A stretch of DNA of 63,047 nt, counting the filler, from Dugesia japonica (lineage: Eukaryota), in assembly GCA_001938525.1 (NCBI GenBank). It is 6 parts of 6 records of this genome, joined end to end, with 100 filler letters (N's around TTAATTAATTAA, not from the genome) between each part and the next. Parts side by side here need not be neighbours in the genome. Positions count along the whole stretch, not along the records: positions 25,438 to 34,364 come from MQRL01230547.1; 5 more parts are not named here. One strand, 5' to 3'. Positions 1-63,047 of this stretch are shown one piece after another. The position numbers were made by a program, and so were the translations under genes. The notes below the pieces were generated by a model, which saw only the letters and a list, made by a program, of their open reading frames with translations, ran no database searches and was not told where the DNA came from. How positions within the stretch are numbered: position 1 is the first letter of the stretch; each line of letters opens with the position of its first letter.

Positions 1-220
1 TAGATTTTCTATTAAAAATTGCAACACTAATGAGATTTTCGTAATGGAAAAATATCATAGCTTATATATTTTTTTAAAGAAAGAATGTTATTAAAATCAT
101 TATGTTATTATTAAAATTATTATTATTATATTATTATTAAATTATTAAATCCATTTAGAAGATTGCAAATTATACAAATATTGCGCAAGTGCGAGTCACA
201 ATGGTGACTGTCATAGTTTT
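1..220. repeat. Inverted repeat arm, reverse complement of 3241-3460
   Basis: 1-220 matches the reverse complement of 3241-3460 with no mismatch seen. Confidence 0.95.
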
Positions 221-2662
221 CTTCAATGTTTTGCCTTTGGCTCTCATGCTGTTCTTTTTTCCGAGCTGACTATAGCATTTTGGCTTAAAAAATACCCATC
301 TTAAATCCGGCTTTTGTGTATATGTAATCTATTTCTTTGGCGAACTACATAAGCGCAGATTGATCCTGTTCTTAAGATTCTCCGCTGATTTTCCATATAA
401 ACTGTTGTTTAACAGTTTTTAATAATTTTTATCCAATTCCATAACACATTTGATCTGAGAATTGTGTTTGTATTTATATAATTCTCACAAATTGAAGCCT
501 GTCTGAATTAAACTCCTCGACGAACCTCTATTACTTTAACTCCTATACCTAAATACATTTGCAGCTATCTCCAGTGCACTACGTAATTGTTCTTGGAGTA
601 GTTCGTTAACATTAATTTCTTCACTTTACAACCTGGANCGCTTCTATGTTCTACTGCAACCGGTAAATCATTCAAATAATCATGAATATTGCTGGAAAAA
701 ATCAGCTAATAAATACACACCCAGCTTTAAATATACCATCATATAGTCCAGCAAATTTGCACAGTTGAATATTTCTCACATCGATAATGCTTTCTCATAC
801 TCTTCCCTACTAATTTCCTCCCATTTTGGTGGCATTTTCTTCCAGAATCTGTAAGCTCGTTGCATAACTGTACGAAAATATTCCCTTTGACTTAGTTATA
901 ATCTGATTCGTAAAGTCATCTGTAGTCAAAGGTGTCGCTTTTAAGGATTTAACAGCAGAGTCGAATGAGGAATATATGAATTGATAACTGTCGGTGAGTT
1001 TAATTGTGGTTTTATTTTGCCGTACAATTAAACAGAAATTTTTTTGATGTTGTTGGGATACAAGATATTGACCAATTTTTAAACTTATTAATACCATACT
1101 TGAGGATATGATGAAGATCATATCCTCGTAAATTATGGAAGACCANNNNNNNNNNNNNNNNNNNNNNNNNNNNNNNNNNNNNNNNNNNNNNNNNNGGTAG
1201 TTGAATATGCAATTGTCTACTTAAATTGCATTGGTTGCATGCTGCTCCTCTATATTTCCCTGTGAAATGATCATGGTCACAAACGGTATCTCTTATTTCC
1301 TTCTTACATAAGTAACAAATTTTTTCAGCTTTGAATTCTTTATCTTGATCTAATGTTATTATAATTTTCTTTTTTCCTTTTGTTTTATAATGTTTTGACT
1401 TATTTTTTCCACAGCCTTTAAAAGCTTATACACAGAATCATCTCCAATAAACTGTCTGCATTTTGTTTTGTTGGTAAATTTATTTACAAACAGCAGACCA
1501 GATAAAACACGTTAATGTTTATGAAAATGCTTCTCATCTGGAGGTAAAACCGACTCCAAAGCAGCATTTATCACAAAACGTGGTGTTATAGTTTTCGAAT
1601 AATCATTAAAAATCAGGTTTTTCTCCTATGGCATCGTATACATTGAAGGACTTGTCTGGATGTTTTACAAATTGGTTCATGCTTTTCATATGCTACTTCA
1701 TTTTTGAATCCATTGAGACAGTTAACACATTATGTTGATTAGTATTTTATTATCCCTGTTCATTAAGCGATTTAGATTCATTACTGCGATTTAATGAAAT
1801 CTGTTGNNNNNNNNNNNNNNNNNNNNNNNNNNNNNNNNNNNNNNNNNNNNNNNNNNNNNNNNNNNNNNNNNNNNNNNNNNNTGTTTCATGATTTTTCATT
1901 CTCCACTGATTCTTGATTCCATGATAGGACATTGTTGAATAGTCCTGAATTATTCTTCTCAAACTTTGATATATCAATCAGTTTCATCGGCAATTCCTCT
2001 TCATCAAAAATAAGCTTTGACATGTATTTTTTATATAATGCTACGCGGTTTTTATTACTTTGTCTAACTTGATCACTTTTGGTGATAGCAAGAATACTGT
2101 TACTAAAACAGTAATTATCATCATTCTTGATGTTTACAATTGCTTCTTTCCTTTTAACCTTTTCTGGTGTTTGAATATAACTTTTTTCAGAAAGTCGACA
2201 AATATTTGCAACCTTAGCGATTTTGAAATTAATTTCAAGTATTCTGTTAAACATCCATTTGGAGCCTAGTTCGCTTTTTATTGTTATTGTCTCGTTTAAT
2301 TGTTTGATACAATCTTCAAAAATGTTATCAGTTAACGCTGCGGCTCTATTTGATATTCTACAGGTTTTAAACTCAAATTCTTCTGCATCTGCAGTTGTTA
2401 TTAATCTTTTAAACTCAACATGTACCTTAAATTGTATTTTAACTTGCTTCATTTCTTCTATTGTCTGAAATAATTTTGGAACTTTTGCTTCTGGTAACAT
2501 TATTTCATGACAATTCCATTTTGAAACATTTATTTTAAGTATCCTGTGACAACGATACAAATTCGATTCTATACTAACTCCATCATCCACAGTATTAATT
2601 GTTGATCCACCAACTTGATTATTATTTTCTGTTTCTTCTGCATCCAATAATTGTTGTAACAT
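221..2662 (-). pseudogene. Polinton/Maverick protein-primed DNA polymerase B (frameshifted, 3'-truncated)
   Basis: Fragments across frames: AIVNIKNDDNYCF, DHDHFTGKYRGAACNQCNL (endonuclease VII-like Zn motif), VFHNLRGYDLHHIL (exonuclease II), KGIFSYSY. It breaks at 221 before polymerase motif B. Confidence 0.9.
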
Positions 2663-2797
2663 GATATCTTCTTAAGTATTCATTATCGAACCACCAACTT
2701 GATTGTTTTCTGCTTCTTCTGCGTCCATGCACTCAGGAAATACAATATCTTCTTCATCGAGTTCATCAAGTTTTTCAAAACTGTTCCAATCATCTGA

Positions 2798-3133
2798 TTA
2801 AGTATTTATTGCTTCTTGTACAATATTTGCTGTTTTTTCTTCTGGTTTCAAATTATTGATTTCTGCAGCATATTCAATTACCTCAACAAGTTCATCCTTG
2901 ATTATTATTTCTTTAACGTCATCCTCAATAACAATTACTTCAACAGATTTATCCTTGATTATTTTTTCTTTAACACCATCTTCAATAACAATTATTTTAA
3001 CTGGTTCATTTTTAACTGTTATTTTTTCCATCTTAGTTCTCTTATTTAATGTTGCTTCATAAAATCTTTTATCCATCTGGCTATCTAATATGGATTTTAA
3101 TATAATATTTTTACGTTTACTAAAACAAATCAA
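2798..3133 (-). CDS. Polinton hypothetical ORF with internal peptide repeats (possibly the N-terminal part of pPolB)
   Basis: Repeated V-x-x-IVIED-x-VKE-x-IIKD units directly upstream of pPolB on the same strand. Confidence 0.4.
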   Translation of the reverse strand: MICFSKRKNIILKSILDSQMDKRFYEATLNKRTKMEKITVKNEPVKIIVIEDGVKEKIIKDKSVEVIVIEDDVKEIIIKDELVEVIEYAAEINNLKPEEKTANIVQEAINT

Positions 3134-3240
3134 GTGTTTATTATGTGTCCTATAAAAACTTAAGTAGTCCCCTAAAACTAATACCTAAGACACACAAAAT
3201 AATTGTTTCCATAAAACCGTTGGCCATAGCAACCTTCCAT

Positions 3241-3610
3241 AAAACTATGACAGTCACCATTGTGACTCGCACTTGCGCAATATTTGTATAATTTGCAATC
3301 TTCTAAATGGATTTAATAATTTAATAATAATATAATAATAATAATTTTAATAATAACATAATGATTTTAATAACATTCTTTCTTTAAAAAAATATATAAG
3401 CTATGATATTTTTCCATTACGAAAATCTCATTAGTGTTGCAATTTTTAATAGAAAATCTAATTAAAGTTGAAATTTTAAATAGAAAAGTCTTATTAATGT
3501 TGCAATTTTTAATAAAGAATCTCATTGACGATGCAATTTTTAATAAAACAAAATCTAATTAACTTTGCAATTTTCCAAAATAAAACTAATTGGTGATGCA
3601 ATGTTCTCAG
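3241..3610. repeat. Inverted repeat arm (3241-3460) overlapping a ~30-bp tandem repeat (3420-3610)
   Basis: Mirror of 1-220, plus about 6 degenerate units of gaaaatctcattagtgttgcaatttttaata. Confidence 0.85.
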
Positions 3611-4474
3611 AAAAATGATAAAAACATAGAACTTTTAAATTTCAAAACAAAGAGCATTTCTTCTTCATAAAAACATAGAGAATTTCTTCATAATATCATA
3701 GCATTGAACATAGCATAGAACATGGTTTTGAAACATAGCCTATTTGTTCTTCATAATAAATTAGCATAATATTTTTTTAATTAAAATTTTACTTATCAAA
3801 AAAAATTATTAATAAAATTTAAGTCATAAAAGAAATTATTTAAAAACATAATAAAATCAAAAAAACTAACGTGAATCTTCATTCACGATCATTCGAGATC
3901 CTTCACCTCTATGTCTCATTTCGTAAAATTCTAAATAACATAATTAAATTATTAATAATAATAAATAATAACAATCTTACAGCATTCATAGTTGAAATAN
4001 ATCTTCTTCCATTTTGTTTATATGAATTCATGATAATTCTTAAAAAAACATAAAAGTCAATAATATTAATAATCATAATAATAAATTACTTTAAGCTCTC
4101 TTGAATTTTTCACTTGTTTTCTAAAAATAATTTGAAAGTGTGATGAATAATAATAACTTTTACCAAGGTTTTTAGATCTAACCAATCAAATCTAACCAAT
4201 CAAATTCAAGTATGTGTGTATTTTAAAATGTCAAATTAATTTAAAATATTGCAGACATATTACATTGCAGTATTTAAAATCAATTTTAAAAAAATACAGA
4301 CATATTACGTTTAGATATTTTAAATTAATTTTATAAAATACAGATATTTTACGTTGCTGTATTTTAAATTAATTTTATTATTTTGATAATAAAACGTGTC
4401 AAAATAATAATAAAAACATGTATTAATTGCATATTTCTTACAAAAGTTTTATAAATAAATGTTGTTATTTTATT

Positions 4475-4830
4475 TTTTTATTCTTATGTTGTTTTTTCAA
4501 CCATAATAAACAGTGTTGACCACATATAGTTGTAAATGAATCTTGATATCAAATTTTATTGTAGACTATTGTAGAGCTATTGTCTTTGATATTTTGGATA
4601 AGTGTGTTACCAACATTGATGGATAATAAAATGCATATGGATCGAATACCATTATTTTAGGTTTATTGTAAACAGCTATTTAATGTTCTTCACCTAGATT
4701 TGATATATGAGTTTTGACAATTAAGGCATTGTTTACTGGAATATATTTTGGAAGCTTATTTAACGCATAAACACCTAACCATGCTTATCTTATCCCCCGT
4801 GATGTAATCCGATCAATCTGAATAGTACTA
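4475..4830 (-). pseudogene. Polinton adenain-like cysteine protease
   Basis: Manual translation: WLGVYALNKLP...GEEH*IAV...VFDPY...YQDSFTTICGQHCLLWL, giving the H-D-Q-C catalytic order. It lies directly downstream of the major capsid gene. Confidence 0.85.
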
Positions 4831-4896
4831 TAAAATAAAAATCATTATTATAATAACATTTACTTCATAACATGTACCAATTACACAACATATTGC

Positions 4897-6093
4897 TTAC
4901 ACTAATACTGTTCCGTTTTCTTTAATCTGAATTTCCTTTTCAAATACTCCATAAATTATAACATATGCCGATGTTGTTAAAGCTACGGAAAACTCGATTT
5001 CCAAACTCAAATTTCCTTGTTGGGGTAATTGACTCTGATTTATATGAAAATCTGGAGCAAGAACAAATGTAATGATAAAAGAAGTATCTTTAAAATCTTG
5101 AAGTGCTATTCCTTAATTCATATTCTTATCCAAATATCCCATATTATATACTATAGATTGCATATATGCTGTAGCATAATTATCGTTTGTAAAATCTCGA
5201 GTATATATTTCTCGATATACACTGTTTTTTGTCAAGGGAATGGAAACATCATCTAGATTTTTAAATTTTGAACTCGAGCTTTTATAACTACCATTATATT
5301 GTTCACCACTTTGAAATATAACCAGAATAACGCTAGGTAATCGACGATCANCAAAGATTTGTTCCTTATAAAACGATGAACTATCTTTACTAATTACAAA
5401 TGCAATGACTTCATTGGCTCTTATTGAGTAAACAGCATTTTGCTTTTTTAGACCCATTTGATGAGCAATTAGTATTGAGGGTTCAACACTTACACGTCTA
5501 ATTTTGCATCTAGTAATACATATTTAGTTTTATTGGTTGCAGATTCCAAACAAATATTAAGATCTGCGCGTTTCAATCGAATATGAACATTGACACCAGG
5601 AATAGGGTATTTCGGTTGATCCATGAAATCAAGTTGCAATGAATCGCATAGAGATAAAAGTTTTGATATTTTAATAGACTTTTCTATCTGCTTCTGATCC
5701 AAGACATGTATTTTTATTATCACCATTATAATTTATTAAAGTTTCAATTATTGCTTTGTGAAGATAAAATCCATTTCCACCTTCAATTTTGAAATCAATA
5801 AACGAAAGAATTACATCCTTAAAAAGTGTATGCAACATATAATTACAAGGAAACGAATCATTCTTATCAGTCAAATCTTTATCATTCTTATGAACCACCT
5901 TTAATTTAATATAAAATAAAGTATCATTCAAATCCAAATATTCAGTTTGAGATCCATTTATAAAAAACTCTACATCACTTTGTGATTCGGAAATTGAATT
6001 CATAGGAAAAATATCTTTGAATGTACCATTTTCAATTACAGCTTGTGGAGATGGTCGAACAAAATTACATAATTCAGTTTTACCGCAAATCAT
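4897..6093 (-). pseudogene. Polinton major capsid protein (double jelly-roll, PY)
   Basis: N-terminus CGKTELCNF..P.Q..IE.G...VEFFINGSQTEYLDLNDT and C-terminus QGNLSLEIEFSVALTTSAYVIIYGVFE are typical of Polinton MCP. Split over several frameshifted ORFs. Confidence 0.9.
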
Positions 6094-6104
6094 TTTTTAA
6101 ATAT

Positions 6105-6535
6105 TATTCCATGGCCTCTCCTTCGTTTGTTTATACGTGGATCCATGAGATATCTTACGTTTTCTACTATTTTGTGGTGTCGTGACTTCATTTGATATCA
6201 TATTAGTTATTTCAGATGGCATTTTACTCGTTATACTTTGCGGTAATATGTTTGCTACTTTTGGAATCATACTGGTTACTCAGCTAGGTAATGATGACAT
6301 GAAATTTCCAAGCTCAGCTATTACATTAGATTTCAACGTTGGTAGTATTTTTTCTTTCATTAGCTAGTACATCCTGAGCTGTTTTCATACCAAAAGAACC
6401 AATACAATTTAGAATCGGTGAAGAAAATATACCTATTATCGTAACCAACTGGATTCATACTTTTTTCTAAGAAATTAAGGTAATTCTCCATCTGCTTGAA
6501 TACTACTTTATATTGAAAAAATATCAGGATTCATT
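6105..6535 (-). pseudogene. Polinton core/structural protein with Q-x-GG-like motif
   Basis: MNPDIF...QADGELP...TAQDVL with a basic C-terminus, lying between minor and major capsid genes. A homologous 5' piece is at 25280-25337. Confidence 0.55.
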
Positions 6536-6539
6536 ATTT

Positions 6540-7454
6540 AGTTTACTAAAATGTAAAGTTAAATGGGTTTTCAATGTTTTGGAAACTTGATTAATTTTCC
6601 GTTATCATCGCGTATATTAATTTCTATATTGTTTATACATGATGTTGCAATCGGTAAATATATTGGATTATTAACTAATTCATCAGTTTCATGCTTTTCT
6701 TACCATATAGATTTCAACAAAGGTACACTAACATCGCCGACAATTATAGGTTCAATAAAACTACTATAGATGAACATTTGCTGATGTAACTTCATTATTT
6801 TCGATTTGGTAGTAGCTTTGAACTCACCTCCCTTCATATCTGCAGGAGAATATTATTGTTTATCTAATCCCAATGTTCTTGTCAAGACATTATAAAAACT
6901 TTTTTGTCATTATCTTGTAGCTCAAATTCAAAATATTTTTCTGCATTTTTAAGATATTTTTTAAATATTTGAGAACAATTTTCCGTCAAATATTTACTTA
7001 ATTGTTCCAATTCTGATATGTATATATAAACTGAAAAGTATGATAATTCACCATTGTATAAGCCTTTTTAATTTTTACTTTTTGTACTGTCATCACATGT
7101 AAAGATTGTATAGATATGACCGAACATTTTTGTTAATTTGTTAGATTTAAGTCCTAATCCAAATGAGTGGGCGATATTTGTATCTTAAAATATGACAACA
7201 TATGAAAAATCACGATAAAATCTTATAAGATTATTTTCAAATATTTCAAAATTTTTATTTTGATCAATACTAAGTGCTTTTTCCTTGTTATTTATTGTTA
7301 CAGTTATTTCATTCAATATATTTTTTGCAGTCATGTATTCAATTTTTGACTTGCTATATATAGGAAATGATGAATATAGAAAGGTGAAGTCCATCATGGC
7401 GACTTTCCAACTACCATCCATATAAATAGGATTTTGTAGCTCGACAATGAATTT
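6540..7454 (-). pseudogene. Polinton minor capsid (penton-like) protein, 5'-truncated
   Basis: KFIVELQNPIYMDGSWKVAM at the N-terminus and MFIYSSFIEPIIVGDVSVPLLK...PIYLPI...IEINIRDDNGKLIKF at the C-terminus. Confidence 0.85.
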
Positions 7455-7640
7455 AGTAGGTAGATAGTGGCGCATTGAATCACCCACCTTCTGAGACAAA
7501 GAACATGAGTCATCGGCTGATAGAACAAAGACAATGAGTCATACTTTTTTCAAAAATTTTTCGAAGTCCATCTAAACAAAGCAAAAATTTTCTAGATCAT
7601 GAGTCATCGTTTTTCTAGATCAGGATGAGTCATCATTTTT
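7455..7640 (+). repeat. Polinton terminal inverted repeat (left end)
   Basis: Begins AGTAGGTAGATAGTGGCGCA, is an inverted homolog of 10827-11204, and contains TGAGTCA motifs. Confidence 0.8.
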
Positions 7641-9181
7641 ATTTTATCTTTTTTTAAATCTTTTTGTTATTATCTTTTTTTAAAAATTGTTTTTTTAATT
7701 GTTTTTTTTAAAAATTATTTTTTTAAAATTTAAACGGTAAAATAAATTGTTTATATACAAAATTGTTGTAACAGCCTAATAAATCAAATATAACCAATCA
7801 AAAGATTGAAAATGCTTTGTTTAACTTGCATTCATATTGCACTTTGCATGCAATCATAATATTAAACAAAGAACTACCAATGAAAACATGATAGTAAACA
7901 ATAGTAACACAAATACAACCAATAAAATAGAAAAAGAAACATACATACATGACAACCATGAGTATATAAACGTAAACTTTCTATACATTTTCATAATTTT
8001 AATATGCAACCAATAATTACATTGAACAAAGATAATGTGTTGTCCATCACGGTGGATTATGGAAAGCCTACTGAATTTCATGGAACTCAAATGAAATTTT
8101 TCAAAAGACCGATAATATATTCCTTTCAAGTAAAAGTTTTTATTTATTTTATTACTCATAGTTTTTCGTTTAGGAACCTGTAAAGATACAGCGATCAACA
8201 TATAGTTTGCTTATATCAGATATAAGTTCAAACGATAAAAATATTCTAAATTTATTATTCCAAAGAATGNNNNNNNNNNNNNNAATAAAAGATACAGTTT
8301 TCATCAATTATAATGATGAAAAATCGACAGTATTCGACAAGAACGAAAAATATATGATCCAAATGGAAATCCAAGGAATCAAGATAAATGGAGACGATAT
8401 TACAATAATAAACAGAAAAATATCCTCTCCTATTTAGAGAATTCGAGAGTATTATTGAATTTAATAATTAAATAAATGTTGTTAATTATATTTATTTATT
8501 TATTCTTTTTATTTCCTATAAAACAACCTTATTTCATATTAATAACTATAAAAAAACTCTACTAGAAATTAACTAAAAAAAAAACTTAACTTAACTATAA
8601 AAACTAAAATACTTTTAAAATAATAAAAGATTTATGCTAAATGAATAACAACAACATAAATAAACAAAAATAAACAACAATTTTTTATAAATAAAATTTA
8701 TTGACATCAAATATTGTTGATTATCTTCTCAAGGAGAGAATATCTGCATCTGTAACACTCGCAAGCCAAGTGTTGATAGATCTCCTTGTAGAATTTGGTT
8801 AGAACGAATTCCATTTCTTCTTTTGTTAAAACGCGTTTCTTTCGAAAAAGAATCAGCGCAATAATATCTAAATTAATATTTTAAATTATGAATAAAAAAA
8901 AATAATTTAATTTTACTTTTATCATTGATCTTATCTTCTTGACCATCAGACTCTGCCGATTCGATGCAGGTCTTTCGGAAAGATTCGACTTGAATTTGAT
9001 TCATTTTTTNNNNNNNNNNNNNNNNNNNNNNNNNNNNNNNNNNNNNNNNNNNNNNNNNNNNNNNNNNNNNNNNNNNNNNNNNNNNNNNNNNNNNNNNNNN
9101 NNNNNNNNNNNNNNNNNNNNNNNNNNNNNNNNNNNNNNNNNNNNNNNNNNNNNNNNNNNNNNNNNNATTCACGTTGTAAAA

Positions 9182-9625
9182 TTAAACAATTAAATTATAT
9201 AATTCTGAAATTATATTATCTACATATCCTTGATACTCTAAATTCTTTACACCAAGTATCACAATTTTCCCCGATGAAAATACGTTTACACATATACGAT
9301 CATATTTTGTGAGTCGTAATGCAGGAAACAATTCCGGTTCAAACCAACATTGTGTTATTTTTGCCAATTTATACAAATTGATTACTTGTCCCAAATTGAT
9401 TACAAGTGTTAATGATTGCAATCGAATGTCTTCTATATCATACTGCAATTTGTCCCTTTCCAACGGTTTCTTACAACCCATTATTCGACAATTTCCTGAT
9501 TTAAAGAATATTATCGTATATTTCCCGCTTTTGTAAACAAATTGAGAAGGTTTACCGATAGATAACTTCATTTTGCTTGTAACATCTTGTGTTACTTTAC
9601 CTTTGTAATTAATATTAACCAACAT
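9182..9625 (-). CDS. TATA-box-binding-protein-like protein encoded within the Polinton
   Basis: Intact 147-aa ORF with two TBP repeats: IIFFKSGNCRIMG and FEPELFPAL...VNVFSSGKIVILG (compare TBP YEPELFPGL and IFSSGKIVITG). Confidence 0.85.
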   Translation of the reverse strand: MLVNINYKGKVTQDVTSKMKLSIGKPSQFVYKSGKYTIIFFKSGNCRIMGCKKPLERDKLQYDIEDIRLQSLTLVINLGQVINLYKLAKITQCWFEPELFPALRLTKYDRICVNVFSSGKIVILGVKNLEYQGYVDNIISELYNLIV

Positions 9626-9747
9626 TAATAATGATCATTAATATATGAGAGTGTATATATATGTATTTTTCCGAAATAAAATTAATTGAATAATTTAAAC
9701 AAAGACAATAGTATTATAAACAATGCATTAAATTTCATATTTATAAA

Positions 9748-10359
9748 ATGGAATTGAGAAATTATGCTGTTTATCAAATTGTTGGTCCAAGCAGTAGTGG
9801 GAAAACCTTGTTTGTATGCAAGTTACTAAAATCGAACCTATTTAAATCAAAGTTTAACCAAATATATTGGAACAGAGGTGCAAATGAAGAGCATGGGTTA
9901 ACACAATCAGAATTTTGCAACATTAAAATGAAAATTACTAATGGATTTGATAAAAATTCGAGCAAGAGATTAAAATAGGGCGATGTTATTGTAGTAGATG
10001 ATCTGTATCAAGAGGCAAACAAAGAAAAATACTTTAATAATTTAATTACAAAAATAAGCAGACATTGTAATGTGACTGTGATATTCATTACTCAAAATTT
10101 ATTCCATCAAGGAGGTAGTCATAGGACACGTAATTTAAATGTACAATACTTGGTTCTTTTTAAAAATCCAAGAGATCAAACAGTTTTCAATTTTCTAGCA
10201 AGACAGACGTACCCTAATAATAGAAAATTTCTTATTGAATCATTTCAAGATGCAACAATAAATCCACATGGTTATATTTTTCTCGACTTTACACAACAAT
10301 GTCCAGATGAATTGAGGGTGAGAACCGAAGGTGTTACTGTGTATAAACAAACTAAGTAA
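9748..10359 (+). pseudogene. Polinton A32/FtsK-like DNA packaging ATPase
   Basis: Walker A GPSSSGKT, Walker B VIVVDDL, SRH..VTVIFITQNLF and FKNPRD. One in-frame TAG at 9976-9978. Confidence 0.93.
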
Positions 10360-10614
10360 GTATTATATTATAAAATATCGAAATTTAAGAAAATTATAGT
10401 TTATCAGATTAAAAGTATTCCTAAAGTAAAGAAAGATAAACGATCAAAAAAGCGTATTATAAAAAAGAAAAGAATGGAAAGAGGAAACCAAGTAAACAGT
10501 TGAACATTTTTAAGAAACTATCGAAAATGTATGGTAAGAAAATGACAAACGTAAACGGAAAATGGAAAGCATATAAATAAATACAAGTAATTTATATTAT
10601 TATTAAAATATAAA

Positions 10615-10652
10615 ATGAAATTACAACGAAGTATTCCATTTTTTACATCATT
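10615..10652 (+). CDS. Start of a small Polinton core-like protein, cut by the gap
   Basis: MKLQRSIPFFTS resembles MDLEKSLPFLTA at 23645. Confidence 0.55.
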
Positions 10653-10752
10653 NNNNNNNNNNNNNNNNNNNNNNNNNNNNNNNNNNNNNNNNNNNNTTAA
10701 TTAATTAANNNNNNNNNNNNNNNNNNNNNNNNNNNNNNNNNNNNNNNNNNNN
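10653..10752. other. Artificial contig linker N44-TTAATTAATTAA-N44 (also around 25382, 34409, 44738, 53430)
   Basis: The same 12-mer, which has stops in all six frames, sits centred in 100-bp N blocks five times. Confidence 0.97.
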
Positions 10753-11204
10753 AATTTAATATTTATAAAATGGAATTGAGAAATGATGCTGTTTATCAAA
10801 TTGTCGGTCCAAGCGGTAGTGGGAAGTATGACTCATGATCTAGAAAATGTTTTCTTTGTTTGTTTAGACAGAAAAATTTTTGAAAAAAAGTATGAGTCAT
10901 GATCTAGAAAAAAGTATGAGTCATGGTCTTTGTTCTCCCATCGCGATGACTCATCCCTATGACTCATGTTCTTTGTTTTAGCTATCGACGAGTCATCACC
11001 GATGACTCATCTTGATCTAGAAAAACGATGACTCATACCTATGACTCATCGGTATGAATCATTGTCTTTGTTTCAGCCATCGACGAGTCATACTTATGAC
11101 TCATAGTGATCTCGAAAAACGATTACTCATCATCATGACTCATCGCCTTCGTTATAAATGTTCTTTGCCTGGGGGGCGAACCAGTGCGCCACTATCTACC
11201 TACT
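10753..11204 (-). mobile_element. Polinton right end: ATPase 5' fragment (10770-10826) joined to a TIR (10827-11204)
   Basis: Second ATPase start with intact GPSGSGK, then the TGASTCA repeat array, ending GTGCGCCACTATCTACCTACT. Confidence 0.8.
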
Positions 11205-11814
11205 AATAAGGCTTGAATCTTCGTCATTTGGGCTTGTGTTTTCGTCACTGGAGTTTGTATCGTCTTCGCTTGAATTGAAATTGTTTGTCTCCGTATCGCT
11301 GTTGATTATAATAATTTCTGCAATAACATCCGGCAAAATTGGTGATGGTACTACGTCGTCATAGTTGTATGTTTCGGTTTATTCGGTATTCAAATCTTCG
11401 TCATAAACAATATTTTGTTTATGCTGCAGGCTCCAGATTTCTGCTTCGGGAAGGATTATTTAAAATAATAACTTAACTTTTATTGTAAAAACTGTTTAAT
11501 ATAATATTTAACTTCGATTGTAGAAACTATTTAAAATAATGTTTAACTTTGATTACACAAACGAACGACATTATACTTACCGCCAACTATGAAAAAAGAT
11601 ATTTCAAATATTTTTAAACATTTCAAAACTTCATTGATTTATTTATTAAAACAAGCAAATACCCATTCCTACAAAATGAATACGATTTCATAGGCCATCT
11701 GTTATTTGATAGTTTCACAAGAACTTTTTTATTTACCATTATTTATTTTATATTTAAAAGTAGGCCATCTGTTTTTGAAGGAAAATAAATATATGAATTA
11801 TATATTTATTAATG

Positions 11815-11879
11815 GCAATCGACCAAAAGTCATTCCGTGATCAACCGGTAGATCACGATCGACGTTATTGACACCCCTG
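11815..11879 (-). mobile_element. hAT-type non-autonomous element terminus
   Basis: Reverse complement reads CAGGGGTGTCAA...GATCGTGATCTACCGGTTGATC, a typical hAT/Charlie end. Confidence 0.5.
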
Positions 11880-12615
11880 ATATATATATATGTTTTAACA
11901 CGATTTCAAAATAATAATGCACTCCATTTTTACGTAAATTAAAATTTTTTTATTTAAAAACTTTAGTGAGCTAAAATATGTCTACGCTTGTTTTAACAAG
12001 TTACAAGAAATAAGCACTAAATCGTGTGATAGAAAAGATTTACAACACCCTTATACAGAGGATATCTCTGATTTGATTTAATGCTGATATTAATAAATAA
12101 TTGCTTAAAATTAAAATATTACAGAAAAATCTTTCAGGAAAATTATTCTAAACGCGTCTATCGCCTAAAAACAGATTTAAGTTTATATATAATTTATAAA
12201 AAATAAAAAGAGCTCGCCCTACAAAAAATTGGTTACTAGTCTTTATTTTGTATAATTTTTTATGCTTGAACTTGTATCATTTTCTATCACAAATCATAAT
12301 ATTTATATTTTATGAATGACACGCACAGAGAAAACTAAGGCAGACTTTGATTTAAATGCTTTTAAAATGTAATAAAATATTATTTTGATATTGTTACTTT
12401 GCATCGCGCTTTTATAATCATTCAATTTATGAAGAAAAACAATTGCATGAATTAAAATTACAGAAATGAGAATTTCTTTAAATGCTATTTATAAAAATGA
12501 ACTGTAAATTGATTTAATAAAAATTCAAGAAATTAAATTTTCCTTTAATAAATAATACATTTTAAATACTAAACTAAAAATCTACATTTAAACAAATCCT
12601 CTGTTTTATTAATTA

Positions 12616-13896
12616 TCAGGTTGTTAAGAAAGTAATGTCCGTTTTTGACAATAAAAATTTCAAATTGAAATAACTCGAAGACAACTAAACTTTATTAAAT
12701 TATTTTAATTATTATTTTATTATTGAGTTTGATATATTTTAAATGTCTTATTTTTTACATTTTATTCAAAGAAGGTTATGGTAAGCATTTGGTAGTATTC
12801 TGGAGACATAAAGGGCTGTACTAATATCATGTTTGTTTTAATATTTCTGAAAATTCCTTCATTTCAAAAGAAGATTTCAAATATGGAAAAAATCAATTGC
12901 ATGCCATTTATTTTTACAAGTACAAACTGGGCCACAAAGCTGCAGAAATAAATTGAAATGTCAATTGAACATTCAGCTAGAGGAGGAGAATGTAGTTTCA
13001 ACATTTTAGAGATATGAATAAGAACCTGAAAGATGTAGAAAGTCACGGACGTCCAGCTTTAATAGACAATGGAAACTTAAATGAATTGGTAAAGGCAGAT
13101 GTAACAATTTTTTAATCATCTCAAACAACTGGGTAAGGTAAAAAAAGCTTGATAAATAGGTATCATATGACTTAAGTAAAAAACAAAAATTTCGGCGTTT
13201 TTGAAATCTGTTCGTCACTTTTTTCTGGAATATTTACTACCCTTTCATCGATAGGATAGCAATATGCGATGAAAATAGGTATCACATGATAACCGCAAGC
13301 GTTCCGCACAGTGATTGGATAATGACATAGCTACACAACAATTATCCAAAAATCCAACTTCATTCAAAGAAAGTAAAGGTAAGTGTTTGGTGTTATTTTA
13401 TCCATTATTATTCATTATAACTTTCTATCTCCCTGTGAAACTATTAGAGCGACTAAATACGGTAAAATATTGACAGGATGCATATAAAGTAACAACTTTT
13501 TCATTCAGCTTTGGTCAAAAGAAAACATTAAACTTTCACATGACAATGCTCTGTCACATACTGCACAAATGACCATACAACGGTACGAAATTTTGTGTGA
13601 TTCTCCGTACTCACTGGACCCCTCCACTACTGACCATTACTTTTTAAAAACCTTGCAGTTTTCTTGGATGGAAAAATCTTAAATAACCAAGGTTCTGCTA
13701 AAAATGCCTTCCGTGTCTTTATTGAATTCAGAACAGAAGATTTCTTTACAACTGGGATGAAAAAGCTTGTTTCACGTTAGTAAGCATGTGTTAATTGTGA
13801 TTATTGCTATTTTAATTAATTAAGTTTAGTTGTCTTTGAGTTATTTAAGTTTAAAATATAAAGTCAAAAAGGGACATTATTTTCTTAACAAGCTAA
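12616..13896 (+). mobile_element. Full-length (1281 bp) mariner transposon with decayed transposase
   Basis: About 30-bp TIRs flanked by TA at 12614-15 and 13897-98. Remnant motifs resemble WVPH, CDEKW, HDNA and YSPDL. Confidence 0.92.
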
Positions 13897-14410
13897 TAAA
13901 GTTTAGCTACACATTAATTCTAAAAACAAATAAAATCATAAATGAATTGTCGGTTTTGATTTCTTCTCACAATTAAAATTAATTATTTTTCACTAGTTAA
14001 TTTATTTTAAGATACAGAACTAATTTCAACAAAGGAACTAATTTGAACTTCGGAATTATTTCAAACAAAGGAATTTTTCAGTACTGGAATTTTTACGATA
14101 AATTATTATGAATGATTATTTTAATTTCAATTAAATTGTTTTCATTATTATTGTTGGGGTTCCGTCTAAGTTGGTTGTTTTGTTTTATGACTGTGGGATC
14201 AGTCACCCTGCAGAACTCCACTAAGAATAAAATTTAGCATTCCTGAGCTAAATTTTCAGAATAAAACATGTGACTCACAACCCCTAGTTGAAATAATTGT
14301 CCGCATTCCTTTACTTTGCGGTCACAATTCCCCTTATTTTTAACTCTTTAAGAGACAATACAATAAAAATTATATTGATAAAACATTTATTTATACATCA
14401 GAATTCCTAT

Positions 14411-14745
14411 CTATGAATATGCCGAAGGATCCTTACTACAGTTGAAGGCGGCTTCATAATCTTGGTCATTCCACTGGTTGATTGCCAGAGTGCCACGCCT
14501 GGCGGCCAGATCTGTAATATACTGGGCCAGGAACGCGACCTTGCGGAACAATCTGTTTGCAGTAGCGTTGACAATCAATAATTGTTTCTTATAGACGGTC
14601 TCGAATTGCTTAATAATTTTATTTTTTCGTTCGATATGGCGTAGTAGCATACTTTCTCGTTGATTATAGTAACTTCGCTACAATAAAAGGCCACGAAACA
14701 ATTGATGGCATCTGATGAGACTATGCGGTAACTGGTCTGCTAGCA
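14411..14745 (-). pseudogene. Cassette ORF1 (copy A), unknown basic/helical protein
   Basis: ttttag|TG-LADQLPHSLIRCH...LLRHIERKNKII...QYITDL...W.DQDYEAAFN, with one internal stop. Homologous to 41942-42261. Confidence 0.8.
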
Positions 14746-14864
14746 CTAAAACTAGGGATATTAGAAAATAGTTACATTCAGAGGTATGATTTCATCTTAA
14801 AGGAAGAATTAAATTGTCAATAAAAGTCAAATAACGATTTATTTACACCAGTAACTACAAGTTT

Positions 14865-15178
14865 AGTGTCGTGTATGTGTCGATTTATCTATAAAAAGAG
14901 GTTCAAGAGGTATTCGTGCTAACTGATTCTCCCGCTTTTATAACTGTAGAAAAATTGCCAGGTTGAATTTTACAGAGCGCACCTAAAAGTGTGAGAGTAG
15001 AGTTTCCTCCCGGAACTAGCGACATCACTTTTTATATTTTATTTTTGGCCTTTTCGGTGGCAATTTGGGCTTCCCAGTTTCGTTTGGATAGCCAATACAG
15101 CTTCCAAGACATCTCTTGGTCATCGCTGTTGTCATTTTGTCGTTTGCGTGCAGATGTAATAAGGATAATAATATTTGA
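14865..15178 (-). pseudogene. Cassette ORF2 (copy A)
   Basis: EMSWKLYWLSKRNWEAQIA matches MSWDLYRLAKRKWEADTA of 58412-58754. Confidence 0.7.
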
Positions 15179-15202
15179 CTAAACACATAACATAAATGTC
15201 AA

Positions 15203-15367
15203 CTAATTAATTCTCAGCACCAGTGGATGTTTATCAAAATCCTCTACAAATGAAGGGCTGGGAAAAGCTGGGGGTTCTATGTAGGTTACCATTTGCATGA
15301 CCCAGTACCAATAATTATAACGCTCGAGGCTGTCCTCACAGAGGCGATGAATTCTATATCGAAGCAT
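15203..15367 (-). CDS. Cassette ORF (54 aa), likely an ORF4 paralog occupying the ORF3 slot
   Basis: MLRYRIHRLCEDSLERYNYWYWVMQMVTYIEPPAFPSPSFVEDFDKHPLVLRIN, with acceptor ttattttag ending at 15383. Confidence 0.6.
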   Translation of the reverse strand: MLRYRIHRLCEDSLERYNYWYWVMQMVTYIEPPAFPSPSFVEDFDKHPLVLRIN

Positions 15368-15458
15368 TCTAATAAAGTTAATCTAAAATAAATAAACTAA
15401 GCGACACATGGTTTAACATAACATGTTTATTATTGAGACATTAAAACAAAAAACTTAC

Positions 15459-15644
15459 TTAGTCATGACTTGGCGGCAATTCAAAGGTAAACATCTTGGT
15501 GAGACATGCTTGATCTGTCTCGCCTGGATATTCTACCTCGTTGGGGTATAATATATGGTTCACCAGCTGGTATAACCGTGCTAGTTCTCGCTCGTGTCGG
15601 ATGATATGAAAGATTAAGTGAAATGTTTCTAAAAGAAAATTCAT
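15459..15644 (-). CDS. Cassette ORF4 (copy A)
   Basis: RLYQLVNHIL...VEYPGETDQACLTKMF matches the HPDETDLxCF motif of the other copies. Confidence 0.75.
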   Translation of the reverse strand: MNFLLETFHLIFHIIRHERELARLYQLVNHILYPNEVEYPGETDQACLTKMFTFELPPSHD

Positions 15645-16176
15645 TAAAATACGTTATTTTAATAAAATGGGGGGAATAGTGATTTTATTATCATAAACCC
15701 GAGTTTATAATATTAAGAGTAGTCACGCTACCGAGGGGAAAAATTGTAATCCTGAGGACAATAGCAATAATAACCAAATGCATCAACAGAACAAATAATG
15801 TTAGATAAGCTTATCAAATAGTCCAGTAGATAATAATGGATGCAAATTAAGGTTGATGTGGCATCTCCCGACCATGATATTAATAAGGCATGATTTTAGC
15901 ACTAAAAATGATTATAGCATCACAAAAATTATCAGTAGCAGAAACCATAATAATAACGTCACTAATAATAACATCGATGAGGTCGATAATTAATTAATAA
16001 TAATAGTCAAGATAATAATATTCCTACCAATAATAGCAATAATAATAAGAATAATAATAACAATATTACTAATAAATAACAGGCATGACAATAGCAANNN
16101 NNNNNNNNNNNNNNNNNNNNNNNNNNNNNNNNNNNNNNNNNNNNNNNNNNNNNNNNNNNNNNNNNNNNNNNNNNNN

Positions 16177-16239
<63 letters not shown>
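16177..16239. repeat. (AAT)n microsatellite
   Basis: Perfect AAT run next to an N gap. Confidence 0.95.
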
Positions 16240-16240
<1 letters not shown>

Positions 16241-18185
16241 GAAATAACATAATAACAATTATAATAATAATGGTAATCATAGTAATCCTAGAAAGAATAT
16301 TTTAATTGGTATAGATTAAAGTAAGAATGAATTTTAACCACTTGGATTAATTCCACTTTTAGTCATTAGTCAATCGATTAGGTCGATTTTAGTGATTTAA
16401 ATATGTTAATAGATAAAGAAAATTGCTACAATTCCCGCATTTACCATCATTTACTTGACTAACACTCGTTTTAAGAAATTATAGCGTAACAATAAATGTT
16501 CTAACCTCAAAAATAAATATTTGAATAGAATTTTTCAACTTAGGGAATTTGTTAACTAATGTGAGTTAATATTTATAGAGCGCCAATAGTTAACCTCTTT
16601 TAATTAATTAACCATTATTCTTAAAAATCTAAGTTTGCAGTCACACATCTGTTTATCTTTCATAGTCACTCGTTTACTAACTGCAACTTTCTGTTGCAAA
16701 CTGTATGTAATACTGTTCTTTGCCAATGAGTGAACGTGTGAGTTCATATTATACCACATGGTCATCTTTTCAATACCTGCCGTTAGTTTCACTTCCCCAA
16801 TATAGAGTTAAAAGGGAAAACAATAGTCGACATTAGTGGTATTATCCACAATTGCGGCAGGATTATTAGTAAAATTAACCAATTTGGTGTATTGATAATC
16901 GTAATCCATCGTGATGATCATATGAAAATAATAATGGTGATAATAGAAATTTTTTTAGTTTCAAGGGAGCATTATATTGTCTTTATACGAATATGATTGT
17001 TATAAAAGTCGTTTCTACATTCAGATATTAATAAAATAAAAATTACTTTGTAGAAATAAAATTTAACAAAATTATTATAAAATAAATACAAAAGTAAAAG
17101 TAAATTATCGTGTAAGATTAAGAATTAATAAAAAGTATCTGCTATATTTATAACTGTAGTTCTATACATTTTTCATTACTCGAGTCCTGTCTATGGTCTA
17201 CAACTTCGTGAGCTTAATGGTAGTGTTATAATATGATGCATTAATTACCTTGTTGCAACTATCATTATTATTGGTATTAAATTTGAAAGTAATGTACGAT
17301 GGATAATCGATAGACGACTCCCTTAGTTGGCCGCAAATCATTAATGATGTAGATCGATTAAACAATCAAGTCTTTAGCTCTTAATTCCTTATTATTATTC
17401 TTATCATTTTTATTATCGTGTATTAGTACTAATGTCGAATTCTAGTTATACTAATTATGTCCCTTTTATGCTAACAGTATTGTCATCATTATCCTTACTT
17501 CTATACCAATTAATTATACATAGTTATCACCATTAATTATTATCACCAGTACTTATCGTTAAACCTTATCGTCATTAATTCTCATCATTAACTATTCATT
17601 TTTTACTATCATCAATTATTATTTTGATAGTTGTCATCATTATTATTATTATTATTATCGTGATCATAATTATCATTGTTAAATGAATTTGAAGTACTCA
17701 TCGGATAATTAATATCAAAACTCGTTCCCATAAAAGATTTATTCACAAAACAAAACAATATCCATCACTATTTGTTTATTCAAACGAATTAAAATTCTAT
17801 GCTTTAATTGGAAATCATTTTTCAATAAATTAATATTTTAGATAAAAATTTTACTTCTTTATTAAATTTTCATTTAAAATATCTCCAAAATTTTAAATAA
17901 AATAATCGTTTGTTATTAAACTTTCATTTAAAATATTTCCGAAATTTTAAATAAAATTGTCCTTTCTAAACATCTACAATAAATTGTGTATACAAATATT
18001 TAAATTAATCCCTAAACTATTCCTAAATTTTGTACAAAAAATTTAATTTAATTTACTTTAATTTCTTATTTAATTTCTGTCTTACAACTTTTAAAAAAAA
18101 GATTTTAAGAAAATTATTTCCAACCAAAGCACAAAAATTTCAACTCACTTTTCAAAATCATCATTACTATTATTATTATTACTAT

Positions 18186-20540
18186 TGTTGGGATTCCATC
18201 TAAGCAGCTCAATTTTAATTAATAACTAGAGTAAAATGACCTAACAAAACCCCGCAAAGAATTTTATCTAGGATCCCAAATCTAGATTTTCGAAATAGAG
18301 CTAGTGACTCACAACCCGTAGTTTGAGTGCTTGCTCGTATTCTTTTGATTTGGGCCCTTCTAGCCATGAAACTCGGTTCTTTGCTTCCATCTTTATGATT
18401 ACCACTTTAGTAATATCAGTAATACCGTTGTCATAGTAGTAAATTAGTAATTTTAGTCCTATTTCTAACTATAGTTATAAATTATCCCAACAAATAAAAT
18501 CTACGCGATAAGAGTTAAAAGGTTTATTAAGATTCGTCTACAATACGAACTACATTAAGCAAAGCAACAACATTCAATCATACCAGTTCATCATACTGTT
18601 CATCATAACATGGCATAACAAGTATTTGTAAAGCACTACACGTTAATTATTTGAGTTATGGTTTTCTAGTTTTGGTTTATGGAATCTTCGTAATTTTTGC
18701 CATCATAATTTTCTTGTTTGACAATTTTCTGACGATGTAACGCCTTCGTTTTCTTCTGTTTTAACTTTCTCATAAAAATAATTACGATTTTCTAATAAAT
18801 CATTTTTATAATAAATAAATCATTTTTTATGATTTATTTTATTTTTTAATAAATTAATTATTTATTTTTTTTCTTAATTAATTTATTGATCAGATTCTTA
18901 TTTTCCATTCTAATCTAAATATTAAAATAATTTTAGCTTTTTTTCTCGCATCTAATTCATTTGATTTATTTCTCTGATGTTAATTATTAATTTAATTTAG
19001 CATATTTTATTCTTGTTAATAAATTACTTACAACTTCTTTGTATCCTCGTTCTGTTGTTTCCTTCATTCATTATCTGTTTTTCTGTTCTTATTTTCATTG
19101 TGCCTGGTTGATAATTTGAGTGTCTCTTTCTATTCTTGCTCTCTCCACCCCGTTTAATGATAGTTGTTCACCGTTGGTTTCACCTTGTATTCAGATAGTT
19201 CTTCAATTTCATCTTTGTCGTTATTATTATATTCTTGGGGTTACATCTTCTTTCCATTTCTGGGTCTACTCATATCTTTACTTTTAACTGTTCATTTTGA
19301 GGTGTTTTGTACCAATACTATTATTACAGTTCCTGTAACAAAATCAAAAGTTATTACGGATGATTATTTATTACTAATTAGTCACCCCTTGATGGTTTTT
19401 ACTATCAATAATCATTATTATAGATTATTATTAATCAATATCGTTATTAAAATTTACTAAAATTTTTAATTAATCATTTTAACTATTAGTTAATATTATT
19501 AACAAATTAACATTATCTGAATATTTAATCCAAAAACATAATTATTACTAATTTTTAAAATTACTATTAAAAAAAAGAAGTCATTTAATGAAAATTATAT
19601 TATTAATGGTTATCAAAATTTATCGATTACAGTATAATTTACAATTTAAGTAAACTAATCAAAACTAAAGTGAGCGGTATATCAATCTAAAACAAGCACC
19701 GAGTGTGATTAAAATCACCTTGGCAACCCAAATTAATTAATCTACCTTACCCTGATTACACACTAGCGTAGTCTAGGTTTCTCTTCGATTCAACGGCACA
19801 CTTACACGGTATATATGCTATCTATTACACGCACCTTCACATAATTTTTTACTTTATTATATTCCTCGAGCCCTCTATATCACATCCATTTTGGATCGAA
19901 AACAGTTTCAATAATTCTTTAATAAATCACCTTTTGCTCTTTAGTATCAATTTAAAAGTGAATTTATTTAATTGAAGTTTTTGCAAAGTTACAGCGGTAT
20001 GTATATAGGTTTTCTAATACTCCATCATTCTTCTTATTGGTTAATTGGTATCATTGGATTTTTCTAAAATTCTCATTTGCTGAATTATTCAAGACTTGTT
20101 ATATTGATCAAGACATCCAATCAATGTTTTGGAATTCGAAAACCCCTGTAACTTCCCTCTAAGTTGAGTCATGATTTCCTAGCTTGGCGTTTTGAAATCT
20201 ATGATGCTTTCGTGACCAAAGTTTTCTTATTCACTGCTTTTTCCTTATTGGGAAGTCTTCGTTTTCTTCTATTTTTGTTTTTCTTGTAAAATTAATTAAT
20301 TAGTTAAAATAAATCATTTTAAGTTGCATGATTTATTTAATATAACAAATTAATTGTTTATTTTTATTTTCATCTCAAATAATTTATTAATTAGAGTGCC
20401 ATTTTTTATTTCCAAGCTAAAATTTAATTTAATTTACACGTTTCTTTTCATAAAAAAACAATTTCATTTATTTCTTCTATCTTTAATAATTAATTTCATT
20501 CAATTTTCCATATTCTTCTTAATAAATTATTTGTTCTAAT
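18186..20540 (-). mobile_element. Giant LTR-like element, copy E (internally deleted or rearranged)
   Basis: Starts TGTTGGGATTCCATCTAAGC with the hairpin region. 19640-20080 is homologous to 48530-49020 (ORF5 family). Confidence 0.6.
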
Positions 20541-20554
20541 TATTAGTTGCTGTT

Positions 20555-20564
20555 TATTATTATA

Positions 20565-20624
<60 letters not shown>

Positions 20625-20674
20625 NNNNNNNNNNNNNNNNNNNNNNNNNNNNNNNNNNNNNNNNNNNNNNNNNN

Positions 20675-20736
<62 letters not shown>
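20555..20736. repeat. (ATT)n microsatellite
   Basis: Long TAT run spanning an N gap. Confidence 0.95.
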
Positions 20737-20743
<7 letters not shown>

Positions 20744-20761
20744 ACTTAATTATTGATTACT

Positions 20762-23700
20762 AGTAGATGGATACTAGAGCACTGGATCACCCCTCCCCCA
20801 CCGATGACGTGATCTAGTGATTTGAGTGATCCAGCAATGAAGCATTTTAATTGGTCGTTACGATGACATACAAATATTTTTCGAATTCGGGTAGGAACGG
20901 TCGAAAATTTAAATTTTCGGTTCAAAGTTTTCGGTCAATTTTTATCGTATAATTTCAGGTTTGGTATTGATGATCTAGGAATTAAAAACTGAACATTTTT
21001 TGTATATGATTTCCTATATGAATATGCTTGGTTATCTGGAAAAGGTACTAGCGCACTGAATCAGTCGACCTTGATTTTTTCTCGTTAAAAACTTGTTGTA
21101 TGATCATGAAAATAACAGTTGCCGATTCAGAATAAAATTCTAAACATTTTATAGATAGGTTTTGGTGTATAAATATGCTTGGTTCAAAAAATAGAAAATT
21201 GGCAGTTTGATGACCCACCGAGGATGAAAAATTGAACTTTAGAAATACTAATGATAATCAAACAAATTTGATATGAATCTTCTTAGAATTTAAAGGTGAA
21301 CATTTCTATATAAGGGTTGTTATATGAATATGCTTGGTTCTCTGGGAAAAGATACTAGCGCACTGGATCAGTCGACTTTAATCTACAAATTTCTCAGTGA
21401 AAACCTATCGTATGGTCATGAAAATGATATAATTCGATTTAAAATATAATTTTGAACATATTTCGTGTAGAGTTTCCTCTAGAAATATTCTTAGTTGAAT
21501 AGATAAAAAATTACCGGTTACTATGTCCCACCTTAGGAAATTATCTTTTCTGGAAAATACTTAGGATAGTCAAATAAATTTGGTATTTTTAAACTTAGAA
21601 TAAAAAACTGAACATATTTCCCATAGGCTTTGTTGTACAAATATGCATGGTTCTCAAAATAGTATATAATTATATAATTAATTATAAATTATAATTATAA
21701 TTGTTAGGTAATTTTAAAAATTTGCAAATATTTTAAAAATTTAATGCAATGTTATTAGTTTAAATTTTTTAANNNNNNNNNNNNNNNNNNNNNNNNNNNN
21801 NNNNNNNNNNNNNNNNNNNNNNNNNNNNNNNNNNNNNNNNNNNNNNNNNNNNNAAAATAATATATTTTTAATAAATTTATTATTTATTCAAAAATATAAA
21901 TTGGGAAAGGCAAGTTTTGAAAGAAGCGCTCAAAAAGCAAGAAGAATTTCAAAGAATAATTTATTGTAATTGAAATAAAGTATTGAATTAAAAGTCTTGT
22001 TTTAGTTGATTTAAATGAAGAAGAAAACAAATAAAACTAACAATAATTAAATTAATAATATTTTTTAAAATTATTTTCATTCCATTAAACTCAGAATAAA
22101 AACATGAACATATTTCACGCAGAGTTTGTTGTACAAATATGCATGGTCCTCAAAATAATATATAATTATATAATTAATTATAAATTATAATTAAAATAAT
22201 AATAATTTTCAAAATATTTTTAGACCATTAAACTCAGAATAAAAACTGAACATTTTGTATATAGGGTTTGCTGTATAAAAATGCTTCCTTCTAATAATTT
22301 TATTTCATGTGTTAATTTTTGTTAATTCATTTTCATTAAATTTCAAAATTTTCATTTTATTTTAAATTCATGATTTTTCTAGTAAATGTCAAATTTTAAT
22401 AATTTTTTTAATATAAATTTTTAAAAATAAGCCTTAACATTTTTACAAACTAATTACATTGAAAAACTAAAAATAATAATAAAATTACATTGATAAAAAA
22501 TAAACTATTAAAATATTGCTATTAGTAACACCAGCAAAATTAAAATTTTCAAAATTTATAAAATTTACAATATAAATCTATTGCCAACAAAACAAACATA
22601 CAAATTTAAACCACAGGACTTATTAATCACACATAACTTTTCAAAATAGTACATATTTTTCTTAACATAATAGACTAAAATTAGATTATTGTAATAAATG
22701 AAATAATTTACTTGAAATGACTGATTTGAGCATATACTTGGACAAAATACTATCTATGTGTGATGTTAGTTGGTGTTCATTGATTTACAATGTCCACTAC
22801 TTTACTATACCTACTGGCTTACTGTACTTATTTCCTTACTCTAACTATTTGTTTACTGTATCACATAGGATTACTATTTCACTTGAGTTTACTGCATCCA
22901 TTGGTTTAATTGTAGCACTTTGACCTTACTGTGTCACATTTGCTTACTCTTTTTATTGATTTACTGAAACTCATAGGTTTTACTGTATCAGATCGTTTTT
23001 CTGTACCTGTTTGCATACTCTGTCCACTTGTTTACTCTATTTACTGGCTTTCTATATCCCTTGCTAAACTCTGTAACATTTATAAATTAAGGAAATTAAT
23101 GAAAATTTAATAAATTTTAATAAAATTGGTCTATATTATTACATTGTTTTCTATGATTTTACTATAACCATTGGTCTACTGCTTAAATACAACTGCTACA
23201 CTCTACAAAACAAAGACAATAGAGTACATTTAATAAATACTATAAATCCATTAAACTTATTATATTCGATGAAATTTAGTGAAATTAATTAAATTTAATT
23301 AATTTTACTGAAATTAATGGAAATTTAATAAATCTTAATAAAATTAGTCTATATTTTAATTACGGGTCTATACATTTTAATTTAATTACTTATGGACTTA
23401 GTAAGATTTTCAGTAAATCTATATGAATTTATAAATTTCTGTTATACAAATACAATTTTGACTTGAAAAATTACAAACTAATACCTCAATGTACAATAGA
23501 TGGTTACAATTAGTAGACAGGTAATCATAATTTACCCATAAGTGGCTACAATTTACTCATAGCTTACTCAAAATGCTATCGAAATGTATAGAAAGCACAT
23601 GAATAAAGTGATAAACAATTCATTGTGTATTTTTTAAAATAATAATGGATTTAGAAAAAAGTCTTCCGTTTTTAACAGCATTGATAAAATCTCCAGCTAT

Positions 23701-25337
23701 GATGAGAATGAGAATGTTACAGTTATTTCCATCATTTTTTGGAGATGATTTACTTGAGATTATTGTGAATGTCGTTCATGGTAATGTAACGTTAAGCAAA
23801 AATAGAAGAAAAGCATTGGAAAAACATAAAAAGTCGCTATTAACAATTATAAATACAAAGAATAAAAAATTAATGAAAAAGGTTTTGTATGAACAAGGTG
23901 GTGGCTTTATAGCAGCAATACTACCAATCGCATTAACAGTATTAGGACTTGCAAATATCTCATGAATAATGAGTCTGTGTCAAACAATAAGAAGAATAAC
24001 TTGAAAAAAGAATGATCAGAAGTACAACATGTAACAGTTTATTTAAATTATATTAATTAATCAATTGTTATTATTTATACAAATCCTAGGAGAATAACAG
24101 ACTTAGGAGAAGATTTAGTATTCTAGGTATCAGAAATATACCTGTACTAGATTAAAGAAAAGGCAGAAGTTGACGACAATGTATATGTTTTATTAAATCT
24201 TAGACAATAAATCTTGTTATTTAATTTACTTTTAAGTGTTTGATCTTAACATTTATTGAAAAAGTATAAAAGTTGAATGTATTGGGGGTAACTAATGAAG
24301 TGATTGAATCGCTAAATGTATATTTTAAGTGAATTGAATAAATTTTGATAAAATAAGTAAGGGTCTATATTAACACATAGTGTAATTTGGTTCTACTATT
24401 TCACACTGGATTTACTCTTTCTATTGGTTTTACTGTATCATATTAAATATATAGGTTCAATATGTTTAAGGAATGTACTAGGTTTATTGACTGTATTGGG
24501 TTAATGAATGTATTGAGTTTAAGGATTTGTATTGGTCTAGATTGAAGATTTACAAGTTTTGTCACATTTTCCTTTATAAGTTTAAAAATTACTAAAGATT
24601 TGTTTTATATACACGAATAATAAATTTTGGAAATTTGAAAAGATTATATTTATTGCAAACAATGAATTTAAACAAAATATATTTCAAATGTTAATATAAT
24701 TAATTAAAAATTTTAATTAAAATTATTTTTAATCAGTAATAGGTATATTTCGTTTTGAAATATAACTAAATAACATTCAAGTTTTAGGTACACTATTGTT
24801 AAGAATTGATGATTTGTACCCATCAAACAAATATGTGTAAAAATTTTTATTAATCCAAATGGAAAACCTTTGACATAGTTAAATAGAGTATGAAATATTT
24901 TATCATCGTATAACAATTTATGACTTCTTTGAAATATTGAATAATTTTCACACACTACTTGGAAATTTTGAATAATTTTTCAACACTTCTCTGAAACTCT
25001 GTATATATTTTTAATACATCTCAAAAATTCTTTATAATATTTCGACACTTCATGGAAACTCTGTACCCTTTTCGAACACTGCTAAAATAATATAATATAA
25101 TCATTTAACTTTCATCATCATCAATATGCCTGGATTTCTGCGTGCACCTCTGCCTACAACTCACCTGTCCCTCTGCTTTCTCCATTCGTTCTTTCATCTA
25201 AAAATTAAAAACAAACATTTTTAGTAATTTGTAGAAATATTTCCTTCATTTCTATGTATTTATGATTAATATAATTAAGTAAGGTAATTCTCCACTTGCT
25301 TGACTAGTACTTTACATTGAAAAATATCAAGATTCAT
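20762..25337 (+). mobile_element. Polinton-derived element (left terminus, internal repeats, core-protein genes)
   Basis: Terminus AGTAGATGGATACTAGAGCACTGG, degenerate internal repeats at about 20960-22300, the ORF at 23645, and a QASGELP fragment at 25280-25337. Confidence 0.55.
23645..23965 (+). CDS. Polinton/adintovirus small core-like protein with adenain-type cleavage motif
   Basis: Basic 106-aa ORF ending QGGGFIAAILPIALTVLGLA. Its N-terminus matches the gene downstream of the ATPase at 10615. Confidence 0.8.
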   Translation: MDLEKSLPFLTALIKSPAMMRMRMLQLFPSFFGDDLLEIIVNVVHGNVTLSKNRRKALEKHKKSLLTIINTKNKKLMKKVLYEQGGGFIAAILPIALTVLGLANIS

Positions 25338-25437
25338 NNNNNNNNNNNNNNNNNNNNNNNNNNNNNNNNNNNNNNNNNNNNTTAATTAATTAANNNNNNN
25401 NNNNNNNNNNNNNNNNNNNNNNNNNNNNNNNNNNNNN

Positions 25438-26930
25438 AATTTCTCCTCCACAAAAACTAATAATAAATAATAATTATAATAATAATAACAATAAATTAAG
25501 AAATCACAATAGTCAGATATTAACACAAAATGGAAAGATTTAGATACAGATAGAAGATTGGATATGATAAGAGAAATGCATCAGTTTCTAGCACACGCAG
25601 GAACAGAAAACGTTGCCAAATATATTAGAAACATTATGACATGACTAGGTTGGGTGAAATGTAAAGGAAATTGTAGACAGATGCAAAGCATGTCAGCGTG
25701 TGAAAGTAGTAACAACTAAATCTAAAGAAGAAACTATAAAATCTGAGTTGGCGAGGCCGTTTGAGAGAATATCTATTGATATAACATGACCATGGCCAGA
25801 AACCTTCGATCAAAATAGTAAATATATCTTTGACAGCAACAGCAAAACAAGATGAAGAGTCAATAACACGTATGTTAAAAGATAACTGGTTATTAAAGGT
25901 AAGAGCTCTGTGATATATTCATACAGATTGTGGTAAGATACTTGAATCACAAAGAATGAAGAAATTCGCCGATAAGATGAATATTAAGCTATGTTTCTCA
26001 AATCCTTATCCCCATAATACGAATGAACAGGTAGAAAAGCAATTTCGGACTATCATAGACTGAATTCGGGCATCAATAGCAGACAGAAACGCAAAGAATT
26101 GGGCAGAAATTCTACCACAGATTAAATTTGTGGCGAATGGGACAGTTCAAAAACATTAGGTAAAAGCCCGACAGAAACGGTTTTTGGTAGAAAAATTTGC
26201 AGATAAAGATGGTTTCCACCTAGACAACTAGAGTTCGAGAAGATAGACAATATACCGAAGGTTACGTACCCAACCAGGAGAACATTCGCTATTGGAGATG
26301 CAGTGCTTATCAAGGAGGGGACAAGAAATAAGGACCAGGATCGTTTTGTAGGTCAATTATTAGTAGTAAAAAAGATACATGATCGAAGATATTTGATTCG
26401 AGATGATCTGGGTCGGATAATAGAAAGAAATGTTCAATAGATCAGAAGATTTCTTAAAGAAGGGGGATTTGAGTATGATATTTGAATTGTTTGATTTCAA
26501 TTTTATTTGCGCAATTAAATATTTATAGTTTATTAAACTTAAAATATTTCAAGAAACTAATTAAAATAATTATTGCGTATATTTGTTTGAATTTTAAAAC
26601 TATTCTAATTCAGTGTTTTCAATTTAAAGAATCTTTGTCATAAATAAATGTTTGATGAGGATAGCGTTTTTCTTGCTAATAGTGCTAATTGTAATGGTTT
26701 GGTTATCAAAGTGAAAGTGCGATTGAAGGTGCAATTAGGTGAGAGCATATCGGAAGTGGAATCTATTGTAGCGGAAAATTTGTTTCCAGATATTATTGCA
26801 GGGATAAATTTCAAACGTATTTTTGTATTCCAGTTATGTAGAGAAATTGGGTTATCCAGAGAGATAAGGAATGGAGATTGTTGGAAAACATTGAAGCCAA
26901 TTTTGGTAAGAACTTTCAATATTGTCTAAA
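25438..26930 (+). mobile_element. Ty3/gypsy 3' end: integrase pseudogene, polypurine tract and 3' LTR remnant
   Basis: HQFLAHAG...CKACQ (HHCC), RPFERISIDI, IHTDCG and TNEQVEKQFRTI. PPT AAAGAAGGGGGA at about 26456-26467. Confidence 0.88.
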
Positions 26931-27169
26931 CCGGGAAAATATTTGACCACATCATCCAAATTGACTATTCCCGAAGAAACATTCAATCAAATCACCAAAC
27001 AATTACCCAAACTAACAAATCGCGAGTAAATATTTCACCAAATCATTCAAAAATTATTCTAAACCAATCAAAAATTAACCTTATTGACCTCGCCGAGGAA
27101 ATAATGTATGATGATTCAATGGTTTGATAGTAAAAATAGAGTAAGCCAGTGCTACACTATCTACCTATT
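26930..27169 (-). mobile_element. Polinton-type terminus with subterminal minisatellite
   Basis: Ends CCAGTGCTACACTATCTACCTATT. Internal repeats are related to 30900-31460 and 34040-34364. Confidence 0.55.
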
Positions 27170-27429
27170 ATTATCTTTACATAAAAATGCATAGTAGGTA
27201 GATTGTGCAACATTGACACAGTGCATTTAGTTGGTATTTTAAAAACAACCAAAAAACGTTGTTTACAAATGAAAAAATTGAAGACCAAATTTAAAAAATT
27301 TAATTTTTAATAATTAATTAATTAAATATTAAAATGTAATTATATCTATATCAAATATTTTTTCTGTTAAAAGATTTCTTAAAATATAAGTTATTAATTC
27401 TCAAATTTGTTTCTTTATTACTAATTACA

Positions 27430-27792
27430 TTTCTATTATTAAGAGAAGAATATCAATTTGAAAGGTCTTTTGTAAAAATAATTGTAGAACAAAAAATTGA
27501 ACCGCAATAAATTTAAGAACAACCCCCCCGTTCTTTATTTTTGCGCAGACATATGCAACTGTTCAAGCGCGCACGTATCCACCACGTTGGTTGTTGTGGT
27601 ACATTTGTTGTACAAATGTTTTATGAGGATAGCGTTTTTCTTGCTAATAGTGCTAATTGTAATGGTTTGGTTATCAAAGTGAAAGACATGCAACTGTTTC
27701 AGCGCGCACGTATCTACCACGTTGGTTGTTTTTTATACAATTACTTTTACAAAAGCTTTTATAAATTTATATTCTTCTCTTAATAATAGAAA
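27430..27792. repeat. Foldback (MITE-like) with internal direct repeats
   Basis: TTTCTATTATTAAGAGAAGAATAT and its reverse complement form the arms. About 45-bp direct repeats at 27548-27596 and 27686-27730. Confidence 0.75.
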
Positions 27793-27834
27793 TTTTATTA
27801 GTTTGATACAAAATAACTAATGACATTATAAAAG

Positions 27835-28253
27835 TCAAGTCCCTTTGTTTGGTGCATTATTCTCGGATTCGCCCCCGTCAGCGATGTTTCTCAGATCCCA
27901 TAAAGTGTTATTTTTGTCACTGTATAATCTCGTGCTGGGTGGTACGTGCTCGACTGAGATAGAGATCACTGATGGACCTGAACGCCATTCACTAGTAGTC
28001 TCAATTTCCCCAGTATTTATATGCGGGAACGCGGTGATGGAATGATATACTTCTCGGGCCCGATCCGGGCTATTCCAAGTATAAAAAACCTGACGTTCGG
28101 CTTCGGCCCATTCCTGCTCGTTCTCAGCGTCCTCCTTTTCTAAATTCAAGTAATCTACTAGGACGCCCGCATTCCGATTGTAGGCATTCGTGTACTTCCT
28201 AAATATTGTGCGACCAGTGCGTTGGTCCAACAAAACTTCCTATTTGTGATTCA
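27835..28253 (-). pseudogene. Cassette ORF3 (copy B)
   Basis: ttctag|TG-NHK*EVLLDQRTGRTIFRKY...EDAENEQEWAEAERQVFY, homologous to 42972-43391. Confidence 0.85.
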
Positions 28254-28378
28254 CTAGAAAAATAAAATGGGTTTTTGTTCATAAAAAGAATTTAGCTAAT
28301 ATATTAATTAATTCTATAAGAAACTCGAACATAGGCTCAATAAGTTTATTATTTTATAAAACGTTAACGATACTACTT

Positions 28379-28564
28379 TCAGATTTCTGTGTCGATATCC
28401 ACCTGAAAATTCGGAGGAAACCTCTCAACGAAATAGCTAAGATCCGTTTCGTCAGGATGTTCGACTCTTCCGCGAGAAAAAATGCAGGCCAGCAGTTGTT
28501 TTCAACGATCAACTCGACGCTGCTTTCAGATGATCTGGAGGGAATTAATGAGCTCTGTTGTCAT
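28379..28564 (-). pseudogene. Cassette ORF4 (copy B)
   Basis: tttag|TA-ATG, then KQLLACIFSRGRVEHPDETDLSYFVERFP. Two internal stops. Confidence 0.8.
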
Positions 28565-29792
28565 TACTAAACGTATGAAAATTGATTATTAATAAGTAGT
28601 AGAATCACCCTATCACCTAGTGGGTAAAGATGTAAGTAAAAGTAGTTCTTATCAGCTGGAATCAATGTAAAAGGTTGGGTGAACTACATGCGCTGGCATA
28701 ATTTTATGTGATAGAAAATATAATTGTAGCTTTCGCTTATTAACTGAAGCAAACCCTCGTTATCAGTAGGGGATAAAAACCTTCTCGGTTATTCATTTAA
28801 AGCTGTATTTGGAACTGCTAACTACAACTATGCGCTAAACTTTATTGAATTATAAAATTATGATGAATAAAAAAATTTTTTTAATGACATTTAATAACAA
28901 AACAACTCAACTGAAATCTAATTACTCATATACCCTTTACTACCTGTGACAAAATCAGTAATAAGATAAAATCAAGTCTACATATATGGTGATTACGAAA
29001 ATACTCTTTTCTTGATGGTATAACGCTGTTGTTCTCTCAACCCACATTATCGTGTGAGTCACAGGATGAAATTATCGTTGATGTTGGCAGAGTGATTATT
29101 TTAAATCCAAATTTTCATGACTTCCAAATATCATCCGCATGAAGGCTGAATACCTAAGTCAAGTATGGAACTTCACTTTGTAAAAAAATCATATTAGATT
29201 GGTGCCTCCCTAAATTCTGTAGGTGTTATTTTACAGAATAGTGGCCATTGCTAGATACATAAAAGTGGTTGTTTTTTCTTCTTTTTTTGGTCGATAATTT
29301 ATTGATGAGACAAATAAAGATATTAGCTGATACTAGATAAGGTTTAATTCAATAGCATAATGACTGTGTCAGAGATTTCTGTTGATACATACATGTCTTG
29401 TGTGTATGTCACGTTATTTACCAATGAGGTCATTTATTGATTTATCATACCTTTGTGAAATGAGTGCAGTAGTCCTAATGGTTGTATTAGTTTATGTGGC
29501 AATACGTGTGGTGACTACTGGTTAAACAACGACTCTACCATACTAGATAATTTCATTCATTAATCCATAATCACATCAATGATGGCTAAAAATAGTAACA
29601 AGAATGAAATGGAATCTTTTAGTGACTAATGATTTCCGGTTTAAACCGAATGTTAGCAGTACTTAAACAGATCATAAATAAATATTAAATTAATGATTAA
29701 TGTCACACTTATTTTATTAATAATGTAGTAACTAGACTTCATTTGACAAGTATTTATTAAATAAGCAAAATTCATGATTACAAAACGAATTT

Positions 29793-30495
29793 TATAACAA
29801 AGACTGAATAATTACGATTTTCTGCAACGGGAACGAGTAAATAGGTCTATTTTCTTTATGACAAAATTCTGGATGATGGTTCACTAATATTTTTCTCGGG
29901 TTCACTTGACTATTTTGATCTGTAATAAGTTAACGTTAACAATCCACTGAATAAGAGACCAATGTTACTATGCCGAAATTATTCTTTGATCTATTCTACT
30001 AATTTGCCCAACAAAGTTTTTTCAAATAATTCACAGCGTTGATAGTAATAGAAAAGTTTTCTCTTCGATAGATCAATAAATTTCAGAGATGCTACAATAA
30101 TTCTCAGTCGCTTACAATTTATGAAAAATGTGTGCTGTTTTCTTCTAATTTTCATGGGGCTTATATAGTTTACCAGATACAACCCAACATTATTGCAATT
30201 GGGCTTCTTTTTTTGATTCAAAATTCTGGTCTTTCATTGGTTCCGGTGCTAATTTTTTTAGATTTTTCATAGATTTTTGGCTTCTATTGGTGACTATTTT
30301 TGGAGTGCCATGTGATGATCTGGTCTTAGTTTTATTTTCCTTTTCTGGCCCCTTGTTGGCCCATTTGTCTAACCCTTGTATGGACCTTCCTGATGGTGCT
30401 ACGATTTTCGGGTTGACAAATTCTATTGCCCCAGATCTTTCGCTTTCTAGATTTTTTTTACGAGTCACTGTAAGTATGTCGAGCGGAGATAATCA
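29793..30495 (-). pseudogene. Cassette ORF5 (copy B), basic ~230-aa protein
   Basis: tttttag|TG start, KENKTKTRSSHGTPKIVTN, and end PVAENRNYSVLL*. Homologous to 61115-61828 and 40260-40800. Confidence 0.65.
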
Positions 30496-30899
30496 CTAAA
30501 AACTGATTTTCGTTCAATTTCATTTTATTTTTTCGTCCAAATTAATTAATTTTTCTGTGAAAAATAATTATTTTCCAATAAAAATTTTTTTTGTCTTTTA
30601 TTATTAATTTGATAATTTTCTTTAATTACTGGTATGGTTGCTGGTTAATTTTTGTTCACTCAAGATCTCCATGTCCATCTTCTTTTTATTAGTTTTTGTT
30701 ATATTTTAACAATATTAGTTATTTAAAATTGCTTTTCTTTTCGACTTCTTTTACTGATTGATTATTATATTCTTTCAACTGCGTTTTCTTCCCAACCACC
30801 GTTTTCAATGTTTTATGATTTGGGCCCCTGGCCTTGATTTCTTCTTAACTGGGTGCTTCACCCCAACACTATCAAACCATTGAATAATCATACATTATT

Positions 30900-31460
30900 T
30901 TCTCAGTGAGGTTGAATAAGATTAATTTTTTAATGATTTGGTGAAATATTTCCTCAGGAATAGTCAGTTTGGGCAATTTTTGGATAATTTGGTCATTTAT
31001 TTCCTCGGGAATCGTTAATTTGGTTCATTTTTGGGTGACTTGGTCAAATATTTCTTCGTGATTGGTAATTTTTTTGGTGGTTTAGGTAAAATTGGTTGAA
31101 GATTTCTCGGTGAGGTCGAATCTGGGCAAATTTGGTCGGTTTTAGGTGAATTCAATCAAATATTTCTTTGGGAATGGGTAATTTGGGTAATTTTGGGGTG
31201 ATTCGTTCAATGATTTACTCAGGAATTGTCAATTTGGGTCAGTTTTGGTCAATTTAGTTCATTATTGGGAAGTTTGGTCTAAAGCTTTCTCGGTGAGGTT
31301 GAATGAGGTCAATTTTTGGTTGGTTTTGGTGAATTTGGCTCAGTTTTGGACGATTCGGTCAATTATTTACTCGAATTTGGTAATGTTAGATTATTATTTC
31401 CTCGGGATTGGTGATTTTTTGGGTTATTCGGTCGAATATTTCCTCGGATAGATTAGTTTG
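30900..31460. repeat. Degenerate ~40-bp minisatellite
   Basis: Recurring ttggtcaaatatttcctcggga and ggtgaggttgaat units, the same family as 34040-34364. Confidence 0.8.
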
Positions 31461-31499
31461 TATGAATTTTAAGGAAATTCGTGTAAAAAGTTGGATTTG

Positions 31500-31998
31500 T
31501 TTAAATTTTCAAGTTTTCTTGAGAAAGAAAAAACAATCAACTCTCAGTATAATATAAGCCTATTGGACCAATTGGATGACAAAATTCGTGGAAAATAACC
31601 AGGTTTGCAGAAGAAAAAAATCATTTTTCTGCTAGAAAATTCACAGGCGTACAAAAGCACTTTGACCATGACAAAATTCAATGAATTAAAGTACGACTGG
31701 CTTGATCATCCACCTTATTTACCTAATTTAGCTCCATCAGACTTCTTTCTTTGCTCAAACCAGAAAATATTCTTATCTGGAAAGCGTTTTCGTAACAATC
31801 AAGAAGTAATTGATGCTGTACACAGCATTTTGGCAAGTCTTGATGAAAGTCATTAGAACCAAGGTATCCATTTGCTAGAAAAACGTTGGACTAAATGTGT
31901 TCAGCTAAAAGGAGTTTTTGTAGAAAATTAATGTAATTTTTGAACAATAAATGTTTTTTTATTCTTTTCATTTTCAAAACGTTTCAAAAAGCCTTCGT
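31500..31998 (+). pseudogene. Mariner transposase C-terminal fragment
   Basis: KKKIIFLLEN...LDHPPYLPNLAPSDFFL...GKRF, followed by LEKRWTKCV. Confidence 0.9.
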
Positions 31999-32719
31999 AC
32001 TTTGATCATTTATCTCAAATATTAATCTTTTTCATCCAAAGTGATCCATTCAGACTGATTGAATTATTCTTATATTTTCGCTCCATGTCACCATTGTTAT
32101 TTATCGCATTCATTATGTCACTAGATAGCATCATCAATGTGATGACTTGGGCAATTTTTGACAATAAAGTCAATTGCATCTTAAATTACAAAACAATTAT
32201 TGATAATATGTAAAAACATCTTTTACTTTGATAAAAATTATCTTATTTTAAAATTTATTAAGTCAAAATTGTCAAATTAATCTACATCACACGATAAAAA
32301 ATCAACACTTTTTAATTAAATACACTCGATTGTTTTTAATATTTATTCTCATTAATTATCATTGGTAATTCTCAGATAGTGAAATGATACCAAAAACCAT
32401 TTTTATAAAATTCAAAAATTCTATGTTTTGATTTTATAATAAAGCATGTATTCTTTGATATAAATTCTTTACACAAAATATGGATAGTTTTAAATTCTCT
32501 ATCGAAATGTATCAAAATATTATCAAATATATGAATATTTCGCGTTTGTACAGGGGTTTTTTTTAATTTAAAATTTAAAATCTTTAATAACTAATATGTC
32601 AGATTGAAATGCTAAAATAGTAGTAATGTCCATCATATTATTACACGTACAACAATACCATTATCATTATCCTAGCATGCATATACTTCTTTTAAATTCA
32701 AAATTTTAAACTTTAAAGT

Positions 32720-33400
32720 CTTTGTTACAGCGCGCCACTGAGAATTAAGTCGAATTACAATGATGGTGACTACTTGATTGCCACCTTAAAAGATTTTCCA
32801 ACAAAGAAACACACAAGACATGGATTGTTTATATATATTGGAATGTCAGCACAACCTGTTGTCACAAGATAGGCAAGTTGGTTGAATGCTGCAAAGTACT
32901 ATGCTGAACACTTTGTAACGATTAAAGCAATTATTGACAACTTTAAAGATGATGGAACAATTGTTAAGCGAGCAAAACAAAGTGTTTTAAATCCAAAAGT
33001 AACCGAGACTTTTCGAGAGGATGTCAAAATTATATTGTTTTGGCTAAAATTATTATTATTCATACTGAGAGTACAGATTACACAATTGAGTCTGTCTTTA
33101 AGGAACTTTCTGAATTGTATTTCATTAAATATCCATGTCATATTAAAGAGTAAAAAGACAGAAGATTTGTGAAAAATGGTATAATGAGCCATAAAATTTC
33201 CTTATTAAGTTCAAATATTGATCAAAGAAGCCAAATTTTATTTTATATGTTTAAAAAATGATTGCCCTAATAATGACAATAAGGGATATGAAAACGGAAT
33301 CAATTTCACCAATGTTATTTTTGTAATGAAATGTCAACCTACTTCATCTTGTGTTGAAAGAATTTTTCTAGGCTGAATAAACTTTTGGCAAAAGACCAAA
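32720..33400 (+). pseudogene. hAT-like transposase remnant
   Basis: QPVVTR*ASWLNAAKYYAEHF (TRW motif) and CQPTSSCVERIF (hAT C-terminal motif). Confidence 0.75.
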
Positions 33401-33884
33401 ATATAAAGTTTTACATTGTTTAATAAAATATAAAGTCTTGATATATTTTTCATTTATAAAGCTCAATTTTCTTAAGGTTGCTAAGCAGTGATAATTGTTT
33501 AAAACATAAAGTCAAAAATTTGTCAAAACTTTTCACAAATTAGTCAAAATATTGGTCAAAAAAATCAGACTTTGTCTTTTCATAAGGTTAAAAAACGATT
33601 GTCCTAGTGAAGACATTCTACAGTTTAAAATCGGTTTGGTGTGTACTACTAGTTAATAATAATGCTAACTGCACTCCAAGCATTGATAATCGTTTAAATA
33701 AAAAACCCAAAATTTAAATCCAAAGAACATTTATTAATTTAGTTGAAAGATAATAAAAATAAATATTATGTAAATGTTGACATTTTGAATTTTAAAATTT
33801 TGTTTAAGCAATTGACAATTTATTGAAAAGTGTTGTATTAGATAATGATGATTAGATTTCATCATTCAAGCATTAATGTACATA

Positions 33885-34364
33885 AGTAGATAGATAGTAG
33901 CAGTAAAGAACAGCACACATTCAATACGCCCCCTCCCATCTATGTAATCGGATTATTACATAACTGTTTTTAAATTTTTCTAATGTATTTAGTTAGGAAA
34001 GTATTTTAGGCTTTTTACACAGCAATATTTTTTAAGCTGTTTAGTTGGGAATTTATTCGGCGAGGTCAAATAAGGTCTATTTTTATTGGTTTTAAGTGGT
34101 TTTTGTCCAAAAATTTTTCAGTGAGGATGAATAAGGTCTATTTATTGGATGGTTCAGGTGAATTTGGCCAATTATTTCCTCGAGATTGGTTGGTTTAGGT
34201 AACTTTTGGGCGTTTTGGTCAAATTTTTCCTGATGATTTTTGGGTGATTTAGGTGAAATTGGTCCAATTTTTCTTGATGAGGTCGAATGAGGTTGGATTT
34301 TGATTGGTTCTGATGAATTTGGTCGAAAAATTTCTCGGTGAGGTTGAATAAGGTTGATTTTTCA
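33885..34364 (+). mobile_element. Polinton-type terminus followed by minisatellite
   Basis: AGTAGATAGATAGTAGCA...CCCCCTCCC, then ~40-bp repeats running to the gap. Confidence 0.55.
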
Positions 34365-35886
34365 NNNNNNNNNNNNNNNNNNNNNNNNNNNNNNNNNNNN
34401 NNNNNNNNTTAATTAATTAANNNNNNNNNNNNNNNNNNNNNNNNNNNNNNNNNNNNNNNNNNNNATCGACCAGTGTTAAAATATTTTTCTTGTAAACATA
34501 AACGTGTTCATCCGTTCTCTTGTATTTTAAAGCTTCCTCTAAGTCTTGTATTAGAGTATTATTTTTGTGGAACGCTTTTCTCAGTCAGTCCTCAAAATCT
34601 AATAATTCATCTTGGCATTCGTATGCTTCTTTTAATTGTCGATCAGTTAAGCCAACCACCAAGAGGTTTTTATACTTTTTCTTTACACCTATACATTCGA
34701 AGTATTTGGTGCAACCATTGATAAATTGTTCAATATCGTCACCATGCTGGCAAATTCCTGGTGTAGTGCTTCTCGAATGAGGTCCATTGAAGTGTTGGTC
34801 GCCATGTTAGTTACTGATAAACTTTCTGAAAAGTCCATTAAATTCAATAAATTTTTATTTATAACACAAAATTTCAAATCTTCAAATCTTCCAAAACACT
34901 ATGTTTTTAAAAGTTGAATATTTAAACAAACATTTTAAAAAATTCTTGAAATCTTTTGAAACATTTTCTTCAAACTTTAAATTCCGATTTTCAATTTTTG
35001 ATCCTTACAATAGATATATGATATTACATTACAAATAAAAAATTTTAGATTTTTCTAAAAACACGATCAAACTACTGCTGATTTCGTCTGAATTCGTAGC
35101 GTATGCAATTTCAAACAATCTTACAAAAATCATATATTTAATCCAAAATACTTTTAAAAAGTAAATATTCAATTCAAAACAATTACTTAAAATTTCATAA
35201 AAAATTTTAACACTTAGTGAAATTCGAAACTTAGAAATTTTTAAACAAAATAAAAATAAATAATTTAAAAGCGCTTACACGTTTAATCGTTTGATTAAAA
35301 TTTTAATTTTGTCAAAGTGATTACATAAATTTCTATAGCTTACATTCTACGCTCTTCTTTTTTTCTAGGGATCTTTAAAATTGGGTATATTTTTTCATCT
35401 TATTTATTCTAGATAAATAATATTTAACCTTGGAATTCGCTAGATTTTCATTAAAAATAACTAACAAAATTTATTAGATTACAATCATTATCCAATGATT
35501 CTAGAAATCTTATTACTAAATAAATTTTATAATTTAACATTGTTCAGTACAATTTTAAAATTAAAAGAAATGTTAGTTAGAACACAAGATTCTTCCAAAA
35601 ATAATTTTTTATTAAAATTAAAATCATAATTGCAAAACTGATAATATATAAACAAAGTTTATATATCAATTTATAACTGATATATAACTGTTACAATAGA
35701 AAATTTATTACAACTAACAATTACTAAAGATATGCGAAAACCAGATAATATAAATTACAAAAAATATTAAAAGGTTTTCTACTATTCTTAAATTATTCTG
35801 CTGCGATCCACTATTGATTCATTTCAAATTATTGCTTCAAAAGGAACTTATATTTGTGATTTTATCTTAATTACTTTTACATTTAG

Positions 35887-36329
35887 TTTTACTTGTTACA
35901 ATGCAATCAAGAGAACAACATGGGGATATGGTCCGATTTGAAATGAGAGTTAATCATGTGTATAGGATTGATACTTTAAAATTTTCTGAAACAAATCCAG
36001 ACTTCCTTGCTTCGATGAATGGAATAATTTCAAATCAATTTAGCCATTCAACATTTCCTATGTGGATAAAAGAAGCAGATCTTAAGTGTAAATGTCCATC
36101 ATTATTACTCGGAATGACATATTTAGTTGTTCTAAAATTACATACAATTAAATACTTGGAAAGATCTGAATTATTATTGGATCAAAAGAGTGTAGCTTTA
36201 CCCTGGCAAAAAACTTGGGAGCGTCGAATGAAAAAATTTGCAAGTAAAGAACAACAAGGTTTATGTGTAAAATGGAAATTAAAACGTAGTTATCGTCATC
36301 AATATAGACAAAGTAATAGATATGTATAA
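35887..36329 (+). CDS. Last coding exon of a netrin gene (NTR/C345C domain)
   Basis: Acceptor ttttacatttag, then WIKEADLKCKCPSL..G.TYLVV...LLLDQKSVALPWQKTWERRMKKF...G.C, which fits the netrin C-terminal consensus. Intact frame. Confidence 0.88.
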
Positions 36330-36779
36330 ACATGTCATTGATTGTATTGATATTAACTAATTATTATTTATATCATTCAAGATTATCCATCTCATTTTGA
36401 TTACTTTTAGAAATTTGATTTTCTCAATAAATTTACATCAATGTTCACCTTCGAAATAATTTAAAATGAAGTTTGAAATTAATAATTAAAATCTATAAAT
36501 TAGAAATGATAATTTAAAAATTTATTATTAAAATAAATAATTAATAAAGAGATGACATGAAACTTGATTCCTTGACATGTGATTTCTGTTAGTTGCTCCT
36601 TTGGAAAGTTGATATCATGAACAGTTTATACCATAGATTATAATTTAATAGAATACGATTGACAGTTGAACATTTTTAATAAATTAATAAAAATGTGTAT
36701 TTATTTTTAATTTTAATAATAATTTACAATAAAAACAGAAATTTAACAAATATTTTATTCATAAGATAAATGACCAATT

Positions 36780-36810
<31 letters not shown>

Positions 36811-37024
36811 TATATCTAAAAATATTAGTTGTGATTTGGAAAATGAATTTTCAATTGAAAATTTACCCAACAAGTAAAATATAAAACAAGTTAAATAATT
36901 AAATATGAATGCATAATTTTTATAAAAAATATTTAGAAATACATATTTTAATAAAAATATCTGATTTATGTAAAAATGTGATCATTTTGTCCATGTGGGG
37001 TTTTGTATATATATATATATCTCA

Positions 37025-37615
37025 AATTGTTCTGAACTGTCTTTCGAAAAGTAAAGTGAAAGAAATCTGGCTTCAATATTTCTCATAACTCTGGATTCAG
37101 GAGCTTTCCCTTAATCTAGTCATATTTCTCTTGGAAATCCAAATCTTAATATCCAATTTTCAGAAATAGCTTTTTGTATTGTTTCCTCGTTTCTCTATGC
37201 AATGCTGTAAGAACCAGATATTTACTGTACTGGTGGATTATTCCCAGAATGTAATTTTTCCGTCCACTTGTTCCCCGTATAGGCCCACACATATCTGTGA
37301 ATATGACTTCAAACAAATTGTTAGCTTCTAAACTCTGTCTTCTCTTAAGTCACTACTTATGTCTTCTGACAAATTTCACAATCACAAACTGACTTCTAAA
37401 TTTTGCTTCACAAATTCTTCGCAATGTATTTGTTTGACATAATATTTGACATAATTTATTTCTTCTATTGTCTTATGTATTTTGTTATCCGGAATTTTAA
37501 TTTTCTTGAATAAATTAAGAGCTTTATGATCTGTTTTAAGAATAAATCTTCTACTGTACAAGTAATTTTTGAGATGTATACAGAACTAAAAATCAGCCAA
37601 TAACTCCGCTGCCAC
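37025..37615 (-). pseudogene. Gypsy pol fragment (RNase H to linker)
   Basis: AELLA...HLKNYLYSRRFILKTDHKA. Confidence 0.75.
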
Positions 37616-39929
37616 AATGTTAAGTATATCGTCAATTAATAAATCATTTCGCAAATCACAACTAATATTTTTAGACATAATTTATTTCACTTCTAAAACA
37701 GATATTTGATAAGGTCATTATAAGTGATTACAATTAATTAAATATTAATTTTCAATTCAATTACTTTCTATGGGCTGAAATTATTAAATTTAAATTTAAA
37801 TCAAATTAGATTTCGTGTGTATTTTAATCAGTGTTTAATTTATAATAGGAAATTTTTATTAAGCATTAGATTAATTTGAAATAATTTCTAAATATTTATT
37901 AAAAAAGTAACATGTAATAGAGAATAATTGATTGAATAATTTTAAAATAATTATCAGAAAAAATACATAAAACTTAAATTTATGTGAAAACACATTAACT
38001 ATAGACAAATTTTAAAATATAAATAGTTAAAATTATGCTTTTTAAATTAGAGTCTCCGTCGAGGATTATAATAAAAAGTAATTCAAATTTAAGCAACAAA
38101 GTAACTATTCGAAAGAGAATTTTACGTTGAGTAAGAATAACATGGTCAAAAATCGTCAATCTTTAATCTTAATAAAATAATATTAAAAAATAAATGGCCA
38201 ATCATTAGATTTGAACCAACAAGTGATTTTTCATTTCTTGAAAAATTTATTAATGATGCTTTATTAATTTAATTGCAAAAAAATTTCATTGCTTAATTAA
38301 TTTTAAAACTTCATAAAATTTTTATTAATAATTTTACTTTGATTGAATTAAATTTCTGTGAAGATTTAATTAATTAATTGATTAAAAACCTATTAAAGAA
38401 CCTATTAAAAAGGTTAATAATAGGTTCATGAATAATTGGTTAGAAATTTAATGATTGAATAAATTTATACGTTTACAAGTTGATGATTAATTGAATAATA
38501 AAGCGCATAAGAAGGTTTATTTTTAAAGGATTTTATTACATTAATGTGAAAAATTTACCGGTCATTCACTGTAAAGTGTAGATTCAGTGCGAATTATGTG
38601 AATTATAGGGTTGACTAAAGAATAATTGATAAAAAGATTAAACCCTTAACTAGTGTGTACATTAAATGATTTTTAAGGATAATTGAACAGATTTAAACTG
38701 ATGAACGTTTTATAAAAGCATATAAAATAAAATTATTAGTACTCGATGTTCCCCAGAAAGAATGTTAACATTTGAAATCCTAATTTTACCAAGTAATTAT
38801 ATGAATGGATTAGTGTGTCATGAATCTTGGCAGTAATGAAATCATTATTTTCCATGTATTCATTTCCTAATTGATGTTAGAATGACACTAGAGTGGTATT
38901 CATATTATCTATCTTGCATTTGTATTGATGAATGGAATACTTTTATAATCAAATTAACAGTTGTTGATTATATATTAGTACATGAAAGAAGAAAGTATTA
39001 AAACTTGATGATAGCGAATATTGTACTGTTTGTATGTTAAAATCTGTAGGTTAAGACTTGATGATATAGTGATTTGTGTACTATGACTTAAGTTTTATGA
39101 TCGCAAATATTATACTTTATGTTAAGATTTGATTATAGCGAGTAAATTGTATTAATTGATTGATTAATAATTAATTGATTAGTAATTGATTAGTAATTAA
39201 TTGATTAATAAGTGATTAAGGCACATTTGTTTGAATGAACCTGTATTTTCAAGAATCCTTAACTAGTTTAAATTGATAAGAGTAAAATAAATAAACAATC
39301 AACTGAATTATTTGGCCTGGTTGAGTGAACAATCAGTGAATTGTATGAATAATGGAGTACCATTATGATAAATCCATAGAAAATTAAAATTTATCTGTTC
39401 CTCTGGAATATTAACAATTGAAGTAAATGTTTTACTAAGTAAATATATGAATAAATTAACAGGATATGATTCTTGCTGTTACTTGATGTTAATAAAGAAT
39501 AAAGTGAAACTTAATTTGGATTAGAAATATTAAGTAGGTATTACTTGCTTGTGAATTTGCTGTTTCAAATAATAAAATATAAATAAATCCCAATGTAGTG
39601 AGGCGTACTTACAACGAGTGGTTCATTGAATGTATCTGGTTTTATGATCTTAAATTCGATGATAAAACCTATATTTTTTATGTTGAAACCATTATTTCCT
39701 TGATAAAACATGTATTTTCATTATAAAATCCGTGTTTTCCATTAAACCTATATTTTATGTTAGAACTTGTATTTCACATGATTAGATCCTGTATTTTAAT
39801 GATGAGATCATTTCTTTATTTGCTGAAACTAATATTTTCTACAAAAACACGAAATTGAATTATATAAAATTAAAAAGTCTTTAAGAACAAAAACAAACCC
39901 TAATGCAAATAAAACACAAAAGTAACTTA

Positions 39930-40241
39930 TGTATTTCTTTTCATAGGCTTTACTTTTGCAAACTGATCAATAATATCACTTGTATTTAAGCTATCAAATA
40001 AATCTCTCTCAATTGATAAAATACTTAAATCATTCAATTTGCTCTGTCCCAAAGAGGATAAATAACTTTTTATTCTTTTTATTGCTGAAAACTAAGAAAA
40101 TGAAAAATGAATTTTTCTAAAACTAATAACTAAATACCTAATAATAACAAAAAATGTATATATCGCAAATAAAAATTTCCGCTCCAAAAGGCTTGCGCCC
40201 TGAGGCTAAAGCCAATTTAGTTCTGTGATTAGGGCGGACTG
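39930..40241 (-). mobile_element. hAT (ZMYM-type) dimerisation-domain fragment plus GC-rich terminus
   Basis: FSAIKRIKSYL.S.LGQSKLNDLSILSIERD...IIDQFA, with end sequence GCGCCCTGAGGC...AGGGCGGACTG. Confidence 0.7.
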
Positions 40242-40259
40242 TGTGTACGAGCATTTGAA

Positions 40260-40800
40260 TTGGAGGCTTTAACTCTTTCGCCTAGAAAAATGAAACAAAG
40301 ACAGAAAAATCACAAAGTGCTCCAAAAATAGCCACCAATGGTGTAGCGGAAAATGTTAAAAAAATTTAGAATTTTAGACCAAGACCCAATGAGAAGCAAG
40401 AAATTCAAATTAAAAATAGACAGCCAATGCAGAAGGAGTGCAATCAAAAATGGTATAAAGCCCCCTTGATTTTAGTCGAAAAAATAATTTATTTCATAAA
40501 ACCTAAGTGTTAAAGATTTACTCATTAATTTCGAAATATCAAAGGAGAAATTCTACGACTCAGTAATTATTCAATTGGCTTATCTATTTATTACTTAAAA
40601 GCAAAATTTATCACGAGTGATCAAACGAAAAAATCGAAACTATAGTTAAATCGGAAATAACTATTTTCAATTAAAAGGAAAATATAGAAAAGAGTACAAC
40701 ACCCATTCCGTGCGAAACCTCCGTGACTAGAAGAAAAACGATAAATAAAGAAGAAAAACATAAACCCCGTTGTAGGAACCTAAATTTAAAATTACAAGTA
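40260..40800 (+). pseudogene. Cassette ORF5 homolog on the plus strand (belongs with copy C)
   Basis: ENETKTEKSQSAPKIATN and YKAPL...YFIN...FEISKEKFY, ending near CCCGTTGTAG like the other ORF5 copies. Confidence 0.6.
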
Positions 40801-41611
40801 AATTTTCATTTTAATCGTGTGTTAATGTCAGTTATTTATGATAGTAACATTCTGTAATCAATAATAAAGCATTAATGATTTCCAATTTAATTATTGTTAA
40901 TTTTACAAATCATAAATAAAGAGAAGTAGAATTAAAGTATTTGTTTTTTAGCAAAACATGAATTACCATATTAGCATATCCTTCTTTTGATGGTTTTGAA
41001 GCAGGAGAACAGACTAGTCATGATAAAAATATGGATTGCCTTTACGATAATAGATTTCCAATTCCCTTTTTGTCAATTCAGATAAATCCAGTTACCAATT
41101 GTCGTTTTCTTAGCAAATTATAACTCCATGCCGATTGCCAATAAATGATAAATGAGTAATAATTTAATTCCAATTTGTCAATTATTGATTGATCCAAAAC
41201 TCTCGAAAACGGGCAATCAAGCCGGATCGTCCTATAAAGCAATGAAATCTATACCTAGCTCTAATTTCCAGTAGTACATGCTCGAGATTTTTAGAAATTC
41301 TATATATTAACCAAAATCAACAACCATCCTCACTAACAGATGACTCACTACGCTAATTTACAACAATAAATAGTTAAGTTAACACAACATTTTGGCAAGT
41401 GATATGTGTGTTAATTAAAACATAATTATTAATAAAATATAATAATTTAAATTAATTTTTACATAAAAAATCAAAAAAATTAAAAACAAAGAAACGTATT
41501 AATCTTTAAAAATCATATAAATACTACTTATAAAACTTAAAACAGTGTAGTTATGTTAACACAACATTTTGGCATGTGATATGTTTGTTAATGTGACGCG
41601 TCAGCAACATA

Positions 41612-41765
41612 ACCTAACAGGCATGTATGTACTTACTCACATAGTTTAGATATCAACCTCACGGCAAGATGCATGGTCAATCATGTATGCCTATTTTTCT
41701 ACACACTAGGAAGATAAGTATCCTAGGAAACGAATGATGATAATTTGATTTTCAGGCCTCCAGTA
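41612..41765. repeat. Inverted repeat arm paired with 44540-44693
   Basis: About 154 bp, with 2 mismatches seen against the reverse complement of 44540-44693. Inner ends read CCTCCAG|TA. Confidence 0.92.
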
Positions 41766-41941
41766 CTACATGTGTCTAATTTTTACCAATAATCCAAATC
41801 ATCGTATTCATTTTTACTAGGGGAAGTTGTTACGATTGAAAGCATAAAATAAGAAGGACTATAATTTCGAATAGCTGACAGTTTAAACTCCTGCTGAATA
41901 ATATCATTATTATCGTCTCTCGTCATTACGACGTTTATTAA

Positions 41942-42261
41942 CTATATATATAGAAAACTAAATGCGGCTTCGTCGTCAAGATCGTGCCAACGGATCCACG
42001 CCTCATTCCCCAAACGCTGGTATAAATCCGTTATGTAGTGTTGTAAAAAATCAATTTTATGTTGCAGAATCTGCTTTGTTTGTTCGGCTAAGTCGCCCTG
42101 CTTCTTAACTAAAAGGTCGAGTATTTTAATCAGTCTGTTCCGTTGAGTTAAGTGTCTTAGGAGTGCCCTTTCATTTTGGCGTCTGATATGCCTTTCTAGT
42201 AATAATTTTTGAGTCATTAGATGACAACGACGTAAGCTATTTGGGAGTTGAATTCGTAGCA
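41942..42261 (-). CDS. Cassette ORF1 (copy C), intact
   Basis: ttttag|TG-LRIQLPNSLRRCH...ALLRHL...FLQHYITDL...W.DLDDEAAFSF, with AATAAA at 41934-41939. Confidence 0.85.
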
Positions 42262-42412
42262 CTAAAATGAAGAACAATAATTAAAATGGAGAATCTTTTG
42301 ATCCCGGTTAGTAATTAATTAGAAAAGAAAAACTTTGTCTCAACTAAAACGAAAACTAAATCAATATAATTTAAAATTGTGTTTATTTACAAAGACATCA
42401 AAAGATACAGAG

Positions 42413-42772
42413 TCATGGACGGGAGGTTTGCGTGCCTTTGTCGATCATTACCGGCTCAAGCGACATTTTCTGTTTAAGCTCTAAAACTTCGTTAACCAGT
42501 TTATTTTCACGGTCATGGGGGGACCGGATGATCTCGGTGAAGGATTCTATTTGTGCTTTTATATATCCTCTCTTGAGCATGAGAAGCTTCTACTTTTTTA
42601 CGGAAAGCTACACATTTCGCCTTATATCGCCTGACTTTAGTATTTGAAACAGCCACGTCAGCCTCCCATCGACGTTTTGCAAGGCGATACAGATCCCATG
42701 TTATTTCGAGATCTTCGCTAGATTCACGCACTTTTTTAGTGGGAGCAGCGGAACAATTTAAGGATGAATGCA
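42413..42772 (-). pseudogene. Cassette ORF2 (copy C), one frameshift
   Basis: ttctag|TG-HSSLN...TWDLYRLAKRRWEAD...KCVAFRKKVEASH / DRENKL...LEPVMIDKGT. Confidence 0.85.
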
Positions 42773-42971
42773 CTAGAAAATATGATGTAATTAATGGCAC
42801 GAAATTTAAAGACTAAATATTAATGCCGTTATTCACAGATTATTTTTTTATGGTGGCAAAATGTAAATATAAAGTAATTCGGAAAGATTTTTAATTCAAT
42901 CAAAATGCACAGAGAAAGTTTTTATTAAAAATATGTCATTGAAAAGACGCACAACTTCAACACAATATAGC

Positions 42972-43391
42972 TTAATTATCAGTAGTGGCGTTGGCATTCT
43001 CCGAATTTTCACTTTCTCCGCCATTACGCACAACCCAAAGATTGTTTTGCAAAAATGTCGTTAAACTTGAAAATGGAGGAAAACGATCGGTAGAGATGCT
43101 GATCATAGAATGGCTTTCTACCAAATCACTTCTAGTACTAATTTCCTCATTATGAATTGGAGGAAAAGCCGCGATAGAATGGTACACAGCTCGCTTCAAA
43201 TCAGGGCCGTTCATTTCATAAAACGTACGTCGCTCGGCTGCGTACCATTCTCTTTCCTCCTCGGCTTCCTTTGCCGGTAAGTTAGAATAATTAGTAGATA
43301 CCCTCGCATCTTGGTTATCGGGGTTTTTATACCTTTTAAAGACCGTTCGGTCGGTTCTCTGATCCATCAAGACTTCCCAATTATATTCCAT
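42972..43391 (-). CDS. Cassette ORF3 (copy C), intact 139 aa
   Basis: cctag|AA-ATG, then MEYNWEVLMDQRTDRTVFKRY...EAEEEREWYAAERRTFYE..GPD. Three homologs in the window. Confidence 0.85.
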   Translation of the reverse strand: MEYNWEVLMDQRTDRTVFKRYKNPDNQDARVSTNYSNLPAKEAEEEREWYAAERRTFYEMNGPDLKRAVYHSIAAFPPIHNEEISTRSDLVESHSMISISTDRFPPFSSLTTFLQNNLWVVRNGGESENSENANATTDN

Positions 43392-43507
43392 TTCTAGGAA
43401 ATTATAGTAAACGTTTATCTAGATTAGCGAGATCATAATAATAATATATTCCATTTCTAGGAAATTATAGTAAACGTTTATCTAGATTAGCGAGATCATA
43501 ATAATAA
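43382..43507. repeat. 63-bp tandem duplication covering the ORF3 acceptor and ATG
   Basis: tatattccatttctaggaaattatag...gatcataataataa occurs twice. Confidence 0.95.
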
Positions 43508-43582
43508 TAATTTAGTAAATATGTAAAATCCAGATAATTATAGAAAACACATTTATTAATAAATATGAAACAAAGGAACATG

Positions 43583-43774
43583 TCAGCTTTCTTGATCACG
43601 ATCTACTTGGTGAGATTTACACGGAGAAAAAAGTTCTGCAAAACAGAGGAGATCCAACTCATCCGGGTGTAAAATTAGAGACGGAGACAAGATGTGCCCT
43701 ATTAATTGTTTCTTCCGTGATCGTTCCCGTTCTTGTAGGATTAATATATGGGTTTGTATTAAAATGTCGGTCAT
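43583..43774 (-). CDS. Cassette ORF4 (copy C)
   Basis: MTDILIQ...KKQLIGHIL...HPDELDLLCFAELF. Start chosen by alignment with the other copies. Confidence 0.8.
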   Translation of the reverse strand: MTDILIQTHILILQERERSRKKQLIGHILSPSLILHPDELDLLCFAELFSPCKSHQVDRDQES

Positions 43775-44539
43775 GAGCAGGTTGTTTCCTAATTGATATA
43801 ATATTAAAATGAATTCTAAGAAGACTACATGGTTTGCAATCAGAACACCGGCTGCTGTAATCCCGCTGGTTTCCCCTTGCAATGCCAGCAAAAATACTTA
43901 GCTTAGGGCACCTGGTAATTGAATTTATCAGTCCAAATTATTGTATAAAATAATATCGTTAATTAGTGATTAGCCTATTAAAGATGCTAATTCCGAAGTT
44001 AACTACATTTACAAGGATAATAAGTTCAGTAATTATCAGGGTAGAACATTGGAATTGCACCTGCTTTTGGTCACTACTAAACAATAATAATATTAGTATG
44101 ATTAATAGAAAAAATAATATTGATATAGTATTCACAAATTAGGATATTGCTCATCAGATTAATAACGGCGGTGTTTATAAAGACATTACTAATTTGGTCA
44201 TTCCTAGGACTAAACTTACCATAATGACATCGCGTTAAGAACTACATATAATAGTGATTACAAGATTTATATCGACAAGGTTAGCAATATTAATACGGAT
44301 ATTCACAATAACAATAATAACAAGGATATTATTAATAATAATACTAGTAATGATAGTACCCGTAATAATAATAATAATAATTTTATTAACAATAATACCC
44401 ATAATAATAATTTTAAGAATAATAATAATTATTTATACGGATTGAACACAGAGGAACATAATAACAAATACATACATCGTCACAATAATAAAGGTAAGGT
44501 AAAACCTGTCACCATTCGCAATCGTAATCCATATATATA

Positions 44540-44693
44540 TACTGGAGGCCTGAAAATCAAATTATCATCATTCGTTTCCTAGGATACTTATCTTCCTAGT
44601 GTGTATAAAAATAGGCATGCATGATTGACCATGCATCTTGCCGTGAGGTTGATATCTAAACTATGTGAGTAAGTACATACATGCCTGTTAGGT
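44540..44693. repeat. Inverted repeat arm paired with 41612-41765
   Basis: See 41612-41765. It runs into the contig end. Confidence 0.92.
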
Positions 44694-47364
44694 NNNNNNN
44701 NNNNNNNNNNNNNNNNNNNNNNNNNNNNNNNNNNNNNTTAATTAATTAANNNNNNNNNNNNNNNNNNNNNNNNNNNNNNNNNNNNNNNNNNNNCAATCAC
44801 CGACATCTGTTTTTTCTATATAATCGGAATATGTAGTTGTTATTAGTAATTTTACTTCAAATAATTTAAATTTACTTCTTAAATATAACTTGATCTGGCC
44901 GGAATCAATATCTGATAATTGTGATTAAGTACACAGATTTTTAAATAGATTTTATCTACACTGGTAGCTTTTTAAAAATATCCACTCTTTTTACAATAAA
45001 TACACTACACATATACACCTCTCTTTTTATAGCTGTTTGGGGTGTCGGTTGACTGAATGATTCAGCCTACCAATACATTCTCTGCCATCTCTTACTCACA
45101 ATCGCACACACCATCGGTATACTAGTCGTCACCGGTAATTGAAAATTTTATGAATTAAGTTTTGTCATCTTTTTTCAGGTTGTGGCTTGCATCTCATCTT
45201 GCCGATGTCCCGTCAATCATTGCACGATTTTGGAAAACTAGATCAGCATGTACTACTCGGTAAGTAATTACTGTTTTGCTTAAATGACTTCATTTATTTT
45301 CACTATAAAGATTATGGATTTTCCAATTTTGTAAGTGCCTAGACCGGTGGTTTATTTTCAAGATAATACTGATAAAGTTTCTAATTGCTATAACATTGAT
45401 AATGACGAATATTACTACATTACTAAAATTTTAACTTATTATATTAAATATTTAGGTCGCAGAGACCCTTTTAACATTTTATTATAATATTGTAATGTAT
45501 TTATACTATACATTTTAGTTACTGATAAACTTTCTGAAAAGTCCATTATATTCAACAAAATTTTATTTATGAAATTTCAAATCTTAAGAAACTGTTTTTT
45601 AAAAGCTGAATACTTAAACAACGTTTTGAAATATTTTTAAAAAATTCTTGAAATCTTTTTTTGAATTTTCTTCTTCAAACTTTAAATTGCAATTTTCAAT
45701 TTTTTATCCTTATCAAATTTACCTAACTTAATAAAAGCATTCAATACATTCGACCTATTTATTTCATCAAGATTACTTGATTACTCTATTCAATACAGGC
45801 ATAAAACCAATGATCACTGCAAACATAATACACCTTATAATCTAAGTCAAACATACTTAATAAACTAAAAACATTCAAAACTCTAAATAAACCAAATATA
45901 ATACACTCATAAAACTAATATTGTATCCACTAAACTAATCACCATACTTAATTAATTTAATCTGTTTACTTCATCGAATACAATTAATTATATCCAATCT
46001 ATATGTTTATTTCATTTTAACCAACTGAATTCATAAATTAATTAAATCAATTAGATTCTATACGAAATACATTGAACCTTTATGAACTCAAAAAATGTAG
46101 AGTTATATAAAAATATGAAAGAAATATTAACAGGTGTAAAACTTTAAAATATTACCAAGGAAAATTTAAATATAAACAGGAGCAAAACTTAAAACTATCA
46201 CTAGGGGCAAAAGTTTTTAGAACAACTTAAGCAAAAATAAAATACCTCCAGGGAAAATTATCCGATGAAAATTAATCGAATAAAATTAAATACTGTCAAG
46301 GAAAATTTTAAAAACCCAGCCGGGGTAAAATTAAAATACTAACCTGAGACAAAATTAAATACTATCGAACCAAAATTTACAATCAAACAGTTGTAAAACT
46401 CTAAAATAAAAAATTTTAAAAATACATAAAATTAACCTATGCGAAAATTCAAAAAAACAACTGAAAAATCTTATAAAAAATTAAAATCACTGTGGAAAAA
46501 TTTTAAAATACCAACAGTGTCAAAAAAATTACTGTGTAAAATTCATATATAAAAAAATCAAATACTACTGAGAAAACTTCTAAAATAAACCGGTAAAAAT
46601 TATCCGAGGAAATTTCAGATGTAAGAAATTAAATACTACATAGGAAATAATTTAAAACTAAACCTATGAAAATTACTACCAAATAAAATTCACATATAAA
46701 ATAAAAATTTAAAATCAATTCCAGATTAAACCTATGAAAAATACTACCGGGTAAAATTCATATATAAATCTATGAAAAATCTTATAAAAAATTAAATAGC
46801 ATCTGTCGAAAATTCTAAAATAACTACTTGAAAATTAATTACTCTAAAATTTCTAAAATAGGCCCATGAAAATTTAGAATAAAAAATTTAACCTAATTAA
46901 AATCAATCAAAAATTAAATACCACTGGGTAAAATTGTAGAATAAACCTATCAATGAATGAATAAACCTATCAATAATGAAAAAATTCTTATTAAAATTCC
47001 AAGTAAAATTCTTCTTTAATGAAAATATATTTGCTATTAGTTTTATAAAGAATTTATAATTATCATTATTATTTTGAATTTATTATTATGTGTGCACTAT
47101 TGTATAATTTATTATGTATTTATAATTATGTATGTTATTTATTAAAATGTAATGAAATTGAAAAATTAATATTTACAATAAATTAAAGTAGAATATTTAA
47201 ACAAGTAGAAAAAATCCCTATATAAATTTTAAAAATTAGGTAAATTTTTCAAAAATTGAAAAATTTTTCAAAAATTTTAACTAGGCACACAAAAAGTACG
47301 TGCACAAGTTATGTAATCGCACATAAATTTTGCTTGTCATCTGTTTACATTGCAAATTTTCCAA

Positions 47365-47411
47365 ACCACACGGAGGGGGGTAGTTTGGTGCGCTACTATC
47401 CTACTACTACT
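47365..47411 (-). repeat. Polinton-type terminus
   Basis: Reverse complement reads AGTAGTAGTAGGATAGTAGCGCACCAAACTACCCCCC. Confidence 0.7.
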
Positions 47412-47419
47412 AATAATAA

Positions 47420-49020
47420 TGTTGGGATTCCATCTAAGCAGTTCAATTTCTCAGCTTGTATCTGGGGTAACATGGCCTAGTAAAACCCCATAAAGAATTT
47501 AATCTGGTGTCCCGTTTCTAGATTTTCAGAATGGAGCCGTTAACTCGTAACTCATAGTTTGAGTGCATGTTCGCATTTCTTTTGTTCGGGTTCACACTCG
47601 CTCTGGTTTGGCAGACAACTTAGATATCAGTGTGAAGGTTATTGTGGGAAGTATATACTGGCATCTTGTTTCAAATATTATCATTGTTGGTATTATATTT
47701 CAAAATTAATNTAANATGGGNAATCGATAGATAATCTNCTAAGTTTGTCATGAATTCTTAATAATGCGAGTCAGGTAACTAATCGAGCCTTTAGTTCATA
47801 GTCCATTTTTATCCTTATTATTATTTTAATTAGCTTTTTTACTAACGTGGATTAGCACTAAAGTGACCATCCAGTTAGCGTTATTATCATGATTATCCTT
47901 ACTCTATTATATTTCATTACTTACTATCGCTACCCCTTACCATTATATCATATCGTCGTTAATCTGAATCATTAACTATTCATTGATTGCTTTTATTTGT
48001 AATTGTCATCACCAGACTATTATTATTCTAATTATTACGAATATTGTGTTTATCATTATGGTTATAGTCATTATTAAAGTTTGTCAAAAGTTTATACGGG
48101 TGAATAATTATTCTAAAGAAGCCTGACTTTCATTATTTTATTATTATTATTATCCCCTTGATTGACATCAATAGTCATTATTATTATTAGTATTATTATT
48201 ATTATTGTTGTCGTCTTTAACAAATCAGAAGTCACTAATTGAGGTTTATTTAATACTTTTCACTTTACTAGGAAAATGTATCTTTATTTTGCCATCAAAA
48301 ATCATTATTATAAATCATTAGGAACTGAAGTAATGAAACATTAGTTAAATATTACTATAATTGTTTATTACTAACAATTTTTTATCAATCGTTTTTATTA
48401 TTACTCAACATTATTAACATATTGCCATTATTCAAATTTTCCTAATCATTAAATTCATTACTGTTAAGCAGAAAAGAATTAATTATCGAAAATTATATTA
48501 ACATTTATCAATTACAGTACAAATTTGCTAATTTACATAATCTAAATAAAACTAACGTGAACTGCAGATCGGTCCGGAGCAAGAACGCTGCGCAATTGAA
48601 AATCACAGTGACAATCCGATTAATATTTATCTAAATCCGATTGAACACCATTACTGAAATCTATCTGTCCTTTTCAAACACTCGCGCAATAATAATTCAC
48701 TCTTATTCATTTGCACATCTACATGGTGTATCATAGATTTCATAATTATACACACTTTCATTGATTTTTTAAATTTCATTATTCTTGGGGCCTTTCCTAT
48801 CTCATTCACAGATTTCTGAGTCGAAACTGTTGCAATGGTTTTATTTTTATAAATCACCTTTTGCTCCTTAGTATGAATGTAAAATTGAATTATTTAATTC
48901 TATTTTTTGATTGATTTTTTCTGAGAATTTCAGTGGTATTTATATCAGTTTTCTGGTACACTCCCATTCTTTTTATTGGTTAATGGGTATCATTCGATTT
49001 TTCTATCGTTCCTATTTGCA
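47420..49020 (-). mobile_element. Giant LTR-like element, copy F (ORF1-4 deleted)
   Basis: TGTTGGGATTCCATCTAAGC plus hairpins, with segments homologous to 17270-17720 and 19640-20080. Confidence 0.65.
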
Positions 49021-49151
49021 AGAAACTAAAAATTCATGATTTATCGCATTGTGTAATAGACCATGTGTAATGTGTGTTGATTGTGTAATATTGAGGATTT
49101 TCGTAAACACTAAGATTCATCTGGAAAGTAACATAAACATCTTTAAAAAGC

Positions 49152-49188
49152 CAATTCCTGACGAAGACAAGGTCGAAATATCGAATTG
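49152..49188 (+). ncRNA. Minimal type-I hammerhead ribozyme (Penelope-like pseudo-LTR)
   Basis: CAATTC-CTGACGA-a-GAC aag GTC-GAAA-ta-TC-GAATTG gives stem I, the core and stem II, with a vestigial stem III. AATAAA lies just downstream. Confidence 0.7.
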
Positions 49189-52100
49189 TTATCCAATATC
49201 AATAAAAAACCAAACATTTTGATCAAAGCTTTTATATTAAACGAATTCTATAAAACGATCAATGGTTTTGTCCTACAATTATTCTCGCAATAATTGCAAT
49301 TGTAAAACTTAATTTAATAAGATTAACAACTTATTCAGTCATTATACTCAATACACTTAATATATTTATATTGTTCAATGTTGTCAACATATATGTCATT
49401 CATTAAATCAACGTAACAAAACTTGTCTAATTATATGAAGTACATGAAAATTCATAGTAATTTAATTGAATTATATGAAAATCCATAAAGATGTACTAGA
49501 TGTTGACATAATTTTTCAAATATTTACTATAAGTATATGAAGAATCTTAAACATTTACTAGAAGTATGCAAAAATATTTTAAAATTCACTAGAAGCATAA
49601 AGAATTTCTTGAAAATTTACTAGAAGTTGATTAAGTTTTCAAAATCCTATGTAAACAATGGGAAAATAATTCAAATATTTATTAGAAGTAATTAACAAAA
49701 ATTAAAAAAAATTACTAGAAGTATATAAAAATTATTAAAAAGTTACTAGAAGTATATGAACAATAAATATATTCATACACTTAATTTACTTAATTCATTC
49801 AATCAGAACATAAAAATATGTTTTCTCAATGCACTATTTTCGTTATATACATAATCTACTTTCTTAGTCTACTCAATTTACTTCATTAACCAACATAAAT
49901 ACAGTAAATCCACTCACTCAAAACATTCAATTTCATTTACAAAAGAAAATTTACAATATACACTTTATTAAATCCAATGATTCAAATACATACTATTTGA
50001 AACAGTATAATCATTAAACCTAATAAATTCAATCAACTTAATTTTTTTTACTCATTTTATTCACTAATTTCAATAAAGTATAATCTAATTTCATTATCAT
50101 ATACACTATTTTCATTAAATTGCGTACAAAACTACTTAAATCTCATGAATAATACAACAATTTTAATCAGTCATACAGAAAAGTTTAATAAGTATACACA
50201 ATTTCTCATTATTCTAACCAAACTTTCAATACAACAATATCACGTTCTATTCAAACTTCATTAAATCATACAAATATACTTAATTTTCAATAAAATATAT
50301 AGCAATTTTGTTGAGAAGTATACAAATTTTAATAAGTTTGCTAAATTATAGCATTTTGTGCAAAATGTGTTTTTCTCATATATATGCATTAATTCCATCA
50401 AAAACATACAAATTATAGTCAATTTATCCATCTAAAACAACTTAAAATTAGTCATTCAAACCGATTTAATCTATTCAGTTATGACTTTTTTCTCATACAT
50501 GTGTAATATAATTACAATATATGTGCAACAGAACAAGAATCAACTATGGAGTAATCATTGTCCACTGTGTGAAATCTAATATCCATAGGAGAAAAATAAT
50601 AACTTCATAATAGAAAATAGACACTTCCTCATGGAAATACATGATTTATCTCAGAACATACATGTTTCCTCACAGATTATACAGGTTTCATCTTAGAATT
50701 TATACGAATCATTATAGAAAATAAGAGTTTTACTATGGAAAATAAGATTTTAAATTATAAAATATTGGTTTAACGTAAAAGTTGATAGTTTAATCATGAA
50801 AAATGTAGATTTCATTAAAATAAGCAATAAATTTCAATAGGATAAATACTCATTTTTTACAATTCTTCACAAATCTTACCTTTTACTATAATATATATTA
50901 ATTTCATACAGATATTATTAGATTTTTGATGCAATTAACTATTATAAATTGAATTTATTCAATAATTATATCATATAGGACCATAACATCCATTAAACTA
51001 GATACATTCAATAAACTTTTTATTGAAACTTGACCCGGGGCATCAAGATTTAATTCCATTTTGGTAACTTATTAGTTCAAATTTATCAAACATTACATAG
51101 AAGTATATGAAAATTTATATAAATTACATGGAAGTACAGAAAATATTTCATTCACATACTCTATTTACTTAAATCAATCTCTCATACTCTCCTTTTCATC
51201 TATCAATCATTCGCATAATCTAATATAAGTAGATTTAATAAACAATATACACGAATAATTGAGTCTAAAGTCTGTTAGGCGCATAATTTGATTCAATAAT
51301 TTGAGTTTAATCATTTTAATCTAGTTAAAAATTCTAATCCAAGACATAAAAATAATAATCTATCATGTAAAACTTTTAGCCAATACATTGAAATTCCTAA
51401 TTCATTTATGAAAATTGAAACCTATCACACTAAATTTAACCTATCAAACAAAATAAAGTTATAAATCATTATACAAAACTTAATTCAACACAAAAATTCA
51501 AAGCTGATATACAAAAAATTATGATCCAATACATAAAAATTATAAAAAATTACAGAAAAGTCTAAACCAATACTCAGAAATTGAAAACCAACGTACAAAA
51601 TAGTAACATATATCACATTAAAATTCAAAGCTAACTTATAAAAATTAATACTCAAAATGAAAAATAATAAACTCATGACTTGAAATTAAAAATTAATTCA
51701 CTAAAATTCTTAACCGATACACTAAATTTCTTAACCAATCATATGAAAATTTATCTCATCACACCAAAATCTTAATCATTACACTAAAATTAATCAATGT
51801 GAAACTAAATTGAATCACTCGAAAGTTAACTATCAACTAATTATATTAGGGATATAATTAATTGACTAATTAATTTAAATAATATATGTATTTATATTTA
51901 TAAATGTATTTATATTTGTGTCACATAATTCGCATCATAAACTCTTCGAAAGATAATTAATATCCCATCTTATGTAATAATAAGAAGTGGAAATTATTAT
52001 ATCATAATTTAACCTATGATAAATCAAATCATAGGTTGAGATTTGCTACATATATATTTCGATGAATTAGAAGTTATTCAGAATATACTTTGATATCTAA

Positions 52101-55100
52101 TAAATATTTATAATAGATTGGTGTTGTATCTTAACCTAACAACTTAAAAGTAAATAATATACTGATAAAGGAATACATTTCACTATAACCACTAAACATT
52201 TGATACTTGAAGTTATAAGATTACTAAATTTCACCTTCTTGACATTAAAAATCTACTTATTGAAACCAAAACTTTGACTGATATTAATTTAATCAAGCAA
52301 TTAATTTTAATGTTTATTAATTTAATGAATATTTCGATCTAACTGCACTAGTAAAGAACCCGTAAAAATACTTTGTCAATCTATCTCATGTATTTTATTT
52401 ATCAATCAATCATCTATTTGAACAGTTACAATCTATTTAATGTAATTCAATCCATCATTTATGTATCTAAATATTCTCATAATTTACTCTATAGTTTTTG
52501 CAAATCAATCAAATAAAATTTTAACCCAATATAACATGTGCAAACCTTAACATAAAATAAAACTTACTACAGAATTAATTCAAAATTAATTAATTTAATC
52601 CATCACATGGAAATTATAATCAATCATTCTAAAATTCTAAATTAATACACCAAATGTCTATGTCAACACACTAAATTTTCAATCAAACATAAAATTGTAA
52701 CACATTATATTAAAAGTATAATCTGTCATACAAAAAATAATCCAAATCAATACATAAAAAGTAATTTAGTTATCTAAAATTAATACTATAATTTAAAAAT
52801 AAACAATAAATATATAAAAATCTAAACTAATACATACAAACTTTTAAGACATCACAAGGAAAATTGTAATCAAAAACATAAAACTTTTAATCCATCATAC
52901 AAATATCTAAACGAATATATTAAATTTTGAAACCAATACAATAAAAATTCTAAGATAGCACAATAAAAATTGAAACACATTACTTCAAATTTATAAACCA
53001 TCATACAAAAATCTAAACTAATACATAAAAATTCGAAACCAGCTTATAAAATTTTAACCCATAATACAAATTTTTTAAACTTACACTAAAATTTTAAGCC
53101 TACACAATACAAATTGTAACAAATTACACAAAAAATTTTACTTTACATGTAAAAATTTCAACTTTTGACACGAAATTGATAACTAATATACTAATCTTCA
53201 TAGCCAACACTTTAAAATTCAAAATCAATAGATAAAAATCAAACTAATGCACTGAACCTTTACACCAACTACATTAAAAATTGTAACACATAAAAATTAT
53301 TGTTCATCATATAAAAGTCTAAACTAATACACAAAATTTTCAATAAAACTTATGAAATTTTAACTCATGATACAAATATTTTAAANNNNNNNNNNNNNNN
53401 NNNNNNNNNNNNNNNNNNNNNNNNNNNNNTTAATTAATTAANNNNNNNNNNNNNNNNNNNNNNNNNNNNNNNNNNNNNNNNNNNNATTTAAAAATACTTC
53501 ATGTGCCTGATTTATAATTTCACCAGTGGGTCTGCTTATCAAATTACCCGTTTGCAAATACTTATATTTAATACTTATTATTAAAAGTAGATTCTTTCAG
53601 GAATTTATTATATAATTATAACTATATAATTTTTTTACTTATTTGTAAGTAATAATAATAAGTAATATTTGTAAGTAATACTTATTTGTAAAAATAATCC
53701 GGATGCAAAGTGAGGAGATAAGAGAAAATGAGGAGTGCAAAATAATGTAAAGTGATGTAGAGAGGAGAATTTTTTTAAAATTTATATTATGTTCGTTATT
53801 AATTTCATATTACTATAATTATAATTGTGATATTATGAAATTAAACAATCAATAAATATTTTTGATTGTTTAATTTCATGTCTAATATGTGCTAAATGAT
53901 AGTTAAATGATAATAAATATAACATATGAAATGTACATATCGAATCTAGCTTAGCATAGTTAAAACTACGAAAGCTGTTCGTTAAGTTCAATTATGATTG
54001 GTTTCGGATGGATGCTAACAGATGTAGATGTTTATGATATGAGACCATACGTGAACAGTCGGAATAACAGCTGCCCTATACATAATTTCAGTCAGCTCAA
54101 ATCATTAAAATATACATATAACTCATTTTTGCAACACAAGCTGCCCCCTGGGAACTTAGACTGCCCGAACAAAAATCTAAACTACCAAAACAAAAATATC
54201 AAAAAACTACCCCCCCATCTTTTTCAAACATTGATTTGTAAATATTCACGCACACTCACACCCCTTGAAAATGAAACTCAAACTTTTGTCAATCCCCCAT
54301 TTTTCCCTCTATTCTCAGAAAATAATTTTCACCACATCAAACAGCAAAACCTTTCAAAGTCATATGCGCGATAACTCATTTCCATGGGCCAGTTTTCATT
54401 AATTTTAAACAAAATGTTACTATTTTTCAAGTGGATATATGTTATGACACAAATAAATGCAACAATAACGATGAGGATTACTTGTTTATATAAATAATTA
54501 AGGAGAACAAGAGCAATTATTTCATCAAGATTTGAAGTTACTTGTGAAATATTTAGATATTTATTAGAGAATTTTTTGTGAAGTTTTATTTTTTTTATTT
54601 CTAATCAATACAAATTTTATTTGATTTTACCTAAAATTTATCTTAAAATTTGTTATTTTCATTATTTTAATATAAAAAACAATAAAATAATATAAAATAC
54701 CAATTAAGTGTAAACAACGAAACGGATTTTTAAAGATTGAAATATCAATGTTGGAACTAATTTTTTTAGATTATATAAATAAAAAAAAAATTTTACAATG
54801 TCAAATGATTTTATTGTAATTATAATTATATAATAATTATAAACTATGATTTTCTCTGAAAAATTATATTTTTGATGCAATTTGTTGCAATAAACTCTAT
54901 TAATATTAAATTATGATTTACACGAAAAATTAATAAACTTTAAATATTTTGAAAATATAGAATTTTATTATAAAAGACTTACATTTAAATTTATATATTA
55001 TATAAAAATTTTAAAATAAATATGTTAACTTAACATGTTTAATTATAAATAGCTGCAAATTGTATTCGAGTTACTGCTCCCATACAGAACATAATGACGA

Positions 55101-55399
55101 TTGCCATACTATATAGAAAAAAATTATGGACAATTATATTATGAGAAAAGATAATACATTTTTCCAAAATGTAAAACAATAAGTTTAGGCGACTGAATAA
55201 TTTTTTATAATAAACATTCACAACATTTAAATCAATTAAGGGCAATAAGAAAAATTTATTTAAAACTAGTATTAATATTTTAATACTAATAAGCAAATAA
55301 ATTTATTTGTTTAAATATTGTGATTGAAATAAACATTACCCATTCAAAAGTTGTTATTATAGCAAAATCAATTAACAATAATGGTGTCAGAAGTGGCGA

Positions 55400-55495
55400 A
55401 GAAAACCAAATCCAAATCAGAATGCCAAATTACTTATCAAACCCAGCAAATTGGTTTTCCCAAGTGCATGCATCTTTTGAAAAATTTAAAATCAA
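55400..55495 (+). pseudogene. Possible gypsy gag N-terminal fragment
   Basis: IRMPNYLSNPANWFSQVHASF resembles the VKLPxFxxxNPxxWFxQxEAxF gag motif. Confidence 0.4.
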
Positions 55496-57889
55496 ATATT
55501 CATATATTCGAAAATTTTAATTTATTATTAAATCAAATTTCTTTTCAGTCAAAATTCAAAATTTAAAAGCAAATATTCGTTTTTAAAACTTTTTATCTAT
55601 AATTTAAATCATTTTTGAAATAAAAGATTTTTTAAAAAAATTATCACCAATCACACAAAAATTTCAACTTGCTTTTCAAAACATACTCACAGTATTATAA
55701 TATTATATGATGTCAGAACATTATAGGAAATCCGAATTGCAAAATTTAATAGTTATTCAAGTCATTGTTTTATATTAAATAAAAATATTACTTTAGAAAC
55801 CTTGTGCCGATTCAAATCGCAAATAAAATATTATGTTGACATCATCACATTAAATTCTGGTTTTTAGATCGCATTATATCCTATTAAATGTTATTAAAAA
55901 TTTCTTTTCGATAGGAAGTGAAAGCTTTATGTTTGTGTCATACTTTCATTATTCAAAGTATTCATTCAATACTATGATTCTTAATTACTCGTATAAGATT
56001 TTCATAAAATAATAAGAGTATATGCTATTTTAACTACAATCATTAAATTTATTAATAGTTATACAGCGATAGATATTTTTGAACGAATCATTTAATGAAA
56101 AATTAAATAATCAAATCAACCAATTCCATTAGAAAAAACCTTTAATAGATTTAAAAGGAATTCGTCTTAAAATACAGTATGAAATTAAAACATTAATAAT
56201 AAGAAGAGGTCATTTTGCGATCATAACCAGCAATATGAGTAAATTATTCAACTAAAATCATTTGAACTATCTGAGTATTCTAAAAATAAGCAATAATTGC
56301 TACTAATAAGCTATTGAATAAGTATTACTTGCTTGTCCCTTTGTTGGTCTAACTGATGAAAATATCAATGTCTTAATTTAATGTATTAAAAATATCTAGT
56401 TTAAGATTCTTATATTCAACGATGAAACCAATGTTTCCGTGAAAAAACAAATGTTTCCATTATAAAAGCCACATTTTCATGATAAAACCAGTATTTTCAC
56501 GATAAAAACCCTGTTTTCCATAAAACTTATATTTGCATAATAAAACCAGTATTTTCATGATAAACTCGATGTTTTAAATGATGAAACTATAACTTTAGCT
56601 ATTGAAACTAAAATTTTCAATGATGAGATCAATATTTCTAATTATAAGATCAGTATTTTGTATGTTGAACAATGTTTCAACAATATTCTTTAACAATGTA
56701 TTTCAATGTTGTGTATTTAAAATAAAAAAGAAACCTATAAAACAAAAGTGCAAGCAGGGTTGCCAATGAGCAAGCAAAGAAGTTGAAGTATAATATGATT
56801 ATTAAAATATACTGAAATATTTTTATTATTTTAAATATAATGCACTTTATACTTGGTCTCACTCAGTCTTATTGTCTTCCTTTATTAATATATGTCACTT
56901 TTTAAAGATTATTGATGTGAGGTCTATGAAAATATGAAGTAAAAATATGCATTAAGACACAATAGAAAATAGAGAAAATATAGCTAAATGTGGATAAATA
57001 GGAGTAAATCAGGCAAATACGAGTAAATGACTAAATTATGGCAAAATATGTTAAATCGTGTGACAAATAGTGTATAAATTAAACATACTAAATGACAATG
57101 TATAGAATAAATGCAGTATAATTAGTGACTAGATTTACTCTATTAAATATAGTCCAAACTCATATTTTCTAATTGTAAAATTTGAATTTTTTTATGATAA
57201 GTCCATTATTTTCTTGTAGTGAAACTTGTGTTTTCATTAACGAAACGGAATAATAATGTATAAATTATAGTCAAAAGATTGATTTTATTGATTGATAATT
57301 TGGTATTTAATGGAACAAGAAACCAATAAAAACCAAGGTGCACACAGAGTTGCCATAGAGCAAGCAAGGAACCAAGAATCAATCAAGGAGTCAAGAAGCA
57401 AGCAAAGATGAATGCAAATAGTGAAGGATTTAATTGAAGGGAATACCTATATTTAACAAGATAGAACTATTATGTTCATGTTGAAACCTATATTGATATC
57501 AAGTTGTAATGGACTTAATCCTTTGTCCAATAAAATAAACCATGAGTCATTATTATCATTTAAAACCTTTTATAAAAATATAAAGAAAATGTGGGTAAAT
57601 CCTGTAAAATATGAGAAAATCAGGCAAATTAGACCAACGTAGTGTTGGGGTCCCACCTGAGACGTGACAGTGACTGGGGAAGAACAGTCCTCAGGGGAAC
57701 CCTTTCAAGAATTTAATCCTACCGTCCCTGTGGTAGGTTTTCAGTTTACTGCGGTTGACCTTACCCTTGATGGAAGGTGCACGCCAATAAACCTTTAGTT
57801 TGGGTTCTATATACTTTCCATATTACTATTTAAGAGAATTAAACAATTTCTTACAATTCGAATTAAAATATTTATTATCAAAAGAACAT

Positions 57890-58262
57890 TTAAATCAGAT
57901 CTAAGGCGCCCAGATCTAACCATTGATCGGGGGTGGTGACCACAAAGTTAAATGCCGCAATATCGTCATTCTCATCCCACGGTGTGACGTTGGGATTGCC
58001 GATCTGATTGGACAGGCCAGCAATATATTGCTTCAAGAAATCTATCTTGCGTTGTAAAAGGAGTTTGTTTTAGTTTTAGTTTGAGTGGCGAAGTCAGCTT
58101 GCTTTTTCACTATTGTATTCAACCTCTTAATGAGCTTATCCCTCTGGCTTAAATGTCGAAGTAGAGCCTGGTTGGTTTTGCGTCTTACATGCCGGTCTAC
58201 TAACAAACGACGCATGATGCGGTGAAAACGGCGTAAACTGGTAGGAAATTGGATGCGAGGCA
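57890..58262 (-). pseudogene. Cassette ORF1 (copy D), one frameshift
   Basis: tttttag|TG-PRIQFPTSLRRFH...ALLRHL / KQYIAGL...PWDENDDIAAFNF. Confidence 0.85.
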
Positions 58263-58411
58263 CTAAAAATGAAAATTAACATCAATTCGAGAAAATTTCT
58301 TAATAGAAAAGTTTATACAAATACTGGCTACTATTAGAAGATTCAAAGAACAAAACAAGTCAAAATAGCAAATTTTATTAGCAAGGTGACCAATCAATGG
58401 CTTTGGGGTGT

Positions 58412-58754
58412 TCATGTGCCTTTATCCACCATCAAAGGTTCTAATGGCATAGTCACCTTTAGTTTGAGAATATCATTTATCAGTTTATTTTCGCGGTCTT
58501 GATAGGACCGGATCATTTTAGTCAAGGACTCTACCTGACATTTCCATACCCGCTCCTGTGTATGGGATGCCTCAACCTCCTTGCGAAACGCCACACACTT
58601 CTTCCTATAACGACTCACTTTACTACTGGCGTTGGCAGTGTCAGCTTCCCACTTACGCTTGGCTAATCGATACAAGTCCCATGACATCTCGCGATCTCAC
58701 TATCCTCGCGTATCTTTTTCGTAGGAGCCAAACTGCGATTCAAGGAGGAATGCA
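58412..58754 (-). pseudogene. Cassette ORF2 (copy D), 5' frameshift
   Basis: tttag|TG-HSSLN / MSWDLYRLAKRKWEAD...KCVAFRKEVEASH...LEPLMVDKGT. Confidence 0.85.
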
Positions 58755-58934
58755 CTAAATTTACATAATCAGATATTGAATTCCATACCTTAAAGGTGAA
58801 ACAAATATTTTTAATTAATTTAAAGAGCTCGTAGCAAATAGCCTATTATTACAGTAAACAAATTAAAGGAAAATGACAACGATGTATTCTCAGAACACAA
58901 AAACATATAACCCAACAAAGGCTGGATGACCAAT

Positions 58935-59338
58935 CAAGCTGAAGGTTCGGCATTCTCAACCGAACCACCACTTGCCTGGTTACGGAGCTACCATAAGTTA
59001 TTTCCAAGATCGATCGCGAAACTGGTACTTCGAGATAGATGACCAAGTGGAACTGGAAGCAAGGAAGGTCCGTCTTGCNAATGAGTACTAACATGATTAA
59101 TTAATGAGTCAACCATCGTGACTTGATGAAGGACTTCACGGCTACGATCAGGGCCTGCCCATTCATAGTAAGCCCGGCGCTCTGCGGCCGCCCATTCTCT
59201 CTCATTTTCTGCTTCTTCTGGTGCTAAATTAGAATAATCCACCATGATGCCGGCATTGCGGTCATGTGGATTACGATAACGTTTGAAAACAGTTCGTCTA
59301 GTATACCGATCCCACAATACTTCCCATTTAAAATCCAT
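58935..59338 (-). CDS. Cassette ORF3 (copy D)
   Basis: MDFKWEVLWDRYTRRTVFKRYRNP...EAENEREWAAAERRAYYEWAGPD...NNLW. The 3' end is uncertain. Confidence 0.8.
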
Positions 59339-59528
59339 TTTTAAGTTCTATAATAAATAGTGGATTAAGCAAGATCACAAAACAACAACAAAAGGAAATA
59401 GTGAAAAACACTTAATTAACATTCAATTTTTTATTCAAGATGAGTAAAGCACGAATTAACAAACGCAGTTAATTATTACGGCCATTTGATTAAATTCGCG
59501 TGACTGGGGACTTGATTTGGAGAGTGGG

Positions 59529-59711
59529 CTACTCTTCATCTATGTCCGCCTTATGTTCAAGGGGAAACATCTCAACGAAACACTGTAGGTCTGTTTCGTC
59601 GGGGTGTTCTATGGCTCCATGGGTCAAGTAGTGAGCAATTAACTGCTTGAGTCTAGCGGCTTGACGACGACGTTTAATCCACTTCAACATGCGGCGCAAC
59701 TTTGCTGGCAT
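59529..59711 (-). CDS. Cassette ORF4 (copy D), intact 60 aa
   Basis: gttttag|CCG-ATG, then RLKQLIAHYL...IEHPDETDLQCFVEMFP. Confidence 0.85.
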   Translation of the reverse strand: MPAKLRRMLKWIKRRRQAARLKQLIAHYLTHGAIEHPDETDLQCFVEMFPLEHKADIDEE

Positions 59712-61114
59712 CGGCTAAAACAGAAATTATTACGATATTTACACTAATATCTTATACTTGCTAAAACAAGGGAAGACATTATTATCTCAAACTGTAGCAG
59801 GGTTGATGTACTAAGATTTTACGCATTGGGCATATGAACGGCGTAGATATCGCGCAGTGTGACGAGTTTACTTCCTAATTGATGTGTAAGATATTGCCGT
59901 GAGTGTCTTGGACTAAAATTATACTTGGTCAAGTGTCAAACAACCTTTTACGGTTGGCATTAACCATGCCCAATGGTCTAATACTCAGTGAAATCCCCAT
60001 TATCTGTGTTATTAAAATAATTTTGGAATTCATTTTGCCGATCGTGGGGAGGGTTGTAACTATTTTACTGATAACGACAAACAATAAATTTAGTACCTTC
60101 ACGGGTGATAATACTGGTGATCGATGCTAAGTCCAGTAATAAGCATAAAATAGATATCCCAATAATAATGATAGTATTATCGCTATTCATAAGAATAAGC
60201 ATGATAAGAATTCTATAATCGAATTAATACTAGTGATAATAAAAAAAAATTTAATAATATTAGTGAGACGACGGATAAATTATAATACGGAGATAAGTGA
60301 TATCCACCTTACGAAATATGATCAATTTTATTTTCTCTAAAATAAAGCAAGTTATCGTGATCATTGCTGATGTCATCGTGTACTTTTCCATCACTAATTA
60401 CTTGTATGTGTGTCTGGACCTATTGTGAATTCGATCACGTTCCACACACATTATCAATGCATCACCAATAAGATGAGTTTTCCTTCCCTTTTCTGTGAGT
60501 AATCGATGCTCAGTAATTCGGTTAGTTTAGATAAGTTGTGCAGTGATATTGGTAATTTATTTCATATTTTTAGAAATTGGTTATTTGTCTTTAAACTTAG
60601 AGTTACAAATGTGATTACTGGTATCAATTACGGATAAATCTCAATCAGATCTGTCAACTTCATCCGCATCTCCTAATTGGCCTTAATCAATTAAGCTAGT
60701 AATTCTATGGAAATTTATTCGTTCAAGTGATATAATCTCCTTTTTTCGTGATGGATCTCTTTGTGGATTTTTATTCATAATACTATGCTCTGAAAAATAT
60801 GTTACTGTAATGTCGATATTTATGTGTCTTGATGAGATTAGGGTTTGATTTATCAGAAGGTATTAATTATTCTTAACAATCTGGATCGAATGGCAGGTTC
60901 TAGTAAGTAATGTCTATTGGTATAAGTGCATTTATGCTAAAAATAAATATTGTGCCATTCATCGTCTTTTTATTAATATTTCTCTTTTTATTATAAAATT
61001 TGAAATAATAATATCACATAATCTTACATAGCTAATTTAAAATATTAAATTATAATATGATAAATTTTATTAACACATATCGATTATTTCATACCCAATA
61101 ATAAAAATTAACGA

Positions 61115-61828
61115 TTACTTGAGAATGAATGGTAGGATTTCTGCAACGGTGGAACAACGGCTAATAGTCGAAAGCTTCTCTTTTTATATATTTTCACTGA
61201 GCTCGCCTTCTGAATTCGTGAAATTCATCTGCTTTAATTTGGAGGTTTAACTTCTGCAACTATTGTAAATGTGATGATATCAACTAGTGATTACCGTTTT
61301 CTTCTTCGCAAGGTTTATTAACTTGAGATAATTTTCGTTGTCGTAACTTATTCAACCGAGAGTTCGTTAAGCATAATTCTTGAGTTGAGATTTTTTCGTG
61401 TTAGTCGCGCAACTTGGTAAAATAAAAAATTTTTATTCGTTTTTTGACTTGAAAACTGGAGGTCCTTATATGTGGTTTTCTGGACACCCCAACTAAGTTC
61501 AGATTTGCCAGTATTTTTAGACCAGCTCCTTTTCAATTTTATTGGTNNNNNNNNNNNNNNNNNNNNNNNNNNNNNNNNNNNNNNNNNNNNNNNNNNTGGT
61601 GCCATGATTGGCAACTATTTTTAGAGCAGCACCTGACATCGATGTCTTTGTTTTATTTTTATTTTCTGGATGTTCATTGGCTGGTTTTTGGATTCCTTAC
61701 TGTACCCCTCTGGAAGGTGGTACGTTTTTCTTTTTTAAGATTCTAGTTGCACCGGCTTATTTTCTGTTCAATTTTTCTTGTTTGAACTTTTTCTGACGTC
61801 CTGGGCTGGAGTTATCGGTAAAAAACAT
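61115..61828 (-). pseudogene. Cassette ORF5 (copy D)
   Basis: attag|ATAAAAAT-ATG, KTKTSMSGAALKIVANH, and end TVAEILPFILK*. Confidence 0.65.
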
Positions 61829-63047
61829 ATTTTTATCTAATTTTGTTTATTTTTTGTTTGAAATTAATTAATTTTTCTACATTAATTAATNNNNNNNNNN
61901 NNNNNNNNNNNNNNNNATTATTTCTTTTATTTTATAATTTCTTTTTAATTTCTAATCGTAAACAACTTCCGTTTTTCATATCCTTTTTTGATTTTGTTAC
62001 GTTTTCTTTTTATGGCTGCTTCTGATACTTTATTTCCTTTTTTGCTGACTATTAGATTCGACGTTGCCTTATTTCATACTTTAGTGGGTGTTTTACCCCA
62101 ACAGTAGTGTAAATGAAGGCAAAGCTAGGTTAATAGGGTTAAAACAGGGGAAAACAATGTGAATAGGGTAAATTGTAGTAAATTACGGTAATCAGGGTAA
62201 AATAGGATAAAAACAGGTTTAAAATATAAAAGTTTATGAAGAATATGGTAAAATAAGATAAATTGGGCAAATTATTGAAAATTCTGGCAAAATTAGACAA
62301 AAACAAAGTTAAAAGAGAGAAATTAAAGAAGAAATATTTGAATTTTAAACCAATAAATGACTATAAAATATTATGAAAATCAAGTGACTCCTCCGAGGAA
62401 TAATAATATCTNTTTTTGATTCTCATTTANAAATAACCATTAAATAATAATTACATATTAATATAACAAAGTAATGACTAATATTTATTCAGATCTTATC
62501 ATTTACCCTTGAAATTCGATAAAATCTTCAATTATTTGTTTAAGGATTACAAACTTAAATTTTTCGCATAACCAAATTCTTTTCTATATTATTGTTATCA
62601 ACTTTTATTACACATTTAATATCTATTCCAAAACAATCATAGACTTTGCTCCAATATCTTTCTTGATTCCCATTTTGTGATAGTTTTTTTTAGATTTTTA
62701 AATTTACTTTCCAAAATGGTTTTTATAATTTCTAAAAAAATTAATTAATTAGTTAATTCAAATAAACCATACATTTCTTTTCAGTATATAGAAATTGATC
62801 GTCTTCAGAATCAACATACCAATTTTCATCATCTGATTTCTCTTCAAAATCGAAATATTCTCTTTCATCTTCGCTATTATAAGGCATTGATTCATTTTCC
62901 ATTAAATTTCTAATTTGTTCGCTCATTATTCTTATTTATCCTAATAATAATTCGATTTAGTTTTTAATTTCTGAAATCTAATATTATAAGTTTAATTGTT
63001 TAAATACAGTGTTTGCATGAAATGAAAAACTTTCAAATTTATTTAAA

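Follow-up and report, generated by a model that had tools for sequence, protein, structure and literature searches.

Completion of a start codon by splicing has been described for a single gene in a single errantivirus subclade, and a spliced ORF borne by an LTR is known for MMTV. In the springer subclade of Drosophila errantiviruses, env is described as spliced to an AU dinucleotide of its Met codon (bioRxiv 10.1101/2023.08.03.551782). The sag gene of MMTV is an ORF of the long LTR, and a leader from the 5′ LTR is spliced to an acceptor just upstream of it (PMC3026287). In planarians, the giant and very high-copy Ty3/gypsy LTR elements Burro and GYPSM1 carry accessory ORFs, and the section on them describes a huge polyprotein together with an upstream accessory ORF (PMC6431247). 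The hallmarks of these elements are a length of >30 kb and a single Gag-Env-Pol polyprotein of ~5,000 aa.

Here, a window of 63,047 nucleotides from Dugesia japonica (assembly GCA_001938525.1; the whole stretch of DNA that was analysed, with parts of six records joined end to end) was found to hold four decayed copies of a cassette of small ORFs, some of which open with TG directly behind an acceptor-like AG. The DNA of the window has 27% GC. The cassette resembles springer env in that an LTR element is probably involved and start codons would be completed by splicing; however, the springer junction is AU|G, at one gene of the internal region, whereas the cassette would have A|UG junctions at three or four unrelated micro-ORFs in a terminal repeat. 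The springer type of AU|G junction before env was not found, as the cassette exons begin with TG and their conserved frame is phase 1, and no env homology of the cassette ORFs was found in Pfam or PDB. With MMTV sag, the cassette shares ORFs within a putative LTR and, as proposed here, access to them via splicing, a likeness of layout. The account of sag concerns one ORF in a 1.3-kb LTR and, in its relevant part, mentions no split start, whereas the cassette has four to five ORFs in ~4.5 kb. Unlike the cassette, the elements in the Burro section are described with neither LTR-borne micro-genes nor split starts (PMC6431247); they are obvious candidates for the carriers of the cassette unit. The sORF1 and sORF2 of the MDG1 group are likewise small accessory ORFs of a gypsy-type element, but they are located upstream of gag, and their expression involves no splicing (PMC11952523). 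The flatworm spliced leader (SL) is also comparable to our proposal, being one 5′ exon that serves many acceptors and can supply the start codon (PMC12582326); it delivers a whole ATG in phase 0, whereas phase 1 is required by the TG ORFs, and the upstream part of one RNA contig measures 381 bases. Within a partial coverage of the literature, no A|UG starts in LTR-borne ORF arrays and no planarian LTR micro-genes were found, and the A|UG start-codon phase was likewise absent from the literature searched. The available parts of PMC13524379, PMC8532177 and PMC11410931 contain nothing on LTR-borne ORFs.

The cassette and its probable carrier

Self-comparison of the window revealed cassette copies A (~14.4–16 kb), B (27.8–30.9 kb), C (41.9–44.3 kb) and D (57.6–62.1 kb), among which the order of the ORFs is identical (Table 1).

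Table 1. Features of cassette copies A–D, with positions counted along the window
Feature	Position	Strand	Description
Copy D, full 4,461-bp unit	57643..62103	-	9-bp inverted ends TGTTGGGGT...ACCCCAACA; 4-bp target-site duplication CTAC; probable solo LTR
D ORF2	59529..59714	-	Acceptor 59714, own ATG 3 nt behind; 60 codons
D ORF3	58988..59347	-	Acceptor 59347, own ATG 9 nt behind; 116 codons, then premature stop
D ORF4	58412..58754	-	ag|TG start 58754; frameshift near codon 20
D ORF5	57890..58262	-	ag|TG start 58262; frameshift near 58070
D 3′ end	57643..57876	-	AATAAA 234 nt from end; conserved ~185-bp terminal block (putatively U5-like)
Copy B 5′ end	30686..30868	-	Begins TGTTGGGGT; 62% alike to D 5′ end over 196 columns
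B ORF0	30190..30495	-	ag|TG start 30495, a weak case; ATG upstream and no such site in D; putative coding
B ORF2	28385..28566	-	Own ATG 2 nt behind acceptor; stops and frameshift
B ORF3	27835..28253	-	ag|TG at initiator-Met position of C, D and P0001; stop at codon 5; 134-codon body without Met
Two candidate donors, copy C	44180..44220	-	G|GTAAGT (intron start 44219) or A|GTAATG (intron start 44189); the 5′ end of a single RNA contig marks both
C ORF2	43583..43788	-	Own ATG 14 nt behind acceptor; 63 codons
C ORF3	42972..43393	-	139 codons without damage; own ATG 2 nt behind acceptor; two related-copy RNA contigs end match at 43393
C ORF4	42412..42772	-	ag|TG start 42772; frameshift near 42560
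C ORF5	41942..42261	-	ag|TG start 42261; open for 105 codons; predicted single long helix, residues 7–83
A ORF2 relic	15459..15628	-	Acceptor, then AA; no ATG
A ORF4 relic	15044..15178	-	Acceptor, then TC
A ORF5	14411..14745	-	ag|TG start 14745; premature stop at codon 23
A 3′ end	14152..14391	-	AATAAA 240 nt from end; terminal block; CCCCAACA

Copy D begins with TGTTGGGGT at 62103, ends with ACCCCAACA at 57643 and has a CTAC next to either end; its start is common to copy B and its end to copy A. The TG...CA ends and the 4-bp target duplication, which was seen in this one copy only, suggested that copy D is probably a solo LTR, and the ORFs would then sit in the 5′ part of this putative LTR. 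Besides A and D, the terminal block is present in two units that lack the cassette and have their ends at 18186 and 47420. In addition, AATAAA is found at comparable distances from the ends of A and D, a motif that is common in this DNA generally. The LTR identity and the polarity of the unit remain putative, because no gag-pol, primer site or second LTR was linked to it within the window. No relatives were found among viral contigs or metagenome contigs.

In copy C, TG...CA ends of the D type were not seen; instead of the usual ends there is a 154-bp inverted repeat (98.7%), of which one arm stops at an assembly gap and shows no match to the terminal block profile. Copy C was at first read as a TIR transposon, and this reading was dropped once the TG...CA ends and the target duplication of D had been found. 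Ginger-like TIR DNA transposons with TGT...ACA ends have long terminal inverted repeats; in comparison, the inverted ends of D measure 9 bp only and the long repeat of C has one arm at the gap. An argument from the orientation of the unit in a host intron was also dropped, as the host exon is terminal.

TG starts behind acceptor-like sites

The first-pass annotation had proposed that seven cassette ORFs start with TG behind a pyrimidine-rich acceptor and that a leader exon donates the A of the start codon. All seven sites (14745, 28253, 30495, 42261, 42772, 58262 and 58754) exist on the minus strand as a T-rich tract with TAG, followed by TG, and six of them are solid. The site at 30495 is a weak case, with an in-frame ATG ahead of it on the unspliced DNA; both AG and TG are missing from the aligned position of copy D, and the mismatches of B ORF0 by codon position (29/15/29) are without third-position bias. 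The seven sites represent at most four independent origins, namely ORF0-B, ORF3-B, ORF4 and ORF5. Among the 15 ORF starts in copies A–D, TG follows the acceptor in seven, an own ATG lies 1–14 nt behind it in six, and neither is present in two, both of which belong to the decayed copy A. Across the whole window, by comparison, TG stands behind 40 of 636 acceptor-like sites (6.3%). TAG|TG is kept in 3/3 copies of ORF5 and 2/3 copies of ORF4 at ~60% DNA identity, and the T-rich tract with TAG, which is kept at every TG site, is present before the own-ATG ORFs too. The AGs ahead of the cassette ORFs look like real acceptors.

The frame was reported to continue directly in five of the seven ORFs, and this is so, but with damage: a premature stop is found at codon 5 behind 28253 and at codon 23 behind 14745, and frameshifts follow later behind 42772 and 58262. 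Stops or frameshifts disrupt all TG-type ORFs except the one at 42261, six out of seven. Translation from upstream unspliced codons had been named as a finding that would refute the proposal; an upstream in-frame ATG before a stop is absent at six of the seven sites and present at 30495.

Selection on the codons behind the TG was assessed by comparing copies C and D ahead of the first in-frame ATG. In ORF4, codons 2–20 showed 10 synonymous and 4 replacement codon differences, and in ORF5, codons 2–15 showed 6 synonymous and 5 replacement differences. When both ORFs were pooled, 23 of 36 mismatches fell on third positions (p = 1.7e-4 vs. one third). The other two frames of ORF4 and ORF5, including the phase-0 reading, contained stops or mostly replacement changes. 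This codon comparison indicated that the codons directly after TG are under purifying selection, ahead of any ATG.

The placement of a split codon exactly at the initiator Met of ORF3 was confirmed. The own ATG of ORF3 lies 2 nt behind the acceptor in C and 9 nt behind it in D, and at this codon position copy B carries TG. P0001 (94 aa), the sole outside relative, begins with M-E-N-K-W-E-V; in the alignment, the split codon of B falls on the Met1 that C, D and P0001 have in common. Since the body of B ORF3 contains no Met and its split codon stands at the Met1 of its relatives, translation would have to begin at the split codon or within an exon upstream. A tabulation of acceptor phase, which the annotation had suggested as a check, was made for copies A–D; it placed the TG sites in phase 1, but the own-ATG starts, with offsets of 1, 2, 14, 2, 3 and 9 nt, cover three phases (2, 14 and 2 in phase 1; 1, 3 and 9 in the others). 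Because the own-ATG starts occur in all three phases, the upstream exon need not be coding, an argument of moderate weight.

RNA matches to copy C and candidate donors

The RNA comparison covered copy C alone, with two of the seven TG sites (42261 and 42772), in six runs at 80–82% likeness, and the contigs that support splicing came from one run (X1) and from copies ~87% alike to C. As X1 had been classed as RNA by guess, two controls were considered. First, a 2,128-nt contig of X1 follows a host NTR-domain exon, with a match that extends from 12 nt behind the AATAAA of this exon as far as its acceptor AG, where the contig diverges. Second, contigs 99% alike on copy C accounted for 0 of 180 in X1 vs. 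59 of 1,642 in X2. Judged by these controls, X1 shows the behaviour of spliced poly(A) RNA.

In records 6 (depth 86.7) and 7 (depth 18.3) of X1, which have 43 and 50 differences, respectively, in 340 nt vs. copy C, the match breaks off exactly at 43393, the base with which the exon of C ORF3 opens. Record 6 (721 nt) continues with 381 further upstream bases, which have no match in 34470–44280 among the matches listed. Over 43420–43499, the depth is 0 in X1 and 72 in X2, and record 14 of X2 crosses to 43410. We read the break at 43393 as a long cis exon spliced to the acceptor of C ORF3; the same picture would arise from a paralogue that is rearranged or has its acceptor shifted. The match of record 6 leaves out the G at 43394, so that the preceding base is apparently not G, which is compatible with A. 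The flatworm spliced leader has a length of about 40–50 nt, and an upstream part of 381 bases is too long for it; a short ATG leader of this type does not account for record 6 at 43393, whereas record 3 at 42773 is compatible with it. As the acceptor at 43393 precedes an own ATG, its RNA break shows no split codon.

At 42261 and 42772, no joints were found among the matches listed for copy C in the six runs. Record 3 of X1 (depth 9.6) starts at the acceptor G of ORF4, 42773, as would be expected of unspliced RNA or of a leader with a terminal G, but not of an A-ending one. Records 1 and 2 of X1 run unspliced across the acceptors of ORF5 and ORF4 (depth 14 and 22), which would be expected for pre-mRNA or 3′-coterminal RNAs, yet gives no support. 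In the raw-read runs X3, X4, X5 and X7, there was almost no depth on C ORF2, ORF3 and ORF5, and there were no joints; the raw poly(A) reads gave partial matches to ORF4 motifs only, on both strands. The proposal of splicing at the ag sites is therefore upheld in part: the acceptor-like AGs, the selection behind TG and the RNA break at 43393 agree with it, but no joint is listed at 42261 or 42772. The TG-start feature is real and under selection, and splicing at one cassette acceptor is indirectly supported by one RNA run; the A of the leader, its donor and a single shared leader remain putative.

The donor had not been located in the first-pass annotation. No conserved donor was found in an alignment of the upstream parts of A–D, and the donor-like motif in the terminal block is preceded by T or G, not A. 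Two candidates were recognised in copy C. The best donor motif is ATG|GTAAGT at 44219, with G as the exon end, and record 8 of X1 begins exactly there (chance 0.0003 per position). Alternatively, with a 30-base contig overlap, record 8 marks A|GTAATG at 44189 (chance 0.002 for AGTAA). Its two readings thus give opposite exon ends, either G (44219) or A (44189). The absence of the donor from the copies could be due to the position of the cassette inside a target-duplicating unit with TG...CA ends. Should the cassette have an internal promoter or lie antisense to gag-pol, a site near 44200 may act as the donor.

The proposed leader and competing readings

With moderate confidence, we propose as the most likely reading that alternative acceptors, each of which immediately precedes one small ORF, are joined by cis-splicing to a non-coding, A-ending leader. 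The cassette comprises four or five small genes within a 4.5-kb unit, likely the LTR of a large retrotransposon, and each small gene would likely be expressed from its own spliced RNA. Where the ATG has shifted onto the junction, the A of the leader would complete the AUG of the ag|TG genes. The leader would start close to the LTR's 3′ end or inside the element, with its donor missing from the solo copies, as in MMTV sag, and one leader would serve all ORFs. Since unspliced or upstream-spliced RNA would then have no AUG at those ORF starts, each mRNA would give one protein.

Alternatively, the TG sites may be GUG starts, in which the G is that of the acceptor in unspliced RNA or the last base of a leader, such as the flatworm SL or an exon ending at the ATG|GTAAGT donor at 44219. 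This is unlikely in our view, although GTG is in frame at all seven sites, records 3 and 8 start at the G of 42773 and at the GTAAGT of 44219, and records 1 and 2 cross acceptors unspliced. Furthermore, the flatworm leaders that have been reported all end in ATG (PMC12582326). However, an ATG-ending leader would set an out-of-frame AUG over the GUG, and the other frames close early or lose conservation. An SL-derived ATG in frame with the ORF was not found either, as ORF4 and ORF5 read in phase 0 give stops or mostly replacements. The earlier argument that the spliced leader would be out of frame and that a cis leader is favoured holds with respect to phase 0 and the upstream bases of record 6, but record 3 at 42773 fits a G-ending leader. 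The GUG reading is further opposed by record 6, which has a long upstream part and apparently no G at its joint, and by the T-rich tract and TAG that are kept at all sites and before the own-ATG ORFs as well. In addition, GUG initiation is weak in animals, which was counted against this reading.

Slightly less probable still is a coding upstream exon joined in phase 1, so that xTG would be an internal Leu, Val or Met and the products would share an N-terminal peptide. All TG sites and three of the six own-ATG starts are in phase 1, and peptide leaders are known in errantiviruses, namely for env of ZAM, Beagle and idefix (bioRxiv 10.1101/2023.08.03.551782). Against this, the other three own-ATG starts are in other phases, nothing would maintain TG at three unrelated ORFs against the background of 6.3%, and the split codon of B ORF3 falls at Met1 of three relatives.

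We give the same low standing to a splice-built AUG with separate leaders, in which each ORF or subfamily would have its own upstream exon or internal promoter within the unit. Record 6 is unbranched over its 381 upstream bases, which, given the way in which assembly graphs break, would not be expected if several well-used acceptors of that copy had one leader in common; moreover, record 8 points to a donor-like site within the unit, and the copies have no common donor. However, provision of the same base A to several unrelated ORFs would be simplest with one donor, and the 130–330 nt between successive ORFs contain no promoter or donor in a conserved place. Chance or decay, with AT-rich spacers that mimic acceptors and ORFs that begin at later ATGs or have lost their starts, is largely excluded, since the low GC content, the 636 acceptor-like sites, the non-conserved site 30495 and the broken state of most copies are outweighed by the retention of TAG|TG in ORF4 and ORF5, by the synonymous excess ahead of the first ATG and by the RNA contigs that break at an acceptor.

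The A-ending cis leader can be placed in a wider model, which we regard as tentative and possible rather than probable: the terminal repeat of a giant planarian LTR element would house four to five micro-genes that are unrelated to one another, to each of which a single A-ending non-coding leader would be alternatively spliced, with the AUG formed at the junction. If this is true, the spliceosome would choose a single accessory protein per RNA, genomic or read-through RNA would be without those starts, and the retrotransposon would have an expression programme like that of a complex retrovirus. If A|UG junctions serve a whole set of unrelated LTR micro-genes, they would provide a compact route from a polycistronic stretch to strictly monocistronic expression.

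Because the ATG is absent from the DNA of such ORFs, they would be missed by gene callers, which fits their near absence from protein databases. An ORF profile search retrieved one relative (P0001) among 1.84 billion representatives, and homologue searches found none for ORF3-C and ORF4-D and none for the ORF4 alignment among longer proteins. The ESM Atlas gave no usable match for ORF3 and scores of 0.81 or less for ORF5. No cassette ORF had a match in Pfam at curated cut-offs or among PDB sequences below E 0.36, and Rfam gave none at the gathering score, with two chance matches at E over 2. The structure model of ORF3 was unusable (pLDDT 40.8), and ORF5 was predicted as one 77-residue helix (pLDDT 84.5). 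ORF4 appears similar to ORF5 by the look of its sequence, and as a guess, both may be basic coiled-coil regulators. The encoded proteins could be an overlooked side of the interplay between transposon and host. Members of the family are transcribed and occur in great abundance in this genome, and the DRENKL segment of C ORF4 (42495–42529) is very high-copy.

Splice-site motifs and structure of the cassette copies

In copy C, one of the four decayed minus-strand copies (A–D) of the small-ORF cassette, the ORF3 acceptor together with its ATG is tandemly duplicated in a perfect 63-bp repeat, and this duplication yields a second acceptor at 43456 with an 11-codon ORF. The same copy is flanked by an inverted repeat, one arm of which stops at a scaffold gap; an A/GTAAGT donor motif at 41636 lies inside the repeat and is directed away from the cassette. 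In copy A, a perfect A/GTAAGT donor motif (15458, minus strand) directly follows the ORF2 stop codon, and no such motif was seen behind the ORF2 stop in the other cassette copies.

Two additional candidate ag/TG sites, at which a leader exon ending in A would complete an ATG, were noted on the minus strand 5' of ORF2, at 15901 in copy A and at 44073 in copy C. The open frames behind them extend for 32 and 11 codons, respectively. An AAT-rich block also lies 5' of ORF2 in copies A, C and D, and in copy C it carries an Asn-rich open frame of 122 codons on the plus strand, opposite to the cassette.

The DRENKL segment of ORF4 belongs to a very large family: in run X2 the depths of the contigs matching it add up to 52,226, versus approximately 7–8 for exact-match contigs, a depth figure that does not equal copy number.

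Coordinates of features in and around the cassette copies
Feature	Position	Strand	Details
Tandem duplication, copy C	43382-43509		63 bp, perfect
Inverted repeat flanking copy C	41612-41765 / 44540-44693		154 bp, 98.7%
DRENKL segment of ORF4	42495-42529		
AAT-rich block	15994-16305 (A), 44214-44582 (C), 60160-60260 (D)		5' of ORF2
Related units	18186-20080, 47420-49019	-	terminal block, CCCAACA end
Polinton-like element	810-10359, 23615-23965		decayed
Inverted repeat	1-220 / 3241-3460		220 bp, perfect
Integrase-like and gag-like fragments	26207-26440, 55293-55520	+	
Host terminal exon	35887-36443	+	expressed; NTR/C345C domain, E 1.4e-11
Gaps	10653-10752, 25338-25437, 34365-34464, 44694-44793, 53386-53485		100 letters each

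Related units and other mobile-element remains

The two related units have the terminal block and CCCAACA end in common with the cassette-bearing unit, but the ORF cassette was not recognisable in them, and all units within the window share the same strand. Two fragments are presumed, by motif, to resemble the gypsy integrase C-terminus and the gag N-terminus; neither had a Pfam match, and both are opposite in strand to the cassette. If they were linked to the cassette, it would be antisense to gag-pol.

The decayed Polinton-like element contains matches to endonuclease VII (E 1.4e-8) and a TBP-like protein (E 3.4e-14), together with weak A32-type ATPase matches, and it is accompanied by a perfect inverted repeat of 220 bp.

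Gaps and the host exon

All five gaps are built alike, with 12 letters set between two stretches of 44 N, and probably represent scaffold joins, the sequences on either side being not certainly adjacent. The expressed terminal exon belongs to a host gene that we take to be agrin-like, and its poly(A) site lies 12 nt 3' of AATAAA.

What the first reader, a model, noticed from the sequence alone, without database searches (positions are those of the whole stretch)
41934..43790. Acceptor-ORF-poly(A) repeating architecture, like a viral late transcription unit
Seen: almost every ORF is followed within about 100 nt by AATAAA on the coding strand (41934, 42382, 42921, 43552; 57871, 58374, 59430; 14386, 14838, 15426; 27794, 28345). 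A short AT-rich spacer and the next acceptor then follow. Inference: these are mutually exclusive terminal exons chosen by alternative polyadenylation and splicing, conceptually like the adenovirus major late unit. Internal poly(A) sites would truncate a sense genomic RNA, so the unit is probably antisense to the retroelement. Caveat: AATAAA is common in AT-rich DNA.
Basis: partly seen in the sequence, partly recalled or inferred. Interest (0 to 1): 0.75.

Follow-up and report, generated by a model that had tools for sequence, protein, structure and literature searches.

The report
Multi-gene cassette inside planarian transposon repeat
A flatworm mobile element of about 4.5 kb, probably the lone end-repeat of a giant retrotransposon, carries one promoter and a row of small genes, each with its own splice entry and poly(A) signal, which suggests it makes several proteins by picking one last exon at a time, a layout better known from viruses than from transposons.

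Summary
AATAAA follows 12 of 13 homology-defined stops within 100 nt on the minus strand; shuffles give 2.1, and 0 of 5000 reach 12. The host is a dugesiid planarian. The cited spots are four old, diverged copies (A-D) of one element. Copy D (57643-62103) is whole: 9-bp inverted ends TGTTGGGGT, a 4-bp target duplication, no pol, most likely a giant solo LTR. A CCAAT/TATA promoter points into up to four modules (acceptor, small ORF, AATAAA) that evolved under protein-level selection. Coding conservation starts right at two of the acceptors, upstream of any in-exon ATG, and those exons begin with TG; a donor ending in A is kept in two copies, so splicing would build the start codon (A|TG). Alternative terminal exons on one leader is my best reading (0.55); an SL trans-spliced operon is the main rival. 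The 'antisense to the retroelement' claim is untested: no PBS, PPT or pol touches any copy. All copies are broken somewhere, no RNA data were available, and the proteins have one unnamed relative. One module ends in an LC8-type motif.

The parts
57643..62103 (-). Copy D, whole element of 4461 nt (77 N), probable giant solo LTR; 9-bp inverted ends TGTTGGGGT
57639..57642 (.). Target-site duplication GTAG, left copy (right copy 62104-62107)
61465..61680 (-). D promoter: three CCAAT (61680, 61611, 61545) and TATA-like CATATAAG (61472-61465)
61113..61149 (-). D leader motif CCGTTGCAG and candidate donor caA|GTAATC (GT at 61118)
59430..59715 (-). D module 1: acceptor 59715, 60-aa ORF 59711-59529, AATAAA 59435-59430
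58810..59348 (-). D module 2: acceptor 59348, ORF from 59338 with an internal stop, end 58934; no AATAAA, ATTAAA at 58815
58374..58755 (-). D module 3: acceptor 58755 followed by TG, frameshifted, helical; AATAAA 58379-58374
57871..58263 (-). D module 4: acceptor 58263 followed by TG, frameshifted, leucine heptads; AATAAA 57876-57871
40266..40479 (+). C promoter: CCAAT at 40335, 40386, 40424 and TATAAA at 40454; lies on +, inverted relative to the C cassette
40767..40803 (+). C leader motif CCGTTGTAG and candidate donor caA|GTAAAT (GT at 40798)
41612..41765 (+). Arm 1 of a 154-bp inverted duplication (2 mismatches) that marks the inversion in C
44540..44693 (-). Arm 2 of the inverted duplication, ending at an assembly gap
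43552..43789 (-). C module 1: acceptor 43789, 63-aa ORF 43774-43583, AATAAA 43557-43552
42921..43394 (-). C module 2: acceptor 43394, open 139-aa ORF 43391-42972, AATAAA 42926-42921
42382..42773 (-). C module 3: acceptor 42773 followed by TG, one frameshift, ends in DKGTQT (LC8-type motif at 42442); AATAAA 42387-42382
41934..42262 (-). C module 4: acceptor 42262 followed by TG, 105 open codons, one long helix with leucine heptads; AATAAA 41939-41934
14152..15644 (-). Copy A: element end at 14152; module 1 (15644-15459, AATAAA 15426), decayed module 2, module 3 remnant (stop 14863, AATAAA 14838), module 4 (acceptor 14746, AATAAA 14386); upstream part runs into a gap at 16099
27794..30868 (-). 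Copy B: element end at 30868, CCAAT x3 (30290, 30240, 30202), TATA 30167, motif 29830, module 1 (acceptor 28567, AATAAA 28345), module 2 (acceptor 28254, AATAAA 27794); modules 3, 4 and the other end are missing
18186..20100 (-). Copy E, related family: same terminal 200 nt and a CCAAT x3/TATA promoter, but different, decayed interior with no protein match to modules 1-4
47420..49030 (-). Copy F, relative of E: same terminus, CCAAT/TATA promoter, decayed interior

Best explanation
The units are decayed copies of an integrase-inserted element of about 4.5 kb, most likely solo LTRs of a giant planarian Ty3/Gypsy retrotransposon (solo LTR inferred, about 0.75). Each held its own small-gene cassette. 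A CCAAT/TATA Pol II promoter about 630 nt from one end makes one pre-mRNA. A non-coding leader ends at a shared donor (caA|GTAA) about 350 nt on. That donor splices to one of several downstream acceptors, and the AATAAA behind the chosen exon ends the message, so each mRNA is leader plus one terminal exon and encodes one 60-140 aa protein. For exons with no ATG of their own (modules 3 and 4, and B module 2), the leader's last A joins the exon's first TG and makes the start codon. The proteins are soluble, non-enzymatic accessory factors, probably nuclear or cytoskeletal adaptors: module 3 a helical protein that may bind the LC8 dimerisation hub, module 4 a leucine-zipper helix. Shown: signals, ends, target duplication, past coding selection. 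Inferred: splicing pattern, split start codon, solo-LTR origin, protein roles. Orientation to gag-pol is open: sense about 0.45, antisense 0.35, no genomic RNA at all 0.2.
For: AATAAA after 12 of 13 stops. Ends TGTTGGGGT..ACCCCAACA with GTAG duplicated fit the LTR integrase signal TGTTRNR..YNYAACA (PMC3601003); D has no long TIR and no internal repeat pair. CCAAT then TATA about 30 nt apart, pointing into the cassette, in 5 of 5 copies with that region. CCGTTGYAG occurs 3 times in the window, once each in the B, C and D leaders; C and D have caA|GTAA 31 nt after it. Synonymous sites are saturated (pS 0.72-0.92) while pN is 0.29-0.43 over 5 copy pairs, 390 codons for C vs D. Third-position bias begins at the acceptor (6/7/22, P 0.0003). 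6 of 6 exons with no ATG within 15 nt start with TG and 0 of 5 with their own ATG do; TG follows TTYAG in 30 of 351 window sites. No conserved donor inside modules. A split start codon has precedent in springer-clade env (bioRxiv 10.1101/2023.08.03.551782). DKxTxT-type pattern 'DK.T.T' occurs 3 times in 126,090 six-frame residues, each at the end of module 3.
Against: No RNA data. Every copy has stops, frameshifts or truncation. The donor is seen in 2 of 3 copies; in B the exon would end in C. C and D each keep upstream ATGs in the putative leader. The 6 TG exons come from only three modules, so they are not independent. Module 3 has an internal Met in A and D (not C) that could start a shorter protein. 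The AATAAA-to-acceptor gap of 87-163 nt also matches flatworm SL operons. No pol, PBS or PPT is linked, so the LTR label rests on ends and size alone. The region between donor and module 1 (about 1.2-2.5 kb) shows acceptors but no shared protein. The LC8 motif is intact only in C, and many TQT peptides do not bind (PMC6607443).
Confidence: 0.55

Rival explanations
1. SL trans-spliced operon. One promoter makes a polycistronic pre-mRNA; each cistron is cut and polyadenylated at its AATAAA and the next gains a spliced leader at the acceptor about 100 nt on. All proteins are then made together rather than one per transcript.
For: Trans-splicing is described in S. mediterranea; S. mansoni operons have a median intercistronic gap of 99 bp (PMC12582326) and Macrostomum a peak near 100 bp (PMC8629364). 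Here AATAAA to acceptor is 87-163 nt and T-rich. Modules 1 and 2 mostly carry their own ATG 2-14 nt after the acceptor. The same paper reports that acceptors are often shared by cis- and trans-splicing, so both could occur.
Against: Flatworm leaders end in AUG, which would read the exon in phase 0. Modules 3 and 4 are conserved in phase 1 from the acceptor on; phase 0 gives only 1-20 codons in those 5 exons. A candidate cis donor with the right last base exists in C and D.
Confidence: 0.2
2. Same cassette logic, but the leader is a short coding exon that gives all modules a common N-terminal peptide, or the true donor lies elsewhere, for example outside the LTR in the full element.
For: 9 of 11 module starts are in phase 1, as a shared coding exon would require. 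Env of several insect ERVs is spliced to a short upstream peptide.
Against: Both D modules 1 and 2 are in phase 0 with their own ATG. The phase-1 frame upstream of the C donor is open for only 7 codons. A coding leader does not explain why ATG-less exons begin with TG.
Confidence: 0.12
3. The element is not a solo LTR but a complete non-autonomous DNA transposon (Ginger1-like) or other integrase cargo with short inverted ends, carrying the same cassette. The question of sense or antisense to a genomic RNA then falls away.
For: TG..CA ends and a 4-bp TSD are also Ginger1 features (PMC6839031). All 6 ends seen are outer ends with no PBS or PPT.
Against: The inverted ends are only 9 bp, like LTR att sites; GingerRoot TIRs are 100-150 bp and Ginger1 TIRs are tens to hundreds of bp (recalled). 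Planarian LTR elements are over 90% Gypsy (bioRxiv 10.64898/2025.12.11.693146), and Burro LTRs must be several kb by subtraction. This rival concerns the carrier and is compatible with either RNA model.
Confidence: 0.2
4. Chance: AATAAA and TTTTAG are just common in AT-rich spacers between GC-richer ORF remnants.
For: The window is 27.6% GC, with 197-214 AATAAA per strand. Single-copy tests for B and D are not significant against the AT-matched rate.
Against: 0 of 5000 shuffles reach the observed count; AATAAA outranks every other hexamer; the reverse hexamer is found within 100 nt after only 5 of 13 stops.
Confidence: 0.03

Closest known systems
Burro/GYPSM1 giant Gypsy elements of dugesiid planarians (PMC6431247, section 7 read)
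   Same: Same host family (netrin-1 exon 80% identical to S. mediterranea); multi-kb LTRs by subtraction; fondness for accessory ORFs.
   Different: Burro's extras described there are domains of the polyprotein or an upstream internal ORF; no ORFs inside the LTR are mentioned. No sequence link to Burro was testable.
Adenovirus major late transcription unit (PMC11304566, passages)
   Same: One promoter, a non-coding leader, many 3' coding exons chosen by alternative splicing and polyadenylation.
   Different: Analogy only. MLTU has a tripartite leader, five poly(A) families with over 20 splice variants and encodes virion proteins; here it is one acceptor per poly(A) site, small non-structural proteins and no homology.
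MDG1/412 group sORF1 and sORF2 (PMC11952523, passages)
   Same: Small accessory ORFs near the 5' end of a Gypsy-type element with an alternative poly(A) site between them.
   Different: Two ORFs, outside the LTR, unspliced; sORF2 is a membrane protein. The modules here have acceptors and no hydrophobic segment (max 19-residue hydropathy 1.07 over 13 pieces).
springer-clade insect ERV env (bioRxiv 10.1101/2023.08.03.551782, passage)
   Same: Start codon completed by splicing.
   Different: AU|G for one env gene; here A|TG inferred for several alternative exons.
Antisense accessory ORFs of plant Grande, RIRE2 and Retand (PMC7264820, parts 1-2 of 3 read)
   Same: Conserved orphan ORFs with their own promoter in a Gypsy element; the model for the antisense reading.
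   Different: They lie between pol and the 3' LTR, not inside the repeat, and no array of poly(A)-terminated exons is described.
Flatworm SL-resolved operons (PMC12582326, PMC8629364, passages)
   Same: ORF, poly(A) signal, about 100 nt, acceptor, ORF.
   Different: Host genes; the leader's AUG is in the wrong phase for modules 3 and 4.
Drosophila lola, mod(mdg4), broad, fruitless (recalled, no call)
   Same: Common 5' part spliced to one of many terminal exons.
   Different: Cellular genes with a shared coding BTB domain and paralogous zinc-finger exons; here the modules show no similarity to one another.

Membership tests
Ty3/Gypsy solo LTR | TG..CA ends with a short inverted att signal | tested here: met
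   D: TGTTGGGGT at both ends; consensus TGTTRNR..YNYAACA
Ty3/Gypsy solo LTR | 4-6 bp target-site duplication | tested here: met
   GTAG both sides of D; 1 of 6 copies has both ends, so only one could be tested
Ty3/Gypsy solo LTR | Pol II promoter, then AATAAA, in order between the att signals | tested here: met
   On the ORF strand: CCAAT/TATA about 630 nt in, last AATAAA about 235 nt from the far end in A and D
Ty3/Gypsy solo LTR | Occurs as paired direct repeats around gag-pol with PBS and PPT | not testable with these tools
   No PBS or PPT at 6 of 6 ends in the window; no eukaryotic genome collection available
Burro/GYPSM1 | Sequence match to Burro LTR, or linkage to the giant BIR/BCL2/env polyprotein | not testable with these tools
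   No Repbase or planarian assembly; Grohme 2018 not held; no such domain among 37 window ORFs scanned
Ginger1 DNA transposon | TG..CA ends and 4-bp TSD | tested here: met
Ginger1 DNA transposon | Long terminal inverted repeats | tested here: not met
   9 bp only; expected length recalled
Ginger1 DNA transposon | Integrase-like transposase inside the element | tested here: not met
   No integrase family hit in the module ORFs scanned
Adenovirus-type major late unit | Homologous virion genes and tripartite leader | tested here: not met
   No family, structure or phage-record hit for the modules tested; works like it, is not a member
Alternative terminal exon array | Acceptor and poly(A) signal for each exon, no internal donor | tested here: met
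Alternative terminal exon array | mRNAs joining one leader to each exon, with 3' ends between ORFs | not testable with these tools
   needs RNA data
SL trans-spliced operon | About 100 nt between poly(A) site and next acceptor | tested here: met
   87-163 nt from AATAAA in 7 of 7 junctions
SL trans-spliced operon | Each cistron translatable from the leader AUG or its own ATG | tested here: not met
   Modules 3 and 4 conserved in phase 1 from the acceptor; phase 0 closes after 1-20 codons
SL trans-spliced operon | SL-capped transcripts | not testable with these tools
   needs RNA data
Penelope-like/Terminon element | Hammerhead ribozyme in the repeats; RT or GIY-YIG gene | tested here: not met
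   0 Rfam matches at E<=1 in the window; no RT in the ORFs scanned
Polinton/Maverick | AG..CT ends and 6-bp TSD | tested here: not met
   TG..CA and 4 bp
LC8/DYNLL partner (module 3) | TQT anchor with K/R at -3 and D at -4 | tested here: inconclusive
   Exact in C, altered in A and D; preferences from PMC6607443; binding untested

The most novel reading that the evidence does not exclude
Planarian giant retrotransposons carry a whole accessory-gene expression unit inside the LTR: one promoter and leader, at least four exchangeable terminal exons (families E/F hold a different set), and a start codon that exists only after splicing to the element's own leader. Every solo LTR left behind by recombination would then be a self-contained, host-processed multi-protein expression cassette, able to supply virus-like accessory proteins such as an LC8 adaptor long after gag-pol is gone.
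Probability: 0.4. Interest if true: 0.8.

Novelty: new variant of a known kind. Interest (0 to 1): 0.62.

Why it matters
Accessory ORFs of LTR elements are usually one or two genes outside the LTR. An array of terminal exons inside the repeat would be a new way for a retrotransposon to code many proteins, and it would make solo LTRs, normally read as dead promoters, into protein sources. With six related copies in 63 kb the family must be abundant, so these orphan proteins may be hiding in planarian transcriptomes as 'lineage-specific genes', and may matter for the tissue-specific Gypsy expression seen on PIWI knockdown (PMC8532177, passages). It also gives a compact natural test of how splice-site choice and poly(A) choice are coupled, and of how cis- and trans-splicing compete at one acceptor in an animal that has both. 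If the cassette is sense to the genome, the element must read through four poly(A) signals, a sharp mechanistic question.

Tried and rejected
Homolog searches: module 2 alignment, 0 hits among 237 candidates; module 4 alignment, 0 among 79; HMMER over 1.84 billion representatives gave 1 hit for module 2, P0001, 94 aa, unnamed, on a 512-nt contig. Modules 1 and 3 were not searched in these sets (cap). Pfam: no module ORF reached a curated cut-off among 37 ORFs or 4 alignment members. PHROGs on 12 proteins gave only weak coiled-coil-type hits, E 0.002-0.09. PDB sequences: best E 0.36. Phage records: no match. Prokaryotic genomes: 70 pattern matches, none confirmed. Atlas: no usable hit for module 2; module 4 stayed unchecked. 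Folding: module 2 pLDDT 41, unusable; module 4 pLDDT 85 but one plain helix, 0 BFVD matches. Hammerhead/Penelope idea rejected: 0 Rfam hits. Terminal hairpins are modest (z -3.1 to +0.2 on mononucleotide shuffles) and not alike across A, D, E, F. Orienting by strand bias of AATAAA failed: ORF strand vs opposite 13/8, 7/5, 6/9, 6/2. No shared proteins in the region between donor and module 1, nor in E/F. The bacterial promoter scan is not applicable. I first took 15629 as the A module 1 acceptor; alignment suggests the orthologous site is lost, so it was dropped from the 11 starts. bZIP and J-domain likenesses for modules 4 and 1 were considered by eye from recalled motifs and not supported. 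Twin priming could explain the geometry of the C inversion and would imply an antisense RNA, but an assembly join of two haplotypes is simpler (2 mismatches, arm ends at a gap, same pattern at 1-3460), so I give it no weight. Literature: searches listed no paper describing such a cassette in an LTR; Grohme 2018 and its supplements and Repbase could not be seen and may annotate these repeats.
Full report
Setting. The window is AT-rich eukaryotic DNA (27.6% GC) in short contigs. An ORF at 35901-36329 is 80% identical over 143 aa to the C-terminus of Schmidtea mediterranea netrin 1, so the host is a dugesiid planarian, probably not S. mediterranea itself (inference). The rest is mostly decayed repeats.

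The observation. All 12 cited positions are AATAAA on the minus strand. Six-frame self-comparison shows four homologous ORF sets, A (14.4-15.6 kb), B (27.8-28.6), C (41.9-43.8, the finding) and D (57.9-59.7), built from the same four modules in the same order. With ends defined by homology, 12 of 13 stops have AATAAA within 100 nt; shuffles give 2.1 and 0 of 5000 reach 12; 25 of 111 other ORFs have it; it is the top hexamer. Single-copy tests are significant for A, C and D by shuffle, weaker against an AT-matched rate. One remnant (A module 2) was not counted and has no signal. The next acceptor follows 87-163 nt after AATAAA in 7 of 7 intact junctions, through T-rich sequence. The ORFs were real genes: synonymous sites are saturated (pS 0.72-0.92) while pN is 0.29-0.43. 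All copies are now broken somewhere.

What carries it. Copy D runs 57643-62103, begins and ends with the 9-bp inverted repeat TGTTGGGGT and is flanked by GTAG on both sides. A shares its low end, B its high end; two more elements, E and F, share the terminal 200 nt and the promoter layout but not the proteins. These ends match the LTR integrase signal (PMC3601003, passages). D has no long TIR, no internal repeat pair and no enzyme gene, so a giant solo LTR is the best fit; planarian Burro elements have 25 kb interiors and exceed 30 kb in total (PMC6431247, section 7). A Ginger1-like carrier has the same ends and TSD length (PMC6839031, passages) but should have long TIRs. None of the 6 ends has a PBS or PPT, so LTR status and orientation are not shown. 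In C the promoter half lies on + (40.3-41.8 kb) and the cassette on -, with a 154-bp inverted duplication whose outer arm ends at a gap; this is probably a mis-join of two haplotypes.

How it most likely works. CCAAT boxes and a TATA box about 30 nt on point into the cassette in B, C, D, E and F. About 320 nt further, the motif CCGTTGYAG occurs in B, C and D and nowhere else in the window, and C and D have caA|GTAA 31 nt after it. Modules lack conserved donors and end in stop plus AATAAA, so they are last exons. The key test is where coding starts. In modules 3 and 4 of C vs D, the 32 codons right after the acceptor, upstream of any in-exon ATG, differ 6/7/22 at codon positions 1/2/3 (P 0.0003), in phase 1. 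So they are translated from an upstream start. All 6 exons without a near ATG begin with TG, none of the 5 with one does, and TG follows TTYAG in only 30 of 351 sites. The candidate donor ends in A. Hence the inference that splicing builds A|TG; in B module 2 the TG sits exactly where C, D and P0001 have Met1. A split start codon is known for springer-clade env (bioRxiv 10.1101/2023.08.03.551782, one passage). Limits: only three modules give the TG pattern, the donor is altered in B, leaders hold some upstream ATGs, and module 3 has an internal Met in A and D.

Rival. Flatworm operons are resolved by SL trans-splicing across gaps of about 100 nt (PMC12582326 and PMC8629364, passages), which matches the spacing. 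But the leader ends in AUG, phase 0, which closes after 1-20 codons in modules 3 and 4. A mix is possible, above all for modules 1 and 2.

Orientation. On the ORF strand the order att, CCAAT/TATA, AATAAA, about 235 nt, att is the canonical LTR order, which would put the cassette in a very long R or U5, sense to the genome. In the other orientation it would lie antisense in a long U3, which is easier for reverse transcription (inference from general knowledge) and has plant analogies (PMC7264820, parts 1-2), but no conserved TATA or AATAAA was found on that strand. Internal poly(A) sites do not force the antisense reading: 412/MDG1 elements make both a short RNA ending after sORF1 and a full-length one (PMC11952523, passages). 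I leave it open.

The proteins. None has a family, fold or named relative; module 2 has one unnamed 94-aa relative at E 1.7e-17. None is hydrophobic enough for a membrane helix. Module 4 folds as one long helix with L-x6-L-x6-L kept in A, C and D. Module 3 ends in DKGTQT in C, the only [KR]xTQT in 126,090 six-frame residues, with DKSTHT in A and a stop inside the motif in D; D at -4, K at -3 and TQT fit LC8 preferences, though many TQT peptides do not bind (PMC6607443, passages). A basic KKVR/KKIR patch near its start may be a nuclear signal (recalled motif). These look like virus-style accessory adaptors; that is inference.

Comparison and verdict. It works like the adenovirus late unit (PMC11304566, passages) but is no relative. 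Each ingredient is known; an array of terminal exons with a shared leader inside a TG..CA-bounded repeat was not in the listings of searches or 78. Grohme 2018, its supplements and Repbase were not visible and might already annotate the repeat. Other papers seen as passages only: PMC11410931, PMC8532177, bioRxiv 10.64898/2025.12.11.693146, PMC5408684. Verdict: real feature, new variant of a known kind, interest 0.62; RNA model 0.55, unproven without transcripts.

Noticed in passing
window 800-10400 and 23645-23965: Decayed Polinton/Maverick-like genes: endonuclease VII domain (E 1e-8), TBP-like ORF (E 3e-14), weak A32-like ATPase pieces; the Polinton label is my inference.
   Followed up: partly
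window 1-230 and 3231-3460: Second near-identical inverted duplication about 3 kb apart with one arm at a sequence edge, same pattern as in copy C; suggests a recurrent assembly artefact.
   Followed up: no
window 25500-26930 (+): Broken Gypsy-like integrase (HHCC and core by eye) followed by a purine tract near 26457-26469, then a protease-like piece at 26648-26929 in the wrong order; no link to the cassette elements found.
   Followed up: partly
window 27391-27831: Small inverted-repeat element (arms 27391-27496 and 27726-27831) that begins right at the B module 2 AATAAA and replaces the rest of B; holds a 72-bp copy of 26646-26717.
   Followed up: partly
window 14148-14151, 18182-18185, 47416-47419, 57639-57642, 30869-30872: The 4 bases next to the element ends read TTAT, CTAT, ATAA, GTAG, CTAT: T-A in the middle in all 5 sites, often in AAT/TAG microsatellite, hinting at an NTAN target preference.
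   Followed up: partly
window 18400-19340 (-): Copy E holds at least one acceptor (19333), a charged decayed ORF and AATAAA at 19011 and 18528: same layout, different cargo.
   Followed up: partly
window 17249-17673 and 47665-48059: An F-like segment lies just outside the end of E, so E may sit in an older relative.
   Followed up: no
window 43393-43518: Perfect tandem duplication of about 63 bp that duplicates the module 2 acceptor and ATG in copy C.
   Followed up: partly
window 45180-45266 (+): A clean host-type exon (TTTTCAG ... GTAAGT) with no match to netrin 1; gene unknown.
   Followed up: no
window 31668-31856 (+): Mariner-like transposase C-terminal remnant, recognised from a recalled motif; no Pfam hit.
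   Followed up: no
window 10820-11150 and 7534-7634: Dense repeats of ATGACTCAT/ATGAGTCAT (AP-1-like sites, recalled) within the Polinton-like region.
   Followed up: no
many gaps, e.g. 44740-44751: Assembly gaps carry a TTAATTAATTAA linker between N runs, so order across them is uncertain.
   Followed up: no

Follow-up and report, generated by a model that had tools for sequence, protein, structure and literature searches.

A likely solo LTR in Dugesia japonica with four conserved genes predicted to serve as alternative last exons

Our analysis of a 63,047-nt window of the Dugesia japonica genome (the whole stretch under study, six contigs joined end to end) identified an element of 4461 bp, here copy A, at 57643-62103, which carries four minus-strand ORFs with homologs in three diverged copies. 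We lean towards reading this insertion as a likely solo LTR from a large retroelement of the Ty3/gypsy type, probably with the minus strand as sense, and its four conserved genes as predicted alternative last exons.

The element and its boundaries are real. The termini of copy A, TGTTGGGGT...ACCCCAACA, form a 9-bp inverted repeat and have the TG...CA, TGTNR-type pattern with a short inverted repeat that is described for the ends of gypsy LTRs in the relevant part of PMC2836005. They are flanked by a 4-bp target-site duplication, GTAG (57639-57642 and 62104-62107), which lies within the 4-6 bp of gypsy elements, and copy A is the only copy with both ends. The insertion sits in a degenerate 10-bp tandem repeat, both flanks belonging to one repeat. 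When duplications of 0 to 10 bp were compared, the periodicity of this repeat was best kept over the junction with 4 bp (identity 47/100), followed by 5 bp (42), and all other lengths scored 17-38. The ends, inverted repeat and duplication claimed in the preliminary description were thus borne out by the sequence check and by the phase of the flanks, which together support a discrete, integrase-type insertion at these coordinates. TA was found at positions 2-3 in 5/5 independent flanks, against a TA frequency of 0.11 window-wide and 0.10-0.23 locally.

Copy A contains two N gaps, of 50 nt and 26 nt, as well as an isolated N. On its minus strand the first 0.9 kb is 46% A, and this end is similarly A-rich in copies A and C. 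A check for U3-R-U5 organisation found sequence patterns only, TATA-like and AATAAA: a candidate TATA box lies at 61461-61470 on the minus strand and aligns to copy C at 30167 (TATATAAG), and a second TATA-like site at 61190 is not common to the copies. A conserved terminal block of ~170 bp (57643-57815) is common, by MAFFT alignment, to the copies that start at 14152, 18186 and 47420, and would be U5-like if the minus strand is sense. The terminal blocks of these three copies (B, E and F) match one another in blastn at 63-74%, and that of copy A gave no blastn match to them at E<=1e-3.

Five other partial copies (B-F) were found within the window. Copy B (14152-17651, minus strand) has a left end, cassettes 1, 2 and 4 and an unrelated 59-codon cassette at 15203-15382; its right end was looked for and not found. 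Copy C (27835-30868, minus strand) lacks its left part; it retains the right end, CCCCAACA, along with cassettes 3 and 4, each of which is cut short by an early stop. Copy D (41942-43788, minus strand) has all four cassettes, with 1, 3 and 4 open and 2 frameshifted; it shows no TGTTGGG end and is bracketed by 154-bp inverted arms (41612-41765 and 44540-44693) that are 99%-complementary. Copies E (18186-20080) and F (47420-49019) each have a left end without the array, and 47665-48076 of copy F matches 17249-17651 of copy B. The homologous ORFs lie on three other contigs, at 14.4-15.6, 27.8-28.6 and 41.9-43.8 kb. A recurring ORF order had been described at 14.2, 27.8 and 41.9 kb; this stood at 41.9 kb, where copy D shares the order 4-3-2-1 with copy A, and not at 14.2 kb, where the unrelated cassette of copy B replaces ORF3 (4-x-2-1), or at 27.8 kb, where copy C keeps 4-3 only. 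Paralogy of ORF4 with the extra cassette of copy B (probability 0.3%) and of ORF1 with ORF2 (0.1%) was unsupported.

It is plausible that copy A represents an LTR from a giant gypsy element. A PBS, PPT or adjoining gag-pol was found at 0/6 termini in the window, as is expected of PBS and PPT for solo copies, and there were no paired direct repeats around gag-pol within the window. The one integrase relic in the vicinity, at 25.6-26.4 kb, is below the Pfam cut-off and ends in a different terminus. Pfam searches of six copy A ORFs or frames gave nothing above cut-off, with no gag, pol or transposase seen, in agreement with the absence of these genes reported earlier. Against a solo LTR, the array is absent in copies E and F, and copy D has the array without an LTR-type end; several sense-strand poly(A) signals within the LTR are also awkward for a genomic RNA. 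We weighed whether the 4.5-kb unit could be a complete non-autonomous element with the same spliced array, moved by an integrase or transposase acting in trans, and consider this unlikely. Such an element would account for the self-contained or truncated copies, the only kinds seen, with an interior adjoining none of the six termini, for the array-less variants and for the position of the copy D array between its complementary arms, and Ginger DNA transposons share TGTNR termini and 4-bp duplications, as set out in part of PMC2836005. However, the Ginger TIRs given there are 40-270 bp, compared to 9 bp in copy A, and the integrase-like transposase of Ginger elements was not found in the scanned ORFs of the unit, although non-autonomous copies would lack it too. 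Moreover, in a window of six short contigs, paired multi-kb LTRs could not show.

All four conserved ORFs of copy A lie on the minus strand. Cassette 1 (57890-58262) has an AG|TG acceptor at 58262, a frameshift near 58060, a stop at 57890-57892 and AATAAA 13 nt past the stop; its product is basic and ~105 aa long in the intact copy D. Cassette 2 (58412-58754), with an AG|TG acceptor at 58754, a frameshift near 58696, a stop at 58412-58414 and AATAAA 32 nt beyond, also encodes a basic product, which gave weak coiled-coil-type Pfam matches. Cassette 3 (58934-59347) has its acceptor at 59347, its own ATG at 59338 and an early stop at 58988-58990, past which ORF3 homology runs on to about 58940; AATAAA was not found within 110 nt in copy A and is present in copies C and D. 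Cassette 4 (59529-59714) has its acceptor at 59714, its own ATG, a 60-aa product with the HPDETDL motif and AATAAA 93 nt past the stop. In total, 3/4 ORFs of copy A are broken, ORF3 by its early stop and ORF2 and ORF1 by frameshifts, and ORF4 alone is open over its conserved length. The motifs quoted previously (ORF2 WxLYxLxKRxWEA, ORF3 EAExExEWxxAER and ORF4 HPDETDLxCF) are present. Of the five co-oriented ORFs first proposed, four were upheld; candidates for the fifth, at 59796-59910 and 59932-60126, had no match but themselves when the window was searched in all six frames. A CxxxxPC-like resemblance of ORF5 between copies A and D, seen by eye, gained no support from alignment or phmmer, and hydrophobic frames upstream of cassette 4 derive from a degenerate ATT microsatellite. 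A further probable coding block, broken in copy A (61607-61783, minus strand), corresponds by homology to an open frame of 100 aa in copy C, at 30190-30492 (phmmer E=1.5e-6), with identity at 44/59 for codon position 2 compared to 30/59 for positions 1 and 3 (Fisher p=0.003).

The ORFs are conserved at the protein level between diverged copies and are under purifying selection. Seventeen in-frame blocks were pooled to 5 copy pairs of 142-383 codons each, which gave pS values of 0.74-0.85, with synonymous sites between copies saturated, pN values of 0.29-0.42 and pN/pS ratios of 0.36-0.51, with upper bootstrap bounds <=0.65. Codon pairs were taken from protein alignments and stop and N codons were dropped, which biases these values towards low pN; gapless blocks showed the same codon position pattern, and the opposite-strand reading gave pN/pS ratios of 0.85-1.12. 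The suggestion of a multi-gene module under purifying selection is supported by these ratios.

From the sequence around it, each ORF is further predicted to act as an alternative last exon that is joined to a shared leader by splicing. An acceptor-like TAG was found ahead of 14/14 cassettes, 11/14 with at least 8/12 pyrimidines, against a background of 13% per 30 nt, in counts for which acceptors were chosen by eye and copies are not independent. AATAAA occurs within 110 nt past the stop in 12/14 cassettes, compared to 2.1 expected from shuffles (0/200,000 simulations) and to 5/14 on the opposite strand. AG|TG was present in 6/8 cassettes without an early in-frame ATG and in 0/6 with one (Fisher p=0.0097), compared to TG after 16/281 background sites. 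Acceptors are in phase 1 in 10/14 cassettes and in phase 0 in 4/14. In cassettes 1 and 2 the acceptor is mostly in phase 1 and an early ATG is lacking, and their conserved residues start directly after the acceptor; in ORF3, the split xTG of copy C falls exactly at the Met of copies A and D and of P0001. Taken together, the TAG and AATAAA cassettes and the AG|TG of ATG-less cassettes point to alternative last exons, with one leader completing a split start. A search for the leader donor found no conserved site across five copies, and one candidate common to copies C and E has C rather than A as its last base, a result that gives the split start no support.

In the expression scheme that we envisage, transcription would start from a promoter within the A-rich end (around 61.2-61.5 kb on the minus strand) and produce a leader exon, which the spliceosome would link to one of the four acceptors; RNA cleavage at the AATAAA of the chosen cassette would then yield a separate mRNA for each protein. 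For cassettes 3 and 4 the start would in most cases be their own ATG. Cassettes 1 and 2 open on a TG that is shifted by one base, so that an AUG would result if the leader supplied a terminal A. As the use of poly(A) sites is in general tied to the splicing of the last exon, genomic RNA that stays unspliced could run past all the cassettes. Copy A itself would be a decayed relic of LTR-LTR recombination.

Alternatively, though improbably in our estimation, the cassettes could be C-terminal exons joined to a shared phase-1 coding first exon, which would give all products a common N-terminal peptide, within an LTR or LTR-like element. The predominance of phase 1, which extends to 3/6 own-ATG cassettes, and the probable coding block upstream would suit this arrangement, and published extracts on ZAM/Beagle and idefix describe coding upstream exons for env. 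However, it leaves unexplained both the TG found after AG specifically in ATG-less cassettes and the Met retained at the start of ORF3, and four acceptors are in phase 0. Less probable again is an operon resolved by SL trans-splicing, in the manner of flatworm operons with short intercistronic gaps, although the layout of poly(A) signal, short spacer and acceptor fits operons too, and both SL trans-splicing and operons occur in flatworms, Schmidtea included, according to sections of PMC12582326. Parasitic flatworm SLs, however, are reported to end in ATG. Planarian SLs probably end in ATG too, and such a leader imposes phase 0, in which cassettes 1 and 2 would be read in the wrong frame even though their conserved residues start right after the acceptor; in this frame test cassettes 1 and 2 failed and cassettes 3 and 4 were compatible. 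It is very improbable that the array is antisense to the genomic RNA (plus strand sense), comparable to antisense genes from retroviral 3' LTRs: the conflict of internal poly(A) signals with genomic RNA would disappear, and the N gap at 61891-61916 hides the site of a plus-strand AATAAA in copy C, but the A-rich strand at that end is the minus strand (44-46% A in copies A and C) and the common TATA-like site faces the array, both weak indicators. An antisense array is compatible with the splicing model.

The products are likely soluble accessory or regulatory factors acting in trans. Maximum hydropathy over 19 residues was <=1.07 in 7 products, so no transmembrane helix is apparent, including one of the kind found in MDG1-type sORF2/FAST fusogens. 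The cassettes of ORF1-4 had no family match, with nothing above the Pfam cut-off for any. ORF3 has one orphan homolog among 1.84 billion proteins. Searches for homologous proteins of near lengths only gave 0/4 for ORF3, 0/2 for ORF2 and 0/181 candidates for the ORF1 alignment. In viral contigs, 0/91 pattern matches were confirmed by the ORF3 profile and 0/28 by the ORF4 profile, and in metagenomes 0/576 by the ORF3 profile and 0/93 for ORF2; neither scan gave related loci of the element, and the terminal DNA pattern had two viral-contig matches, both unrelated. PDB sequences gave no match of note (best E 0.088-0.86), and the ESM Atlas gave no usable match for ORF3 and only 0.79-0.81 for ORF1, inside the shuffled range. 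The AlphaFold2 model of ORF3 had a mean pLDDT of 42.7. Rfam returned 0 matches at E<=0.5, and the window contains no tRNA genes. An LC8/dynein-light-chain-type motif, spotted post hoc and complete in only 1/3 copies, forms the end of cassette 2 in copy D.

Several known systems share parts of this organisation. Burro/GYPSM1 elements, compared here by description only, are giant planarian gypsy elements; like the element proposed here, they combine an LTR organisation of very large size with accessory ORFs, in the AT-rich genome of a flatworm. Their accessory content, however, is placed within the interior polyprotein or in an ORF upstream, and section 7 of PMC6431247 does not mention genes within the LTR. 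The Smed errantivirus rows listed first in the supplement of PMC13524379 are without LTR coordinates. In springer-clade errantiviruses, part of PMC12992720 describes splicing that completes a start codon, the env exon being spliced from an AU dinucleotide, but for one gene outside the LTR, whereas the split proposed here would be A|UG and shared by several genes. Fish endogenous retroviruses of the foamy-like kind also have purifying selection on several orphan accessory ORFs at their 3' end, candidate internal promoters and, by a figure legend, ORF boundaries in the LTR; however, these are vertebrate Retroviridae with larger ORFs mainly outside the LTR, and per-gene poly(A) cassettes are not described in the corresponding portions of PMC5210030. 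The Drosophila MDG1 group has small selected accessory ORFs, sORF1 and sORF2, in a gypsy-type element, and an internal poly(A) site that yields a short transcript, a likeness to our cassettes, but these are two unspliced ORFs upstream of gag, with sORF2 a membrane protein, in the text drawn from PMC11952523. The present element, in contrast, has at least four acceptor-led cassettes within the TG..CA unit and no apparent transmembrane helix.

LTRs are normally regulatory DNA, and to our knowledge the known genes that overlap them are single ORFs (nef, sag). What is new here is the apparent cassette of TAG acceptor and AATAAA around each ORF. In summary, we tentatively propose, as a possibility rather than an expectation, an invertebrate retroelement lineage in which the LTR is a modular, self-contained multi-gene transcription unit, with a leader, exchangeable last-exon/poly(A) cassettes and some start codons made by splicing. 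If true, this would bring gene regulation in the style of complex viruses to an invertebrate retroelement, with at least four selected orphan genes, each with its own splice and poly(A) signals, in a TG..CA unit, and the array could transfer to other mobile elements, as copy D may illustrate. Solo LTRs could then be protein-coding, overlooked by gene and repeat annotation alike, and those across the genome would keep expressing orphan regulators without gag-pol.

The flagged 4461-bp element of Dugesia japonica (copy A, 57643–62103, minus strand) begins with TGTTGGGGT and ends with ACCCCAACA, and the GTAG target duplication reported in the preliminary description was present at both left and right. 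Copy A is flanked by a single degenerate 10-bp repeat, and flank identity across the junction was greatest for a 4-bp duplication (47/100), compared with 42 for 5 bp and 17–38 for the remaining lengths. Related left ends were located at 14152, 18186 and 47420 (copies B, E and F) and a related right end at 30868 (copy C). By blastn the B, E and F left ends matched one another at 63–74 % over 185–197 nt, while that of copy A was detected in multiple alignment only. A 19-letter end pattern gave four matches, which are not independent evidence because it was built from those same four left ends. TA occupied flank positions 2–3 in all five independent flanks, as would be expected of one integrase with a palindromic preference, with the chance rate raised because B, E and F are located in ATT-rich DNA. 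One end of a repeat family (26956–27131, 30868–31340 and 34100–34364) adjoins the copy C right terminus, so the four bases at that point are possibly something other than a simple target duplication.

Copy A is a real, unusual feature, and its ends, duplication and size fit what is most likely the solo LTR of a large gypsy-type element. We consider it probable that the sequence is LTR-derived in some orientation, and lean slightly towards the full model of a solo LTR with a shared leader. Giant planarian elements with accessory ORFs have been described (PMC6431247, PMC11410931, PMC8532177). The main rival is that copy A is a complete non-autonomous element. Neither a PBS nor a PPT was found beside any of the six termini examined in the window. 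Membership of Ginger was rejected on TIR length (PMC2836005). The closest systems in function are Tor internal promoters (PMC4402516), the MDG1 sORFs (PMC11952523) and the accessory ORFs of fish foamy-like elements (PMC5210030). The arrangement is undescribed in the titles and abstract openings compared, and passages of PMC13524379, PMC13238120, PMC8629364 and PMC12801592 had nothing further on such an array; Grohme 2018, its supplement and Repbase may already annotate the ORFs.

The six contigs of the window are AT-rich, with N-padded spacers between them, and a host netrin-type NTR (C345C) exon at 35871–36329 (+; Pfam E=1.4e-11) indicates an animal source. The 2.8-kb array of copy D is flanked by 154-bp arms (41592–41765 and 44540–44693; 99 % complementary). 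The left arm reaches TGTGA, with TTAA just before it, and the right one continues up to the end of the contig; this reflects either capture by a Ginger-like DNA transposon, an assembly artefact or a pair of insertions in inverted orientation. Contig 1 starts with a 220-bp inverted duplication (1–220 and 3241–3460; 100 % identical), and across 800–10360 carries fragments resembling those of a Polinton, with an A32-like ATPase (Pfam E=0.005), an ORF similar to TBP (9182–9634; E=3e-14) and what may be parts of a capsid and a polymerase. A degraded gypsy-type integrase at 25600–26480 (+), with weak Integrase_H2C2 and rve matches, is followed by a purine tract and then a TG start differing from that of copy A. 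Decayed mariner-like transposase fragments were identified by eye at 13000–13800 and 31600–31930, the latter lacking a Pfam match, and a basic 106-aa ORF at 23615–23965 (+), ending in a GGGF motif and hydrophobic tail, had nothing above the Pfam cut-off.

No matching family, solved structure or Atlas entry was found for the ORF products. Profile searching of 1.84 billion proteins, performed for ORF3, returned exactly one match at E≤0.001, P0001 (94 aa, E=1.7e-17), a singleton without a name from a 512-bp ENA contig. The predicted ORF3 structure was not usable (pLDDT 42.7). ORF1 and ORF2 are basic and ORF3 acidic, with no membrane helix apparent in the seven products examined. Copy D ORF2 terminates with DKGTQT, a match to the LC8 motif [D/S]KX[T/V/I]Q[T/V] (PMC3078936), a lead only, since copy B has a one-residue variant and copy A ends within the motif.

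Statements on transcripts are drawn from DNA. Fourteen cassettes (ORFs with an acceptor-like TAG before them and, in most cases, AATAAA after the stop) were counted, comprising 13 homologous ones and an extra cassette of copy B; acceptors were picked by eye and the copies are related by ancestry. TAG precedes all 14, with a pyrimidine-rich tract in 11, AATAAA lies ≤110 nt past the stop in 12 (2.1 expected), and 10 acceptors are in phase 1. Cassettes start with TG in 6/8 cases without an early ATG versus 0/6 with one, and the split ORF3 codon of copy C falls at the Met position of A, D and P0001. The simplest reading is a common leader ending in A, which would be spliced onto alternative last exons; springer-clade env offers a precedent for a start codon made by splicing (PMC12992720). 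No leader splice donor was found across the copies. SL trans-splicing is compatible with the layout, but a leader ending in ATG would put cassettes 1 and 2 in the wrong frame (PMC12582326). The cassette 3 acceptor of copy D lies inside a perfect 63-bp tandem duplication (43382–43507).

Homologs of the four minus-strand ORFs were present in copies B, C and D, and the array is absent from E and F; a claimed fifth ORF had no homolog in other copies. The supposedly constant order, 4-3-2-1, held in A and D and broke down in B (4-x-2-1) and C (4-3). Cassette 4 is the sole one still open in copy A, and a probable coding block at 61607–61783 is separate from ORF1–ORF4. At the ORF3 position, copy B instead carries an open cassette of 59 codons (15203–15382, minus strand), which has its own ATG and an acceptor and for which no homologs were found in the window; this suggests that cassettes can be swapped. 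The purifying selection proposed earlier was borne out by five pooled pairs (pN/pS 0.36–0.51, against 0.85–1.12 on the opposite strand), and the codon-position pattern in gapless blocks agreed. Synonymous sites between copies are saturated and non-synonymous sites are not, indicating that the copies are old, separate lineages whose proteins selection preserved during the active life of the elements.
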